Of a DNA stretch of 64,000 nt, positions 1 to 64,000 are shown in pieces. Made by a program: the position numbers and the translations under genes. The stretch is taken from the NCBI RefSeq assembly GCF_024700885.2, contig NZ_CP117016.1, one strand, 5' to 3'. The DNA is from Escherichia coli (GTDB lineage: Bacteria > Pseudomonadota > Gammaproteobacteria > Enterobacterales > Enterobacteriaceae). The notes beneath the pieces are model-generated. The model ran no database searches, was not told where the DNA came from, and saw only the letters and a list, made by a program, of their open reading frames with translations. Within the stretch, counting starts at the first letter, position 1. The number at the start of each line of letters is the position of its first letter.

Positions 1-18
1 CCGGAAAAATCAACCTTG

Positions 19-840
19 TTACCTAGTTACCTTTTTTAACTGCCGCTCAGCCCATGCTTCTTCAATATCAAACCGGGTCACCAGCGCATCATAGAATTTC
101 TTAACTGTTTTTTCCCATGACGCGCGTGTTATCTGGTTTGTCACCTCGCATATAGCATTAAATGCCTCCGTTGATGGTAGCCTTTCATAGCCACGACCAC
201 CACAACGCTGGCAGTCTCTGATAACAGGCATACCACGTTTTACCGACTCTTCACGATGAATGGCGACACCACGCCCACGGCAATCCTTACAGGCGGTGGA
301 AACCTCACCCTTCCCGCCACACTCCGGACAGGCAACTTTTACCACCTCCCTGACTTTTTTCCATTCTTCCCAGTAAGACGGATACACACCTTTCGTACAC
401 TTTGCCCATACCGGCGGCTTACCATCCGGATACTGGACCTTGTTTGTAAAAACTACGCTTTCAATAAATTTTTCCCCATAGCAACAAGGGCACAGCTTTT
501 TACTCGCTGCGCTGCGGGCATAATCCTCAAAAGCGCACGAAGCCATAATGCGCATCACTACCGGTTTTATTTCTGCCGGAAGTTTTCTCAACGCCGCCAC
601 ACGATCGCACCGACTGAGTGCATAATCTGCCAGTAATTCTGTTGCCCGCGCCCTGTCATTCATACTGATGCCCATCTTCCCCAGGAACGCAGAAAACCCC
701 ATCTCAGCCCGATTCTGTGTCATGCCCTGCGCGGCCATCACATCAGTGATACTCAGCGCATCTTTTGACGTTGAGGCCGATGCATCGGTCAGGCAAGGGG
801 ATTTTGGGGAGTAGTATTTCGGTAAATCTTCCAGTTTCAT
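19..840 (-). CDS. phage late-gene antitermination protein Q-like (QuuQ-type, zinc-finger)
   Basis: 273-aa ORF with repeated CxxCxGxG zinc-finger motifs (CPECGGKG, CKDCRGRG, CQRCGGRG); lies downstream of rusA and the DUF968 gene, the position of Q in lambdoid nin/late-control regions. Family call from memory. Confidence 0.55.
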   Translation of the reverse strand: MKLEDLPKYYSPKSPCLTDASASTSKDALSITDVMAAQGMTQNRAEMGFSAFLGKMGISMNDRARATELLADYALSRCDRVAALRKLPAEIKPVVMRIMASCAFEDYARSAASKKLCPCCYGEKFIESVVFTNKVQYPDGKPPVWAKCTKGVYPSYWEEWKKVREVVKVACPECGGKGEVSTACKDCRGRGVAIHREESVKRGMPVIRDCQRCGGRGYERLPSTEAFNAICEVTNQITRASWEKTVKKFYDALVTRFDIEEAWAERQLKKVTR

Positions 841-1211
841 TTTTTGACCTGCTCTTCATGCATTATGGGGTAAATCTTCACCCCCAGACGTCCACCAGAT
901 ACTGGCTGACCACGAACGATATTGATTTCATCAAACTGCTCATCGTCCATTAACACTCCCGCATGCGTCAGCGCATCCAGCGGTGCTTTCAGGATATTGT
1001 CCAGGTCGCGACGACGCTTATCCGGTGGCTCTGCAATCACCTTTATCGCCAGCCTTCCGGACAGGCTTAATTTCAGCCGCTGCTGGCGAACAATAAGCGC
1101 CACAGCACGGCGATAACGCTTTCCCTCCTCCGAGATAAAATATGTGCTGCCACGGCGTCGCCAGTAAGTGTTCACCGTCGGCGGGTAAGGTAAAACCAAA
1201 TCTATGAGCAT
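837..1211 (-). CDS. rusA: RusA-family Holliday junction resolvase
   Basis: 124-aa ORF with the RusA signature DKRRRDLDN and overall RusA-like pattern; start overlaps the upstream gene stop. Confidence 0.8.
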   Translation of the reverse strand: MLIDLVLPYPPTVNTYWRRRGSTYFISEEGKRYRRAVALIVRQQRLKLSLSGRLAIKVIAEPPDKRRRDLDNILKAPLDALTHAGVLMDDEQFDEINIVRGQPVSGGRLGVKIYPIMHEEQVKK

Positions 1212-1223
1212 CAGTCACCTCTT

Positions 1224-2273
1224 TTACCCAAGCACGCCAGTTGCAAAGGCGTGATCAAGAAAACGAAAAATTAAATCAACCTGAGAACCATGCTTTTCTT
1301 CGAACGCCAGCGGATCCGCATGAAGCTCGTTGTGATGCTCCCGACACAGCGGTAGCGTGAAAATATCGTGAGATTTTGTCCCCATTCCGCCCTGACCATG
1401 ACCAATCAGGTGATGGGGATCGTCGGCTGGCTTACCACAACACGCACACGGCTGTGTCTTCACCCAGCGTGTGTATTTCTCGTTAACCCAGCGGCGACGT
1501 TTAGGTCGTTTCATGAAAGATTCCGGAGACTCAGGATCAACGGCAATGCTGACCACCGTCTTTTCCTGTGGTGGGTTCTGTTGCTGGTGGGCGTGAGGCA
1601 GCGGCGCAAGATTTTTTGTGCGCTGTTTCAGTATGCTGGTGGCGGTCTGCTCTCCCGGTACGATGTCGCTTTCACGGTACATTGAGCGGATTTTTTCCGC
1701 ACGCAACCCCAGCGAACGACGTAATACCGCTTCCGGTAGCGCGTCCGCCACCTGATTGCGGACCGCCCACCAGGATAATTCAGCCAGAGATAATTCACGC
1801 TCCTGCGTACCGCTTATTGCGTGACCGATGACGTCAATCATCCATGCTGACAGGTTTTGATGAGCAACTTGCTCGAGTGATTCGGATGTCTGGTCACGCA
1901 GCTGGTTGTCGCAGTGCCAGCACAACACCATTGCGCCGGTACCATAACGGTGAATGACGGTTTCGCTGTGATGATAATCGCCGTGTGGCCACTGGCAGGA
2001 TTTAATATGGCGCAACAGCCAGTCAGACAATGCACCAGCACCACCAGCAGCACGAATCACCCGTGCGTTACTGAAAAACGGCAGCAATGTTTTGTCTTCC
2101 ACCAGCGGCTGGCGAGCGGCAGGAACGACCCCGGACGGCAGATTACGCATGCTTTTCGGTTCCGGCTCCACCAGTAACCGGGTATTGTGGAATACCGGCA
2201 TGGATTCACGGCCCGGCTTAACGATCACCAGCCCGAGTTCCGGTACCAGAACAGGTCGAAGTAATACCCGCAC
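1224..2273 (-). CDS. DUF968 (YdfU-like) prophage protein with C-terminal HNH-like Cys/His motif
   Basis: 349-aa ORF; C-terminus CACCGKPADDPHHLIGHGQGG...CREHHNELH resembles the HNH-like motif of the DUF968 family found next to Q in Qin-type prophages. Confidence 0.6.
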   Translation of the reverse strand: MRVLLRPVLVPELGLVIVKPGRESMPVFHNTRLLVEPEPKSMRNLPSGVVPAARQPLVEDKTLLPFFSNARVIRAAGGAGALSDWLLRHIKSCQWPHGDYHHSETVIHRYGTGAMVLCWHCDNQLRDQTSESLEQVAHQNLSAWMIDVIGHAISGTQERELSLAELSWWAVRNQVADALPEAVLRRSLGLRAEKIRSMYRESDIVPGEQTATSILKQRTKNLAPLPHAHQQQNPPQEKTVVSIAVDPESPESFMKRPKRRRWVNEKYTRWVKTQPCACCGKPADDPHHLIGHGQGGMGTKSHDIFTLPLCREHHNELHADPLAFEEKHGSQVDLIFRFLDHAFATGVLG

Positions 2274-2274
2274 G

Positions 2275-2664
2275 TTACCTCCAGATGCGTTGCTGGAATG
2301 TGCGGGATGGACGCGGTGGGCGTTCGGAGTAAGGCAATCTGACTGAGATTATCCAGTGACGGTAGTCGAGGCTAAGGGCTTTTTTAACCTCGTATCCGCG
2401 CCTGCGGTAACACTGAATTATCCATTCAGCCTGCTCTTCAGTGCATGGTGGATGCTGGAACCAGTCCGATTTGAATGCATGAAAACGCCGTCCGCACCTG
2501 CTGGCAAAGACGGCAGAATCATCAGAATTGTGTAATTTGGTATCGTGCGCCATCGGTTGTCTCTGCTGGCGCAGCAGGTGCCAGTTGTTCAGGCTGGCGT
2601 ATAAAGTATAAATAAACTGGTTCCAGTGTAAAGCCCCTACATTAATGGAATAAAAGTCAAACAA
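2275..2664 (-). CDS. hypothetical prophage protein (position of rem in Qin-like prophages); true start may be an internal Met
   Basis: 129-aa ORF directly upstream of and abutting the DUF968 gene; no recognisable motif. Confidence 0.3.
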   Translation of the reverse strand: MFDFYSINVGALHWNQFIYTLYASLNNWHLLRQQRQPMAHDTKLHNSDDSAVFASRCGRRFHAFKSDWFQHPPCTEEQAEWIIQCYRRRGYEVKKALSLDYRHWIISVRLPYSERPPRPSRTFQQRIWR

Positions 2665-2919
2665 CAGATTGTTGGGATAAACACAACGCTTATTATTAAA
2701 AGCGATTAGATAAATTAAATTTTAATGTTATGCAATTTTACCAGATCATCATAACATCTCGTTTGAAACCACCGAAACAACAACCATATCAATATTGATT
2801 ATGTTAAAGTGAGTAAATATGGAAAACAACAAATCTGCACATTACGCTCCTTTTTTATCTGTGATACTTTTTGTTTTATGCTGTGTGTGGGCATTATTTT
2901 TATAAAAATATTCACAGAT

Positions 2920-2943
2920 AAAATAAACCCGCCGAAGCGGGTT
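2920..2943 (-). terminator. rho-independent terminator at the 3' end of the hok transcript
   Basis: On the minus strand, hairpin AACCCGCTTCGGCGGGTT followed by a T-tract (plus strand aaaataaacccgccgaagcgggtt), about 70 nt downstream of the hok stop. Confidence 0.55.
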
Positions 2944-3011
2944 AAGTGCGGGTGCATTGAGGATGCCTGACACATCCGAGGTGGCGAGGGATTTCTCCCT
3001 CGCCGGGTCTC

Positions 3012-3167
3012 TTACTCCTCAGGTTCGTAAACTGTGAAGACAGCGACCTCCGTCTGGCCGGTTCGGATTCGTACCTCGCAGAGGTCTTTCCTCGTTACCA
3101 GTGCCGTCACTATGACGGTTAAACAGATGACGATCAGGGCGATTAACATCGCCTTTTGCTGCTTCAT
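3012..3167 (-). CDS. hok: Hok/Gef-family type I toxin (51 aa membrane peptide)
   Basis: Minus-strand ORF below the 60-aa cutoff of the ORF track; translation MKQQKAMLIALIVICLTVIVTALVTRKDLCEVRIRTGQTEVAVFTVYEPEE is essentially the HokD/Hok sequence as I recall it. Structured GC-rich 3' region and upstream leader present. Confidence 0.85.
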   Translation of the reverse strand: MKQQKAMLIALIVICLTVIVTALVTRKDLCEVRIRTGQTEVAVFTVYEPEE

Positions 3168-3424
3168 AGCCTGCTTCTCCTTGACCTTTCGGTCCGTAAG
3201 AGGCTAATCTCTATGTGTCGCATAGATATGGCCTCAGATTAATGTTAAACGTCTTGCAGGACGCGTAATGTTACCTGGGGCTTTTCTCTATCTGCCGTTG
3301 GTGTTCATGCCCGAGGCAGATAGCCTCAAGCACCCGCAGTCATTCTACTTAACTAAGATTTCCCCGCAAACCGTTTTTGTCCAGCACAATAAATATCCAA
3401 CTAAACCAATGGAGTTCGCTGTAT

Positions 3425-3604
3425 TTACCGCCAGTATTCAATGCACATGACCGCCATGAACACCCCTAAAAAAAGGGCATTTATATATCCAAATATTAAT
3501 ATCAAAACATCAACTTTTTCCATATACCTTGCTGTGAAGATGATGGGCATACATGATACGAACAACCAGAACGCAACAAACAAAAACTGCAATGCGTTTT
3601 TCAT
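3425..3604 (-). CDS. hypothetical small hydrophobic (membrane) protein
   Basis: 59-aa ORF from internal Met (MKNALQFLFVAFWLFVSCMPIIF...) in an AT-rich stretch; two predicted hydrophobic segments; no family assignment. Confidence 0.3.
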   Translation of the reverse strand: MKNALQFLFVAFWLFVSCMPIIFTARYMEKVDVLILIFGYINALFLGVFMAVMCIEYWR

Positions 3605-4144
3605 TATTCCTCCTACAATCAATGTGCAATTACATTTAAACACACCTCAATTTGGCCGGACATATAAATATCTAAACTAGAAAAAATCACTTACATAGCG
3701 TTACAAACTCTTTAGTCTAAAGGTTCATCGTAAAACATTCCCCATACTTATCAGTCCGTTCCGCGCCAGGTAGCTTATTGCCTTATCTGGCAACCTATAA
3801 TCAGGTTTCCGCTTTTTCAGTTGGCTGGTCGTTTAACCGACATAGTTAACCCATTAATCTAGTTGCCGGATGTTGGTGGATTTTCGCGTTTTAGTTGTTC
3901 ATAAAAGTGCACAGCTTTAACCAGTTCTTCTGATGTAACCAGGGCTGGTGAGGCAGTGAATAAGGCCTGAATTTGATAGTTCGGCCTGTCGTTACAATCC
4001 TCTTTTTTCGGTACATATTTCCAGTCAACAGACCACTACTTCTCCTGAAAGTCCGTAACGCCTTTTTTCACGTAGCGATATCGCCATGCCACTGGTTTTG
4101 CTTGCCCCGCCGTTTCATACCCTTCCTGATAATTAATCTCGCTC

Positions 4145-4319
4145 ATTCATCGCCCCACTCATCACAATATGCTTCGACCGGATTTTTTCCTGCTTCATAA
4201 TCATCACGCCATGCTTCAGCATCAGCAGCACTGCCACCACGTAACTCTGCATAGTCCATTAACAGTTCATGCCATTTTTCAAAACTGACGTTGTATTTAG
4301 TTGAACCAAAATCAGCCAT
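4145..4319 (-). CDS. hypothetical small acidic protein (58 aa)
   Basis: ORF MADFGSTKYNVSFEKWHELLMDYAELRGGSAADAEAWRDDYEAGKNPVEAYCDEWGDE; start overlaps the stop of the upstream 60-aa ORF; below the ORF-track cutoff. Confidence 0.3.
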
Positions 4320-4494
4320 TTTGCTCTTCCTCTTCGTCTTTTATTTCGTGATATGAGTAATTGCAGTAGTTAAAGAAAATACCTTTTGCTTCGTCATGTA
4401 TTTCATCAGGCGTCGCATCAGCATCCACTTCGAATTCATCCTCGAAATCTCCACCAGCCATTCCCGTTTCAATAATTATTTTGAACTTTCGCAT
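4312..4494 (-). CDS. hypothetical small highly acidic protein (60 aa)
   Basis: ORF rich in D/E (GDFEDEFEVDADATPDEIHDE...DEEEEQ); translationally coupled to the next small ORF. Confidence 0.3.
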   Translation of the reverse strand: MRKFKIIIETGMAGGDFEDEFEVDADATPDEIHDEAKGIFFNYCNYSYHEIKDEEEEQNG

Positions 4495-5001
4495 TTCACT
4501 ACCGCCCTTTCGGGTGGCCTCCTGCTGTTCTGAGGGTGCAGAAATCCCTCCGGTTAAGGATTAAATTTTTAACAGTGCTAAATTTAATTATTCAGTTTTG
4601 GATTTTGTCACCCTGCGTATCCGCGCTTTCCCGTTACGCTCAATCTGAATTAGCTTTTCTATATTTTTTCGCCTTTCCCGTTCCTCCTGGCGCAAGAGCC
4701 TTACATCATCTGCCAGTCTGGTTTCTCTTTTCGCCACAGAGAGCATCCAGTCAAATGGCTCCACAACTGCACCGCAGATTTTACAGCGGACCTGACGCTC
4801 TTTTTCGTCAACCCGGACAGAAGCGTGATGGCAATATGGTCTTTCCGATGGCTCATAAAGAAAATTAACCTGATTACGAGGGTCATCCTCTTTTATCGGA
4901 AATAAAACGATATTGCTTAACTAATCCTCTGGTTTTATTTCCATGCTCCTCTCCTTTGATGCGAATGCCAGCGGCAATTGAAGCCTGATAGCTAATTTCA
5001 C

Positions 5002-5424
5002 TCACAGTACCGCCTCCTGAAAATTACCCTGATAGAAAGCCAGTACACGCTGCATAGCTTCGCTCTTCCGGCACTCGCGACAGATTATATTCAGGCGCCT
5101 GTCGTAGCGGCGTATTTCTCCGTCTGGTAATGACCAGATTAGGTCCGGATCAACCGCAGATGGTTTCTTCGGCTTTGCCCTTGAGAGCTTTTTACGGGCA
5201 TTTTGCCAGTCCTTACGCGCCTGTTCAGACGGGAATAACCCGTAACCAGAGTTGTATACATCGCCACTGGCAACCAGCTCTCTGGCCAGAACGCTCATCA
5301 GATATCTTGTTGCCCCAGTTTTAGTTTCCAGTCGTCGTAACGTCTCGCGCCCACTCTGGCGTACGAGTTCAACAACCTGCCCTTTAATTTTTTCCCGCTC
5401 TTCTTGTGTAAAAACTTTTGCCAC
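5002..5424 (-). CDS. hypothetical prophage protein (140 aa)
   Basis: ORF immediately downstream of the replication gene in the same operon orientation; basic, with a CRECRK motif; no confident family. Confidence 0.4.
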   Translation of the reverse strand: MAKVFTQEEREKIKGQVVELVRQSGRETLRRLETKTGATRYLMSVLARELVASGDVYNSGYGLFPSEQARKDWQNARKKLSRAKPKKPSAVDPDLIWSLPDGEIRRYDRRLNIICRECRKSEAMQRVLAFYQGNFQEAVL

Positions 5425-5464
5425 AAGCCCTCCTGAAAATTACCTCATGACCAGAAATTAACAC

Positions 5465-6541
5465 TTACCCCCTGAAGCCCGGCGGAATTTCGTTATCCGG
5501 TTCAGAAATATGATTCACACAACGCTGGTTGTTCGTGCCGCTTACCGGGAGCAACCAGGGGTTCTCAAAATTCCGGTCCGGTCCAAAAAACGTCGTCGCT
5601 CGCTGAACAAATTCCGTTCCCGTTTTCCCGGTAGCCGCCAAGTATCTTGCGTAACGCCTCACGCCATCCAGCATGGCCTCTGGTGGCACCCCCTCGCGTA
5701 ATCTGGCCTTCCAGGCACTGAAAGCGGATTTCTTCGGGTTTGCTCCGGCACGCAACGGGTACTCCCGCCAGACCTGTTCGAACACATCCGGATAATCCAC
5801 TCGTCCCACAGACTGCCCGGTGTTTTCCGGGACTACCCGATCGGCTTCCCGCTGAATGGCGGAATCGGCTTCGGGCTGCTGCAGTTGGTGTGATTGCTCC
5901 GGCCTTGCGGTCATCACCTGCTGCACAGCGCCCGAATCGGCTTTCAGCGCATACGCTGAATCGGCTTCCGGTGTCGTGCCTGCTGGCTGACCAAGATTGA
6001 CGGTCTGAACATCCCCTGCCTGGTTCGTGGCGTTTTTTACGCCATGGACCATAGTGTTTTGATCTTCTTGATCTGTATCTTTATCTGTATCTTTATCTGT
6101 CGTGACTCGTCGTGACATGTGCGTGACATTTCGTGACGCGCCGTGACAATCGCCATTTTGTTCCCGCTTTCTTTCCCTCTCTCGCTGCGCCCTCTTGCGC
6201 TCTGCAGGAGATTTTGCGGTTTGCGAAATATTGCCGTTGTCCTCTTTAAGCACCTGGCGTTTTTCCCATCCAGTGATTAAATCACCATCAAGTACCCGCC
6301 CCTGCATCGTCTGCAAAATTGAATCAATTACCTCTTCTGTCACGTCGAGCGCACTTGCCAAATCTTCTGTCGTGACATCAATGTGACCTCGCGTGACATT
6401 TCGTGACGCGCTCACCAGGAGGTGGATATACACTGCCATCACTGTTGCAATTGGCTGCCCTGACACCCTGGCAATTGTTCGCCACTTAGGGTCATTTGGC
6501 ATGTCATGCCATAATCTGAGCCAGGCGTTAGCCATACTCAC
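5465..6541 (-). CDS. putative phage replication initiation protein (lambda O-like / YdaU DUF1376-like)
   Basis: 358-aa ORF downstream of the cro-like and YdaT-like genes; embeds two arrays of CGTGAC repeats at about 10-bp spacing, as lambda ori lies within O; contains a DKDTDKDTD linker repeat. Confidence 0.6.
   Translation of the reverse strand: MSMANAWLRLWHDMPNDPKWRTIARVSGQPIATVMAVYIHLLVSASRNVTRGHIDVTTEDLASALDVTEEVIDSILQTMQGRVLDGDLITGWEKRQVLKEDNGNISQTAKSPAERKRAQRERERKREQNGDCHGASRNVTHMSRRVTTDKDTDKDTDQEDQNTMVHGVKNATNQAGDVQTVNLGQPAGTTPEADSAYALKADSGAVQQVMTARPEQSHQLQQPEADSAIQREADRVVPENTGQSVGRVDYPDVFEQVWREYPLRAGANPKKSAFSAWKARLREGVPPEAMLDGVRRYARYLAATGKTGTEFVQRATTFFGPDRNFENPWLLPVSGTNNQRCVNHISEPDNEIPPGFRG
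6101..6147. repeat. iteron-like array: 5 x CGTGAC at 10-11 bp spacing (candidate phage ori)
   Basis: CGTGAC at 6101, 6111, 6122, 6132, 6142; preceded by tandem 12-bp repeat atctgtatcttt at 6071-6100. Confidence 0.55.
6371..6407. repeat. second iteron-like array: 4 x (C/T)GTGAC at 10-11 bp spacing
   Basis: Repeats at 6371, 6382, 6392, 6402; shares an identical 20-bp block gcgtgacatttcgtgacgcg with the first array (6121-6140 vs 6391-6410). Confidence 0.55.
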
Positions 6542-6606
6542 CTCTTTTGATACCGAATCTTTTTACTCACAAATTGCCGGAAGTGATCCGGTATGAATAT
6601 TGCGAG

Positions 6607-7032
6607 TCAATGCACAGCCACAATATTTCCTGCAGGGCCACCACGATTCATCTGGTTGAAACCAGCGATCGCCACTGCGACAAAATCATCAGCGTCTCTC
6701 ACCAGTCGTTCCCGCGTCTCCACTAGTTCCCGAAAATAGGCTGAGCTATGACTGCGCATTCGGGCCACCAGCAGAGGTGGCATTGCTTTTTCGATAGCTG
6801 GTAACAACGCCTGAATTTTTTTAACCGCATCAGGGGTGTCTTTCTCCACCCAGCGGAAAATTTTCTGAGTATTGCGAGCCAGGGCTTCCGGATGGCTGTC
6901 GTCATACAGTTCCGGGAACGTCATTCCCAGCTCGAAATACGCTTTGGTAATTTTCACAGCCGGTACTTTTTCGCCGTCCGGATGCGCCCAGGCATTCATC
7001 GCCATGCGGATGTGTTCATGCTTGATTTTCAT
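6607..7032 (-). CDS. YdaT-like prophage protein
   Basis: 141-aa ORF MKIKHEHIRMAMNAWAHPDGEKVP... matching my recollection of Rac YdaT; follows the cro-like gene with ATGA overlap. Confidence 0.6.
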   Translation of the reverse strand: MKIKHEHIRMAMNAWAHPDGEKVPAVKITKAYFELGMTFPELYDDSHPEALARNTQKIFRWVEKDTPDAVKKIQALLPAIEKAMPPLLVARMRSHSSAYFRELVETRERLVRDADDFVAVAIAGFNQMNRGGPAGNIVAVH

Positions 7033-7283
7033 GAATCAACTCCCATCAGCTTTTTCGTAGTAGTTTTATTCCTGCCAATAGTTAAAATTGCATCGGCAGA
7101 AAATAATCCGTTTGATGCAAGAGCGATTTTTTCAGCGTAATTTGTTTCGCCGGTATATTCTGTGCGAGGCAATTTTCCGTTATCCATCCATTTATAGATT
7201 GCTCTTTGGCTGACACCACAAACGTCGGCCACAACAGCAACGCGAACAGTTTTGATTACATCTTCAAGTGTTTTCTGGTTCAT
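7029..7283 (-). CDS. Cro-like / YdaS-like HTH regulator
   Basis: 84 aa from internal Met (MNQKTLEDVIK...); HTH-like segment VCGVSQRAIYKWM; divergent from the DicA-like repressor gene. Start chosen to leave a 79-bp operator region. Confidence 0.55.
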   Translation of the reverse strand: MNQKTLEDVIKTVRVAVVADVCGVSQRAIYKWMDNGKLPRTEYTGETNYAEKIALASNGLFSADAILTIGRNKTTTKKLMGVDS

Positions 7284-7362
7284 ATCACCCTCACAATGTG
7301 AACTTTGAGTACATGCTATAACAGAACTGACAGTACATTCAAGAGCGAATATCATTGAACTT

Positions 7363-7782
7363 ATGGTTCATGAAGATAAAGCGCGTAAAGAGTTCGCCAG
7401 TAGGCTTGCGCTAGCCTGTGAAAACGCTGGTTATGAACAACATGGAAGGCAGGCAGAAATTGCCCGTCGAATGAAATTAACACCAAAAGCGGTTAGCAAA
7501 TGGTTTAATGGCGAAACAATTCCTCGCCGGGAGAAATTAAGGGAATTAGCAACACTAATAGGAACAACACCAACCTATCTTTTGGGAGAGGATACAGAAG
7601 AAAGTGGACAGGTACGTTTCTATCAGGAGTTAAATCCAAGACAAAAAATCATCATTGACCTTCTGGACGAGCTCCCTGACAGTGAGACAGATGAACTTTT
7701 AAAAACTCTTGAAGAGAAAAAACAGAAGTACAATGCAATTTACGAAGAGTTAGCACGAAAGAAAAAACAAAAAGCCTCTTAA
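7363..7782 (+). CDS. DicA/RacR-like XRE-family HTH repressor (immunity repressor)
   Basis: 139-aa ORF with N-terminal HTH and acidic C-terminal helix; heads the ydfABC-dicF-dicB module as dicA does in Qin. Confidence 0.6.
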   Translation: MVHEDKARKEFASRLALACENAGYEQHGRQAEIARRMKLTPKAVSKWFNGETIPRREKLRELATLIGTTPTYLLGEDTEESGQVRFYQELNPRQKIIIDLLDELPDSETDELLKTLEEKKQKYNAIYEELARKKKQKAS

Positions 7783-8079
7783 ACCAGCATAAATCCGGTA
7801 GCGCCTTCCTCCGGGTTTGTGCTTCACTTTATCCCATCTCATTTTTTTACACACAAAATGTACTAAAAGTACTTTACAACAATGAACGCAAAGTACATTA
7901 TATACCTACCACCCACCCCGCCCCACAGAATGCAGGGCAATACTTCGAGTTACCAGGCAGTGGTCAGGGGTTAAGTAGCCAGCCCGAGGCGTAAGAACAT
8001 GACGGCAGGGTTCAACTTTAATAACTATGCAGCAGGTTTTTGTTCCGCTACCCCGGCGTTAAGGGGAAATGAGGTCAGC

Positions 8080-8235
8080 ATGGATACTATCGATCTTGGC
8101 AACAACGAATCTCTGGTGTACGGCGTGTTTCCCAACCAGGACGGCACCTTCACCGCAATGACGTATACCAAAAGCAAAACGTTTAAAACCGAATCTGGAG
8201 CGCGTCGCTGGCTGGAAAGAAATTCAGGTGGGTGA
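8080..8235 (+). CDS. ydfA: YdfA-like small prophage protein
   Basis: 51-aa ORF MDTIDLGNNESLVYGVFPNQDGTF... with good SD (aaggggaaatgagg); matches my recollection of Qin YdfA. Confidence 0.55.
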   Translation: MDTIDLGNNESLVYGVFPNQDGTFTAMTYTKSKTFKTESGARRWLERNSGG

Positions 8236-8236
8236 T

Positions 8237-8368
8237 ATGGATTTCGACACAATCATGGAAAAGGCTTACGAAGAATACTTCGAAGGCCTTGCCGAAGGCG
8301 AAGAAGCTCTCAGCTTCAGCGAATTTAAACAGGCGCTTTCCAGTTCGGCAAAATCTAACGGCTGATAA
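8237..8368 (+). CDS. ydfB: YdfB-like small prophage protein
   Basis: 43-aa ORF MDFDTIMEKAYEEYFEGLAEGEE... immediately after ydfA (1-bp gap). Confidence 0.5.
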
Positions 8369-8394
8369 GCGAAACAGCACCGCGAGGAATCAGC

Positions 8395-8613
8395 GTGCAG
8401 AAACGAGAACCCGTCATCATCGCGCCAGACTATACCGATGATGAACTTTATGAGTGGATGCGCCAGAAAATTAATGCAGCGCAGGATCTGAAATGGGCTA
8501 ATGAAGCCAGGGCTAAGCAGGCTGAAAATCTGTCCGCTCTGGAGCAGGATATCACCAATCTGGAAAAAGCAGCGGCATTAAGCATTGCCAGAATGATTAC
8601 ATACCCGCGTTAG
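8395..8613 (+). CDS. ydfC: YdfC-like prophage protein
   Basis: 72-aa ORF MQKREPVIIAPDYTDDELYEWMRQKINAAQDLKWANEARAKQ...; order ydfA-ydfB-ydfC as in the Qin dicB operon. Confidence 0.55.
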   Translation: MQKREPVIIAPDYTDDELYEWMRQKINAAQDLKWANEARAKQAENLSALEQDITNLEKAAALSIARMITYPR

Positions 8614-8954
8614 TAGCTAATCAACAAAGCTAAGGTTAGTAATTAAGGAGTTCTCCACGGGTGAGGTGGAGTGCGTGCGCCGGACACGGGTGAGCATCCG
8701 GCACTGACAGTTTACTGAAAGGATATTTCCCTGAAAAGTCAGACCATAACGCGAAAGCGCACGGCGAGGTAGCTGGTTCATAGATAGCCTGTCGTTAAAT
8801 TTTCGTCGACCGTGCGCTTCCGGTTGTGGCAATCCGCGAAATGGCGCGGCGGTAAGTATGGCGGGGTTATTCCTTCCCCCGTTGAGGACACCGGGTTGTC
8901 AGGTTGACCATACGCTTAAGTGACAACCCCGCTGCAACGCCCTCTGTTATCAAT

Positions 8955-9007
8955 TTTCTGGTGACGTTTGGCGGTATCAGTTTTACTCCGTGACTGCTCT
9001 GCCGCCC
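8955..9007 (+). ncRNA. dicF: DicF small RNA (ftsZ-targeting sRNA processed from the dicB operon transcript)
   Basis: 53-nt stretch tttctggtgacgtttggcggtatcagttttactccgtgactgctctgccgccc followed by TTTTT; matches the DicF sequence as I recall it and sits between ydfC and dicB. Confidence 0.75.
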
Positions 9008-9181
9008 TTTTTAAAGTGAATTTTGTGATGCGGTGAATGCGGCTAAGCGCACGCGGAACAGTTAAAACCAAAAACAGTGTTATGGGTGGATTCTCTGTAT
9101 CCGGCGTTAATTGTTAACTGGTTAACGTCACCTGGAGGCACCAGGCACCGCATCACAAAACTCATTGTTGAGGGCGCGATA

Positions 9182-9370
9182 ATGAAAACGTTATTACCAA
9201 ACGTTAATACGTCTGAAGGTTGTTTTGAAATTGGTGTCACTATCAGTAATCCTGTATTTACTGAAGAGGCCATTAACAAAAGAAAACACGAACGGGAGTT
9301 ATTAAATAAAGTATGCATTGTTTCAATGCTGGCCCGTTTACGTCTGATGCCAAAAGGATGTGCACAATGA
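9182..9370 (+). CDS. dicB: cell-division inhibitor DicB
   Basis: 62-aa product MKTLLPNVNTSEGCFEIGVTISNPVFTEEAINKRKHERELLNKVCIVSMLARLRLMPKGCAQ is near-identical to DicB as I recall it. Confidence 0.85.
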   Translation: MKTLLPNVNTSEGCFEIGVTISNPVFTEEAINKRKHERELLNKVCIVSMLARLRLMPKGCAQ

Positions 9371-9558
9371 ATCCAGTATTTGCACTTATTCTGACGGTTT
9401 TTCTTGTTTCCGGAGAGCCAGTTGATATTGCAGTCAGTGTTCACAGAACAATGCAGGAATGTATGGCAGCAGCAACCGAACAGAAAATTCCAGGCAACTG
9501 TTATCCGGTCGATAAAGTTATTCACCAGGATAATAACGAAATCCCGGCAGGATTTTAA
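9367..9558 (+). CDS. ydfD: YdfD-like small protein with N-terminal hydrophobic segment
   Basis: 63-aa ORF MNPVFALILTVFLVSGEPVDIAV...; ATGA overlap with dicB stop. Confidence 0.65.
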   Translation: MNPVFALILTVFLVSGEPVDIAVSVHRTMQECMAAATEQKIPGNCYPVDKVIHQDNNEIPAGF

Positions 9559-9651
9559 AACAGCACCGTAATAAATATCCAGTTTCATTCTTATATGTCA
9601 GCAATGGCAGAGATTTGTTCACCCTTAAATCTGTGATGAGGTTTATCAATA

Positions 9652-12093
9652 ATGAGCACTGATAAAGAAGAATTTGCACTATATTGCGAAGCAAAAAATG
9701 ACAAAGTAAGAAAACGCCTAGGAATTAAAGGTGGTTTTTACTGGACTACAGCAAAAAAATTATCTGTTGCAATCTCCCGCTGCATTACCGCAATGGATGA
9801 CAACGATTATGATGAAGACGACTTTAAAAAACCCGTCCGCGTCAATTTGCCCGTTGTTGACGACCTTCCGCCAGAAGGCGTGTTTGATACTGAATTCTGC
9901 AACCGCTATGAAAAAGGCGGGAAAGATGGCATCACAATGACATTTATCGGCCCTTCCCCCTCTGTTCAGGACAAATCAGCCAGCACTGATAATACCAACA
10001 TCAACGGCGAAGACATGACTGAGATTGAGGAGAGCATGCTTCTACCTGTCTCCGGTCAGGAACTGCCCATTCGTTGGCTTGCTCAACACGGCAGCGAAAA
10101 ACCAGTAACGCACGTTTCACGCGACGAACTCCAGGCATTACACATTGCACGGGCTGAAGAACTACCGGCTGTTACTGCCCTGGCTATTTCGCATAAAACC
10201 AGTCTGCTCGACTCGCTGGAGATTCGCGACCTCCACAAACTGGTTCGTGACACTGACAAAGTTTTCCCTAATCCTGGTAATTCAGACCTGGGACTAATAA
10301 CTGCTTTTTTCGAAGCATACCTGGACGCTGACTACACTGATCGGGGTCTGCTGACAAAAGAGTGGATGAAAGGAAATCGTGTTTCACGCATCACCCGCAC
10401 GGCTTCCGGTGCTAATGCTGGCGGTGGGAACAAAACCGATCGCAGTCCGAATTTAGTACACACCCTCGACACACTGGATGTGGAGATTGCAGCAGCCACA
10501 CTTCCGATGGATTTTAATATTTATGAAATTCCGGGCAGCGTTTATCGTCGCGCAAAAGAAGTAGTCCTGAAAAAAGAAAGTCCGTTCAAAGAATGGTCCG
10601 CAGCACTTCGTGCAACCCCGGGTATTCTGGACTATTCCCGCGCCGCTATTTTTGCACTTATCCGAAGCGCACACCCTGAATTTTATCACTACCCGGGACG
10701 CCTTCAGGGGTATATCAACGCCTATTTGACGGAAACTGATCACGAGAACCCCAGCAAGGAAACTCTCACAGCTGCCCGGCATACGCCGGAAAAAGATATC
10801 CTGGAAGAAATTAACCGCGAGGTGGTTACTGAGCGTGAAACAGAAGAAGAAAAACCACAACCATCTGACGCAATGGCAGGTGAACAGGCAACAACTGAAA
10901 CAATGGAACCGGATACAACTGAACATTGCCAGAACGCGCAGTCGCTGGATGCTCAGTCGCAGGTGAGTTCCGCTAACCAAGTAAAAGTCACCGCTGACGA
11001 AGTAAACAAAATTATGCAGGCAGCCAATATCAGCCAGCCTGACGCCGATAAGTTACTTGCTGTATCGCGTGGTGAATTTGTTGAGGGGATTAGCGACCCT
11101 AATGATCCGAAATGGGTCAAGGGGATCCAGACTCGCGATTCTGTGAACCAGAACCAGCATGAATCGGAACGGAACGACCAAAAAGCGGAACAAAACAGCC
11201 CAAATGCGTTACAAAACGAGCCAGAAACGAAACAATCCGAACCAGTAGCGCAACAGGAACCGGAAAAAGTCTGCACCGCCTGCGGTCAGAGCGGTGGCGG
11301 CAACTGCCCTGATTGTGGCGCGGTGATGGGCGACGCAACATACCAGAAAACATTCGATGAAGAGAATCAGGTTGAAGTTCAGGAAAATGATCCGGAGGAA
11401 ATGGAAGGCGCTGAACATCCACACAAGGAGAATGCTGGCAGCGCTCAGGACCACGCCAGCGATAGTAAAACTGGCGAGACGGCAGATCCCTTAATTACGG
11501 TGAATGGTCATCACGAAATCACATCCACCAGCAGGACGTGTGACCATCTAATGATCGACCTTGAAACCATGGGAAAAAATCCTGATGCCCCGATCATCTC
11601 AATAGGTGCAATATTTTTCGATCCGCAAACCGGAGATATGGGACCGGAATTTAGTAAGACTATCGATCTGGAAACTGCTGGCGGAGTCATTGATCGGGAC
11701 ACCATTAAATGGTGGCTTAAGCAATCACGCGAAGCGCAATCTGCCATTATGACCGATGAAATCCCGTTAGATGATGCACTGTTACAATTGCGGGAATTTA
11801 TCGACGAAAACTCCGGTGAATTTTTTGTTCAGGTCTGGGGAAATGGAGCCAACTTCGACAACACGATTTTGCGCCGTTCATACGAACGGCAGGGGATCCC
11901 CTGCCCGTGGCGTTACTACAACGATCGCGATGTACGCACAATCGTTGAGCTGGGGAAAGCCATAGACTTCGATGCCAGAACGGCTATTCCATTCGAAGGT
12001 GAGCGCCATAATGCACTTGATGACGCTCGTTACCAGGCAAAATACGTTTCAGCTATCTGGCAAAAACTGATCCCGAGTCAGGCTGATTTTTAA
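9652..12093 (+). CDS. YdfE-like large prophage protein with C-terminal DEDDh (DnaQ-like) 3'-5' exonuclease domain
   Basis: 813-aa ORF; the C-terminal ~190 aa carry exonuclease motifs (MIDLETMG..., ...[13 protein letters not shown]..., ...HNALDDAR); preceded by an acidic low-complexity linker and a Cys4 zinc ribbon (CTACG...CPDCG); in the ydfE position between ydfD and xis. Confidence 0.6.
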
Positions 12094-12151
12094 TGTTCAA
12101 CCCTGATCGCCGCTAACCGCATATAGTTAGCGGCGGTTATGAGATATAGCT

Positions 12152-12355
12152 ATGAGCAGCTTATTTTTAACCGAAGATGAATTGCTAATATTAACGGGCT
12201 GCAAATATGCAAGCCACCAGCGAAAATGGTTAATGGAAAACGGGCTTCCGTTCTATACCAATCGTAGTGGCAAACCGATTGTCAGCCGGGATCTATTTAC
12301 CTGCAATAAAACTTTACCACCACGCGAGGTAGAGCCGAATTTTGGTGCGATCTGA
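12152..12355 (+). CDS. xis: excisionase (Xis-like)
   Basis: 67-aa ORF immediately upstream of and overlapping (ATGA-type) the integrase start. Confidence 0.6.
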   Translation: MSSLFLTEDELLILTGCKYASHQRKWLMENGLPFYTNRSGKPIVSRDLFTCNKTLPPREVEPNFGAI

Positions 12356-13380
12356 TGGGAAGACGAAGGAAAAATCCTGAACACGAAAAATTACCTCCAA
12401 ATGTATACCCAAATAAATATAGTTATGTATGGAAACCAACATCCAGAGAATCTGTAACACTAACCGCCATCAAGGATGGTTTAGCTGCTTTATGGAAAAA
12501 GTATGAGGAAACTGTAAATAATCGCGATCGTGCAATGACATTCGGTCGCTTGTGGGAAAAATTCCTCGCCAGCGCCTGTTACAGTGACCTTAGCCCAAGA
12601 ACACAAAAAGATTATCTGCAACATCAAAAAAAGTTGCTTGCCGTATTCGGTAAGGTACCAGCGGATTCCATAAAACCAGAACACATCCGTCGATACATGG
12701 ACAAAAGAGGGGAACAGAGCAAAACGCAAGCCAACCATGAAAAAAGCAGTATGTCCCGCGTTTACAGTTGGGGATATGAGCGAGGGTACGTGAAGGTTAA
12801 CCCATGTGCAGGTGTAAGTAAATTCAAGGCCAAAAACCGCGAACGATATGTAACCGACAAAGAATACCAGGCAGTATTAAGCGTTGCACCTCTTCCTGTT
12901 TTTATCGCAATGGAAATTGCCTATCTGTGTGCAGCGAGGGTTTCCGATGTGTTATCGCTGAAATGGGAGCAGATTGGAAACGACGGGATCTTTATCCAGC
13001 AAGGGAAAACAGGGAAAAAACAGATAAAAGCATGGAGTCCACGATTACAGGCGGCGATCGAAAAAGCAAAACAGTTACCAACATCCGCCTATGTAATCAG
13101 CAATCAATACGGCAACCGATATATGTACAAAGGCTTTAACGAAATGTGGGTAGAAGCAAGAAATCGCGCAGGCAAAATTTCAGGTATTTTAACCGACTTC
13201 ACCTTTCATGATCTGAAGGCGAAAGGAATTTCAGACTATGAAGGAAGCAGTCGGGATAAGCAACTTTTCTCTGGTCACAAAACCGAGGGGCAAGTGCTAA
13301 TCTATGACAGGAAGGTTAAAGTTTCACCGACACTTGATGTCCCGTTACCTGAAAATATTCCAAGAAAATATTCCAAGTAA
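12355..13380 (+). CDS. int: lambda-family tyrosine integrase
   Basis: 341-aa ORF starting MGRRR... like lambda Int; transcribed toward the tRNA-Ser 3' end, which lies 52 bp downstream. Confidence 0.85.
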   Translation: MGRRRKNPEHEKLPPNVYPNKYSYVWKPTSRESVTLTAIKDGLAALWKKYEETVNNRDRAMTFGRLWEKFLASACYSDLSPRTQKDYLQHQKKLLAVFGKVPADSIKPEHIRRYMDKRGEQSKTQANHEKSSMSRVYSWGYERGYVKVNPCAGVSKFKAKNRERYVTDKEYQAVLSVAPLPVFIAMEIAYLCAARVSDVLSLKWEQIGNDGIFIQQGKTGKKQIKAWSPRLQAAIEKAKQLPTSAYVISNQYGNRYMYKGFNEMWVEARNRAGKISGILTDFTFHDLKAKGISDYEGSSRDKQLFSGHKTEGQVLIYDRKVKVSPTLDVPLPENIPRKYSK

Positions 13381-13432
13381 TTCCAAGTGTGATTTTTGTC
13401 ACTGACTTAATGATGTATAAGTGATTGAATTT

Positions 13433-13522
13433 TGGCGGAGAGAGGGGGATTTGAACCCCCGGTAGAGTTGCCCCTACTCCGGTTTTCGAGACCGGTCCGT
13501 TCAGCCGCTCCGGCATCTCTCC
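13433..13522 (-). tRNA. serU: tRNA-Ser (anticodon CGA)
   Basis: Reverse complement reads GGAGAGATGCCGGAGCGGCTGAACGGACCGGTCTCGAAAACCGG...CTCTCTCCGCCA, a 90-nt class II tRNA with anticodon CGA and encoded CCA. Confidence 0.9.
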
Positions 13523-13615
13523 GTTCAGATGGTTGCCATGATGCCAGGAAATTTGGCATTTTAACAGTCCCTGTCCGTGCAATTTTGTTCAAGTGACGAG
13601 TTTGCGAGCAAAACG

Positions 13616-14413
13616 ATGATTAAGTGGCCCTGGAAAGTACAAGAATCAGCACATCAAACTGCCCTTCCCTGGCAGGAAGCACTATCGATCCCCCTTTTAA
13701 CGTGTCTGACGGAACAGGAACAAAGCAAATTAGTCACTCTTGCCGAACGTTTTTTACAGCAAAAGCGGCTTGTTCCTTTACAGGGCTTTGAACTGGATTC
13801 ATTAAGAAGCTGCCGGATAGCACTTCTATTTTGCCTGCCCGTTCTGGAGTTAGGACTGGAATGGCTGGATGGTTTTCATGAAGTCTTAATTTATCCTGCG
13901 CCATTTGTGGTCGATGACGAATGGGAAGACGATATCGGTTTGGTGCATAACCAACGTATTGTTCAGTCAGGTCAGAGCTGGCAGCAAGGGCCTATCGTTT
14001 TGAACTGGTTGGATATACAAGATTCTTTTGATGCTTCTGGTTTTAACCTGATTATTCATGAAGTCGCTCATAAGCTGGACACCCGTAATGGCGATCGCGC
14101 CAGCGGAGTTCCCTTTATTCCGTTGCGTGAGGTTGCTGGCTGGGAACACGATCTTCATGCTGCAATGAACAATATTCAGGAAGAAATCGAATTAGTTGGC
14201 GAGAATGCGGCGAGCATCGATGCTTATGCTGCCAGTGATCCTGCTGAATGTTTTGCCGTACTTTCTGAATATTTCTTTAGCGCCCCAGAACTTTTTGCTC
14301 CTCGTTTCCCTTCATTGTGGCAACGTTTCTGCCAATTTTATCAACAAGATCCTTTGCAGAGACTGCATCACGCTAATGATACAGACTCGTTTTCGGCGAC
14401 GAATGTTCATTAA
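13616..14413 (+). CDS. mtfA: Mlc titration factor A (MtfA/YeeI)
   Basis: 265 aa from internal Met [14 protein letters not shown]...; HEVAHKLD zinc-peptidase-like motif; conserved serU-mtfA-asnT synteny of E. coli. Confidence 0.85.
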
Positions 14414-14466
14414 TTAACAACTTTGCAGATTAATTAACCAATTGAAATGGCTTATGAAATTTAGTG

Positions 14467-14495
14467 TTGACAGACAAGGTACCGCTAAGTAATAT
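14467..14495 (+). promoter_or_regulatory. sigma70 promoter of asnT (TTGACA-17bp-TAATAT, GC-rich discriminator)
   Basis: ttgaca at 14467-14472 and taatat at 14490-14495, followed by gcgcccc; the same architecture precedes all four tRNA-Asn copies. Confidence 0.55.
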
Positions 14496-14513
14496 GCGCC
14501 CCGTTCTCACGAT

Positions 14514-14589
14514 TCCTCTGTAGTTCAGTCGGTAGAACGGCGGACTGTTAATCCGTATGTCACTGGTTCGAGTCCAGTCAGAGGAGCCA
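14514..14589 (+). tRNA. asnT: tRNA-Asn (GUU)
   Basis: 76-nt TCCTCTGTAGTTCAGTCGGTAGAACGGCGGACTGTTAATCCGTATGTCACTGGTTCGAGTCCAGTCAGAGGAGCCA; its 3' end is the HPI attachment site. Confidence 0.95.
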
Positions 14590-14750
14590 ATTTTCTGTTT
14601 TCTTGCATCCTTGCGAATCTTTATCTGATGTTGATTCAACAGGTTAGTGTGAAAACTCTTCTCGGTGCATTTTGATTTTACCCTACGCATCGGGAAAAAT
14701 TGGTGGTCAAATCTGGGGTCGGGTTAGTTCGATAATGGAGTGACCCCCAT

Positions 14751-16013
14751 ATATCCCTTACCGACGCAAAAATCCGCACCCTCAAGCCTTCTGATAAACC
14801 CTTTAAAGTCTCCGATTCTCACAGTCTGTATCTGCGGGTCAAGCCGGGTGGCTCCCGCCACTGGTATCTCAAATACCGTATTAGCGGTAAAGAATCCCGC
14901 ATTGCGCTGGGTGCCTATCCAGCCATCTCCCTGTCTGATGCGCGACAGCAACGTGAAGGTATCCGTAAAATGCTGGCGCTGAATATCAACCCGGTACAGC
15001 AGCGGGCTGCTGTACGTGGCTCACGAACACCGGAGAAAGTTTTTAAAAACGTGGCGCTGGCGTGGCATAAAAGTAACAGGAAATGGTCGCAGAACACCGC
15101 CGACCGTCTGCTTGCCAGCCTGAACAATCACATCTTTCCGGTCATCGGGAACCTACCTGTATCAGAACTTAAACCCCGTCATTTCATTGACCTGCAGAAA
15201 GGGATCGAGGAAAAAGGTCTGCTGGAGGTTGCGTCCCGCACACGGCAGCACCTGAGTAACATAATACGCCATGCGGTCCATCAGGAGTTAATCGATACGA
15301 ACCCTGCAGCAAACCTTGGCGGCGTGACCACACCTCCTGTCAGACGGCACTATCCTGCCCTGCCGCTGGAGCGGCTGCCTGAACTGCTTGAACGTATTGG
15401 GGCATATCATCAGGGCCGTGAACTGACCCGGCATGCCGTTCTGCTGATGCTGCATGTGTTCATTCGCTCCAGTGAACTGCGTTTCGCCCGCTGGTCAGAG
15501 ATTGATTTCACAAACCGAGTCTGGACGATACCCGCGACGCGAGAACCCATTATTGGCGTGCATTATTCCGGCCGCGGGGCAAAAATGCGAATGCCGCATA
15601 TCGTCCCCCTCTCAGAACAGTCCATCGCCATTCTGAAACAGATTAAGGATATCACCGGTAATAATGAACTGATCTTCCCCGGCGACCATAACCCGTATAA
15701 GCCAATGTGTGAAAACACGGTCAATAAGGCACTGCGGGTGATGGGTTACGACACGAAAAAGGATATCTGCGGTCACGGCTTCCGGGCAATGGCATGCAGT
15801 GCGCTGATGGAATCGGGTTTATGGGCAAAGGACGCAGTAGAACGCCAGATGAGTCATCAGGAGCGCAATACCGTGCGCATGGCTTATATTCATAAGGCAG
15901 AGCACCTGGAAGCCCGCAAAGCGATGATGCAGTGGTGGTCGGATTATCTGGAAGCATGCCGAGAATCTTATGCACCGCCTTATACAATTGGTAAAAATAA
16001 GTTTATCCCATAG
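14751..16013 (+). CDS. int: P4-family tyrosine integrase of the High-Pathogenicity Island; no canonical start codon in frame
   Basis: Frame open from stop at 14733 to 16013; in-frame N-terminal region ...SLTDAKIRTLKPSDKPFKVSDSHSLYLRVKPGGSRHWYLKYRISGKESRIALGAYPAIS... is the P4-type arm-binding domain, but there is no ATG/GTG/TTG before the Met at 14970 (codon 14751-14753 is ATA). The 5' coordinate is therefore uncertain. Confidence 0.75.
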   Translation: MSLTDAKIRTLKPSDKPFKVSDSHSLYLRVKPGGSRHWYLKYRISGKESRIALGAYPAISLSDARQQREGIRKMLALNINPVQQRAAVRGSRTPEKVFKNVALAWHKSNRKWSQNTADRLLASLNNHIFPVIGNLPVSELKPRHFIDLQKGIEEKGLLEVASRTRQHLSNIIRHAVHQELIDTNPAANLGGVTTPPVRRHYPALPLERLPELLERIGAYHQGRELTRHAVLLMLHVFIRSSELRFARWSEIDFTNRVWTIPATREPIIGVHYSGRGAKMRMPHIVPLSEQSIAILKQIKDITGNNELIFPGDHNPYKPMCENTVNKALRVMGYDTKKDICGHGFRAMACSALMESGLWAKDAVERQMSHQERNTVRMAYIHKAEHLEARKAMMQWWSDYLEACRESYAPPYTIGKNKFIP

Positions 16014-16206
16014 TATACTAACGAATCCCACACTCTGGCAAATTACCACCACCTCCACAGGAGGTGGTTCTATATAGACTTTTATCAACTTCATGACGAA
16101 AAACACCTATTTTATCCCAAAAGAAGACAATAGAGTCACAGAGGAATCAAAGAGCGACTCAATTGTCTTTGGACAGTCTGGTTGTGAGGTTAGAAAACAG
16201 TTACTC

Positions 16207-17511
16207 CTACACCATTAAATAGGGCGCAATGCTCGCTAATTTCTCCCGGGTTTCTGTCAGTTCGCGTTCCGGCGTAGATTGCGCGATGATTCCCGCCCCC
16301 GCCTGTATCCAGCAGCGCTGGCTATCCTGAAATACGGAACGCAGAACTAGCGCCGCATCAAAGCGCGTATCGTCCAGCAGCAGGATTGCGCCGGAATAAA
16401 GCTCTCGCGGCGTCTTCTCAATTTGCATAATCGCGTTCAGAGCAGCATTTTTAGGGATACCTGAGGCGGTAATCGACGGAAACAGCACGGTAAACGCATC
16501 CCAGGCATCCTTGTTTTCCGCAAGCTGACCGCTCACGCCAGACCCCAGATGCTGAACGCTGCCGCGCTGGCGAACCGACATTAAATCTTCAACCACCACG
16601 CTGCCCGGCTGGCAAACAGCCTCCAGTTCAGCAATAGCTTCTTTGACAGAAAGGATATGCTCAAGCACCTCTTTACTGTCGTGCAGCAGTTCTGCCTCTT
16701 TCGCCTTATTATGCTCCGGGTTTCCCATGCGATCGCGGGTGCCCGCAAGCGGTTCAGTGACCACTTTATTGCCCGTCACTGACATCACCAGTTCCGGGCT
16801 AAAGCCCAGCGCTTCGCGTCCTTCCTGACGGAACATAAACGAGCGCACAGGCGTGTTTGCCTGCCGCCCGTATAACAGCGTGGCGGGCATATCAATCCGC
16901 GATGGCAGGGGAATGGCGCGCGAGACAATCACTTTGACATACTCGCCACGGCGGATCTCCGCAACGGCGCGCGCAACCTGTTGTTTATATGCCTCACCAT
17001 TGAGGGCGGTATCCACCGCCAGTGGTGCGTTCTGCGTCGTTGTACCGGCCTCTTTTACCCACTCGCACAAACGTCGGCACCCGTCGGCGGAGTCCGCATA
17101 AACGGTGACATTTCCCTTTTCAAAAATAAGTTCTTCACGGGGAACGGTTAACGTCAGCAGCGGCCACTCCCCGGCGTTAAAGGCAATCCCCCGCGCATGC
17201 GCCGCAAAGTTGAACCCAACCTGTCCATATACCCGACGTCCTTTCACCTGAGGATGCGCCATAAAACGACGCGCGCAGTCGGCAATGGAATCCACCGCCC
17301 ATTTTTGCTCCCCAGCATCATCAATAAATGTCGCCTGCGTTCCGTCGGCATTAATGTGCAGCCGTGCCTGGCACCCTTTGCCTAAATACCAACAGGGTTG
17401 ACGCTCATAGACATAACACTCTTCTTCTGCGAACTGGCGTAAAACGCCAGAAATCGTCGGTAGCCATTGTTCCTCTGGTAACGCCAGATGTAGAAATTCA
17501 CTGATTTTCAT
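16207..17511 (-). CDS. ybtS: salicylate synthase YbtS (Irp9)
   Basis: 434-aa chorismate-utilising enzyme ORF; last gene of the ybtPQXS operon, next to int as in the Yersinia HPI. Confidence 0.9.
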   Translation of the reverse strand: MKISEFLHLALPEEQWLPTISGVLRQFAEEECYVYERQPCWYLGKGCQARLHINADGTQATFIDDAGEQKWAVDSIADCARRFMAHPQVKGRRVYGQVGFNFAAHARGIAFNAGEWPLLTLTVPREELIFEKGNVTVYADSADGCRRLCEWVKEAGTTTQNAPLAVDTALNGEAYKQQVARAVAEIRRGEYVKVIVSRAIPLPSRIDMPATLLYGRQANTPVRSFMFRQEGREALGFSPELVMSVTGNKVVTEPLAGTRDRMGNPEHNKAKEAELLHDSKEVLEHILSVKEAIAELEAVCQPGSVVVEDLMSVRQRGSVQHLGSGVSGQLAENKDAWDAFTVLFPSITASGIPKNAALNAIMQIEKTPRELYSGAILLLDDTRFDAALVLRSVFQDSQRCWIQAGAGIIAQSTPERELTETREKLASIAPYLMV

Positions 17512-17538
17512 CCCTTACCTCTCTGTGTTATTCCCGGA

Positions 17539-18819
17539 TCAATCAATTGCGCTTGTCATCAGTTCTCTTGCCGAATGCAGCCGGATATAAGCAACCCACG
17601 CCGCCAGCAACGTGAATGCCCCGGCAAACAGGAAGCAGGCCGCATAGCCAAAATGTTGAGCAACAACGCCACCGATAACGCCAGCCAGAATGGCGATTGC
17701 CGCGTCAGTACATTGAAAGAGGGTGAAGTCGACACCGGCCTGCAAAGGCGATGAAAGCGACATCAGCGTGGCGTAAAGACAGACCAGCGCGCAGGCCAGC
17801 GAAATGGACTGGACAATGACCAGACACTGGAGAATCTGCAGCAGCAGATGACCCGGCGCCATCATGAGCGTCATCACCACCGCCAGCAGCGCGATCCCCT
17901 GGACGCCATAAGCCGTCAACAGCGCTCTGCCGGGTGAGGTGTATTTCATCAGCAATCCGCCGGCCAGCGTTCCTGCTATGCCCGCTGCAATATTGCCGCC
18001 GCTGAACAGCGCGCCCAATGCGGACATGCTCAACCCATGATCCAACAACAGCGGTGCCAGAAGAGGCAGCACAAACCGCATGCCTGAATTCAGCATCAAT
18101 ACCAGCAGTAAGCCCAGGCGCGCCTGCTTCCTCCTTAGCGCATAACCTAACGCCGGAACATGCGGGATAGTCGCTGTTCGCGTCGGCTCCGTAATGCGCC
18201 ACAGCGGGAGTGACAGCGCCATAATCAGCACCGCCATCATCAGCATGGCGACAGGCCAGCCGGATGCCGCCGACAGCATCAGGAACACCCCGCCGCCGCA
18301 CATCATTCCCAGATAGCTGCCGCCGACCTGCACGCTGTTTCCCCAGCCGTAACCCGTGCGGGTCAGTTGATCGACACAAAAGCCGTCGCTGGCGATATCA
18401 ATGGTGGAGGCGACCGTGCCTGCCACCATAAACAGAACAAATAACGCGACGATTTGCGTATCGGGGAATCCCCCTTCTCGCCCAAACCAGCCAATCGCTG
18501 CGGCAATAGTCAGGATCGCCGCTAGCGCGACCTGACCACGCAGGATTAACATGCGGGAACGGCGTTCCTGGCTACCGGGCGGAAGCCGCCAGCGCTCGAT
18601 CCACGGCGCCCAAATAAACTTCAGCGCCCAGGGCAGCATAAACAGGGTTGTCGCACCGGCAAGCGCCAGCGAACCGCCAGCAGCGCGCACCAGCGCGGGT
18701 AAGGACTGCATAGACAGCGCCGATACCAGACTCTGCGTCACATAGACGCCGGCAATAGCAAAAATCACCCGCCCGGTCGTCAACGTCAGAGGTTTCACAT
18801 TCGACTGAACATCACTCAT
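17539..18819 (-). CDS. ybtX: MFS-type inner-membrane protein YbtX (Irp8)
   Basis: Polytopic membrane protein; start set at internal Met (MSDVQSNVKPLTL...), giving 426 aa and an 8-bp overlap with the ybtQ stop; the 467-aa extended ORF is probably not used. Confidence 0.85.
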   Translation of the reverse strand: MSDVQSNVKPLTLTTGRVIFAIAGVYVTQSLVSALSMQSLPALVRAAGGSLALAGATTLFMLPWALKFIWAPWIERWRLPPGSQERRSRMLILRGQVALAAILTIAAAIGWFGREGGFPDTQIVALFVLFMVAGTVASTIDIASDGFCVDQLTRTGYGWGNSVQVGGSYLGMMCGGGVFLMLSAASGWPVAMLMMAVLIMALSLPLWRITEPTRTATIPHVPALGYALRRKQARLGLLLVLMLNSGMRFVLPLLAPLLLDHGLSMSALGALFSGGNIAAGIAGTLAGGLLMKYTSPGRALLTAYGVQGIALLAVVMTLMMAPGHLLLQILQCLVIVQSISLACALVCLYATLMSLSSPLQAGVDFTLFQCTDAAIAILAGVIGGVVAQHFGYAACFLFAGAFTLLAAWVAYIRLHSARELMTSAID

Positions 18820-20614
18820 GCACCCACTCTCCAGACGCGGAACCCCCGTCGTCGCGCCACACGCGCGCGGCCATTTGCGCCTGCCACAGCGCCTGATAAC
18901 GTCCATGATGTGAGAGCAATTGCGCATGAGTACCCTGCTCAACCACCTGTCCCTCTTCCATCACCAGAATGTTTCCGGCCCCGGCGATGGTGGATAAACG
19001 GTGAGCGATGATAATCACCGTCCGGTTGTGAACCAGGTTATCGATCGCTTTTTGCACCGCCAGCTCGCTTTCAATATCCAGCGCGGCAGTCGGTTCATCG
19101 AGAATGACGACCGGCGCGTTTTTCAATAACGCTCTGGCAATGGAAATCCGCTGGCGCTCGCCGCCCGATAGCTGGCCGCCCATCTCTCCCATTGGCGTCA
19201 GCCAGCCTTGCGGAAGACGGGAAATAAACTCAAGGCACTGCGCCGCGCGGGCGGCCTCTTCTACCTCCTGCCGCGTCGCCTGTGGGCGCGCGATACGGAT
19301 ATTCGCCAGCAGCGTGTCATCAAACAGCCAGACATCCTGGAAAACAACAGAAATCAGGCTATTGAGCTGTTCCGGCGTCAGGCGGCGAATATCGACGCCG
19401 CCAATAGAAATCTGCCCTTGCTGCGGATCGGCATAGCGCATTAACAGTTTGGTGACCGTAGTTTTGCCTGCGCCGGAGGCACCCACCAGCGCGCTCATAC
19501 TGGCTGCCGGGAACGTCAAAGAAACATGATTAAGCGCGTGGCCGTCACCTTCTTCGTAGCGATAGCTGACGTTGTCAAAGCGGATATCGTAACGTTCCGG
19601 CATCTCGCTTTGCTCTGCGACGGGAAGCGGTGCTATCGCCATAAACTGCTCAATCCGTTGCAGGGCGCTGGCGATCAGTTCCACAACCGAGGTGTAGCTG
19701 ATAAACATCGCCATCGGTTCTGCGAAGCGCATAATCATCGCGACGGCGGCAATCAAAAAGGCGAGGTTCAGAGTGCCCGTCACTACCCAGACGATCCCGG
19801 ATAACACCACCACCTGTAGGCCCAACTCCACGACGCTGGCGATCAGCATCGTTGCGCCAGCGCCCTGACGGTGAGTGCGGGTCTGTAAGTTTTCCAGCGC
19901 ATTGAAATGCGCCAGCAGCGCCCGGCTTTTATCGGCATCGCTGCCGCAGGTGCGCAATACCATCATCCCCTGAGCAAATTCAACGATATCGCCGCTCAGA
20001 CGCTGGTGCGCTTCCCCCAGCGTCTGCATTTGTCGCCGCATCGCCGGGCGGCGCCAGTAATAAAACGGCACCAGCAGAGGGAAGATCAGCAACATCACCA
20101 GCCCCAGCCGCCAGTCTATCCACAATGTCGCCAGCGACGCCGTCAGCGGCGTGACAATGGTGAGCAGCAAAATATTGGCTATCGCAATAACATAATTGAG
20201 GTTTTCATCCACGCTGCCCAGCAGCAAGGCGTTCATTTCACCCGCCCTGCCGCGCTGGAGCTTATCCAGCGGCACGCGGCGTAACTGCTCGCCAAGTCGC
20301 AGGCGCAACTCATGGGTAGCCTGCGCCAGATGACCACGGTATTCAAAGCCCAGGCCATACCAGCGTAGCACCAGCGTCACAATTGCGGCGACGCTGAAGG
20401 CCATAGCCCAGTTAAGAAGTTGCGGCGCGTCTCCCCGTAACAGCGCATCAATGATCGGATAAAGACAGGCAAAGGCGATCCCCTGCATGAATGCCGCCAG
20501 CAACAGCGCCAGCATACTGCGTCGCAGCATCCTGGCCTGACTGCCAACGCTGGAGATAAGCTGGCGCCAGATGACGCGCCAGGCCAGGTTATCCGCAGGA
20601 TTATTGTCTTTCAT
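18812..20614 (-). CDS. ybtQ: ABC transporter permease/ATPase fusion YbtQ (Irp7)
   Basis: 600 aa from internal Met; N-terminal six-TM exporter-type domain plus Walker A GASGAGKTT and signature LSGGERQRISIARAL; overlaps ybtP stop by 14 bp. Confidence 0.9.
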   Translation of the reverse strand: MKDNNPADNLAWRVIWRQLISSVGSQARMLRRSMLALLLAAFMQGIAFACLYPIIDALLRGDAPQLLNWAMAFSVAAIVTLVLRWYGLGFEYRGHLAQATHELRLRLGEQLRRVPLDKLQRGRAGEMNALLLGSVDENLNYVIAIANILLLTIVTPLTASLATLWIDWRLGLVMLLIFPLLVPFYYWRRPAMRRQMQTLGEAHQRLSGDIVEFAQGMMVLRTCGSDADKSRALLAHFNALENLQTRTHRQGAGATMLIASVVELGLQVVVLSGIVWVVTGTLNLAFLIAAVAMIMRFAEPMAMFISYTSVVELIASALQRIEQFMAIAPLPVAEQSEMPERYDIRFDNVSYRYEEGDGHALNHVSLTFPAASMSALVGASGAGKTTVTKLLMRYADPQQGQISIGGVDIRRLTPEQLNSLISVVFQDVWLFDDTLLANIRIARPQATRQEVEEAARAAQCLEFISRLPQGWLTPMGEMGGQLSGGERQRISIARALLKNAPVVILDEPTAALDIESELAVQKAIDNLVHNRTVIIIAHRLSTIAGAGNILVMEEGQVVEQGTHAQLLSHHGRYQALWQAQMAARVWRDDGGSASGEWVHE

Positions 20615-22403
20615 TTTCCACCACCTCTTCCTGTGTTCCACCCGGCACCCAATGCTGCGCCTGCTGATAGTGTTGCCAGAGCCGTTGATACAGGCCGCCC
20701 TGCGCCAACAGTTGCGTATGGTTCCCCATTTCCCTGAGTTGTCCGTCGGAAAACAGCAATATCACATCGGCCTGAGTCACCATTGAGAGACGATGCGCGA
20801 CCATGATGACCGTCCGGCCACGCATGGCCGCCGCGAGCGCCTTGATAAGCGCCGCTTCGTTTTCCGGGTCAGCAAACGCCGTCGCCTCATCGAGCACCAG
20901 GATGGGGCGATCCTGCAAAAGCGCCCGGGCGATAGTAATGCGCTGCCGCTGGCCGCCGGAGAGAAATACCCCACGTTCCCCGACTCGAGTGTTGTAACCT
21001 TCTGGCAGAGCGCTAATAAAATCATGGGCCTGCGCCACTCTGGCCGCCGCTATAACCGCCTCCAGCGGCGTATCCGGCGCGCCCAGACGAATGTTATTGG
21101 CTATCGTGTCGGCAAAAAGGAAGTTGTCCTGAAACACAAACGAGAGTTGCTTCATCAGGGTGTCCGTCTGCATATCACGCAGATCCACGCCGCCAATACG
21201 GATATGGCCTTTGTCCGGGTCGGCGTAACGCAGCAGCAAGCGCGCCACGGTGCTTTTTCCGGCGCCGCTTGGCCCGACCAGCGCCACAATTTGCCCGGCA
21301 GGCACATGAAAGCTCACCTCCTGCAACGCGGCGCCAGTACGCGCTTGCGGATAATGAAAGCTCACCTGCTCAAAGGTAATGCTCGCCTCTTGCGGCTGCT
21401 GGTCAGACTGCGGCAGCGATAACTCCGGCATCGCGAGAACCTGATAAATACGCTGAATGCTTAAACGCGTTTGCGCGACCAGGTTATTGAGCATCATCAT
21501 TGGCATTACGGCTTCGGCCATTCCGCTGCCCAGCAGTAAAACGGCCACCCACGCGATAAAATCGAAACTGCCATAGTGCAACAGGCCGTATCCCGACCAG
21601 ATCAGGACAAACAGGGTCGGGAGAGGATTCAGAATCGAGAAGGAAAAACGCGCTGAAAAACCGGCTTTGCGATACCAGGTTTTGAGCACATCGACCCACT
21701 CTTCAAGGGCGCGTTGATAGCGCAAAAAACTGGTGCTGCCGCTATCAAACGTTCTCACCACGGGCATGGCCTGCACGAACTCAATAACCGCCGCGCTAAC
21801 CTGCTCGCGCGCCTTATGATAACGCTGAGCCATATTTTCCGAACGCTGGCGGGCGAGCACGAGAACAACCGATCCAAACGCCAGTACCCCCAGCGTCGCG
21901 ATTGCCAGCCGCCAGTCCAGCCAGAACAAGATAACGATTGTCGCCAGCGGCATGATGATCGCGCGGGCATAGAGCGGCGTGCTGTCGGCCACAAAAATAT
22001 GTAACGACTTCACGTCATCCAGCATCACTTTCGCCACTGACCCGCTGCCCATTTGCTGTAACACGCCAGGCGGAAGCTGCAATGCTTTACGGGCTAACCT
22101 GCTGCGCAGAATGTTCTCCAGATGAAAAGCCGCGTAATGAGAGGTGTTGAACGCCTGTAAGCGCAGAACAAAAGTTAAGACCACGCAGCCGATCACGCCG
22201 CCCAGCGGCCAGGCCGGAATAGCGTCAGGCGTCGCGCGAATGTCACGCAGGCTCCACGCCAGAAAAAGGAGCGCCCCCAGGCTGGTTAATGCCGCCAGCC
22301 CCGCCAGCGCCATAGCTAAAATAACCTTCCTGCGAACCGGTGTAATCACCTGCCAGAGAGGAAATCGGGACAGCGATTCAGTATTGGATGATTGAGATGA
22401 CAT
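20601..22403 (-). CDS. ybtP: ABC transporter permease/ATPase fusion YbtP (Irp6)
   Basis: 600-aa ORF; Walker A GPSGAGKST, signature LSGGQRQRITIARAL; first gene of ybtPQXS, divergent from ybtA. Confidence 0.9.
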   Translation of the reverse strand: MSSQSSNTESLSRFPLWQVITPVRRKVILAMALAGLAALTSLGALLFLAWSLRDIRATPDAIPAWPLGGVIGCVVLTFVLRLQAFNTSHYAAFHLENILRSRLARKALQLPPGVLQQMGSGSVAKVMLDDVKSLHIFVADSTPLYARAIIMPLATIVILFWLDWRLAIATLGVLAFGSVVLVLARQRSENMAQRYHKAREQVSAAVIEFVQAMPVVRTFDSGSTSFLRYQRALEEWVDVLKTWYRKAGFSARFSFSILNPLPTLFVLIWSGYGLLHYGSFDFIAWVAVLLLGSGMAEAVMPMMMLNNLVAQTRLSIQRIYQVLAMPELSLPQSDQQPQEASITFEQVSFHYPQARTGAALQEVSFHVPAGQIVALVGPSGAGKSTVARLLLRYADPDKGHIRIGGVDLRDMQTDTLMKQLSFVFQDNFLFADTIANNIRLGAPDTPLEAVIAAARVAQAHDFISALPEGYNTRVGERGVFLSGGQRQRITIARALLQDRPILVLDEATAFADPENEAALIKALAAAMRGRTVIMVAHRLSMVTQADVILLFSDGQLREMGNHTQLLAQGGLYQRLWQHYQQAQHWVPGGTQEEVVENERQ

Positions 22404-22481
22404 GGGAGTAACTGAATTTCCTGATGAATTTTTACGGACGCCAAAAACGACAATTCAGGGTGGCGTTCTGAGAATTAATGT

Positions 22482-22536
22482 GAATAATAACCATTATCAA
22501 TAACTCATCTACCCCATTCGGTTCTATTTATACCCG
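22482..22536 (-). promoter_or_regulatory. ybtP promoter region: Fur-box-like sequence plus YbtA repeat (RS) in reverse orientation
   Basis: gaataataaccattatc (22482-22498) resembles the Fur consensus; the reverse complement of 22509-22536 (cgggtataaatagaaccgaatggggtag) parallels the RS palindromes upstream of irp2 and fyuA. Confidence 0.45.
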
Positions 22537-22569
22537 CATTGGTCTAAGCCACAGGGAGATAACCAGGTC

Positions 22570-23529
22570 ATGACGGAGTCACCGCAAACGCAATCTGAAA
22601 TCTCTATTCACCAGTTGGTGGTCGGGAAACCTGCAAACGATGGCAATATTCCTGCTCAGTGTGAACTGCTGCGCTGTTCGTTGCAGGAAGGTATGGATAT
22701 TTTGCTCTGGAGGGGCCATTTTGCGCGGCCAGAGACGTTGCAGCTACACGACGATCTGGGCAGGATTAACTTCTCGTGCATCCTGGAAGGCACATCGCGC
22801 TTTGCGATTCAGGGACTCCGGCGCCACACCGACTGGGAGCTTGCGCGCAATCGCCATTACATTACCCATACGCCAGACTGTCGCGGCAGCGCCTCCTATT
22901 GTGGCCGATTCGAGAGCATTACCCTCTCCTTCAGCCCTGAAACCCTCGCGCTGTGGGTGCCGGATATTAGCGCGGTCATTAAGAATAAGATCGACTCCCA
23001 CTGCTGTTGCCAGCAGCAGCGTTGTAATGCTGAAACCCACTTAACGGCTCAGGCCTTGCGTCACGCGCTGATGCGCATGCACGGCGGCTTCAGTCATGAA
23101 CAAAAGCCGTCGACGCTATGGTTGCAGGGGCAAAGTCTGGTCATGCTCAGCCTGGTGCTGGATGAACATCGCGAAGACGCCAGTTGCCTCTCCTGCCACT
23201 TCAACCCGATGGAACGCCAGAAACTGCTGCGGGCGAAGGATCTGCTGCTGGCTGATCTGACGCAAGCGCCGGGCGTCGCGGAGCTGGCCAGAGAGTCCGG
23301 TCTGAGCGTTCTCAAAATTAAGCGAGGCTTCCGCGTTCTGTTCAACAACAGCGTCTATGGCCTGTTTCAGGCTGAACGAATGCAGGAAGCCAGAAGACGC
23401 CTGGCCAACGGCAATACCTCCGTCATGACGGTGGCGGCCGATCTGGGCTATGCCAACGCCAGCCATTTCTCTGCCGCCTTCCAGAAACAGTTTGGCGTAA
23501 CTCCTTCGACCTTTAAACGCGGGATGTAA
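22570..23529 (+). CDS. ybtA: AraC-family transcriptional activator YbtA
   Basis: 319-aa ORF with C-terminal AraC-type HTH (...GYANASHFSAAFQKQFGVTPSTF); located between ybtP and irp2. Confidence 0.9.
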   Translation: MTESPQTQSEISIHQLVVGKPANDGNIPAQCELLRCSLQEGMDILLWRGHFARPETLQLHDDLGRINFSCILEGTSRFAIQGLRRHTDWELARNRHYITHTPDCRGSASYCGRFESITLSFSPETLALWVPDISAVIKNKIDSHCCCQQQRCNAETHLTAQALRHALMRMHGGFSHEQKPSTLWLQGQSLVMLSLVLDEHREDASCLSCHFNPMERQKLLRAKDLLLADLTQAPGVAELARESGLSVLKIKRGFRVLFNNSVYGLFQAERMQEARRRLANGNTSVMTVAADLGYANASHFSAAFQKQFGVTPSTFKRGM

Positions 23530-23563
23530 CCGGGGTCGCGCCCCCCTAAACTCCTCCCTGACA

Positions 23564-23598
23564 GAGGCCCGGATACCCCATCCGGGCCTCTGTTCTTT
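23564..23598 (+). terminator. rho-independent terminator after ybtA
   Basis: Inverted repeat agaggcccgga / tccgggcctct followed by gttcttt. Confidence 0.5.
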
Positions 23599-23611
23599 CC
23601 GCCTGTTACCA

Positions 23612-23676
23612 ACCCGAAACGGGCATAAATAAACCCGTTTCGGGTAGCATCCAATTGTTAATAATTATTATTCTCA
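23612..23676 (+). promoter_or_regulatory. irp2 promoter: 38-bp RS palindrome (YbtA site) plus Fur-box-like sequence
   Basis: acccgaaacgggcataaataaacccgtttcgggtagca (23612-23649) is near-identical to the element at 42895-42932 upstream of fyuA; AT-rich Fur-like ttgttaataattattattctc at 23656-23676. Confidence 0.55.
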
Positions 23677-23719
23677 TATGAGTAATGCTTTTCGGTAAGA
23701 CGTGCCATCAGGAGGAAGA

Positions 23720-26700
23720 ATGATTTCTGGCGCACCATCTCAGGATTCGCTGTTACCGGACAACCGCCACGCGGCTGATTACCAACAATTACGCGAGCGG
23801 CTCATACAGGAACTGAATTTAACGCCGCAGCAGTTACATGAAGAGAGCAACCTGATCCAGGCCGGCCTGGATTCCATAAGATTGATGAGATGGTTACACT
23901 GGTTTCGTAAAAATGGCTACCGCCTTACCCTTCGCGAGCTGTATGCCGCCCCCACGCTGGCGGCATGGAACCAGTTAATGCTCAGCCGGTCGCCGGAGAA
24001 CGCGGAAGAAGAAACGCCGCCCGACGAATCATCCTGGCCGAACATGACCGAAAGTACCCCCTTCCCATTGACGCCAGTACAGCACGCCTACCTGACGGGC
24101 CGCATGCCGGGGCAGACGCTTGGCGGCGTGGGTTGCCACCTGTATCAGGAGTTTGAAGGCCATTGTCTGACGGCGTCGCAGCTGGAGCAGGCCATCACGA
24201 CCTTGCTGCAACGCCACCCAATGCTGCATATCGCCTTTCGCCCCGACGGGCAGCAGGTCTGGCTACCGCAACCTTACTGGAACGGCGTCACCGTTCATGA
24301 TTTACGCCATAACGACGCTGAAAGCCGCCAGGCCTATCTGGACGCACTGCGCCAGCGCCTGAGCCACCGTCTTTTACGCGTGGAAATCGGCGAAACGTTT
24401 GATTTTCAGCTGACGCTCTTGCCGGACAATCGCCACCGCCTCCATGTCAATATTGACCTGCTGATTATGGATGCCTCCAGCTTTACGCTTTTCTTCGATG
24501 AGCTTAACGCCCTGCTGGCCGGAGAATCGCTGCCGGCTATCGACACCCGCTATGATTTCCGCTCGTATTTGCTGCACCAGCAGAAGATTAATCAACCACT
24601 GAGAGACGACGCGCTCGCTTACTGGCTGGCGAAAGCATCGACGCTTCCCCCCGCGCCCGTCTTGCCGCTGGCCTGCGAACCCGCCACGCTATGTGAAGTC
24701 CGTAATACCCGACGCCGCATGATTGTCCCGGCAACACGCTGGCACGCCTTTAGCAACCGGGCCGGCGAGTATGGCGTGACGCCGACAATGGCACTGGCGA
24801 CCTGTTTTTCTGCCGTGCTGGCTCGCTGGGGCGGCCTGACGCGTCTGCTGCTTAACATCACCTTATTCGACCGCCAGCCGCTGCACCCGGCGGTTGGCGC
24901 GATGCTTGCCGACTTCACCAATATTCTTCTGCTGGATACCGCCTGCGATGGCGATACCGTCAGCAACCTGGCGCGTAAAAACCAGCTCACGTTTACGGAG
25001 GACTGGGAGCATCGCCACTGGTCCGGCGTCGAATTACTCCGTGAACTCAAACGCCAGCAGCGCTACCCCCACGGCGCCCCGGTGGTATTTACCAGCAATC
25101 TGGGGCGTTCCCTCTACAGCAGCCGCGCAGAATCGCCGTTGGGCGAGCCGGAATGGGGCATCTCGCAAACGCCGCAGGTCTGGATAGATCATCTGGCGTT
25201 CGAGCATCACGGCGAGGTCTGGCTACAATGGGACAGCAACGACGCGCTGTTCCCTCCGGCGTTAGTCGAAACATTGTTCGACGCCTACTGCCAGTTGATT
25301 AACCAACTCTGCGATGACGAAAGCGCCTGGCAAAAGCCGTTCGCAGATATGATGCCCGCCAGCCAGCGCGCGATACGCGAACGGGTCAACGCCACCGGCG
25401 CCCCCATTCCCGAAGGCTTGCTGCATGAAGGCATTTTCCGTATCGCTCTGCAACAGCCGCAGGCGCTGGCGGTAACGGACATGCGTTATCAGTGGAATTA
25501 TCATGAGCTGACAGACTATGCCCGCCGTTGCGCGGGCAGGTTAATCGAGTGCGGGGTTCAGCCCGGCGATAATGTGGCTATCACGATGTCGAAAGGCGCA
25601 GGACAACTTGTTGCGGTTCTGGCCGTCCTGCTGGCCGGGGCGGTTTACGTTCCGGTTTCGCTGGATCAGCCTGCCGCACGGCGCGAGAAAATCTACGCTG
25701 ACGCCAGCGTCCGGCTGGTGCTCATTTGTCAGCACGACGCCAGCGCCGGGTCAGACGATATTCCCGTCCTTGCCTGGCAGCAGGCCATTGAGGCGGAGCC
25801 GATCGCCAACCCGGTAGTACGCGCCCCCACGCAACCGGCCTACATTATCTACACCTCCGGCTCTACCGGTACGCCGAAAGGGGTAGTCATTTCTCACCGG
25901 GGAGCGCTTAACACCTGTTGCGATATCAATACCCGCTATCAGGTTGGCCCGCATGACAGGGTGCTGGCCCTCTCCGCCCTACATTTTGATTTATCGGTTT
26001 ACGACATTTTTGGCGTACTGCGCGCGGGCGGCGCGCTGGTGATGGTGATGGAAAATCAACGGCGCGATCCTCACGCATGGTGTGAGCTGATCCAGCGCCA
26101 TCAGGTCACGCTCTGGAACAGCGTCCCGGCGCTGTTCGATATGCTGCTGACCTGGTGTGAAGGTTTCGCCGACGCCACGCCGGAAAACCTGCGCGCAGTG
26201 ATGCTTTCCGGCGACTGGATCGGGCTTGACCTCCCCGCCCGTTATCGGGCCTTCCGGCCACAAGGACAATTTATCGCGATGGGCGGTGCCACCGAGGCGT
26301 CTATCTGGTCTAACGCCTGCGAAATTCACGACGTCCCCGCCCACTGGCGCTCCATCCCTTACGGTTTTCCGCTAACCAACCAACGCTACCGGGTGGTGGA
26401 TGAACAGGGCCGGGACTGCCCTGACTGGGTGCCGGGTGAATTATGGATTGGCGGCATTGGGGTCGCGGAAGGCTATTTCAACGATCCCCTGCGTAGCGAG
26501 CAGCAATTTTTGACGCTCCCGGACGAGCGCTGGTATCGCACCGGCGATCTCGGCTGCTACTGGCCAGATGGCACAATCGAGTTCCTCGGTCGTCGTGACA
26601 AGCAGGTCAAAGTCGGAGGATATCGCATCGAGCTGGGCGAAATCGAAAGCGCGCTCAGCCAGCTGGCGGGGGTGAAACAAGCAACCGTTCTGGCGATCGG

Positions 26701-29700
26701 CGAAAAAGAAAAAACGCTGGCGGCATACGTTGTTCCTCAGGGCGAGGCTTTTTGCGTTACCGATCATCGGAACCCGGCACTGCCGCAGGCGTGGCACACG
26801 CTTGCGGGAACGTTGCCCTGTTGCGCCATCTCGCCAGAGATCTCCGCAGAACAGGTAGCCGATTTCCTTCAGCATCGCCTGCTAAAACTGAAGCCGGGTC
26901 ACACCGCTGGCGCCGATCCTCTCCCCCTGATGAACTCACTCGCTATCCAGCCGCGCTGGCAGGCCGTGGTGGAACGCTGGTTAGCATTTCTGGTGACACA
27001 ACGGCGACTGAAGCCCGCTGCTGAAGGTTATCAGGTCTGCGCTGGTGAAGAACGCGAGGATGAGCACCCGCACTTCAGCGGACATGATTTAACGTTATCG
27101 CAAATTCTTCGCGGTGCCCGTAACGAACTGTCGTTACTGAACGACGCGCAGTGGTCGCCGGAAAGCCTGGCCTTTAACCATCCGGCCAGCGCCCCGTATA
27201 TTCAGGAACTGGCGACAATTTGCCAACAGCTTGCACAGCGCTTACAGCGCCCGGTACGCCTGCTTGAGGTGGGAACCCGCACTGGCCGCGCCGCAGAATC
27301 GCTGTTAGCACAGCTCAACGCCGGACAGATTGAGTATGTCGGGCTTGAGCAGAGCCAGGAGATGCTGCTGAGCGCCCGGCAGAGGCTCGCCCCCTGGCCT
27401 GGCGCCCGTCTGTCCCTCTGGAATGCAGACACGCTGGCGACGCACGCTCACTCGGCGGACATTATCTGGCTTAATAACGCCCTGCATCGTCTGCTGCCGG
27501 AAGATCCCGGGCTCCTTGCGACATTACAACAGCTTGCCGTTCCCGGCGCGCTGCTCTACGTGATGGAGTTTCGCCAGTTAACGCCGTCCGCCCTACTCAG
27601 CACGCTCCTGTTAACCAATGGGCAGCCGGAGGCCTTGCTGCATAACAGCGCCGACTGGGCGGCATTATTTAGCGCGGCCGGCTTCAACTGTCAGCATGGC
27701 GATGAGGTCGCGGGGTTACAACGCTTCCTCGTACAATGTCCTGACAGGCAGGTGCGCCGCGATCCCCGTCAACTTCAGGCCGCCCTCGCCGGGAGTCTGC
27801 CGGGGTGGATGGTGCCGCAACGGATCGTATTCCTCGACGCCTTACCGCTGACGGCTAACGGGAAAATTGACTACCAGGCGCTGAAGCGTCGTCATACCCC
27901 TGAAGCGGAAAACCCGGCCGAAGCGGATTTACCCCAGGGCGACATTGAAAAACAGGTTGCCGCCCTCTGGCAGCAACTCTTATCAACTGGCAATGTCACC
28001 AGAGAAACCGACTTCTTCCAGCAAGGCGGCGATAGCCTGCTGGCGACCCGTCTGACCGGGCAACTTCATCAGGCAGGTTATGAAGCGCAATTAAGCGACC
28101 TGTTTAATCATCCCCGGCTGGCGGATTTTGCCGCCACGCTGCGGAAAACCGACGTCCCGGTCGAACAACCATTCGTCCACTCCCCTGAAGATCGCTACCA
28201 GCCCTTTGCGCTTACCGACGTGCAGCAGGCTTACCTGGTGGGGCGTCAGCCGGGCTTTGCCCTGGGCGGCGTCGGCTCACATTTCTTTGTTGAATTTGAA
28301 ATTGCCGATCTGGACCTCACCCGGCTGGAGACGGTCTGGAACCGATTAATCGCCCGCCACGATATGCTGCGCGCCATCGTGCGTGATGGACAGCAACAGG
28401 TGCTCGAACAGACGCCCCCTTGGGTGATACCCGCACACACCCTCCATACGCCTGAAGAGGCGTTGCGGGTGCGCGAAAAACTGGCGCATCAGGTACTCAA
28501 CCCCGAAGTGTGGCCGGTATTCGATCTCCAGGTCGGATACGTGGACGGGATGCCTGCCCGCCTGTGGCTGTGTCTGGATAACCTGTTGCTTGACGGTCTG
28601 AGCATGCAGATCCTGCTGGCGGAGCTGGAGCACGGCTACCGCTACCCGCAACAGCTGCTTCCGCCGCTGCCCGTCACCTTCAGGGATTATCTGCAACAAC
28701 CCTCGCTACAGTCGCCCAATCCAGATTCTCTGGCATGGTGGCAGGCGCAGCTTGATGATATTCCTCCGGCGCCTGCGTTGCCGCTGCGCTGCTTGCCTCA
28801 GGAGGTTGAAACACCGCGCTTCGCCCGCCTGAACGGCGCACTGGACAGCACGCGCTGGCATCGGCTGAAAAAACGGGCGGCTGACGCCCATCTCACCCCG
28901 TCGGCCGTACTGTTGTCGGTGTGGTCAACGGTTCTCTCTGCATGGAGTGCACAGCCTGAGTTCACGCTTAACCTTACGCTTTTCGACAGGCGACCGCTGC
29001 ACCCGCAAATCAACCAGATTCTGGGCGATTTCACCTCGCTGATGCTGCTGAGCTGGCATCCCGGCGAAAGCTGGCTGCACAGCGCGCAGTCACTACAGCA
29101 GCGGCTGAGCCAGAACCTCAACCACCGCGATGTGTCAGCCATCCGCGTGATGCGTCAACTGGCGCAACGGCAAAACGTGCCTGCCGTTCCGATGCCCGTC
29201 GTCTTTACCAGCGCACTGGGCTTTGAGCAGGATAACTTCCTCGCCCGGCGTAATCTGCTCAAACCGGTCTGGGGCATCTCCCAGACGCCGCAGGTCTGGC
29301 TCGATCACCAGATTTATGAATCCGAAGGCGAACTGCGCTTTAACTGGGATTTTGTCGCCGCGCTGTTTCCTGCCGGGCAGGTGGAGCGCCAGTTTGAACA
29401 GTATTGCGCATTGCTAAACCGAATGGCCGAGGATGAAAGCGGCTGGCAACTGCCGCTCGCCGCGCTGGTGCCTCCCGTTAAACACGCAGGGCAATGCGCA
29501 GAGCGCTCACCGCGCGTATGCCCTGAGCACTCTCAGCCACACATTGCGGCGGACGAGAGCACCGTCAGCCTGATTTGCGACGCCTTCCGCGAGGTGGTTG
29601 GCGAGTCTGTCACGCCCGCAGAAAACTTCTTTGAGGCGGGCGCAACGTCGCTGAATCTGGTGCAACTGCACGTTTTGTTACAACGTCACGAATTTTCCAC

Positions 29701-29827
29701 CCTGACGTTGCTTGACCTCTTCACCCACCCTTCTCCTGCTGCCCTGGCCGATTATCTGGCCGGCGTCGCCACGGTGGAGAAAACAAAACGACCTCGCCCT
29801 GTTCGCCGTCGTCAGCGGCGGATATAG
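23720..29827 (+). CDS. irp2: yersiniabactin NRPS HMWP2 (ArCP-Cy-A-PCP-Cy-PCP)
   Basis: 2035 aa from Met at 23720 (strong SD aggagg); carrier-protein Ser motifs [24 protein letters not shown]; cyclisation DxxxxD motifs DLLIMDASS and DNLLLDGLS; adenylation core [12 protein letters not shown]. Confidence 0.92.
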
Positions 29828-29914
29828 CGCGAAGCAAACTGATTTTCCCCGGAACGCCATCGCGAACGCATGGCGTTCCATTGACTTTGTGAATCTTAGG
29901 AAACGGGACCGATT

Positions 29915-32900
29915 ATGGATAACTTGCGCTTCTCTTCTGCGCCGACAGCAGATTCCATTGATGCATCGATCGCTCAACACTACCCGGACTGCGAACCTGT
30001 CGCGGTTATCGGCTACGCCTGCCATTTTCCTGAATCGCCGGATGGCGAAACGTTCTGGCAAAATCTGCTGGAAGGTCGTGAATGCAGCCGACGCTTTACG
30101 CGCGAAGAGCTTCTGGCCGTCGGTCTGGATGCCGCCATCATTGACGATCCTCATTATGTCAATATCGGTACGGTGTTAGACAACGCCGACTGCTTCGACG
30201 CCACCCTGTTTGGCTATTCGCGACAGGAAGCGGAGTCGATGGACCCGCAGCAGCGCCTGTTTTTGCAGGCGGTCTGGCATGCGCTGGAACATGCCGGTTA
30301 TGCCCCCGGCGCCGTCCCCCATAAGACCGGCGTTTTCGCCTCTTCCCGGATGAGTACCTACCCCGGTCGCGAAGCATTGAACGTGACAGAAGTCGCGCAG
30401 GTAAAAGGTCTGCAATCTCTGATGGGCAATGATAAAGACTATATTGCCACCCGCGCCGCGTACAAACTCAACCTGCACGGCCCGGCGTTATCGGTACAGA
30501 CCGCCTGCTCCAGCTCGCTGGTTGCCGTGCATCTGGCCTGTGAAAGCCTGCGCGCAGGCGAATCCGATATGGCGGTGGCCGGCGGCGTGGCGCTCTCTTT
30601 CCCCCAGCAGGCGGGCTATCGCTACCAGCCCGGAATGATTTTCTCTCCCGATGGCCACTGTCGTCCTTTTGACGCCTCGGCTGAGGGCACCTGGGCCGGT
30701 AATGGTCTCGGCTGCGTGGTTCTGCGTCGCCTGAAAGACGCGCTACTGTCAGGCGATCCGATTATCTCGGTGATCCTCTCCAGCGCGGTCAATAACGACG
30801 GCAACAGAAAGGTCGGCTATACCGCCCCTTCCGTCGCCGGGCAGCAGGCGGTCATCGAAGAGGCGTTAATGCTGGCGGCCATCGACGACAGGCAGGTAGG
30901 TTACATTGAAACCCACGGCACCGGCACACCGCTGGGCGATGCGATTGAAATAGAAGCGTTACGCAACGTCTATGCGCCGCGCCCGCAGGACAGGCGCTGT
31001 GCGCTCGGTTCCGTGAAAAGCAATATGGGGCATCTGGATACCGCGGCAGGCATTGCCGGACTGCTGAAAACCGTTCTGGCCGTCAGTCGCGGACAAATTC
31101 CACCCTTATTGAATTTCCACACCCCCAACCCGGCGCTGAAGCTTGAGGAGAGCCCCTTTACCGTACCAGTGTCGGCGCAAGCGTGGCAGGATGAAATGCG
31201 CTATGCGGGCGTATCCTCCTTTGGTATTGGCGGCACCAACTGCCATATGATCGTCGCCTCGCTGCCCGATGCGCTCAACGCGCGCCTCCCCAATACGGAT
31301 GGCGGCAGAAAAAGTACTGCGCTGCTGCTCAGCGCCGCCAGCGACAGCGCGTTGCGGCGGCTGGCGACGGATTATGCCGGGGCGCTGAGGAAGAATGCGG
31401 ATGCCAGCGATCTGGCCTTCACGGCCCTGCACGCGCGCCGTCTCGATCTTCCTTTCCGCCTGGCGGTGCCATTAAACCGTGAAACCGCCGACGCGCTCAG
31501 CACCTGGGCTAGTGAGAAATCGGGGGCGCAGGTATACAGCGGCCACGGCGCCAGCGGCAAGCAGGTGTGGCTGTTTACCGGCCAGGGCTCGCACTGGCGC
31601 ACTATGGGCCAAACGATGTACCAGCACTCAACGGCGTTTGCCGACACGCTGGATCGCTGTTTTTCCGCCTGTAGCGAAATGCTCACGCCGTCACTGCGCG
31701 AAGCGATGTTTAACCCCGATTCGGCGCAGCTGGACAATATGGCCTGGGCGCAGCCGGCGATTGTCGCGTTTGAAATCGCGATGGCGGCGCACTGGCGTGC
31801 TGAAGGACTGAAGCCAGACTTCGCCATTGGGCATTCCGTCGGTGAATTTGCCGCTGCCGTTGTCTGCGGACACTATACGATTGAACAGGTCATGCCACTG
31901 GTTTGTCGGCGCGGCGCGCTAATGCAGCAGTGCGCAAGCGGCGCGATGGTGGCGGTATTTGCAGACGAAGACACGCTGATGCCGCTGGCTCGCCAGTTTG
32001 AGCTGGATCTCGCCGCCAACAACGGTACGCAACATACGGTATTTTCCGGGCCGGAAGCCCGTCTCGCGGTATTTTGCGCCACGCTCTCGCAGCATGACAT
32101 TAACTATCGTCGCCTGAGCGTAACCGGTGCGGCGCACTCCGCTTTACTGGAGCCGATACTCGATCGGTTCCTGGACACCTGCGCGGGACTGCACGCGGAG
32201 CCGGGGCAAATACCGATTATTTCCACGCTCACCGCCGACGTCATTGATGAGTCAACGCTCAACCAGGCGGATTACTGGCGCCGACACATGCGCCAGCCGG
32301 TGCGTTTTATCCAGAGTATTCAGGTGGCGCATCAGCTCGGCGCCCGCGTTTTTCTGGAGATGGGGCCCGATGCCCAGTTGGTTGCTTGCGGGCAGCGCGA
32401 ATACCGCGATAACGCATACTGGATAGCCAGCGCCCGGCGTAACAAAGAGGCGAGCGATGTCCTCAATCAGGCCCTGCTCCAGCTTTACGCTGCCGGCGTC
32501 GCCCTACCGTGGGCCGACCTGCTGGCGGGCGATGGACAACGTATCGCTGCGCCATGTTATCCGTTTGATACTGAACGTTACTGGAAAGAGCGCGTCTCCC
32601 CGGCCTGCGAGCCTGCCGACGCAGCGCTGTCTGCCGGGCTGGAGGTGGCGAGTCGCGCCGCGACAGCGCTCGATCTCCCTCGCCTGGAAGCGCTTAAACA
32701 GTGCGCCACGCGACTGCACGCCATCTACGTCGATCAACTGGTACAACGCTGTACCGGCGATGCCATTGAGAACGGCGTGGACGCCATGACCATCATGCGC
32801 CGTGGACGTCTGCTGCCCCGCTACCAGCAGCTACTCCAGCGCCTGCTGAATAACTGCGTGGTCGACGGCGATTACCGCTGCACCGACGGGCGATACGTCC

Positions 32901-35900
32901 GCGCCCGCCCCATTGAACATCAACAGCGGGAATCACTGCTGACGGAACTTGCCGGTTATTGTGAAGGTTTTCAGGCTATTCCCGACACCATCGCCCGTGC
33001 CGGCGATCGGTTATATGAAATGATGAGCGGCGCGGAAGAACCGGTGGCGATTATCTTCCCGCAAAGCGCCTCCGACGGCGTGGAAGTGCTGTATCAGGAA
33101 TTCAGCTTTGGCCGCTATTTCAACCAAATCGCCGCCGGGGTATTACGCGGCATTGTCCAGACGCGTCAGCCCCGCCAGCCGTTGCGTATTCTTGAAGTTG
33201 GCGGCGGAACCGGCGGCACCACCGCGTGGCTGCTGCCGGAACTCAACGGCGTTCCGGCACTGGAGTACCATTTCACCGATATCTCGGCGCTGTTCACCCG
33301 TCGCGCCCAGCAGAAATTCGCCGACTACGATTTTGTGAAGTATAGCGAGCTGGATCTCGAAAAAGAGGCGCAGTCTCAGGGTTTCCAGGCACAGTCTTAC
33401 GATCTTATCGTGGCAGCGAACGTGATTCACGCCACCCGCCATATTGGCCGCACGCTCGATAATCTGCGCCCCCTGCTCAAGCCGGGCGGGCGCCTGCTGA
33501 TGCGCGAAATCACCCAGCCAATGCGTCTGTTTGACTTCGTTTTCGGCCCGCTGGTTCTTCCGCTACAGGATCTCGACGCCCGCGAAGGTGAGTTATTCCT
33601 CACCACCGCTCAGTGGCAACAACAGTGCCGCCACGCCGGATTCAGCAAAGTGGCGTGGCTACCGCAGGATGGCAGCCCGAACGCCGGGATGAGCGAACAT
33701 ATCATTCTCGCCACGCTGCCCGGTCAGGCGGTTAGCGCCGTAACATTCACCGCGCCATCAGAACCCGTGTTGGGGCAGGCGCTGACGGATAACGGTGATT
33801 ATCTCGCCGACTGGTCTGATTGCGCAGGTCAGCCCGAACAGTTTAACGCCCGCTGGCAGGAGGCATGGCGTCTGCTTTCACAGCGTCATGGCGACGCTCT
33901 GCCTGTGGAACCGCCCCCCGTCGCCGCCCCGGAGTGGCTGGGGAAGGTTCGCTTAAGCTGGCAAAACGAAGCCTTTTCCCGCGGTCAGATGCGCGTTGAA
34001 GCCCGTCATCCTGCTGGCGAGTGGCTGCCGCTATCGCCCGCCGCGCCTCTTCCTGCGCCGCAAACGCATTATCAATGGCGCTGGACGCCCCTCAACGTCG
34101 CCAGCATTGACCATCCGCTTACCTTTAGCTTCAGCGCCGGTACGCTTGCGCGCAGCGACGAGCTGGCGCAATACGACATCATTCACGATCCGCACGCCTC
34201 TTCACGACTGATGATTGTTGAGGAGAGCGAGGATACGCTGGCCTTAGCGGAGAAAGTGATAGCAGCGCTCACCGCCAGCGCAGCCGGATTGATTGTGGTT
34301 ACTCGCCGCGCGTGGCGAGTCGAGGAAAATGAAGCACTCTCTGCATCCCATCACGCGCTATGGGCCTTGCTTCGCGTCGCGGCCAACGAACAGCCGGAAC
34401 GGTTGCTTGCCGCCATCGATCTCGCCGAAAACACCCCGTGGGAAACGCTGCATCAAGGGTTGAGCGCAGTCTCACTATCACAGCGCTGGCTCGCCGCACG
34501 GGGTGACACCCTTTGGCTTCCTTCACTGTCGCCCAATACGGGATGCGCCGCTGAATTACCGGCAAACGTGTTTACCGGCGATAGCCGCTGGCATCTGGTG
34601 ACCGGAGCGTTTGGCGGATTAGGCCGCCTTGCCGTGAACTGGCTCAGAGAAAAAGGGGCGCGACGCATCGCCCTGCTGGCGCCGCGCGTGGATGAGTCAT
34701 GGCTACGCGACGTGGAGGGCGGGCAGACGCGCGTCTGCCGTTGTGATGTGGGCGATGCCGGGCAACTGGCCACGGTTCTTGACGATCTGGCGGCCAACGG
34801 CGGCATTGCCGGAGCGATTCATGCCGCTGGCGTATTGGCTGACGCGCCCTTGCAGGAGCTTGATGACCACCAGCTGGCTGCCGTTTTCGCGGTAAAAGCG
34901 CAGGCGGCAAGCCAGCTGTTGCAAACCCTGCGCAACCACGACGGACGCTATCTTATTCTCTACTCTTCCGCTGCCGCCACCCTCGGCGCGCCGGGTCAGA
35001 GCGCCCATGCGCTGGCCTGCGGCTACCTGGACGGGCTGGCCCAGCAGTTTTCCACCCTTGATGCGCCGAAAACGCTCTCTGTCGCCTGGGGCGCATGGGG
35101 AGAAAGCGGTCGGGCGGCCACGCCGGAAATGCTGGCGACGCTCGCCAGCCGAGGTATGGGCGCGTTAAGCGATGCCGAAGGCTGCTGGCACCTGGAACAG
35201 GCGGTGATGCGCGGCGCCCCGTGGCGACTGGCGATGCGCGTTTTTACCGACAAAATGCCCCCGTTACAACAGGCTCTGTTTAACATCAGCGCCACAGAAA
35301 AAGCCGCAACGCCGGTCATTCCTCCTGCTGATGACAACGCCTTTAACGGCAGCCTGAGCGATGAAACAGCGGTGATGGCATGGCTGAAAAAGCGGATTGC
35401 GGTTCAGCTAAGGCTGAGCGATCCGGCGTCACTGCATCCAAACCAGGATCTGTTGCAACTCGGCATGGACTCGCTGCTCTTCCTTGAACTCAGTAGCGAT
35501 ATTCAGCACTACCTGGGTGTACGCATCAATGCGGAACGGGCGTGGCAGGATCTGTCTCCTCATGGACTCACGCAGCTTATCTGTTCTAAGCCAGAGGCGA
35601 CGCCTGCCGCTTCGCAGCCGGAAGTGTTGCGGCACGACGCCGACGAGCGTTATGCGCCCTTCCCTTTGACGCCCATTCAGCACGCCTACTGGCTGGGGCG
35701 AACCCACCTCATTGGCTATGGCGGCGTCGCCTGTCACGTCCTGTTTGAGTGGGATAAACGCCACGATGAGTTCGATCTCGCCATACTGGAGAAAGCATGG
35801 AACCAGCTCATCGCACGCCACGATATGTTGCGTATGGTGGTTGATGCCGACGGGCAGCAGCGAATCCTGGCGACAACGCCGGAGTATCACATCCCGCGTG

Positions 35901-38900
35901 ACGATCTGCGCGCGCTTTCCCCGGAAGAACAGCGCATCGCGCTGGAAAAACGGCGGCATGAACTGAGCTATCGCGTTTTGCCTGCCGACCAGTGGCCTCT
36001 TTTTGAGCTGGTGGTCAGCGAAATCGACGATTGCCATTACCGTCTGCATATGAACCTCGACCTTTTGCAGTTTGATGTGCAGAGTTTTAAAGTCATGATG
36101 GACGACCTGGCGCAGGTCTGGCGCGGTGAAACGCTGGCACCGCTCGCTATTACCTTCCGTGATTATGTGATGGCTGAACAGGCGCGCCGACAGACATCGG
36201 CATGGCACGATGCCTGGGATTACTGGCAGGAAAAACTGCCGCAACTGCCCTTAGCGCCAGAGCTGCCGGTGGTTGAGACGCCCCCGGAAACGCCACACTT
36301 CACCACCTTCAAATCGACGATCGGCAAGACAGAATGGCAGGCCGTGAAACAGCGCTGGCAGCAGCAAGGCGTCACACCGTCTGCCGCGCTGCTCACGCTG
36401 TTTGCCGCCACCCTTGAGCGCTGGAGCCGTACCACAACATTTACGCTGAACCTGACGTTCTTCAATCGCCAGCCGATCCATCCGCAAATCAACCAGTTGA
36501 TTGGTGATTTTACCTCCGTCACGCTGGTTGATTTTAACTTCTCAGCGCCGGTGACGTTGCAAGAGCAGATGCAACAGACCCAACAGCGCCTCTGGCAAAA
36601 CATGGCGCACAGTGAAATGAACGGTGTTGAGGTGATCCGTGAGCTGGGCCGCCTGCGCGGATCACAACGTCAACCGCTGATGCCGGTAGTGTTTACCAGT
36701 ATGCTGGGGATGACGCTGGAAGGCATGACTATCGATCAGGCGATGAGCCATCTGTTCGGCGAACCCTGCTATGTATTCACGCAAACGCCGCAGGTCTGGC
36801 TGGATCATCAGGTCATGGAGAGTGACGGCGAGTTGATGTTTAGCTGGTACTGCATGGACAACGTGCTGGAACCCGGCGCTGCCGAGGCGATGTTTAATGA
36901 CTATTGCGCCATCCTGCAAGCCGTCATCGCCGCCCCTGAAAGCCTGAAGACTCTCGCCAGCGGCATCGCCAGGCACATTCCCCGCCGACGCTGGCCGCTG
37001 AACGCGCAGGCGGACTACGACCTGCGGGATATTGAGCAGGCGACGCTCGAATACCCCGGCATCCGGCAGGCCAGAGCGGAAATAACCGAACAGGGCGCGT
37101 TGACGCTGGATATCGTGATGGCCGACGATCCTTCGCCATCAGCGGCGATGCCTGATGAGCACGAACTTACCCAACTGGCGCTGCCGTTGCCTGAGCAGGC
37201 GCAGCTTGATGAGCTGGAGGCGACCTGGCGCTGGCTGGAGGCGCGTGCGCTACAGGGGATCGCGGCTACGCTAAATCGTCACGGCCTGTTTACCACGCCG
37301 GAGATCGCCCATCGCTTTAGCGCAATAGTACAGGCGCTGTCCTCGCAAGCGTCTCACCAGCGTCTGCTGCGCCAGTGGCTACAGTGTCTGACGGAAAGAG
37401 AGTGGTTAATCCGCGAAGGTGAAAGCTGGCGCTGCCGCATTCCGCTCAGCGAGATTCCTGAGCCTCAGGAAGCGTGCCCGCAAAGCCAATGGAGCCAGGC
37501 GCTGGCGCAGTATCTGGAAACCTGCATCGCCCGGCACGACGCCCTCTTCTCCGGGCAGTGTTCTCCGCTGGAATTGCTGTTCAACGAGCAGCATCGCGTT
37601 ACCGACGCGCTGTATCGCGACAACCCCGCCAGCACCTGTCTGAATCGCTATACCGCGCAGATTGCCGCCTTGTGCAGCGCAGAACGGATTCTGGAGGTTG
37701 GCGCCGGAACCGCAGCCACTACCGCGCCGGTGCTGAAGGCCACGCGGAACACGCGACAGTCGTACCACTTCACGGACGTCTCCGCGCAGTTCCTCAATGA
37801 CGCCAGAGCCCGTTTCCATGATGAATCGCAGGTGTCTTATGCCTTGTTCGACATCAACCAGCCGCTGGATTTCACCGCCCACCCGGAGGCGGGTTACGAC
37901 CTGATCGTTGCCGTCAATGTGCTCCACGACGCCAGCCATGTCGTCCAGACGTTGCGCAGATTAAAACTGTTGCTGAAAGCCGGCGGACGTTTGCTGATCG
38001 TTGAAGCGACGGAGCGAAACAGCGTATTCCAGCTGGCGAGCGTGGGCTTTATTGAGGGATTAAGCGGATACCGCGATTTCCGCCGCCGGGATGAGAAACC
38101 GATGCTCACCCGCTCCGCATGGCAGGAGGTTCTCGTTCAGGCCGGGTTTGCAAACGAGCTGGCGTGGCCCGCGCAGGAATCGTCGCCGCTGCGCCAGCAT
38201 CTGCTGGTAGCGCGTTCGCCTGGCGTAAATCGCCCGGATAAAAAAGCCGTGAGCCGCTATTTACAGCAGCGCTTTGGCACCGGTCTGCCCATTTTACAGA
38301 TCCGGCAAAGAGAAGCGTTATTTACGCCGCTGCATGCCCCGTCTGATGCGCCGACTGAGCCAGCCAAACCCACGCCAGTTGCCGGGGGGAATCCGGCACT
38401 GGAAAAACAGGTGGCTGAACTCTGGCAATCGCTGCTGTCTCGCCCCGTGGCAAGGCATCACGACTTTTTCGAACTGGGCGGCGACAGCCTGATGGCGACA
38501 AGGATGGTCGCGCAGCTAAACCGGAGAGGGATTGCCAGGGCTAACCTTCAGGATCTGTTCAGCCATTCGACGCTGAGCGACTTCTGCGCCCATCTACAGG
38601 CGGCTACGTCAGGAGAGGACAACCCGATACCCCTTTGCCAGGGCGACGGTGAGGAAACCCTGTTTGTCTTCCACGCTTCAGACGGCGATATCAGCGCCTG
38701 GCTGCCGCTCGCTAGCGCGTTGAACAGGCGCGTTTTCGGCCTGCAAGCAAAATCGCCGCAGCGCCTTGCCACGCTCGACCAGATGATCGATGAGTATGTC
38801 GGGTGCATCCGTCGTCAGCAGCCTCACGGCCCTTATGTGCTGGCGGGTTGGTCGTATGGCGCGTTTCTTGCGGCGGGCGCCGCACAACGCCTGTACGCCA

Positions 38901-39406
38901 AAGGCGAGCAGGTTCGGATGGTGTTAATCGATCCCGTGTGCCGACAGGATTTCTGTTGCGAAAACCGGGCGGCCCTGCTGCGCCTGTTAGCCGAAGGACA
39001 AACGCCTCTGGCACTGCCCGAACATTTCGACCAGCAGACGCCCGACAGCCAGCTTGCCGACTTTATTAGCCTCGCTAAAACGGCCGGTATGGTGTCGCAA
39101 AACCTGACGCTGCAAGCGGCAGAAACGTGGCTCGACAACATCGCGCATCTGCTGCGTTTACTGACTGAGCATACGCCGGGCGAAAGCGTTCCGGTCCCCT
39201 GTCTCATGGTGTATGCCGCCGGGAGACCCGCGCACTGGACGCCAGCAGAAACCGAGTGGCAGGGCTGGATAAACAACGCCGACGACGCTGTGATTGAAGC
39301 CAGCCACTGGCAAATCATGATGGAAGCCCCCCACGTTCAGGCTTGTGCGCAACACATTACGCGCTGGCTTTGCGCAACCTCAACGCAACCGGAGAACACG
39401 TTATGA
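29915..39406 (+). CDS. irp1: yersiniabactin PKS/NRPS hybrid HMWP1 (KS-AT-MT-KR-ACP-Cy-MT-PCP-TE)
   Basis: 3163-aa ORF; KS active site TACSSSLVA, AT GHSVGE, SAM motifs ILEVGGGTGG and ILEVGAGTAA, KR GAFGGLGR, ACP LGMDSLL, Cy DLLQFDVQS, PCP GGDSLMATRM, TE GWSYGA. Confidence 0.95.
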   Translation: MDNLRFSSAPTADSIDASIAQHYPDCEPVAVIGYACHFPESPDGETFWQNLLEGRECSRRFTREELLAVGLDAAIIDDPHYVNIGTVLDNADCFDATLFGYSRQEAESMDPQQRLFLQAVWHALEHAGYAPGAVPHKTGVFASSRMSTYPGREALNVTEVAQVKGLQSLMGNDKDYIATRAAYKLNLHGPALSVQTACSSSLVAVHLACESLRAGESDMAVAGGVALSFPQQAGYRYQPGMIFSPDGHCRPFDASAEGTWAGNGLGCVVLRRLKDALLSGDPIISVILSSAVNNDGNRKVGYTAPSVAGQQAVIEEALMLAAIDDRQVGYIETHGTGTPLGDAIEIEALRNVYAPRPQDRRCALGSVKSNMGHLDTAAGIAGLLKTVLAVSRGQIPPLLNFHTPNPALKLEESPFTVPVSAQAWQDEMRYAGVSSFGIGGTNCHMIVASLPDALNARLPNTDGGRKSTALLLSAASDSALRRLATDYAGALRKNADASDLAFTALHARRLDLPFRLAVPLNRETADALSTWASEKSGAQVYSGHGASGKQVWLFTGQGSHWRTMGQTMYQHSTAFADTLDRCFSACSEMLTPSLREAMFNPDSAQLDNMAWAQPAIVAFEIAMAAHWRAEGLKPDFAIGHSVGEFAAAVVCGHYTIEQVMPLVCRRGALMQQCASGAMVAVFADEDTLMPLARQFELDLAANNGTQHTVFSGPEARLAVFCATLSQHDINYRRLSVTGAAHSALLEPILDRFLDTCAGLHAEPGQIPIISTLTADVIDESTLNQADYWRRHMRQPVRFIQSIQVAHQLGARVFLEMGPDAQLVACGQREYRDNAYWIASARRNKEASDVLNQALLQLYAAGVALPWADLLAGDGQRIAAPCYPFDTERYWKERVSPACEPADAALSAGLEVASRAATALDLPRLEALKQCATRLHAIYVDQLVQRCTGDAIENGVDAMTIMRRGRLLPRYQQLLQRLLNNCVVDGDYRCTDGRYVRARPIEHQQRESLLTELAGYCEGFQAIPDTIARAGDRLYEMMSGAEEPVAIIFPQSASDGVEVLYQEFSFGRYFNQIAAGVLRGIVQTRQPRQPLRILEVGGGTGGTTAWLLPELNGVPALEYHFTDISALFTRRAQQKFADYDFVKYSELDLEKEAQSQGFQAQSYDLIVAANVIHATRHIGRTLDNLRPLLKPGGRLLMREITQPMRLFDFVFGPLVLPLQDLDAREGELFLTTAQWQQQCRHAGFSKVAWLPQDGSPNAGMSEHIILATLPGQAVSAVTFTAPSEPVLGQALTDNGDYLADWSDCAGQPEQFNARWQEAWRLLSQRHGDALPVEPPPVAAPEWLGKVRLSWQNEAFSRGQMRVEARHPAGEWLPLSPAAPLPAPQTHYQWRWTPLNVASIDHPLTFSFSAGTLARSDELAQYDIIHDPHASSRLMIVEESEDTLALAEKVIAALTASAAGLIVVTRRAWRVEENEALSASHHALWALLRVAANEQPERLLAAIDLAENTPWETLHQGLSAVSLSQRWLAARGDTLWLPSLSPNTGCAAELPANVFTGDSRWHLVTGAFGGLGRLAVNWLREKGARRIALLAPRVDESWLRDVEGGQTRVCRCDVGDAGQLATVLDDLAANGGIAGAIHAAGVLADAPLQELDDHQLAAVFAVKAQAASQLLQTLRNHDGRYLILYSSAAATLGAPGQSAHALACGYLDGLAQQFSTLDAPKTLSVAWGAWGESGRAATPEMLATLASRGMGALSDAEGCWHLEQAVMRGAPWRLAMRVFTDKMPPLQQALFNISATEKAATPVIPPADDNAFNGSLSDETAVMAWLKKRIAVQLRLSDPASLHPNQDLLQLGMDSLLFLELSSDIQHYLGVRINAERAWQDLSPHGLTQLICSKPEATPAASQPEVLRHDADERYAPFPLTPIQHAYWLGRTHLIGYGGVACHVLFEWDKRHDEFDLAILEKAWNQLIARHDMLRMVVDADGQQRILATTPEYHIPRDDLRALSPEEQRIALEKRRHELSYRVLPADQWPLFELVVSEIDDCHYRLHMNLDLLQFDVQSFKVMMDDLAQVWRGETLAPLAITFRDYVMAEQARRQTSAWHDAWDYWQEKLPQLPLAPELPVVETPPETPHFTTFKSTIGKTEWQAVKQRWQQQGVTPSAALLTLFAATLERWSRTTTFTLNLTFFNRQPIHPQINQLIGDFTSVTLVDFNFSAPVTLQEQMQQTQQRLWQNMAHSEMNGVEVIRELGRLRGSQRQPLMPVVFTSMLGMTLEGMTIDQAMSHLFGEPCYVFTQTPQVWLDHQVMESDGELMFSWYCMDNVLEPGAAEAMFNDYCAILQAVIAAPESLKTLASGIARHIPRRRWPLNAQADYDLRDIEQATLEYPGIRQARAEITEQGALTLDIVMADDPSPSAAMPDEHELTQLALPLPEQAQLDELEATWRWLEARALQGIAATLNRHGLFTTPEIAHRFSAIVQALSSQASHQRLLRQWLQCLTEREWLIREGESWRCRIPLSEIPEPQEACPQSQWSQALAQYLETCIARHDALFSGQCSPLELLFNEQHRVTDALYRDNPASTCLNRYTAQIAALCSAERILEVGAGTAATTAPVLKATRNTRQSYHFTDVSAQFLNDARARFHDESQVSYALFDINQPLDFTAHPEAGYDLIVAVNVLHDASHVVQTLRRLKLLLKAGGRLLIVEATERNSVFQLASVGFIEGLSGYRDFRRRDEKPMLTRSAWQEVLVQAGFANELAWPAQESSPLRQHLLVARSPGVNRPDKKAVSRYLQQRFGTGLPILQIRQREALFTPLHAPSDAPTEPAKPTPVAGGNPALEKQVAELWQSLLSRPVARHHDFFELGGDSLMATRMVAQLNRRGIARANLQDLFSHSTLSDFCAHLQAATSGEDNPIPLCQGDGEETLFVFHASDGDISAWLPLASALNRRVFGLQAKSPQRLATLDQMIDEYVGCIRRQQPHGPYVLAGWSYGAFLAAGAAQRLYAKGEQVRMVLIDPVCRQDFCCENRAALLRLLAEGQTPLALPEHFDQQTPDSQLADFISLAKTAGMVSQNLTLQAAETWLDNIAHLLRLLTEHTPGESVPVPCLMVYAAGRPAHWTPAETEWQGWINNADDAVIEASHWQIMMEAPHVQACAQHITRWLCATSTQPENTL

Positions 39407-40503
39407 TGCCGTCCGCCTCCCCAAAACAACGCGTACTGATTGTGGGCGCCAAATTTGGCGAAATGTACCTGAATGCCTTTATGCAGCCCCCGGAGGGGCT
39501 GGAACTGGTCGGCCTGCTGGCGCAGGGAAGCGCCCGTTCAAGAGAGCTGGCTCATGCGTTTGGCATTCCGCTGTATACCTCGCCGGAACAGATAACCAGG
39601 ATGCCGGATATCGCCTGTATTGTCGTGCGTTCGACCGTCGCCGGAGGAACCGGTACGCAGCTTGCCAGACACTTTCTGACGCGCGGCGTACACGTCATTC
39701 AGGAGCATCCCCTCCACCCGGATGACATCAGTTCCTTACAAACGCTGGCGCAGGAACAGGGCTGCTGCTATTGGGTAAACACGTTTTATCCGCATACGCG
39801 CGCGGGACGCACATGGCTTCGCGATGCGCAGCAGCTGCGTCGCTGTCTGGCTAAGACGCCGCAGGTGGTCCACGCCACCACCAGCCGACAGTTGCTCTAC
39901 TCCACTCTGGATTTGTTGTTGCTGGCTCTGGGCGTTGATGCCGTCGCCGTGGAGTGCGACGTGGTTGGCAGCTTTAGCGATTTTCACTGTCTGAGACTCT
40001 TCTGGCCGGAGGGAGAAGCCTGCCTGCTGCTTCAGCGCTATCTCGATCCTGACGATCCAGATATGCATAGCCTTATCATGCACCGCCTGCTGCTGGGCTG
40101 GCCGGAAGGTCATCTTTCGCTGGAGGCGAGCTACGGCCCCGTCATCTGGTCATCCAGCCTGTTTGTCGCAGACCATCAGGAGAACGCCCACAGCCTCTAC
40201 CGCAGACCGGAGATCCTGCGCGATCTGCCGGGTCTGACGCGCAGCGCGGCGCCCCTGAGCTGGCGCGACTGCTGCGAAACCGTCGGGCCGGAGGGCGTCA
40301 GCTGGTTGCTACACCAGTTGCGCAGCCATCTGGCGGGCGAACATCCACCAGCGGCCTGCCAAAGCGTACATCAGATCGCGTTATCACGTTTATGGCAGCA
40401 GATTTTACGTAAGACCGGCAATGCGGAGATCAGACGCCTGACGCCGCCGCACCACGACCGGTTAGCCGGTTTCTACAACGATGATGATAAGGAGGCGCTG
40501 TGA
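39403..40503 (+). CDS. ybtU: thiazolinyl reductase YbtU (Irp3)
   Basis: About 366 aa from Met overlapping the irp1 stop (ttATGATG); N-terminal NAD(P)-binding-like VLIVGAKFGEMY. Confidence 0.85.
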   Translation: MMPSASPKQRVLIVGAKFGEMYLNAFMQPPEGLELVGLLAQGSARSRELAHAFGIPLYTSPEQITRMPDIACIVVRSTVAGGTGTQLARHFLTRGVHVIQEHPLHPDDISSLQTLAQEQGCCYWVNTFYPHTRAGRTWLRDAQQLRRCLAKTPQVVHATTSRQLLYSTLDLLLLALGVDAVAVECDVVGSFSDFHCLRLFWPEGEACLLLQRYLDPDDPDMHSLIMHRLLLGWPEGHLSLEASYGPVIWSSSLFVADHQENAHSLYRRPEILRDLPGLTRSAAPLSWRDCCETVGPEGVSWLLHQLRSHLAGEHPPAACQSVHQIALSRLWQQILRKTGNAEIRRLTPPHHDRLAGFYNDDDKEAL

Positions 40504-41303
40504 CGCAATCTGCAATGTGCATACCGCTGTGGCCCGCCCGGAACGGCAATACTGCGCATCTGGTCATGTGCCCTTTCGCTGGCGGCAGCAGTAGCGCGTT
40601 TCGCCACTGGCAAGCTGAGCAACTGGCTGATTGCGCGCTTTCTCTGGTGACCTGGCCGGGGCGCGATCGCCTTCGCCATCTGGAACCGCTCAGAAGCATT
40701 ACACAACTGGCGGCACTGCTGGCGAACGAGCTGGAAGCATCCGTATCGCCTGACACGCCGCTTTTACTCGCCGGGCACAGCATGGGGGCGCAGGTGGCGT
40801 TTGAAACCTGCCGACTTCTGGAGCAACGGGGGCTTGCGCCACAAGGACTGATTATTTCCGGGTGCCATGCCCCGCATCTGCATTCTGAACGCCAGCTCAG
40901 CCATCGCGATGATGCCGACTTTATCGCTGAGCTGATAGACATTGGCGGATGTTCTCCTGAACTGCGGGAAAACCAGGAATTAATGTCGCTGTTTCTTCCT
41001 CTTCTGCGCGCTGATTTTTACGCCACCGAGAGCTATCACTACGACTCGCCCGACGTCTGTCCGCCGCTGCGCACGCCTGCGCTGTTATTGTGCGGCAGCC
41101 ACGATCGCGAAGCCTCCTGGCAGCAGGTCGATGCCTGGCGTCAGTGGCTGAGCCACGTTACAGGCCCGGTGGTGATTGACGGCGATCATTTCTATCCCAT
41201 TCAACAAGCCCGGTCCTTTTTTACGCAGATTGTCCGCCATTTTCCCCACGCATTTTCTGCAATGACCGCGTTGCAAAAACAGCCCAGTACTTCAGAAAGG
41301 TGA
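40500..41303 (+). CDS. ybtT: type II thioesterase YbtT (Irp4)
   Basis: 267-aa ORF with GxSxG nucleophile GHSMGAQVAFE; GTG start overlapping the ybtU stop (GTGA). Confidence 0.88.
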   Translation: MTQSAMCIPLWPARNGNTAHLVMCPFAGGSSSAFRHWQAEQLADCALSLVTWPGRDRLRHLEPLRSITQLAALLANELEASVSPDTPLLLAGHSMGAQVAFETCRLLEQRGLAPQGLIISGCHAPHLHSERQLSHRDDADFIAELIDIGGCSPELRENQELMSLFLPLLRADFYATESYHYDSPDVCPPLRTPALLLCGSHDREASWQQVDAWRQWLSHVTGPVVIDGDHFYPIQQARSFFTQIVRHFPHAFSAMTALQKQPSTSER

Positions 41304-41306
41304 CGC

Positions 41307-42884
41307 ATGAATTCTTCCTTTGAATCTCTGATTGAACAGTATCCCTTACCCATTGCCGAACAGTTGCACCACTGGGCGGCCCGTTATGCCTCGCGAATTG
41401 CCGTCGTTGATGCAAAGGGGTCGTTAACCTACAGCGCGCTTGATGCACAAGTTGACGAACTTGCCGCAGGTCTGTCATCACTGGGTTTGCGTTCGGGGGA
41501 GCATGTAATTGTGCAGCTTCCCAACGACAATGCGTTTGTTACCCTGCTGTTCGCCTTGTTAAGACTGGGCGTTATCCCCGTGCTGGCGATGCCCTCGCAA
41601 CGGGCGCTGGATATCGACGCGCTGATTGAGCTGGCGCAACCCGTCGCTTACGTTATTCACGGGGAAAACCACGCAGAGCTGGCCCGACAGATGGCGCACA
41701 AACACGCCTGCTTGCGTCATGTTCTGGTCGCTGGAGAGACCGTGAGCGACGATTTTACGCCGCTCTTCTCCCTTCACGGTGAGCGACAGGCATGGCCGCA
41801 GCCTGATGTTTCCGCCACCGCGTTGTTGTTGCTCTCAGGCGGCACAACCGGCACGCCCAAACTCATCCCGCGCCGACATGCCGACTATAGCTATAACTTC
41901 AGCGCTTCTGCTGAACTGTGCGGCATCAGCCAACAGAGCGTGTATCTCGCCGTCCTCCCGGTGGCGCATAACTTTCCGCTGGCCTGCCCCGGTATTCTGG
42001 GAACGCTTGCCTGCGGCGGAAAAGTGGTGCTGACCGACAGCGCCAGCTGTGATGAGGTGATGCCTTTAATCGCGCAGGAAAGAGTGACTCACGTCGCCCT
42101 GGTTCCGGCGCTGGCGCAATTATGGGTGCAGGCCAGGGAGTGGGAAGACAGCGACCTTTCGTCGCTGCGCGTCATTCAGGCAGGCGGCGCCCGGCTCGAC
42201 CCGACGCTTGCTGAGCAGGTTATCGCCACCTTTGACTGTACCCTGCAACAGGTTTTCGGTATGGCGGAAGGCCTGCTCTGTTTTACCCGGCTGGACGATC
42301 CGCATGCCACCATTCTCCACAGCCAGGGGCGCCCGTTGTCCCCTCTGGATGAAATCCGCATCGTTGATCAAGACGAGAACGACGTCGCGCCGGGCGAAAC
42401 CGGGCAATTGTTAACGCGCGGCCCTTATACCATTTCGGGCTATTACCGCGCCCCTGCCCACAACGCGCAGGCCTTTACCGCGCAAGGGTTTTACCGCACA
42501 GGCGACAATGTCAGGCTGGATGAGGTGGGGAACCTGCACGTTGAGGGACGCATAAAAGAGCAGATCAACCGCGCCGGAGAAAAAATAGCCGCGGCTGAAG
42601 TGGAATCGGCACTGCTGCGTTTAGCGGAAGTGCAAGATTGCGCGGTGGTCGCCGCGCCGGACACGCTGCTTGGCGAGCGGATTTGCGCGTTTATCATCGC
42701 GCAGCAGGTGCCAACTGACTATCAGCAGTTGCGTCAACAACTGACCCGTATGGGGCTCAGCGCGTGGAAAATTCCTGACCAAATCGAGTTTCTGGACCAC
42801 TGGCCGCTCACCGCCGTCGGCAAGATAGACAAAAAACGCCTGACGGCTCTCGCCGTCGACCGTTATCGCCATTCTGCCCAATAA
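41307..42884 (+). CDS. ybtE: salicyl-AMP ligase YbtE (Irp5)
   Basis: 525-aa stand-alone adenylation enzyme; core motif SGGTTGTPKLIPRRH and C-terminal GKIDKKRL. Confidence 0.92.
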   Translation: MNSSFESLIEQYPLPIAEQLHHWAARYASRIAVVDAKGSLTYSALDAQVDELAAGLSSLGLRSGEHVIVQLPNDNAFVTLLFALLRLGVIPVLAMPSQRALDIDALIELAQPVAYVIHGENHAELARQMAHKHACLRHVLVAGETVSDDFTPLFSLHGERQAWPQPDVSATALLLLSGGTTGTPKLIPRRHADYSYNFSASAELCGISQQSVYLAVLPVAHNFPLACPGILGTLACGGKVVLTDSASCDEVMPLIAQERVTHVALVPALAQLWVQAREWEDSDLSSLRVIQAGGARLDPTLAEQVIATFDCTLQQVFGMAEGLLCFTRLDDPHATILHSQGRPLSPLDEIRIVDQDENDVAPGETGQLLTRGPYTISGYYRAPAHNAQAFTAQGFYRTGDNVRLDEVGNLHVEGRIKEQINRAGEKIAAAEVESALLRLAEVQDCAVVAAPDTLLGERICAFIIAQQVPTDYQQLRQQLTRMGLSAWKIPDQIEFLDHWPLTAVGKIDKKRLTALAVDRYRHSAQ

Positions 42885-42894
42885 GCGCAAACCG

Positions 42895-42964
42895 ACCCGA
42901 AACAGGTTGAAATAAACCCGTTTCGGGTAGCACTACTATTAGAAATAGTTATCATTTTCAATTC
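42895..42964 (+). promoter_or_regulatory. fyuA promoter: RS palindrome (YbtA site) plus Fur box
   Basis: acccgaaacaggttgaaataaacccgtttcgggtagca (42895-42932) and ttagaaatagttatcattttcaattc (42939-42964) with Fur-consensus-like core. Confidence 0.55.
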
Positions 42965-43014
42965 ACCATTGTCGGTATTTTTGGCGTTTCGCCGTCTTAC
43001 AGGGACTCACAACA

Positions 43015-45036
43015 ATGAAAATGACACGGCTTTATCCTCTGGCCTTGGGGGGATTATTGCTCCCCGCCATTGCTAATGCCCAGACTTCACAGCAAGACGA
43101 AAGCACGCTGGTGGTTACCGCCAGTAAACAATCTTCCCGCTCGGCATCAGCCAACAACGTCTCGTCTACTGTTGTCAGCGCGCCGGAATTAAGCGACGCC
43201 GGCGTCACCGCCAGCGACAAACTCCCCAGAGTCTTGCCCGGGCTCAATATTGAAAATAGCGGCAACATGCTTTTTTCGACGATCTCGCTACGCGGCGTCT
43301 CTTCAGCGCAGGACTTCTATAACCCCGCCGTCACCCTGTATGTCGATGGCGTCCCTCAGCTTTCCACCAACACCATCCAGGCGCTTACCGATGTGCAAAG
43401 CGTGGAGTTGCTGCGAGGCCCACAGGGAACGTTATATGGCAAAAGCGCTCAGGGCGGGATCATCAACATCGTCACCCAGCAGCCGGACAGCACGCCGCGC
43501 GGCTATATTGAAGGCGGCGTCAGTAGCCGCGACAGTTATCGAAGTAAGTTCAACCTGAGCGGCCCCATTCAGGATGGCCTGCTGTACGGCAGCGTCACCC
43601 TGTTACGCCAGGTTGATGACGGCGACATGATTAACCCCGCGACGGGAAGCGATGACTTAGGCGGCACCCGCGCCAGCATAGGGAATGTGAAACTGCGTCT
43701 GGCGCCGGACGATCAGCCCTGGGAAATGGGCTTTGCCGCCTCACGCGAATGTACCCGCGCCACCCAGGACGCCTATGTGGGATGGAATGATATTAAGGGC
43801 CGTAAGCTGTCGATCAGCGATGGTTCACCAGACCCGTACATGCGGCGCTGCACTGACAGCCAGACCCTGAGTGGGAAATACACCACCGATGACTGGGTTT
43901 TCAACCTGATCAGCGCCTGGCAGCAGCAGCATTATTCGCGCACCTTCCCTTCCGGTTCGTTAATCGTCAATATGCCTCAGCGCTGGAATCAGGATGTGCA
44001 GGAGCTGCGCGCCGCAACCCTGGGCGATGCGCGTACCGTTGATATGGTGTTTGGGCTGTACCGGCAGAACACCCGCGAGAAGTTAAATTCAGCCTACGAC
44101 ATGCCGACAATGCCTTATTTAAGCAGTACCGGCTATACCACCGCTGAAACGCTGGCCGCATACAGTGACCTGACCTGGCATTTAACCGATCGTTTTGATA
44201 TCGGCGGCGGCGTGCGCTTCTCGCATGATAAATCCAGTACACAATATCACGGCAGCATGCTCGGCAACCCGTTTGGCGACCAGGGTAAGAGCAATGACGA
44301 TCAGGTGCTCGGGCAGCTATCCGCAGGCTATATGCTGACCGATGACTGGAGAGTGTATACCCGTGTAGCCCAGGGATATAAACCTTCCGGGTACAACATC
44401 GTGCCTACTGCGGGTCTTGATGCCAAACCGTTCGTCGCCGAGAAATCCATCAACTATGAACTTGGCACCCGCTACGAAACCGCTGACGTCACGCTGCAAG
44501 CCGCGACGTTTTATACCCACACCAAAGACATGCAGCTTTACTCTGGCCCGGTCGGGATGCAGACATTAAGCAATGCGGGTAAAGCCGACGCCACCGGCGT
44601 TGAGCTTGAAGCGAAGTGGCGGTTTGCGCCAGGCTGGTCATGGGATATCAATGGCAACGTGATCCGTTCCGAATTCACCAATGACAGTGAGTTGTATCAC
44701 GGTAACCGGGTGCCGTTCGTACCACGTTATGGCGCGGGAAGCAGCGTGAACGGCGTGATTGATACGCGCTATGGCGCACTGATGCCCCGACTGGCGGTTA
44801 ATCTGGTCGGGCCGCATTATTTCGATGGCGACAACCAGTTGCGGCAAGGCACCTATGCCACCCTGGACAGCAGCCTGGGCTGGCAGGCGACTGAACGGAT
44901 GAACATTTCCGTCTATGTCGATAACCTGTTCGACCGTCGTTACCGTACCTATGGCTACATGAACGGCAGCAGCGCCGTCGCGCAGGTCAATATGGGTCGC
45001 ACCGTCGGTATCAATACGCGAATTGATTTCTTCTGA
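43015..45036 (+). CDS. fyuA: TonB-dependent yersiniabactin/pesticin outer-membrane receptor FyuA (Psn)
   Basis: 673-aa ORF with N-terminal signal peptide, plug and beta-barrel pattern, C-terminal aromatic residue (...NTRIDFF). Confidence 0.92.
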   Translation: MKMTRLYPLALGGLLLPAIANAQTSQQDESTLVVTASKQSSRSASANNVSSTVVSAPELSDAGVTASDKLPRVLPGLNIENSGNMLFSTISLRGVSSAQDFYNPAVTLYVDGVPQLSTNTIQALTDVQSVELLRGPQGTLYGKSAQGGIINIVTQQPDSTPRGYIEGGVSSRDSYRSKFNLSGPIQDGLLYGSVTLLRQVDDGDMINPATGSDDLGGTRASIGNVKLRLAPDDQPWEMGFAASRECTRATQDAYVGWNDIKGRKLSISDGSPDPYMRRCTDSQTLSGKYTTDDWVFNLISAWQQQHYSRTFPSGSLIVNMPQRWNQDVQELRAATLGDARTVDMVFGLYRQNTREKLNSAYDMPTMPYLSSTGYTTAETLAAYSDLTWHLTDRFDIGGGVRFSHDKSSTQYHGSMLGNPFGDQGKSNDDQVLGQLSAGYMLTDDWRVYTRVAQGYKPSGYNIVPTAGLDAKPFVAEKSINYELGTRYETADVTLQAATFYTHTKDMQLYSGPVGMQTLSNAGKADATGVELEAKWRFAPGWSWDINGNVIRSEFTNDSELYHGNRVPFVPRYGAGSSVNGVIDTRYGALMPRLAVNLVGPHYFDGDNQLRQGTYATLDSSLGWQATERMNISVYVDNLFDRRYRTYGYMNGSSAVAQVNMGRTVGINTRIDFF

Positions 45037-45044
45037 TTATTGTA

Positions 45045-45074
45045 AAAGGGATACCGAAAAGGTATCCCTTTTAC
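45045..45074 (+). terminator. hairpin terminator downstream of fyuA
   Basis: aaaagggatacc-gaaaa-ggtatcccttttac, 9 bp after the fyuA stop; the 3' T-tract is short. Confidence 0.45.
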
Positions 45075-45606
45075 ACCACTAGTTAAAACCAGTAACTCAG
45101 CAGAGTCGCAAAAAATATTAATCCATAGTGATTATTTAAACAATGAAATTGCGATTAGGATAAATAGATTTAACTTTCTCGTTCCTTTCTCTCCTTATAC
45201 TAAAGAAATAATCATATCAAAATAAAAATTCACAACAGTGCAACATTAAAAAATACAACCAACAAACAATCCTATATACAAGGCACATCTCCAGAATATA
45301 AAAGCACAGACAAACAACCTAAAAAAAACAACCCCATACATATAAATTATTTTATAGGTAAAATAGATTATATATTCTCATAGCTACCACAAACTATACT
45401 AGCCTGAACTATATTTATTCTGCTGCAATCAATGCATACATAACACAAATATCACTCAGGTACACTACTCAAACCACGCTGGGATTTTTCCTCAAGTTAT
45501 AATCATCACCCCGAAAATCATTCGGCATTTACTCATTAAATAGTCACCCCAGGTGATGCTGCCAACTTACTGATTTAGTGTATGATGGTGTTTTTGAGGT
45601 GCTCCA

Positions 45607-45882
45607 GTGGCTTCTGTTTCTATCAGCTGTCCCTCCTGTTCAGCTACTGACGGGGTGGTGCGTAACGGCAAAAGCACCGCCGGACATCAGCGCTATCTCT
45701 GCTCTCACTGCCGTAAAACATGGCAACTGCAGTTCACTTACACCGCTTCTCAACCCGGTACGCACCAGAAAATCATTGATATGGCCATGAATGGCGTTGG
45801 ATGCCGGGCAACTGCCCGCATTATGGGCGTTGGCCTCAACACGATTTTACGTCACTTAAAAAACTCAGGCCGCAGTCGGTAA
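45607..45882 (+). CDS. insA: IS1 InsA
   Basis: 91-aa product [24 protein letters not shown]... (GTG start), the zinc-finger InsA. Confidence 0.88.
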
Positions 45883-46304
45883 CCTCGCGCATACAGCCGG
45901 GCAGTGACGTCATCGTCTGCGCGGAAATGGACGAACAGTGGGGCTATGTCGGGGCTAAATCGCGCCAGCGCTGGCTGTTTTACGCGTATGACAGGCTCCG
46001 GAAGACGGTTGTTGCGCACGTATTCGGTGAACGCACTATGGCGACGCTGGGGCGTCTTATGAGCCTGCTGTCACCCTTTGACGTGGTGATATGGATGACG
46101 GATGGCTGGCCGCTGTATGAATCCCGCCTGAAGGGAAAGCTGCACGTAATCAGCAAGCGATATACGCAGCGAATTGAGCGGCATAACCTGAATCTGAGGC
46201 AGCACCTGGCACGGCTGGGACGGAAGTCGCTGTCGTTCTCAAAATCGGTGGAGCTGCATGACAAAGTCATCGGGCATTATCTGAACATAAAACACTATCA
46301 ATAA
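45801..46304 (+). CDS. insB: IS1 InsB reading frame (expressed as InsAB' by -1 frameshift)
   Basis: 167-aa ORF overlapping the insA 3' end in the -1 frame. Confidence 0.8.
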
Positions 46305-46319
46305 GTTGGAGTCATTACC

Positions 46320-46708
46320 CCGTATTGCAGTGTTATATTCTTCGCTAAATCTTTTATTTCTTTTAATGTTGCGTGATCCTGCATAGTCATTGTGACTAAT
46401 GTTAATTTAGTCTGTTCAAGTTTGAGCGCATTAAAGACTTCTAAATTAATTGTCGACGTAACAATTAATAGATGCTTAATTTTATGCAATTCAAGCGCCC
46501 GAATAACAGGAAAGATGGCCATAGCATCGCCAATCTGATCGGGAATATGTATGACAACAAAGTCTGTTTTTTCAATATTAAAATTATAAGCTTTATAATC
46601 GTAGTAACTAAATGCAATACGTCTCAACAATGATACTAAAAACATAACTAACCTCGCCTCCCTACTGGTTATAATGCAATGCAGTCTATCAGAATCATCA
46701 GGGTGCAA
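46320..46708 (-). pseudogene. yeeL: 5' fragment of a glycosyltransferase-family-9-like gene (yeeL-like), truncated by IS1
   Basis: ORF ...LVMFLVSLLRRIAFSYYDYKAYNFNIEKTDFVVIHIPDQIGDAMAIFPVIRALEL... resembles the N-terminus of heptosyltransferase-type GT9 proteins; its reading frame runs into the IS1 end at 46319. Confidence 0.5.
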
Positions 46709-46959
46709 TTTTGTGCATATGCGGACTTTTATGTTTCATATCTCGAACCTGTGGGCCATCTGCTTAATCCTTAAACAACACCAGCAACTCCTGCGCTTTC
46801 ATCTTCCATCGAATTTTTCATGTTGCCGCTAATCAGCCATAAAATCATTTGCAGATGCGCTCTGTCGAGGTAGTCTCATAAGGTTCGTTTATAGATCGAC
46901 GGCAATGTGAGTTACCTTTTCCATACTAATTATAAAAAGACAGTACAAACAGGATCATT

Positions 46960-48276
46960 ATGGACTCCACGCTCATCTCCACTCGTCCCGATGAAGGGAC
47001 GCTTTCGTTAAGTCGCGCCCGACGAGCTGCGTTAGGCAGTTTCGCTGGTGCCGTCGTCGACTGGTATGATTTTTTACTCTATGGCATTACCGCCGCACTG
47101 GTGTTTAATCGCGAGTTTTTCCCGCAAGTAAGCCCGGCGATGGGAACGCTCGCCGCATTTGCCACCTTTGGTGTCGGCTTCCTTTTCCGACCGCTCGGCG
47201 GTGTCATTTTCGGTCACTTTGGTGACCGACTGGGACGTAAGCGCATGTTAATGCTGACCGTCTGGATGATGGGCATCGCGACAGCCTTGATTGGTATTCT
47301 TCCTTCATTCTCGACCATTGGGTGGTGGGCACCTATTTTGCTGGTGACACTGCGTGCCATTCAGGGATTTGCCGTCGGCGGCGAATGGGGAGGCGCAGCG
47401 TTGCTTTCCGTTGAAAGTGCGCCGAAAAATAAAAAAGCCTTTTACAGTAGCGGTGTACAAGTTGGCTACGGAGTAGGTTTACTGCTTTCAACCGGACTGG
47501 TTTCATTGATCAGTATGATGACGACTGACGTACAGTTTTTAAGCTGGGGCTGGCGCATTCCTTTCCTGTTTAGCATCGTACTGGTACTGGGAGCATTGTG
47601 GGTGCGCAATGGCATGGAGGAGTCCGCGGAATTTGAACAACAGCAACATAATCAAGCGGCCGCGAAAAAACGCATCCCGGTTATCGAAGCTCTGTTACGA
47701 CATCCCGGTGCTTTCCTGAAGATTATTGCGCTACGACTGTGCGAGTTGCTGACGATGTACATCGTTACCGCCTTTGCACTTAATTATTCAACCCAGAATA
47801 TGGGGTTACCGCGCGAACTTTTCCTTAATATTGGTTTGCTGGTAGGTGGATTAAGCTGCCTGACAATTCCCTGTTTTGCCTGGCTTGCCGATCGTTTTGG
47901 TCGCCGCAGGTTTTATATCACAGGTGCGTTAATCGGAATGTTGAGCGCATTTCCTTTCTTTATGGCGCTTGAAGCACAATCTATTTTCTGGATAGTTTTC
48001 TTCTCCATAATGCTGGCAAACATTGCGCATGACATGGTGGTGTGTGTGCAACAACCGATGTTTACCGAAATGTTTGGTGCCAGTTATCGCTATAGTGGCG
48101 CTGGAGTCGGTTATCAGGTTGCCAGTGTGGTTGGTGGTGGATTTACACCTTTTATTGCCGCTGCACTCATCACTTACTTTGCCGGGAACTGGCATAGCGT
48201 CGCCATTTATTTGCTGGCTGGATGCCTGATTTCCGCAATAACCGCTTTGTTGATGAAAGACAATCAACGCGCTTGA
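46960..48276 (+). CDS. shiA: shikimate/dehydroshikimate MFS transporter ShiA
   Basis: 438-aa MFS ORF with sugar-transporter motifs (GHFGDRLGRKR); conserved position before amn. Confidence 0.88.
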   Translation: MDSTLISTRPDEGTLSLSRARRAALGSFAGAVVDWYDFLLYGITAALVFNREFFPQVSPAMGTLAAFATFGVGFLFRPLGGVIFGHFGDRLGRKRMLMLTVWMMGIATALIGILPSFSTIGWWAPILLVTLRAIQGFAVGGEWGGAALLSVESAPKNKKAFYSSGVQVGYGVGLLLSTGLVSLISMMTTDVQFLSWGWRIPFLFSIVLVLGALWVRNGMEESAEFEQQQHNQAAAKKRIPVIEALLRHPGAFLKIIALRLCELLTMYIVTAFALNYSTQNMGLPRELFLNIGLLVGGLSCLTIPCFAWLADRFGRRRFYITGALIGMLSAFPFFMALEAQSIFWIVFFSIMLANIAHDMVVCVQQPMFTEMFGASYRYSGAGVGYQVASVVGGGFTPFIAAALITYFAGNWHSVAIYLLAGCLISAITALLMKDNQRA

Positions 48277-48377
48277 TAGCCTGGCGAAGATCATCCGATC
48301 TTCGCCTTACACTTTTGTTTCACATTCCTGTGACATACTATCGGATGTGCGGTAATTGTATGGAACAGGAGACACAC

Positions 48378-49832
48378 ATGAATAATAAGGGCTCCGGTCT
48401 GACCCCAGCTCAGGCACTGGATAAACTCGACGCGCTGTATGAGCAATCTGTAGTTGCTTTACGCAACGCCATTGGCAACTATATTACAAGTGGCGAATTA
48501 CCTGATGAAAACGCCCGCAAACAAGGTCTTTTTGTCTATCCATCACTGACCGTAACTTGGGATGGTAGCACAACCAATCCCCCTAAAACGCGCGCATTTG
48601 GTCGTTTTACTCACGCAGGCAGCTACACCACCACGATTACTCGCCCTACTCTCTTTCGTTCGTATCTCAATGAACAACTTACGTTGCTGTATCAGGATTA
48701 TGGTGCGCATATCTCGGTGCAACCCTCGCAGCATGAAATCCCTTATCCTTATGTCATTGATGGCTCTGAATTGACACTTGATCGCTCAATGAGCGCTGGG
48801 TTAACTCGCTATTTCCCGACAACAGAACTGGCGCAAATTGGCGATGAAACTGCAGACGGCATTTATCATCCAACTGAATTCTCCCCGCTATCGCATTTTG
48901 ATGCGCGCCGCGTCGATTTTTCCCTCGCGCGGTTGCGCCATTATACCGGTACGCCAGTTGAACATTTTCAGCCGTTCGTCTTGTTTACCAACTACACACG
49001 TTATGTGGATGAATTCGTTCGTTGGGGATGCAGCCAGATCCTCGATCCTGATAGTCCCTACATTGCCCTTTCTTGTGCTGGCGGGAACTGGATCACCGCC
49101 GAAACCGAAGCGCCAGAAGAAGCCATTTCCGACCTTGCATGGAAAAAACACCAGATGCCCGCGTGGCATTTAATTACCGCCGATGGTCAGGGTATTACTC
49201 TGGTGAATATTGGCGTGGGACCGTCAAATGCTAAAACCATCTGCGATCATCTGGCAGTACTACGCCCGGATGTCTGGTTGATGATTGGTCACTGTGGTGG
49301 CTTACGTGAAAGCCAGGCCATTGGCGATTATGTACTTGCACATGCTTATTTACGCGATGATCACGTTCTTGATGCGGTTCTGCCGCCCGATATTCCTATT
49401 CCAAGCATTGCTGAAGTGCAACGTGCGCTTTATGACGCTACCAAGTTAGTCAGCGGCAGGCCCGGTGAGGAAGTCAAACAGCGGCTGCGTACAGGTACTG
49501 TGGTAACCACAGATGACAGGAACTGGGAATTACGTTACTCAGCTTCTGCACTTCGTTTTAACTTAAGCCGGGCCGTGGCAATTGATATGGAAAGTGCAAC
49601 CATTGCCGCGCAAGGATATCGTTTCCGCGTGCCATACGGGACACTACTGTGTGTTTCAGATAAACCGTTGCATGGCGAGATTAAACTTCCCGGCCAGGCT
49701 AACCGTTTTTATGAAGGCGCTATTTCCGAACACCTGCAAATTGGCATTCGGGCGATCGATTTGCTGCGCGCAGAAGGCGACCGACTGCATTCACGTAAAT
49801 TACGAACCTTTAATGAGCCGCCGTTCCGATAA
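48378..49832 (+). CDS. amn: AMP nucleosidase
   Basis: 484 aa from Met MNNKGSGLTPAQALDKL...; the supplied ORF begins at an upstream in-frame Met that I consider unused. Confidence 0.88.
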   Translation: MNNKGSGLTPAQALDKLDALYEQSVVALRNAIGNYITSGELPDENARKQGLFVYPSLTVTWDGSTTNPPKTRAFGRFTHAGSYTTTITRPTLFRSYLNEQLTLLYQDYGAHISVQPSQHEIPYPYVIDGSELTLDRSMSAGLTRYFPTTELAQIGDETADGIYHPTEFSPLSHFDARRVDFSLARLRHYTGTPVEHFQPFVLFTNYTRYVDEFVRWGCSQILDPDSPYIALSCAGGNWITAETEAPEEAISDLAWKKHQMPAWHLITADGQGITLVNIGVGPSNAKTICDHLAVLRPDVWLMIGHCGGLRESQAIGDYVLAHAYLRDDHVLDAVLPPDIPIPSIAEVQRALYDATKLVSGRPGEEVKQRLRTGTVVTTDDRNWELRYSASALRFNLSRAVAIDMESATIAAQGYRFRVPYGTLLCVSDKPLHGEIKLPGQANRFYEGAISEHLQIGIRAIDLLRAEGDRLHSRKLRTFNEPPFR

Positions 49833-50174
49833 TAAGTTATGAACCTTCTTATCAGAAATAGATGTGAAGGATTAAGTAAGACATCTGGCAAATAGCCTGC
49901 AATAAACGCGGGCTGTTTGCTTCCTTGGGCAGATGCGAGTTTTATTATCGTCTTAATGATTTCCACATATTAAAAGCAAGTATGCTTTCAAAACACAATT
50001 ATAAAAAATCCCGCCAACAACATTAGTTTTTATAAAATTAAATATAAGATTATGGCTTTAGAATATTTTTATTTCTAATAGACGAGATTTTTCCTGTTAT
50101 GATATAATATGCTGAATTAACACATGTTAACGATTTACCAGTAATGTAAATAAATTTTCGAGGAGATCATTCCA

Positions 50175-50891
50175 GTGGGACGTAAATGGGCCAATATTGT
50201 TGCTAAAAAAACGGCTAAAGACGGTGCAACGTCTAAAATTTATGCAAAATTCGGTGTAGAAATCTATGCTGCTGCCAAACAAGGTGAACCCGATCCAGAA
50301 TTAAACACATCTTTAAAATTCGTTATTGAACGTGCAAAGCAGGCACAAGTTCCAAAGCACGTTATTGATAAAGCAATTGATAAAGCCAAAGGCGGTGGAG
50401 ATGAAACGTTCGTACAGGGACGTTATGAAGGCTTTGGTCCTAATGGCTCAATGATTATTGCTGAGACATTGACTTCAAATGTTAACCGTACGATTGCTAA
50501 CGTTCGCACAATTTTCAATAAAAAAGGCGGCAATATCGGAGCGGCAGGTTCTGTCAGCTATATGTTTGACAATACGGGTGTGATTGTATTTAAAGGAACA
50601 GACCCTGACCATATTTTTGAAATTTTGCTTGAAGCTGAAGTTGATGTTCGTGATGTAACTGAAGAAGAAGGTAATATTGTTATTTATACTGAACCTACTG
50701 ACCTTCATAAAGGAATCGCGGCGCTAAAAGCAGCTGGAATCACTGAGTTCTCAACAACAGAATTAGAAATGATTGCTCAATCTGAAGTTGAGCTTTCCCC
50801 AGAAGATTTAGAAATCTTTGAAGGGCTTGTTGATGCCCTTGAAGATGACGACGATGTACAAAAAGTTTATCATAACGTCGCAAATCTCTAA
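50175..50891 (+). CDS. yeeN: YebC/PmpR-family transcriptional regulator YeeN
   Basis: 238-aa ORF (GTG start) [17 protein letters not shown]..., typical YebC-family N-terminus. Confidence 0.88.
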
Positions 50892-51345
50892 TTATATGTT
50901 AAAGAAATCTGTCTTTATGGCAGATTTCTTTAATCTCATATAATCCTTATAAAAATATAATGTTTAACTCGTCATATTGCTTATAAAAAATCCCCGTTCC
51001 CAGAGAAATAATATTTATTAAAATGGCAGGTCTTCTTTTTCTGATTACCGAAGACAAAGTGGCAATTACGTATAGTTTCCCGATAAAGACGCGACAGCTA
51101 CATCCCGCATAAGGCATTTTTCTCTTTATCTTTGTACGGTACTTCATGGAACAGAATTTTTGACCTTGTGAATCGTGATGTCTGTTGGGGAGGAGCAATT
51201 TGCTCACTGAAGCGTGAGACTCGATTAAGCGCACGAAACACAGAAATCAAAAAACCCGGCCACTTTTTTACAAACTGACCGGGTAAAAATAATTTTTATT
51301 TTTTAACTGCCTTGAGACTCATAGAGATGTCTCAAAACTAAAATT

Positions 51346-51421
51346 TGGCTCCTCTGACTGGACTCGAACCAGTGACATACGGATTAACAGTCCGCCGTTC
51401 TACCAACTGAACTACAGAGGA
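51346..51421 (-). tRNA. asnW: tRNA-Asn (GUU), variant copy with one D-loop substitution
   Basis: Reverse complement is identical to the other three Asn tRNAs except AGTTGGTAG instead of AGTCGGTAG in the D-loop. Confidence 0.93.
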
Positions 51422-51439
51422 ATCGTGAGAACGAGGCGA

Positions 51440-51468
51440 ATATTAGCGATGCCCACCCACAATGTCAA
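51440..51468 (-). promoter_or_regulatory. sigma70 promoter of asnW
   Basis: On the minus strand TTGACA (51463-51468), 17-bp spacer, TAATAT (51440-51445), then GC-rich discriminator. Confidence 0.55.
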
Positions 51469-51521
51469 AGCCTGTTTTTTAAATTTGAAATCGTTTGCTG
51501 AAATAATCTGCATTTTGTTGT

Positions 51522-53009
51522 TTATTCCGACACAACTGGCTTTTTTTCACACTTTTGCGGTTCGGGTCGAGGGTATTTCCATAGCCAACGTCCAGTAACC
51601 ATTCGCCAGTAAAACAGCACGGCCCGCACAGCCCAGTCGGCAAACATTCCCATCCAGACACCAACCACACCCCAGCCAAGCATGATGCCCAGCACATAAC
51701 CGACGACAACCCGGCAACCCCACATGCTCAACATAGAAACCCACATAGCGTAACGGGCGTCACGAGCCCCCTTAAATCCAGCGGGTAGCACCCATGAGGC
51801 GGACCAAATAGGCATAAATAAAGCATTTAGCCAAATCAGAATCACAACGACATGTTTAACCTGTGGATCCTGGGTGTAAAACGATGCCATAACCCCGGCA
51901 AAGGGAGCCGTTAGCCAGGCGATGGCCGTTAATCCAAGAGTGGACAGCCAGAAGACATGCCGCAACTGAATCTCTGCTTGCGCTATCTGCCCTACCCCTA
52001 ACCTTCGGCCTGTAATGATCGTAGAAGCAGAGCCGAGCGCACTTCCGGGTAAGTTGATAAGAGCCGCAATTGAAAACGCGATAAAATTTCCGGCAATAAC
52101 ACTGGTCCCCATCCCGGCAACGAACATTTGGGTTAATAACCGACCACTGGTAAATAACACTGATTCGACACTCGCTGGAATACCAATCCCCATGACTTCC
52201 CAGATAATGCTAAAATTCAGCGGTTTAAAATAGCTCTTTAACGAAATCCTTAGCGCAGGATTAAAACCAATCGCCAGCACCCACAAAATTGCAACTGCGC
52301 CAATATAACGAGAAATGGTTAAACCCAACCCAGCCCCGACAAATCCCAGTCCCGGCCAGGAGAAAAGGCCGTAAATCAATATGCCGCTAATAATAATATT
52401 AAGAATATTCAGGCTACCGTTAATCAGTAGCGGTATTTTCGTATTCCCTGCACCACGAAGTGCCCCGCTACCAATCAAAGTGATGGCAGCTGCTGGATAA
52501 CTGAGTACCGTCAGCTCCAGATAAGTCAACGCCAGTGCTTTAACTTCTGTCGTGGCATCACCCGCGACGAAATCAATAATTTGCTCGCCAAAATGATGAA
52601 TAAGCGTTGCCAACAGTACGGCAAACAACGTCATGATCACCAATGACTGCCGCGTCGCCACCCTCGCTCGTCGTCGATCCCGCTTACCGAGACTAAATGC
52701 CACAACGACAGTAGTACCAAGATCGATAGCAGCAAAAAAAGCCATAATGACCATATTGAAGCTGTCCGCCAATCCCACGCCGGCCATCGCATCTTTTCCC
52801 AGCCAGCTGACCAGAAAAGTGCTCAGAACCCCCATCAACAGGACACAGGCATTCTCCATGAAGATAGGAACAGCAAGCGGGGTTATCTCGCGCCAGAACA
52901 ACACTTTGTAGCTCTTGCGTTTAGCGTGCCAGCGAGTGCCGTGAACAACCTGGCGTAAAGCAGAGGAGATATTCAAAGCCGACCTTAATTGCAGAAAGTG
53001 AAACCACAT
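51522..53009 (-). CDS. yeeO: MATE-family efflux transporter YeeO
   Basis: Polytopic membrane ORF; start set at Met MWFHFLQLRS... giving 495 aa; the 546-aa extended ORF would run into the asnU promoter region. Confidence 0.85.
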   Translation of the reverse strand: MWFHFLQLRSALNISSALRQVVHGTRWHAKRKSYKVLFWREITPLAVPIFMENACVLLMGVLSTFLVSWLGKDAMAGVGLADSFNMVIMAFFAAIDLGTTVVVAFSLGKRDRRRARVATRQSLVIMTLFAVLLATLIHHFGEQIIDFVAGDATTEVKALALTYLELTVLSYPAAAITLIGSGALRGAGNTKIPLLINGSLNILNIIISGILIYGLFSWPGLGFVGAGLGLTISRYIGAVAILWVLAIGFNPALRISLKSYFKPLNFSIIWEVMGIGIPASVESVLFTSGRLLTQMFVAGMGTSVIAGNFIAFSIAALINLPGSALGSASTIITGRRLGVGQIAQAEIQLRHVFWLSTLGLTAIAWLTAPFAGVMASFYTQDPQVKHVVVILIWLNALFMPIWSASWVLPAGFKGARDARYAMWVSMLSMWGCRVVVGYVLGIMLGWGVVGVWMGMFADWAVRAVLFYWRMVTGRWLWKYPRPEPQKCEKKPVVSE

Positions 53010-53125
53010 TTCAAATAATGAGGGAGAATCAGCAAAGCTGCAAAGATTTTCGCCAACAAATTGTCTGCAAATGCAACAAACTGTTGATAGAAACGGCAAA
53101 CAGTTGGGGAATTTAAAAATCGGGT

Positions 53126-53153
53126 TTGACAAAAGATTTTTCGCCGTTAAGAT
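53126..53153 (+). promoter_or_regulatory. sigma70 promoter of asnU
   Basis: ttgaca (53126-53131), 16-bp spacer, taagat (53148-53153), GC-rich discriminator before the tRNA. Confidence 0.55.
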
Positions 53154-53169
53154 GTGCCTCAACAGCGAT

Positions 53170-53245
53170 TCCTCTGTAGTTCAGTCGGTAGAACGGCGGA
53201 CTGTTAATCCGTATGTCACTGGTTCGAGTCCAGTCAGAGGAGCCA
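53170..53245 (+). tRNA. asnU: tRNA-Asn (GUU)
   Basis: 76-nt sequence identical to asnT. Confidence 0.95.
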
Positions 53246-53254
53246 AATTTCTGA

Positions 53255-53281
53255 AAAGCCCGCTTTTATAGCGGGCTTTTT
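53255..53281 (+). terminator. hairpin terminator after asnU (shared with convergent cbl)
   Basis: aaaagcccgc-ttttata-gcgggcttttt. Confidence 0.6.
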
Positions 53282-53282
53282 G

Positions 53283-54233
53283 CTATATCTGATAATCAAT
53301 TTCCTCTTCACTGTTTTCCATCACCTGGCGCTTGATATCCTCAACTGACAGTCCTGCATTACAAAGTTCCAGAAAGCGCCAGACATAGTTACGCTGAAGT
53401 TGTCCTCGCTTGAGTCCCAACCAGACAGTATTAGCATCGAAAAGATGCCGCGTATCCAGGCGGATTAAATTCTTTTCCTCTTGTTCACCGCTGGATTGTT
53501 CGGCAACTAATCCGATCCCAAGCCCAAGAGCAACATAGGTTTTAATGACATCAGAATCCTGCGCACTTAATACAATATCTGCCAGCAAACCTTTGCGGGC
53601 AAATGCGTCATCAATACGTGAGCGCCCCGTAATCCCCTGTCGGTAAGTGATTAACGGCCACTTCGCTATTGATTCCAGCGTCAATGGTGTAATTTGCGTC
53701 AAGGGATGATCGTGTGGAACAAGCAAACTATGGTGCCAACGAAACCACGGGAAGGCGACGAGCTGCGGGTCATTACTCAAACGCTCGCTGGCGATACCAA
53801 TATCAGCTTCGCCATTTTGCAACAACGTCGCAATTTCCTGTGGCGTACCCTGGATTAGCTCCAGCCGAACCTCCGGGAAAAGTTCGCGAAAAGCTTTAAT
53901 GACCTCAGGCAAGCTATAACGTGCCTGAGTATGCGTTGTTGCAATAGTGAGAACGCCAGACGTATCGTTGGTAAACAGGTCTGCAAGCCGACGAACATTA
54001 CTGGCTTCATTCAGAATACGTTCTGCAATGACCAGTAATGCTTTGCCCGGTTCAGTCATGCCCAGCAGTCGCTTACCTCGTCGAACAAATATTTCGATGC
54101 CAAGTTCATCCTCCAGTTCCCGAATATGACGGCTGACGCCGGACTGTGAGGTAAAAAGCATATTCGCAACCTCTGTCAGGTTGTAATCCTGACGTGCAGC
54201 CTCGCGGATTATCTTTAGTTGTTGGAAATTCAC
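53283..54233 (-). CDS. cbl: LysR-family regulator Cbl (cysteine regulon)
   Basis: 316-aa LysR-type ORF MNFQQLKIIREAARQDYNLTEVANMLFTSQSGVSRHIRELE...; nac-cbl pair between asnU and asnV. Confidence 0.85.
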   Translation of the reverse strand: MNFQQLKIIREAARQDYNLTEVANMLFTSQSGVSRHIRELEDELGIEIFVRRGKRLLGMTEPGKALLVIAERILNEASNVRRLADLFTNDTSGVLTIATTHTQARYSLPEVIKAFRELFPEVRLELIQGTPQEIATLLQNGEADIGIASERLSNDPQLVAFPWFRWHHSLLVPHDHPLTQITPLTLESIAKWPLITYRQGITGRSRIDDAFARKGLLADIVLSAQDSDVIKTYVALGLGIGLVAEQSSGEQEEKNLIRLDTRHLFDANTVWLGLKRGQLQRNYVWRFLELCNAGLSVEDIKRQVMENSEEEIDYQI

Positions 54234-54334
54234 GGTAAACTCCGGGCAGTTCAGATTTTCCGTTATTGTTAAAGTCTAATGCCCGGCATAACAAATAATA
54301 AAAACCCGCATCTTATTCCATCCCGATATAACGC

Positions 54335-55252
54335 TTAGCTCACCAATTGCCACTGCCTTTTTTCCATCACTGGAGAACTCATCACTGACATTAACAACTC
54401 TTTCACTGCCTGTGCCTGTGGTGATAAGTTCGCTCTGGCGGGTAAATTTAATGACAAAGAGAGACTCATGGAAGGTGTGGTAATGCGTGACATCCACCCG
54501 TTTACTGCGCCACATAACGAACGCGCGGCCGATTCGGGTAATACTGCAACGCCCATGCCGCTGGCAATCGCTGCGGTAAGCGTGGCAATAGACTCAATTT
54601 CACCAATGACTTTTGCCGTGAGTCGCCGTAGGGAAAAAGCCTCATCAACACGAAGTCTAACAGCACTGTAATCACTGGGAAGAAAGAGGTTCATTTGCGC
54701 AATAGCATTAACATCAACGCTTTGCCCCGGACAATCTTGAGTCCCTACCAGGAAAAGATCTTCTTTCAGTAAAGCCTGACTGGATACACCAGCCACAGGG
54801 GAATGCTCATAAATCACCGCCATATCGAGTTGGTGATTTATCAGTTTTTCGTTAAGCACTGCACCACTATTTTCATGAAGATAGATAACGACCTCCGGGA
54901 ATTCAGCGCGAACCGCCTGTAATAAGGGCATGGTGATGGATGACGCAGCGGTTCCTGGCGCAAAGCCAATCGAGACTTGCCCCGATAATGACTGACCAAC
55001 GTTATGCACCGCCAGTTGGGCCTGCTCACACTGACGTAAAATGGCCCGCGCATGGGTATAGAGAATTTTTCCGGCGTCTGTTGGCGTAACGCCCCGTTTT
55101 GTGCGAATCAAAAGTTGTTGATTTAACTCACCTTCCAGTGTGGCAACCTGCTGGCTGAGCGCTGGTTGTGCGATATGCAATACTTCAGCAGCCTGAGTCA
55201 GGCTACCAATATCTACAATTTTTACGAAGTATTTCAGGCGTCTGAAGTTCAT
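54335..55252 (-). CDS. nac: LysR-family nitrogen assimilation control protein Nac
   Basis: 305 aa from Met MNFRRLKYFVKIVDIGSLTQAAEVLHIAQPALSQQV...; the supplied ORF has a 10-codon upstream extension. Confidence 0.85.
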   Translation of the reverse strand: MNFRRLKYFVKIVDIGSLTQAAEVLHIAQPALSQQVATLEGELNQQLLIRTKRGVTPTDAGKILYTHARAILRQCEQAQLAVHNVGQSLSGQVSIGFAPGTAASSITMPLLQAVRAEFPEVVIYLHENSGAVLNEKLINHQLDMAVIYEHSPVAGVSSQALLKEDLFLVGTQDCPGQSVDVNAIAQMNLFLPSDYSAVRLRVDEAFSLRRLTAKVIGEIESIATLTAAIASGMGVAVLPESAARSLCGAVNGWMSRITTPSMSLSLSLNLPARANLSPQAQAVKELLMSVMSSPVMEKRQWQLVS

Positions 55253-55529
55253 GTTGCCTCCGGTTTTTGAGAATCGGCCCAAGTGCCGCCATTACTTACA
55301 ACCAGACTGCAAGATGCTTGCCAGTTTTATTTTGGCGTTGATGTACAAGCTAACCAACTGTCAAATAAGAGATTATGATAGATTCGTCATTGGCTCTTTT
55401 CACCAGCAGTCGCGTTCCCCTGCCCTATAAAAGGAGGGTATGCACCACGATGGTTCATTACCAATAAGATTGAAATCTCATCACTTTGTTGAAATTGACA
55501 GCAAACAAACAAAAAAATGCATTTCACCC

Positions 55530-55558
55530 TTTGACATCACCATGCACTGCCATTAATA
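55530..55558 (+). promoter_or_regulatory. sigma70 promoter of asnV
   Basis: ttgaca (55530-55535), 17-bp spacer, taatat (55553-55558), gcgcccc discriminator. Confidence 0.55.
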
Positions 55559-55577
55559 TGCGCCCCGTTCACACGAT

Positions 55578-55653
55578 TCCTCTGTAGTTCAGTCGGTAGA
55601 ACGGCGGACTGTTAATCCGTATGTCACTGGTTCGAGTCCAGTCAGAGGAGCCA
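55578..55653 (+). tRNA. asnV: tRNA-Asn (GUU)
   Basis: 76-nt sequence identical to asnT. Confidence 0.95.
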
Positions 55654-55659
55654 AATTCA

Positions 55660-55688
55660 AAAAAGCCTGCTTTCTAGCAGGCTTTTTG
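55660..55688 (+). terminator. hairpin terminator after asnV (shared with convergent ldtA)
   Basis: aaaaagcctgc-tttctag-caggctttttg. Confidence 0.6.
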
Positions 55689-55708
55689 CTTTCTAATTAC
55701 CAACGCTC

Positions 55709-56641
55709 TTAAAACATCTGTCTTGAACCAGAACTAATTTGCACAGGCATTCCCGATCGACGTTGCAACGCAGCATTTGCGCGATTCACATCAACTTCTT
55801 GCCCGTTGATAAACGCCCGCAAAGATGGGGTTACCGGCAATGGCACTTTTCGGTCAGACTCATATTCTGCACGATTGCGCGACAGCGGCTCATGAACTTC
55901 CAGCCAGTTCGAGCCATCTGGTTCAGTGGTGTATTTTACTGGCTGGTCGATAATTTGCACACGCGTTCCAACAGGAACATTATCAAACAGATATTTGATA
56001 TCGTCATTGCGCAGACGAATACAGCCCTGACTTACCCGAAGTCCAATACCAAAATTGGCATTGGTACCGTGGATGGCATACAACCTGCCAATATAAATCG
56101 CGTACAGCCCCATGGGATTATCGGGCCCCGCAGGAACAAATGCGGGCAAACTCTCCCCTCGTTTCGCATATTCGCGCCGAGTGTTCGGCGTTGGCGTCCA
56201 GGTTGGAGCTTCTTGTTTACGTTCAACGGTAGTCACCCAGTTACGCGGGGTTTCTCGCCCAGCCTGGCCGATACCAATAGGAAAGACTTCCACAGTATTA
56301 CTGTCTGGCGGGTAGTAATAAAGACGCATCTCAGCGACGTTAACCACAATCCCTTTACGAACAGTGGCGGGCAAAATCAGTTGCTGCGGAATGGTGAGTT
56401 GCGAGCCAGACTTCGGCAAGAAAACATCAGCGCCCGGATTCGCTTCCAGCATGTTACTTAACCCTTGCCCGTATTGTGCGGCAAAAGTCTCCAGCGGCTG
56501 GGTATTGTGATCAGGAACAGTTACAGTAAGCGACTGCCCCACCAAACGGCTACCCTCTGGAGGTAATGGATAAGTTACCGCCAGGCTAGTATGGCTGGCA
56601 AAAAGCAGAGCAAATGAGCAAAGAATATTTACACGACGCAT
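55709..56641 (-). CDS. ldtA: L,D-transpeptidase LdtA (ErfK)
   Basis: 310 aa with signal peptide and YkuD-type catalytic region (...[20 protein letters not shown]...). Confidence 0.85.
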
Positions 56642-56705
56642 CATGTCCCTTTCCTATGTCGCGAAAGCTATCCGTTAAGTATAGCTTTTATCAGACTTTT
56701 CGTTT

Positions 56706-57785
56706 TTAACTGTTCAAATCAGAAGTCGTATTCCCCGGTAGAACAATATTACTGGCAGCAAGTTCGCCCATGTTGTTATATATCGCACAGGCAGCTTCGA
56801 TGATGGGCATCGCCAGAGCTGCGCCACTCCCCTCACCTAAACGCATCTCCATATTGAGATAAGGCTCCAGCCCCAAATGCGACAGCGCTATACGCGCCCC
56901 TTTTTCTGCCGACAGGTGAGAAGGAATGAGATACGGTTTGATTGCAGGAGACATCTGGCAGGCTGCGAGCGCAGCAGCATAAGAAAGAAATCCATCCAGC
57001 AACACGGGTAAACCGCAGGAAGCAGCGCCTAACATCACGCCAGCCATTCCGACCAAATCAAATCCCCCCACTTTTGCCAGAACATCAACGCCATCCTGCG
57101 GATTTGGTTGATTCAACGTAATCGCCCGGCGCACAACATCAATTTTATTAGCCAGTTTATCTGTCGGCAGGTTTGCGCCAATCCCAACCACTTCTTCAGG
57201 ATCCCGGCCAGTGATTGTGCTGACTATTGCCGCTGCCGGTGTCGTGTTTGCCATCCCCAGTTCACCTACACCAAACAGCGTGACACCGTTTTTTGCCAGC
57301 TCCCGCGTATAACATATGACGTCCAAAAGCAACTTTTCAGCCTGACGGCGACTCATTGCCGGAGCTGAAGCAATATTGCCGCTACCTCGTGCGACACGCA
57401 TGTTGATAAGCCCGGGGATAGGCTCAGCACTATCAATACCAACATCAACTACGTGGACGTTAGCGCCCGCTTGTGCTGCCAGCACACACACGCCGGTTGT
57501 TCCGCGGGTCATATTTTCAGCCTGAATGGCTGTCACTTCTTTTGGGGAAATAGCGACCCCTTCCTCCCAGACGCCGTGATCGGCACACATAACCAGTACC
57601 GCTTTTTTGCCCACATGCGGTATGCCATTCAACCCCGGCATTCCCGCCAGTTGTATGGCAAGCGCCTCCAGCCTTCCCAGGCTACCAACAGGTTTGAGTA
57701 ACCCGTCAATATGCCGTTGTGCACGCGACATAGCGGCAGGATCGATAGCAGGGATCGTATTCAGTAAATCGGCAAGTGTTTGCAT
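56706..57785 (-). CDS. cobT: nicotinate-nucleotide:dimethylbenzimidazole phosphoribosyltransferase CobT
   Basis: 359-aa ORF; cobUST operon order. Confidence 0.9.
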
Positions 57786-57796
57786 GTCACGTCTCT

Positions 57797-64000: not shown

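Follow-up and report, generated by a model that had tools for sequence, protein, structure and literature searches.

Inside the adenylation (A) domain of irp2 lies a long segment that resembles a methyltransferase (MT), which raises the question of whether the encoded protein, HMWP2, carries a working methyltransferase, an unexpected fusion or an epimerisation (E) domain of a non-canonical kind. A sequence-only reading of this DNA had taken the segment for the embedded MT-like domain known from HMWP2 and PchE. We followed this up in the window, i.e., the whole 64,000-nucleotide stretch of Escherichia coli DNA (contig NZ_CP117016.1) to which all positions below refer; all features described lie on the + strand.

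An interrupted adenylation domain in irp2

The irp2 gene is intact in the window, its coding sequence (23720-29827, 2035 aa plus stop) being given by the open reading frame list, the RefSeq annotation of an identical locus and the Pfam domains, and an AGGAGG ribosome-binding site lies 5' of its ATG at 23720. The 2.5 kb around the insert (26000-28500) are 100% identical to the annotated E. coli irp2 and are present in 2264 of 5426 complete genomes. The gene is the same as that for HMWP2 (Irp2) of Yersinia pestis and the High-Pathogenicity Island, with no detectable difference: Y. pestis HMWP2 Cy1, Cy2 and PCP structures match irp2 at E-values of 0 to 1e-68, among them the Cy1 structure 7ry6, which covers residues 101-546 (phmmer against PDB sequences). 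A homologous-protein search with the insert returned chiefly short irp2 fragments, plus a partial Y. pestis NRPS that covers insert residues 1-180 with 100% identity. The domains of irp2 run ArCP-Cy1-A(E)-PCP1-Cy2-PCP2, an order that agrees with that published for HMWP2 (PMC9547227). The Cy1 signature DLLIMDASS precedes the adenylation core (Pfam AMP-binding, aa 575-920, 25442-26479, 288 bits), and the PCP1 carrier domain follows at 27953-28141 (Pfam PP-binding, aa 1412-1474; match to PDB 5u3h), i.e., the insert is hosted by a Cy-A module of the thiazoline-making type. Canonical NRPS E domains were not found in irp2: the HHxxxDG motif is absent, and the Pfam Condensation matches correspond to the two Cy domains only.

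Motifs A3, A8, A9 and A10 of the A domain are all present, flanking the insert on both sides. Downstream of the A8 motif, a 20-aa peptide at 26588-26647, a genuine A-subdomain segment runs to LAAYVV (26648-26734; LgrA alignment through query residue 95-96) and is followed by the embedded MT-fold domain, our proposed non-canonical E domain, at 26735-27769 (aa 1006-1350, 345 aa, 38.1 kDa). The A subdomain restarts with the A9 motif LPGWMVP (27797-27817; motif read and alignment) and continues to the A10 core NGKIDY (27857-27874, read within a 13-aa peptide at 27845-27883). The limits of the insert, residues 96-440 counted from position 26450, were set by alignment to the uninterrupted A domain of LgrA; this alignment stops after AAYVV and restarts 20 aa before A9, so that 345 aa stand where LgrA has 8 (net ~337 aa), and the same block divides the Pfam AMP-binding_C match into two parts. 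The irp2 A domain is thus an interrupted adenylation domain of the A8-A9 type. The sequence-only reading had cited A8-like, SAM-motif-like and A10-like peptides, all of which are in the irp2 frame where it placed them, and its interval (26650-27840) agrees with the span between the A8 and A10 peptides to within 2-4 nt. It had the flanks right in putting the insertion between A8 and A10, but the precise site is A8-A9, since the A9 motif comes after the insert. Its size of ~390 aa has to be revised to ~337-345 aa: the spacing from the A8 to the A10 peptide is exactly 399 aa, some 55 of which are genuine A subdomain, and the smaller size with its 38.1 kDa fits the published "37 kDa", unlike ~390 aa.

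Methyltransferase fold and kinship with PchE

The similarity of the insert to methyltransferases goes well beyond chance. Pfam Methyltransf_12 matches aa 1182-1279 (27263-27556) with 48.4 bits (cut-off 30), as do three more families with scores above their own cut-offs (Methyltransf_25, 31.5 vs 27; Methyltransf_23, 29.3 vs 27; Methyltransf_11, 27.7 vs 21.2); an NCBIfam scan of the insert gave weak, sub-threshold matches only (CmoA, UbiE and others) and no informative family. Domain calling on irp2, which had been suggested as a check, accordingly finds the A subdomain split by a domain of the class I MT type. An AF2 model of the insert (pLDDT 89, pTM 0.89) shows an N-terminal helical part, with helices at 38-170, and then beta and alpha elements in alternation that make up a Rossmann core. 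Foldseek searches with this model ranked the C-MTs CurJ, AprA MT2, PksCT, DszA and PsoF at the top (E 5e-19 to 1e-12) and also recovered PchE (7emy_A, E 6e-12, TMq 0.61), while a profile built from 23 insert relatives had as its top PDB match residues 1069-1249 of PchE, its E domain (E 1.4e-27), and matched the CurJ C-MT at E 6.9e-25. Pairwise phmmer against PDB sequences, whether with the insert alone, the A8-A10 segment or the whole protein, left the PchE E domain unaligned at E<0.01, and the PchE Cy-A core was strongly matched by irp2. That the two inserts are unrelated was considered and dropped after the profile and fold searches had linked them.

The PchE E domain of Pseudomonas aeruginosa (PDB 7EMY, 7EN1, 7EN2) is likewise an insert between A8 and A9 (PMC8807600) of a Cys-activating A domain after a Cy domain, and both inserts combine a helical lid with a Rossmann core. 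They differ in sequence, being ~19-20% identical over the structural alignment, and in setting, PchE having one Cy module and HMWP2 two. The PKS C-MTs (CurJ 5THY, PksCT CMeT 5MPT, DszA 6CCA, PsoF 6KJG, AprA MT2 6D6Y) are the best fold matches and strong profile matches, and their His-Glu dyad, beta2 acid and beta4 Asp align with the HMWP2 insert; however, they have a canonical GxGxG, bind SAM/SAH, methylate beta-ketoacyl-ACP and are not embedded in A domains.

A conserved variant of motif I and a retained catalytic dyad

The window itself supplies two comparators in irp1, MT1 of the PKS C-MT type (33191-33496, motif I LEVGGGTGG) and MT2 of the NRPS C-MT type (37634-38020, motif I LEVGAGTAA), C-MT-type domains homologous to the insert over ~250 aligned aa. 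Both are assigned methylating domains of HMWP1 and both, as well as CurJ, keep the middle glycine of motif I (GGGTG and GAGTA in irp1), whereas the insert has R1187 (codon 27278-27280) in its place, within a 15-aa peptide at 27260-27304. Set against E-V-G-G-G-T-G of irp1 MT1, the E-V-G-T-R-T-G of HMWP2 is changed in the middle glycine alone. Instead of the glycine-rich E/DxGxGxG of an active C-MT, and hence of the canonical active methyltransferase that would have spoken against the sequence-only reading, we thus found an altered motif I, and methylating activity has probably been lost, judging from the sequence. R1187 aligns with R1136 of PchE (in which the first Gly of the motif, too, is replaced, by Asp), and an entire clade of inserts located after Cy domains, PchE included, has kept Arg at this position, so that motif I is a fixed variant and not the product of random decay. 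The SAM motif, described as degenerate in the sequence-only reading, is better seen as a conserved G-x-R-x-G variant.

The residues that serve catalysis in C-MTs are otherwise in place. E1210 (27347-27349), the acidic residue ending strand beta2, corresponds to Asp in the active irp1 MTs and CurJ and to E1159 in PchE, and its equivalent is kept in all 41 Arg-type relatives; judging by this residue, residual SAM/SAH binding may persist. H1256 in NNALHR (27485-27487) aligns, with both HMMER and MAFFT, with PchE H1204, and corresponds to the His of the His-Glu dyad (as in CurJ) through which PKS C-MTs work (PMC9821293); E1283 in YVMEF (27566-27568) is the Glu of that dyad and the counterpart of PchE D1230. 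Both H1256 and E1283 are invariant in two alignments of insert relatives. Among the Arg-type relatives, the catalytic His is present in 40 of 41 and Glu or Asp at the dyad position also in 40 of 41; His is typically followed by Arg in this clade, in place of the H-A/H-D of the irp1 MTs. Most are flanked by an A8 and/or A10 motif (37/41, 31 of them by both), a Cy signature occurs in 20 of the 21 with enough upstream sequence, and HHxxxDG was found in none of those examined upstream. The clade also stays intact when the motif I columns are left out of the tree.

One residue departs from this pattern. E1234, proposed in PMC8807600 as the PchE acid, corresponds to L1287 in HMWP2, and an acid stands there in only one of the 41 relatives; as far as sequence can tell, this weakens the proposal for PchE rather than the membership of HMWP2.

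Epimerisation as the probable role of the insert

According to PMC5808125, which summarises Patel et al. 2003, D2O/MS and mutagenesis established that PchE epimerises; PMC8807600 reports that this requires H1204; and HMWP2 is written A(E) in PMC9547227, a statement that cites the PchE work. Pfam, fold, profile and the correspondence of H1256 with H1204 all agree that the insert is the MT-like domain of HMWP2/PchE, and the literature indeed favours epimerisation over methylation, as the sequence-only reading had stated. Considering what is directly supported here, namely the position of the insert, its fold, its homology to the PchE E domain and C-MTs, the conservation of His, Glu and Arg and the association with Cy domains, the insert is very probably the non-canonical E domain of HMWP2, of PKS/NRPS C-MT ancestry and placed between A8 and A9 in the small C-terminal subdomain of the Cys A domain. 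By analogy with PchE, the source of the biochemistry, it would act as an epimerase, most probably inverting the stereochemistry of the first thiazoline ring and adding no methyl group to it.

In the mechanism that we envisage, the hydroxyphenyl-thiazolinyl thioester would be formed on PCP1 by Cy1 and brought by the pantetheine arm into the cleft that the helical lid forms with the Rossmann core. H1256, polarised by E1283, would then remove the C-alpha proton, as C-MTs do before methyl transfer; with Arg1187 occupying the SAM site at the middle glycine of GxGxG, no methyl group would be delivered, SAM use presumably having been given up, and the carbanion or enolate would be reprotonated on either face to give an L/D mixture, from which Cy2 downstream would accept the D-configured thiazoline only. 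HMWP1 MT2, whose target is a thiazoline C-alpha, shares the carbon chemistry proposed for the insert. It is conceivable, though we put it forward only tentatively, that the Arg (R1187/R1136) does not simply plug the site but is a working part of the epimerase, its guanidinium lying at the SAM sulfonium site, maybe held by E1210, where it would stabilise the carbanion or enolate or donate the opposite-face proton, that the true partner of the His is the dyad acid (E1283/D1230) and not PchE E1234, and that G-x-R-x-G together with N-x-x-L-H-R is a signature by which D-thiazoline stereochemistry could be predicted from genomes.

Among other readings, the one that survives best, improbable as it is, sees in the insert a catalytically dead MT relic serving as a structural spacer or scaffold, with the first thiazoline epimerising spontaneously or within Cy1/Cy2. 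Thiazoline C-alpha protons are chemically labile, motif I is altered, and the epimerase experiments found are those on PchE. However, a relic is not expected to keep its His, Glu, beta4 Asp and motif I Arg invariant or nearly so across relatives sharing 21-39% identity, and PchE, by the same report on H1204, depends on this His. We also considered that the insert might serve in dimerisation or as a scaffold, and rejected this.

We regard it as highly improbable that the insert is still active as a SAM-dependent MT, its substrate being an intermediate or another product. The Pfam scores, the beta2 acid and the His-Glu dyad would all suit such an enzyme, and non-Gly at the middle GxGxG position (N or H in active O-MTs) need not by itself abolish methyl transfer (PMC8341866); yet here a bulky Arg is fixed clade-wide, including in PchE, whose domain epimerises. 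To our knowledge, no methylated HMWP2-stage product has been described. A table in PMC2613160 and a figure legend in PMC9547227 credit the two MT domains of HMWP1 with the C-methyl groups of yersiniabactin, and HMWP1 alone is listed with C-MT domains for this siderophore in PMC2613160.

A decayed backbone N-MT-type interruption, as in the A(M) domains of TioS, cyclosporin and enniatin, shares the A8-A9 insertion point (PMC8341866) and is hardly credible, as the neighbours of the insert in sequence and fold belong to the C-MTs rather than to interrupted A domains of the N-MT type, 5wmm ("NRPS"), an interrupted A domain, matches the flanking A subdomain only and is missing among the insert matches, and the N-MT motifs of PMC8341866 (e.g., NELxxYRY) are not evident in the insert. 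PMC8341866, which catalogued interrupted A domains in 2020, has no mention of HMWP2/PchE or of an E-type family.

Implications for annotation and NRPS enzymology

The embedded E domain of irp2 is already known and an ordinary textbook feature, and the caution against mistaking it for a novel fusion was justified. For annotation, an MT-like Pfam match in irp2 should be labelled as the non-canonical E domain embedded in the A(E) module; to call it a fusion, a methyltransferase or an artefact of assembly would be wrong. Three by-products are mildly useful for NRPS enzymology, i.e., the G-x-R-x-G/H-R signature of the clade, the retention of the C-MT dyad and the non-conservation of the proposed PchE acid, and with these the stereochemistry of thiazolines from siderophore gene clusters could perhaps be predicted better.

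irp2 and its genomic context

The ORF that contains the insertion begins at GTG 23702 (23702-29827, + strand, 2041 codons in the ORF listing), whereas the irp2 CDS, mapped from an identical RefSeq locus, encodes 2035 aa (23720-29827, + strand) from an annotated ATG at 23720, which lies 6 nt downstream of an AGGAGG ribosome-binding site. The choice of start shifts the residue numbering by 6, and the numbers of the annotated protein are used here for HMWP2. The 2.5 kb from 26000 to 28500 are 100% identical to annotated E. coli irp2 ("yersiniabactin non-ribosomal peptide synthetase HMWP2"), and this stretch is found in 2264 of 5426 complete genomes at a coverage of at least 80%. With the gene order tRNA-Asn, integrase, ybtS-X-Q-P, ybtA, irp2, irp1, ybtU-T-E, fyuA, and a GC content of ~0.6 across roughly 16 to 44 kb of the window, the locus is the High-Pathogenicity Island. 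Four tRNA-Asn (GTT) genes are present, i.e., the island insertion site at 14514-14589, adjoined by the integrase, and three others (51346-51421, 53170-53245, and 55578-55653) located 6-11 kb past fyuA. The ybtA-irp2 intergenic region, upstream of irp2, carries an inverted repeat at 23615-23646 (ACCCGAAACGGG ... ACCCGTTTCGGGT) followed by an AT-rich stretch (AATAATTATTATTCTCAT); plausibly, the irp2 promoter has its candidate YbtA repeat and Fur box here.

The irp2 product is HMWP2 itself: a partial Y. pestis protein is 100% identical to residues 1-180 of the insert, and the Y. pestis HMWP2 structures of Cy1, Cy2, and PCP match it as well. The embedded domain is an already known feature whose A(E) architecture has been published, and the sequence-only reading, which noted it lest it be taken for a novel fusion, was right.

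Boundaries of the insert

A methyltransferase-like insertion in the irp2 adenylation (A) domain is confirmed far beyond chance, both by Pfam and by alignment to the uninterrupted A domain of LgrA. Methyltransf_12 matches aa 1182-1279 (48.4 bits vs. a cut-off of 30), three more Pfam methyltransferase (MT) families exceed their own cut-offs, and AMP-binding_C is split in two pieces. The A8 (26588-26647), motif I (27260-27304), and A10-like (27845-27883) peptides quoted in the sequence-only reading all lie on the + strand in the irp2 frame, 399 aa separating the A8 from the A10-like peptide. Its placement of the insertion after A8 holds, but A10 is not the far border: the A9 motif LPGWMVP (27797-27817, + strand) already follows the insert on its 3' side, so the interruption lies between A8 and A9. 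As the alignment to LgrA is continuous to ...LAAYVV and, after a gap, restarts 20 residues before A9 (345 aa in HMWP2 vs. 8 in LgrA), the foreign block comprises aa 1006-1350 (nt 26735-27769, + strand), a net gain of ~337 aa. Its mass of 38.1 kDa agrees with the "37 kDa" given for the embedded domain of HMWP2 (PMC9547227), and the proposed size of ~390 aa was too large, the excess being genuine A-subdomain sequence that flanks the insert on both sides.

Homology and fold

PchE, the Pseudomonas aeruginosa pyochelin synthetase (PDB 7EMY), matches HMWP2 with 749 bits over the ArCP-Cy-A core, but the alignment ends at residue 1007, and therefore a pairwise search of PDB sequences does not connect one insert with the other; in such a search the HMWP2 insert alone gives only weak matches (E ~1e-3) to CurJ C-MT, AprA MT2, and YecO. 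With a profile of HMWP2 and 22 relatives that carry Arg at the middle Gly of SAM motif I (Arg-type; alignment A1), the best PDB match is the PchE epimerase (E) domain (residues 1069-1249, E 1.4e-27), next CurJ C-MT (6.9e-25), and then PsoF, LovB CMeT, PksCT CMeT, and AprA MT2. A confident AlphaFold2 model of the 345-aa insert (22-sequence alignment; pLDDT 89, pTM 0.89) has a helical part at the N-terminus that leads into a Rossmann-type beta/alpha core. Foldseek places CurJ (5e-19), AprA MT2, PksCT CMeT, DszA C-MT, and PsoF at the head of its PDB matches, with PchE 7EMY ranking after the C-MTs (E 6e-12, TMq 0.61), while the N-methyltransferase-type interrupted A domain 5wmm aligns only with the flanking A-subdomain parts of HMWP2. 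The ancestry of the insert is C-MT rather than N-MT.

Key residues were mapped in a joint alignment that included the two HMWP1 methyltransferase domains, irp1 MT1 and MT2, as in-window controls (CurJ numbers refer to the 5thy chain index). Motif I reads EVG-T-R-T-G in HMWP2, LD-T-R-A-G in PchE, EIG-A-G-T-G in CurJ, EVG-G-G-T-G in MT1, and EVG-A-G-T-A in MT2, the middle position being R1187 (nt 27278-27280), R1136, G231, G1098, and G2598, respectively. In the same order, the beta2 acid is E1210, E1159, D254, D1122, and D2621, and the beta4 Asp is D1247, D1195, D295, D1163, and D2662. The His-Glu dyad, which in PKS C-MTs acts at the substrate C-alpha (PMC9821293), corresponds to H1256, H1204, H304, H1172, and H2671, and to E1283, D1230, E330, E1198, and E2697. 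Epimerisation by PchE reportedly requires H1204 (PMC8807600, citing Patel et al. 2003), for which E1234 was proposed as the acid partner from the cryo-EM model (PMC8807600). That position is, however, occupied by L1287 in HMWP2 (E1283...L1287, window 27566-27580), R334 in CurJ, P1202 in MT1, and R2701 in MT2, and is acidic in one of 41 Arg-type relatives; the near-invariant acid of the family (Glu/Asp in 40/41) lies four residues earlier, at the C-MT dyad position (PchE D1230, Glu elsewhere).

Arg-type relatives

Scanning the insert against 1.84 billion cluster representatives gave 221 clusters at E ≤1e-3, and the 89 matches aligned over at least 120 residues, taken for comparison, contain two groups, Arg-type (n = 41) and canonical GxGxG (n = 46). 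The former usually occur within Cy-A modules, the latter are mostly PKS-type C-MTs outside A domains: A8 and/or A10 flanks are present in 37/41 Arg-type (both in 31) vs. 11/46 canonical sequences (both in 9). The upstream Cy signature DxxxxDxxS, a permissive expression (~0.1 chance matches per 650 aa by our own estimate), was seen in 20 of the 21 Arg-type relatives with enough sequence and in 4/5 canonical ones, and HHxxxDG upstream in none of these (0/21 and 0/5). The beta2 (ribose-binding) acid is kept in 41/41 Arg-type sequences and the dyad His in 40/41; "H-R" at the catalytic His is found in 30/41 vs. 2/46 canonical MTs.

With the motif I columns removed, a neighbour-joining tree still places 34 Arg-type sequences in one clade of 36, and two smaller Arg-type clades adjoin canonical MTs. 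By this grouping, the Arg is an old, fixed character of the lineage and not random decay. Members of A1 and of a second such alignment, A2, were picked partly by the Arg itself, and its invariance there is by construction; independent support comes from the motif I-free tree and from PchE's own Arg. In a few members within or beside the Arg-type clade this position is Gly or Ala (P0038 GAGSG, P0095 GGASG, and P0053 NGAAG), and P0095 lacks the dyad Glu and the beta2 acid as well; these may be reversions or decayed copies.

Function of the embedded domain

The published epimerase reading is the best reading of the insert. Cy1 would make hydroxyphenyl-thiazolinyl-S-PCP1, from which the embedded domain would take off the C-alpha proton with the C-MT base machinery; because the carbanion would be reprotonated and no methyl transferred, an L/D mixture would result, of which Cy2 would pick the D form (PMC9547227). 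The PchE epimerisation experiments are summarised in PMC5808125, and HMWP2 would by analogy be an epimerase in its own right, with H1256 and E1283 probably filling the dyad roles and SAM use presumably lost. A canonical E domain is absent from irp2, which lacks HHxxxDG and has Cy1 and Cy2 as its only condensation-family domains (Pfam).

The altered motif I does not by itself prove that methyltransferase activity was lost, since the middle Gly is replaced by N or H in some active O-MTs (PMC8341866), and HMWP2 keeps its ribose-binding acid. Likewise, irp1 MT2 (37634-38020), to which published work ascribes the methylation of the thiazoline C-alpha, has Ala for the third Gly (E-V-G-A-G-T-A-A), so motif I deviations alone are no mark of inactivity. 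The PchE biochemistry and the assignment of the yersiniabactin methylations to the two MT domains of HMWP1 (PMC2613160, PMC9547227) make the stronger argument against a methyltransferase role. A purely structural insert is unlikely, given that catalytic residues are conserved across the family and the PchE E domain lies outside the dimer interface.

No discussion of the G-x-R-x-G/H-R signature was found in the literature examined, and Patel et al. 2003 or Ronnebaum et al. 2019 may already note the Arg. Beyond the known architecture, three by-products are of modest interest: this conserved signature of the Cy-associated clade, the C-MT and not N-MT ancestry of the insert, and a proposed catalytic acid in PchE, E1234, that is at odds with the acid conserved in the family.

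Follow-up and report, generated by a model that had tools for sequence, protein, structure and literature searches.

The window, by which we mean the whole stretch of 64,000 nucleotides of Escherichia coli DNA that was analysed, is 100% identical over all compared parts to the record of E. coli MLI114 (NZ_CP117013.1). It carries a high-pathogenicity island (HPI, the yersiniabactin island) at the 3' end of asnT, with mtfA and serU as neighbours and the integrase further on past position 14590, as is found for the common-type HPI. From the stop codon of fyuA to the start of shiA the window measures 1923 bp, and the features of this interval and its surroundings are as follows.

13433-13522, minus strand: tRNA-Ser gene
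14514-14589, plus strand: asnT, tRNA-Asn GTT (ARAGORN), whose 3' end serves the island as left attachment core
14751-16013, plus strand: HPI tyrosine integrase, 420 codons, a CDS in the MLI114 record
43015-45036, plus strand: fyuA, yersiniabactin receptor of 673 aa and final gene of the island core (ORF list; annotation of the identical record)
45037-45551, no strand: proximal 515 bp of an AT-rich arm, 31% G+C, matching the post-fyuA DNA of EC931 and CRE78
about 45043-45074: fyuA terminator hairpin, within the AT-rich arm
45552-46319, plus strand: complete IS1 of the IS1A type, 768 bp, with IRL towards fyuA and IRR towards yeeL
46320-46645, minus strand: remnant of a GT9 gene (yeeL homologue), first 108 codons, from alignment to EC931 7681-8006 and to K-12 yeeL; a pseudogene according to PGAP
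46646-46959, no strand: yeeL-shiA intergenic region, intact and colinear with EC931 and K-12
46960-48276, plus strand: shiA, shikimate transporter, first intact backbone gene past the island, with amn next (ORF list; annotation)
51346-51421, minus strand: asnW, with a copy of the attachment 17-mer at 51345-51361(-)
53170-53245, plus strand: asnU, with a copy of the 17-mer at 53230-53246(+)
55578-55653, plus strand: asnV, with a copy of the 17-mer at 55638-55654(+); integration site of ICE-type HPIs such as that of CRE78

The integrase gene is an open frame of 420 codons in which the start-codon position reads ATA, the first ATG being found at 14970, 73 codons in; in the identical MLI114 record PGAP nevertheless annotates an intact 420-aa CDS. 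Next to serU, positions 1-13400 are prophage-like: there are genes for an exonuclease, antitermination and a DUF968 protein, and the integrase gene is frameshifted. This region finds a 100% match in MLI114 only, and the next best matches (99.9%) are O166:H15 strains, which are not the relatives identified through the flank of the HPI.

The attachment core can be delimited by pattern search. With up to 3 mismatches allowed over the whole window, the 17-mer CCAGTCAGAGGAGCCAA is found at 14574-14590(+) in asnT and at the three positions listed above for asnW, asnU and asnV, all four copies being the 3' ends of the tRNA-Asn genes; at this level of stringency there is no copy in the window outside the four asn tRNA genes. 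An earlier reading made from the sequence alone (the sequence-only reading) had placed the core at 14573-14589, which is correct save for an offset of one nucleotide, and its proposal that the tRNA-Asn 3' repeat is absent beyond fyuA was borne out by the search: no direct repeat was found between fyuA and the IS1, and when the fyuA-shiA interval (45037-46959) was searched for a degenerate attR with up to 7 mismatches, the best match had 6-7 mismatches, which is the level reached by shuffled sequence.

Homology to K-12 stops 1 bp past asnT (14590) and picks up again inside yeeL, so that 8377 bp of K-12 DNA, made up of yeeJ, the spacer that separates it from asnT, and 727 bp of yeeL, are missing from the window; the comparison confirms the earlier observation that there is no yeeJ between asnT and shiA. 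The yeeL gene is itself a pseudogene in K-12, and the full-length GT9 protein of 350 aa has weak similarity to heptosyltransferases. As had been noticed, the IS1 cuts the reading frame of this gene: its first 326 bp (108 of the 350 codons) are left, and the C-terminal 242 codons are lost.

Six typical HPI-positive genomes (E20, N54, XJW9B277, EC931, JE86-ST05 and AF39) are also unlike K-12 past fyuA. In all six, fyuA is followed by an AT-rich stretch of about 1 kb that has no homology in K-12, then by a yeeJ pseudogene remnant, an intact 350-aa GT9 gene and shiA; the yeeJ remnant of such genomes begins at nt 219 of K-12 yeeJ and has large internal deletions. In HPI-negative genomes a 1047-bp post-fyuA query is matched over its last 36 bp only, and these are yeeJ sequence. 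Since HPI-negative genomes lack the arm, we assign it to the island; the alternative, that the arm is E. coli backbone, is ruled out on the same ground. The proximal arm is 100% identical to that of EC931 and 98.8-99.5% identical to that of the ICE-type island in CRE78, and the similarity to CRE78 ends at EC931 position 4339, the very position at which similarity to K-12 yeeJ starts. Judged from these two alignments, position 4339 is the junction of an old deletion. Within the arm there is an indel of about 207 bp between the ICE-type (CRE78 9298-9504) and common-type (EC931 3618-3630) sequences, the alignments overlapping by 13 bp at its bounds. In the compared segments of Salmonella diarizonae and of Klebsiella michiganensis, the match to the E. 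coli HPI breaks off precisely at the stop codon of fyuA (positions 1520 and 2531), and the arm is therefore not universal in ybt-fyuA islands.

The distribution of this border could be addressed in 5426 complete genomes, of which 2266 have fyuA. The distal arm was found in 2245 of the genomes searched and the whole arm with its junction in 2229, so that the attR-less fusion of the arm to yeeJ nt 219 is present in approximately 2229-2245 of the 2266 fyuA-positive genomes (about 99%), and the distal arm is missing in about 1% of them. In the common-type HPI-positive borders that we examined the 17-mer was not found even with 3 mismatches. The old junction at EC931 position 4339 corresponds to a published one: Schubert et al. 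(2009; PMC2606025) describe, in all HPI-positive ECOR strains but ECOR31, a unique deletion of the fyuA-side border that took the direct repeat and part of the adjoining backbone and so fixed the island chromosomally.

The genome of CRE78 shows what an island of the other type looks like. Its ICE-form HPI lies at asnV, and the arm is followed by an ORF for a 308-aa hypothetical protein, an AlpA-family gene, DUF2857 and TraR genes, a VirB-type T4SS, MobC and cargo; the cargo includes a retron Eco8 effector with reverse transcriptase, an ABC-three-component system and a restriction endonuclease. A lone, exact 17-mer stands beside ldtA about 33.6 kb further on, with a second copy, carrying one mismatch, 2.3 kb before it (the pair lies at 14999-15015 and 17364-17380 of the compared segment); the presence of two 17-mers at the end of the ICE suggests a small tandem element or a remnant. 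The AlpA-like excisionase, the T4SS and mobilisation genes and the terminal 17-bp repeat beyond fyuA are thus all present in this positive control. The window and the ECOR31-type ICE HPI, as represented by CRE78, are alike in the ybt-fyuA core and in the first ~1 kb past fyuA (98.8-99.5%), whereas the hypothetical ORF, AlpA-family gene, T4SS, mobilisation genes, cargo and the terminal 17-mer by ldtA belong to the ICE and have no counterpart in the window, where neither the CRE78 AlpA protein nor the adjacent ICE ORF finds a tblastn match. ICE-type islands, of which that of CRE78 is an example, are alone in having retained the repeat together with the excisionase-like gene and the genes for transfer.

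The ancestral island was of the ICE type: behind the asn tRNA came int, the ybt genes and fyuA, then the AT-rich arm, the hypothetical ORF and the alpA-like excisionase, and after these the T4SS and mobilisation genes and, lastly, the 17-bp repeat. A first deletion, ancient and common to almost all E. coli HPIs, removed everything from about 1006 bp past the fyuA stop up to and including nt 218 of yeeJ, and with it some 31-34 kb of ICE DNA, attR and the spacer between asnT and yeeJ. Having taken both the repeat and the excisionase gene, this deletion fixed the island in place.

The window shares the asnT site, the int-to-fyuA content, the lack of a 17-bp repeat on the fyuA side and the AT-rich arm with the common-type E. 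coli HPI (PMC2606025), and differs from it in that an IS1 has taken the place of the last 491 bp of the arm with the fusion point, of the yeeJ remnant and of the greater part of yeeL. The fusion of the arm to yeeJ nt 219 is not present in the window, since 515 bp of arm are left and EC931 position 4339 lies inside a missing segment of 3833 bp. The nearest relatives, EC931, MLI109 and JE86, have kept the canonical arm-yeeJ' fusion, and its absence from the window is for that reason secondary. By their description, the downstream deletions of ECOR49, ECOR50, ECOR61 and ECOR62 are a similar case of secondary loss past a common-type HPI (PMC2606025).

The IS1 is complete, as had been recognised from the sequence, with both terminal repeats, insA at 45607-45882, an A6C frameshift motif at 45856 and the insB' frame running to 46304. 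It gives NCBIfam hits for IS1 transposase, and its sequence is identical to that of other IS1A copies, including the IS1 at the corresponding junction in strain HSP60. The DNA between fyuA and the IS1 is AT-rich and non-coding as first described, its length being 515 bp where about 470 bp had been given. The 9-mers beside the element differ (GTCACCCCA versus CCGTATTGC), again as proposed, and there is no duplication of 8 or 9 bp. Five other IS1 copies in or near this interval in related genomes, situated at the fyuA end, in the arm, upstream of yeeL, inside yeeL and in yeeO, all have clean duplications of 8-9 bp, which makes the missing duplication at the window's IS1 meaningful; such an absence is expected if the element was rearranged after insertion. 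The same is seen in all three genomes having an IS1 at this fyuA-side junction, none of which shows a duplication. The interval from the fyuA 3' end to shiA is a recurrent target of IS1: independent insertions lie in the final codons of fyuA, about 30 bp past its end, in front of yeeL and within that gene, and in 95 genomes an IS1 stands no more than a few hundred bp from the 5' part of yeeL.

As a pre-deletion reference we used EC931, a near-identical relative in which the interval is undeleted and free of IS elements. EC931 matches the window base for base (100%) in the 3847 bp up to 45551, and from 46320 onwards there is 1 mismatch in 12281 bp (99.992%). Between these two blocks, EC931 positions 3848-7680 (3833 bp) are replaced in the window by the IS1. 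The segment lost comprises 491 bp of distal arm including the old junction, the yeeJ remnant of 2455 bp (a 2.5-kb pseudogene), a spacer of 160 bp and 727 bp from the 3' part of the GT9/yeeL gene. The losses therefore came in two stages, with the ancient border in place before the IS1-linked deletion cut it away. Two neighbouring observations concern JE86-ST05, in which the nac-cbl-yeeO segment between two asn tRNAs (12707-19900) is inverted relative to the window and EC931, and a further integrase-bearing island lies past the third asn tRNA gene.

A query spanning the fyuA-side IS1 junction, at EC931 position 3847, was matched exactly and in a single piece in three of the 5426 genomes, namely MLI114, HSP60 and B19695, all of the same near-identical lineage as EC931. 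The three share this left junction and differ in the right endpoint. In HSP60 the right endpoint is EC931 6819, the GT9 gene is intact and the IS1 is single. In B19695 it is EC931 7554, and a second, divergent IS1 in direct orientation follows 160 bp on, with a 9-bp duplication. In MLI114 it is EC931 7681, and this exact right junction occurs in one assembly among the 5426 genomes. The flanking DNA shows only 0-2 differences in 6-12 kb and is too similar to order the three strains. The junction IS1 of B19695 (9201-9968 of the compared segment) is IS1B-like and differs from that of MLI114 and HSP60 at seven sites between positions 262 and 554, six of which are in common with the IS1 interrupting yeeO in B19695; this suggests gene conversion or IS-IS recombination, and agrees less well with a simple history of one element. 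A chimeric IS1 was also sought through polymorphisms in the window's own copy, and this approach was set aside because the element cannot be told apart from the IS1 of HSP60 or from common IS1A copies. No precursor with an IS1 at the left site, a duplication of GTCACCCCA and an intact right side was found in any of the 5426 complete genomes, nor did junction-spanning queries reveal IS1 copies with a duplication at any of the three right endpoints, the multi-piece matches being IS1 copies at other nearby sites.

Taken together, the right flank of the island very probably underwent two separate deletions, one ancient and shared, the other recent and linked to the IS1. The recent stage is limited to a single clonal lineage of phylogroup-D-like strains: the IS1 lies 515 bp past fyuA, IRL on the fyuA side, and the DNA beyond its IRR has been deleted, 3833 bp of it in MLI114. 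The precursor, with its target duplication, would join the IS1 IRR to GTCACCCCATAGGCCTG; since no such precursor is found among the 5426 genomes, the order of insertion followed by deletion is one that we infer.

The molecular course of the recent stage would probably have been an adjacent deletion promoted by the IS1 transposase, through intramolecular transposition from the IRR end and possibly in steps. A fixed IS junction, nested and variable far endpoints and the lack of a duplication are the textbook signs of IS-promoted adjacent deletion, for which IS1 is the classical example. This process is the most likely one because a single left junction is combined with three right endpoints (6819, 7554 and 7681). 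The lineage shows the constant IS junction at EC931 3847, the variable other end and the missing duplication; a simple insertion as precursor was found in none of the 5426 complete genomes. Missing duplications are known to come from adjacent deletions or from IS-IS recombination, and adjacent deletions often grow stepwise, as documented for IS150 in the LTEE (PMC11708052). With these IS-promoted deletions (IS1 as the classical case; IS150 in the LTEE, PMC11708052) the present lineage has in common that the IS is kept, that there is no duplication, and that one junction is fixed while the endpoints are nested and varied; it departs from them in that no simple-insertion precursor is seen and one relative has another IS1 variant at the fixed junction.

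RecA-dependent homologous recombination between an IS1 in the arm, 515 bp past fyuA, and a second, directly oriented one inside yeeL would delete the intervening DNA along with one IS1 copy and likewise leave one complete IS1 with flanks from two sites and no duplication, exactly as observed, and a second copy for such an exchange was plausibly at hand because the interval is a hot spot for IS1, with several insertions and 95 genomes affected. The second direct IS1 160 bp on in B19695, the IS1B-like junction element of that strain, which looks as if a crossover had replaced most of it, and the lack of a simple-insertion precursor among the 5426 genomes are all in keeping with recombination. 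However, a separate second insertion would be needed for each endpoint, three in all; an IS1 with a duplication was found in no genome, whether at the left site or at one of the three right endpoints, and MLI114 and HSP60, whose endpoints differ, have one and the same IS1 sequence. We regard recombination between two IS1 copies as the main rival but rather unlikely, and adjacent deletion as the preferred explanation.

The sequence-only reading had gone further and proposed that an IS1-associated deletion removed the right junction of the island together with adjacent backbone, and with it the attachment repeat, immobilising an otherwise excisable HPI. The deletion is real, as the comparison with EC931 shows, and it spans the island/backbone junction, although the junction in question is that of the immediate ancestor; with it went what remained of yeeJ and two thirds of the yeeL gene. 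That it also took the repeat was not borne out, for the ancestral junction was already without attR in 2229-2245 of 2266 cases: no common-type HPI examined has a 17-mer at its junction, the same border is present in about 99% of fyuA-positive genomes with no IS1 there, neither the excisionase-like gene nor the transfer module was there any longer, and the ancient deletion responsible is already published (PMC2606025). Since both attR and the excision functions had already gone, the IS1 event did not remove them, and immobilisation by the IS1 is highly improbable. Nor was a K-12-type yeeJ lost here, yeeJ having been reduced to a 2.5-kb pseudogene remnant before the IS1 event. An equally remote explanation is an assembly artefact, in which two IS1 copies with their own duplications were collapsed and the 3.8 kb between them dropped: the exact right junction is found in the MLI114 assembly only, a pattern that repeat collapse can give, but the MLI114 genome is closed and circular, two further independent assemblies share the left junction without the adjoining DNA and with other endpoints, and HSP60 has a single IS1 and an intact yeeL, so that related structures in three independent assemblies make collapse unlikely.

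The second deletion, as we reconstruct it, removed a pseudogene remnant and most of the GT9 gene and left the yeeL-shiA intergenic region and shiA intact; no functional gene is known to have been lost at this stage, since what was left of yeeJ was a pseudogene by then and the yeeL of K-12 is one as well. The attR-less HPI border is already known, and the IS1-linked deletion of 3.8 kb is a rare configuration arising from an ordinary kind of rearrangement.

The shiA-amn segment is identical in ten genomes, and three of the ten have IS1-linked deletions with different endpoints. An isolate from a Korean chicken that belongs to the same lineage, Z1323CEC0006, shows an independent deletion of nearly the same interval, from 46 bp past fyuA into yeeL (EC931 3379-7221), where a 1146-bp IS5-family element (6076-7221) with unlike flanks is found instead. 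The IS5-family-linked deletion is probably shared by its sister isolates Z1323CEC0005 and Z1323CEC0014; at least one of the Korean chicken isolates, and probably all three, carries it. That the fyuA-shiA flank is under recurrent and possibly selected erosion in the MLI114 lineage is a conjecture to which we assign little probability. Were loss of the arm-yeeJ' fusion ORF or of the GT9 gene advantageous, through surface structures or shiA expression, the deletions would represent convergent IS-driven gene loss and not neutral decay.

Our analysis tells apart two events at the right flank of the HPI: a known ancestral deletion that fixed the island, and a recent IS1-linked deletion of pseudogene debris and a GT9 gene. 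The latter is a minor instance, found in nature, of IS1 deletions that are nested and one-sided; it matters little past strain typing, for which the fyuA-IS1 junction at 45551/45552 is a possible lineage marker. The accepted view, that the HPIs of E. coli spread by homologous recombination and not by excision, is unchanged.

Follow-up and report, generated by a model that had tools for sequence, protein, structure and literature searches.

Four tRNA-Asn Genes, an Occupied asnT and a Rare asnW Allele in a Chromosomal Segment of Escherichia coli

Why does a segment of E. coli DNA with four nearly identical tRNA-Asn genes carry the high-pathogenicity (yersiniabactin) island, HPI, at only one of them, asnT, and what is to be made of the single base by which another, asnW, departs from the rest? 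The DNA analysed here (the window, 64,000 bp) is 100% identical over all its bases to E. coli MLI114 (NZ_CP117013.1; stool, Mali). The reading that we favor, with a probability of about 0.85, is that the four are paralogous single-gene tRNA-Asn(GUU) loci with the HPI locked at asnT, and that U at position 17 of the asnW product (U17; T17 in the gene) is recent and most likely neutral.

The tRNA-Asn Genes and Their Transcription Signals

The tRNA genes were called with ARAGORN and the Rfam model RF00005, and were named through the annotation of K-12 MG1655 and its collinear BLAST alignment. Within the 64-kb window ARAGORN returns four tRNA-Asn(GTT) genes and a tRNA-Ser gene (13433–13522, minus strand). 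The tRNA-Asn genes and the variant base are as follows, with the supporting evidence in brackets.

14514–14589, plus strand: asnT, tRNA-Asn(GTT), canonical (C17), whose 3′ end forms the left HPI junction, attL (ARAGORN, alignment, Rfam, limit of K-12 homology)
51346–51421, minus strand: asnW, tRNA-Asn(GTT) with U17 replacing C17 (ARAGORN, alignment, Rfam)
51405, minus strand: variant base of asnW, A on the plus strand and T at tRNA position 17 (position 2102310 of the MLI114 record)
53170–53245, plus strand: asnU, tRNA-Asn(GTT), canonical, 3′ end unoccupied (ARAGORN, alignment, K-12 collinearity)
55578–55653, plus strand: asnV, tRNA-Asn(GTT), canonical, 3′ end unoccupied (ARAGORN, alignment, K-12 collinearity)

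Each of the four, asnW included, scores 72.6 bits against RF00005, for which the gathering score is 29. ARAGORN places the anticodon gtt at position 34, and the alignment displays G73 and an encoded CCA end. A preliminary description of this DNA had claimed three identical tRNA-Asn genes plus one D-loop substitution in asnW and had suggested an alignment of the four loci. The alignment was run and bears the claim out: asnT, asnU and asnV are identical 76-mers, and the sole differing column is tRNA position 17, in the D-loop, where asnW has T for C (AGTTGGTAG in asnW, AGTCGGTAG elsewhere). The gene order serU, mtfA, asnT ... shiA, amn, yeeN, asnW and yeeO (both minus), asnU, cbl and nac (both minus), asnV, ldtA, cobTSU is common to the window and K-12 MG1655, and the names asnT, asnW, asnU and asnV are therefore correct. 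Among complete E. coli genomes, some have as many as 8 matches to tRNA-Asn; 13 of the matches are plasmid-borne, and the 5,969-bp plasmid NZ_CP196293.1 has two.

A promoter lies upstream of every copy.

14467–14495, plus strand: asnT promoter, TTGACA, 17-bp spacer, TAATAT, discriminator GCGCCCCG
51440–51468, minus strand: asnW promoter, TTGACA, 17-bp spacer, TAATAT, discriminator TCGCCTCG
53126–53153, plus strand: asnU promoter, TTGACA, 16-bp spacer, TAAGAT, discriminator GTGCCTCA
55531–55559, plus strand: asnV promoter, TTGACA, 17-bp spacer, TAATAT, discriminator GCGCCCCG

The distance from the start of the −35 element to the mature 5′ end is 47 nt for asnT, asnW and asnV and 44 nt for asnU. 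All four promoters match the consensus at 10 of 12 positions, and they are the only matches of this quality within the regions scanned. The layout described earlier, TTGACA with a 16- to 17-bp spacer and a GC-rich discriminator, is found at each gene; the −10 motif given with it, TA(A/T)(T/G)AT, has to be narrowed to TAA(T/G)AT, since every copy has A as its third base. Judged by this arrangement and by what is generally known of stable-RNA promoters, these would be strong sigma-70 promoters of the stable-RNA type, with a consensus −35 and a near-consensus −10, probably active and under stringent control. The 546-aa longest reading frame of yeeO (51522–53162, TTG start) comes to within 8 nt of asnU, which is on the other strand, and overlaps the promoter of asnU; the yeeO annotated by PGAP is shorter, 495 aa.

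Downstream of the genes, the following hairpins are predicted.

51249–51284, minus strand: terminator-like hairpin of −18.5 kcal/mol with a T-run, some 60 nt 3′ of asnW
51314–51333, minus strand: weaker asnW hairpin, upstream of the −18.5 kcal/mol hairpin
53254–53281, plus strand: asnU intrinsic terminator hairpin, −17.5 kcal/mol
55659–55687, plus strand: asnV intrinsic terminator hairpin, −17.2 kcal/mol

Strong hairpin and T-run terminators lie within about 8 nt 3′ of asnU and asnV, and island DNA lies directly 3′ of asnT.

The HPI at asnT and Its Right End

The island and the elements at its two ends are given below.

14591–45551, plus strand: HPI (MLI114 annotation, int translation, att search)
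14751–16013, plus strand: int, a P4-type integrase gene adjoining asnT, open across 420 codons
43015–45036: fyuA (MLI114 annotation)
45552–46319, plus strand: IS1A copy, which replaces the HPI right end, yeeJ and part of yeeL

The gene content, taken from the annotation of the MLI114 record, which is identical to the window, is int, ybtS, ybtX, ybtQ, ybtP, ybtA, irp2, irp1, ybtU, ybtT, ybtE and fyuA, in this order. Homology with K-12 ends at 14590, one base past asnT, and restarts at 46320 inside the yeeL pseudogene; from there to 59476 the window aligns to K-12 as one block with three small gaps. Owing to this collinearity, asnW, asnU and asnV are without insertion. In the window there are exactly four copies of the 17-bp att core CCAGTCAGAGGAGCCAA, one at each tRNA-Asn 3′ end, against 0.01 expected by chance. 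A search of the window with up to 2 mismatches returned no partial att sites at the HPI right end or at the empty asn genes. Since matches to the core are restricted to the four tRNA 3′ ends, the HPI is without a right-hand repeat. Three earlier claims stand on these data: that the HPI sits at asnT alone, that the flanks of asnW, asnU and asnV are clean, and that the tRNA-Asn genes share the 3′ end that serves the HPI as its attachment site.

Such an arrangement is in agreement with what has been reported. The HPI was found at asnT in every HPI-positive ECOR strain but ECOR31, and in the asnT HPI the border on the fyuA side is deleted and the direct repeat is gone (Schubert et al. 2009, PMC2606025). 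The E. coli HPI is fixed at asnT because the right repeat is lost (PMC2606025, PMC8209727), and it spreads together with its flanks via homologous recombination (PMC2606025; restated in PMC8209727). The pks island, on the other hand, keeps both repeats and uses asnW, asnU or asnV (Auvray et al. 2021, PMC8209727). The common 17 bp at which the four tRNA-Asn genes end is the target of P4-type integrases. We propose that the HPI integrated at asnT and afterwards lost its right-hand repeat, which would have locked it in place. The sequence that once followed asnT has been lost to the HPI, and asnW, asnU and asnV are attachment sites that are still empty.

The annotated, putative start of int is an ATA codon (14751–14753), and the first in-frame ATG is at 14970. 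A broken start peculiar to this strain, with ATA in place of ATG, was considered as a cause of the immobility of the HPI and rejected: a typical HPI strain also has ATA, its only difference being a SNP upstream, and ATA is the norm, since no ATG version of the 80-mer around this codon is found in the approximately 2,200 int-positive E. coli genomes.

At the other end of the island, the region altered by IS1A spans 45552–46645. The backbone junction downstream of fyuA, a shared "unique deletion", has been removed in the window by the IS1-associated deletion. Besides MLI114, only HSP60 matches the stretch fyuA–IS1–yeeL over at least 80% of its length. The right end of HSP60 has IS1 and a complete yeeL; that of B19695 has two IS1 copies, each followed by a fragment of yeeL; and that of MLI114 has a single IS1 and a truncated yeeL. 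Each of these three related strains shows another stage of the rearrangement by IS1 insertion and deletion. In the MLI114 lineage, IS1 would have removed further DNA of the HPI right end together with yeeJ and part of yeeL.

A lambdoid prophage remnant at 1–13400 (exonuclease, dicB, ydfA–D, hokD, rusA, antiterminator; integrase frameshifted) adjoins the serU tRNA-Ser gene, so that the window has an occupied tRNA site besides asnT. Beyond cobU, at 59470–64000, lie fragments of IS4, IS3 and ISL3 along with broken phosphotriesterase-related and gamma-glutamyltransferase genes; K-12 has the cryptic prophage CP4-44 in place of this cluster.

Occurrence, Origin and Likely Effect of the asnW Allele

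The T17 76-mer was searched for by exact match in 5,424 complete E. coli genomes, with approximately 21,700 tRNA-Asn copies, taking the best place per record. It is present in three genomes, MLI114, B19695 (Ireland) and Z142-3 (China), at asnW in all three, and the other tRNA-Asn copies of these genomes are without it. An 80-nt probe made of the asnW-specific promoter and the first 35 nt of the tRNA was matched exactly by 2 records in its T version and by 3,780 records in its C version. The nearest relative, HSP60 (Brazil), carries C, and position 51405 is the sole difference between it and the window across 37800–53960 (16 kb). B19695 also has T; it and the window differ by 0 SNPs over 46343–52090 and by 5 SNPs across the HPI. 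T17 is a derived, recent mutation within one clone, that of MLI114 and B19695; it is a private recent variant and not a general property of asnW. The flanks in Z142-3 are only 98.07% identical, the first differences lying some 30 bp away from the gene in each direction, and its T probably had a second, independent origin. That T17 travels with the flank of the HPI was also considered and rejected, for an HPI-type int region is present in approximately 2,200 genomes and T17 in just 3.

What the base change would do to the tRNA can be approached from its structure and from other species. The cloverleaf energy is −23.3 kcal/mol for the C17 and T17 alleles alike; on this ground, and on that of the equal Rfam scores, a disturbance of folding by T17 was rejected. 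Nearest-neighbour folding of C17 gives a non-cloverleaf alternative of −24.5 kcal/mol against −23.3 for the cloverleaf, and for T17 the cloverleaf is the minimum-energy fold; this difference is probably meaningless in vivo. Asparaginyl-tRNA synthetase recognizes the anticodon and G73; position 17 is not among its known identity elements. In a survey with one genome per bacterial species, Vibrio, Shewanella, Photobacterium, Aliivibrio and Salinivibrio usually have, in several copies, a U17 tRNA-Asn whose D and anticodon arms are identical to those of the asnW product. The exact T17 76-mer of asnW is also present in Yersinia aldovae, Rosenbergiella gaditana and Ca. Gullanella. Because DusB makes dihydrouridine at position 17 in E. 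coli (PMC5814906), the U17 of asnW may be reduced to dihydrouridine by this enzyme. The change from C17 to U is a recent point mutation at a non-conserved D-loop position in one of four redundant genes, and a U17 tRNA-Asn should fold, be charged and decode normally. The allele is most likely neutral or nearly neutral.

Readings other than recent, neutral mutation are to be weighed against these data. In favor of a sequencing or assembly error in the window record, just one base of one copy is concerned, the repeat family has four copies, and the nearest relative HSP60 has C; such an error had been named as the finding that would overturn the asnW variant. The variant withstands it: the same T is carried by B19695, which comes from another country, was assembled independently and shares the local haplotype, and at asnW by the unrelated Z142-3, so that T17 is not an assembly error, and the T is absent from the other tRNA-Asn copies of the carrier genomes. 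We hold this the least probable of the readings considered. The T17 may instead have been imported, through recombination or gene conversion, from a species or strain in which U17 is normal. The identical 76-mer does exist in other Enterobacterales, and movement of the HPI region from strain to strain along with its flanks is established (PMC2606025), but the flanks here are identical to those of the C17-carrying HSP60 over 16 kb except for the one base, and in Z142-3 the flank differences begin about 30 bp on either side, so that an imported tract would need to be shorter than about 130 bp. The comparison of the window with HSP60 and B19695 suggests a single C-to-T step without linked changes, and import appears very improbable.

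The recurrence at asnW deserves separate consideration. T17 has two apparently independent origins, each at asnW, which could be a sign of selection or of a hotspot for mutation; in that case U17 would give a functionally distinct tRNA-Asn, for example with an extra dihydrouridine, and some advantage. U17 is preferred in several other Gammaproteobacteria and would be a substrate of DusB (PMC5814906). Against this, T17 is found in 3 of 5,424 genomes and a spread is not evident; position 17 is scored equally by the tRNA model, and the known synthetase identity elements lie elsewhere. Two events would also fall on the same locus of four by chance with a probability of 1 in 4 (25%). A selected or hotspot variant is thus, in our estimate, very unlikely. 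In a more specific form of the idea, the recurrent change from C17 to U at asnW would create a second form of tRNA-Asn, possibly with D17, having a small selectable effect, or would mark a hotspot of transcription-associated deamination in a highly expressed tRNA gene; to this version we give slightly less credence. That T17 is so extremely rare (3 of approximately 21,700 copies of the gene) is also compatible with weak purifying selection against the allele. Recent mutation with little or no effect remains the preferred explanation.

It is already established that E. coli has a cluster of four tRNA-Asn genes, that this cluster is a hotspot for the integration of islands and that the HPI is fixed at asnT. 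The only new item is the rare, probably neutral single-base allele of asnW, and its importance is small. It could serve as a marker of one E. coli clone, MLI114 and B19695. Its rarity also illustrates how strictly the identity of the four copies is kept, with approximately 3 such deviations per 21,700 copies.

Comparison with Known asn Loci and Islands

The asnT, asnW, asnU and asnV genes of K-12 (b1977, b1984, b1986 and b1989) have the same order, orientation and neighbors as those of the window, the common neighbors being mtfA, yeeN, yeeO, cbl, nac and ldtA. The 76-mer of asnT, asnU and asnV in K-12 is identical to that of the window, and the asnW promoter is the same, too. The window differs from K-12 in that its asnW has U17 instead of C17 and in that the HPI lies 3′ of asnT, where K-12 has yeeJ. 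In Vibrio, Shewanella, Yersinia aldovae and Rosenbergiella, U17 is the norm of the species, whereas in E. coli it is a rare allele of a single copy.

The common E. coli-type HPI (PMC2606025), like that of the window, is at asnT, has a P4-like integrase beside the tRNA gene and the full ybt/irp/fyuA content, and is without the right-hand direct repeat. The two differ at the right end: the window has IS1 about 515 bp past fyuA, with the usual junction, yeeJ and part of yeeL removed, whereas Rb-3, a typical HPI-positive strain, has yeeJ and an intact yeeL downstream of fyuA. The islands of asn genes that are still mobile, namely pks (at asnW, asnU or asnV), the ICE-type HPI of ECOR31 (at asnV) and the HPI of Y. 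pseudotuberculosis (at any asn copy), target the same shared tRNA-Asn 3′ end (PMC8209727, PMC2606025); none of them is in the window, where asnW, asnU and asnV are empty.
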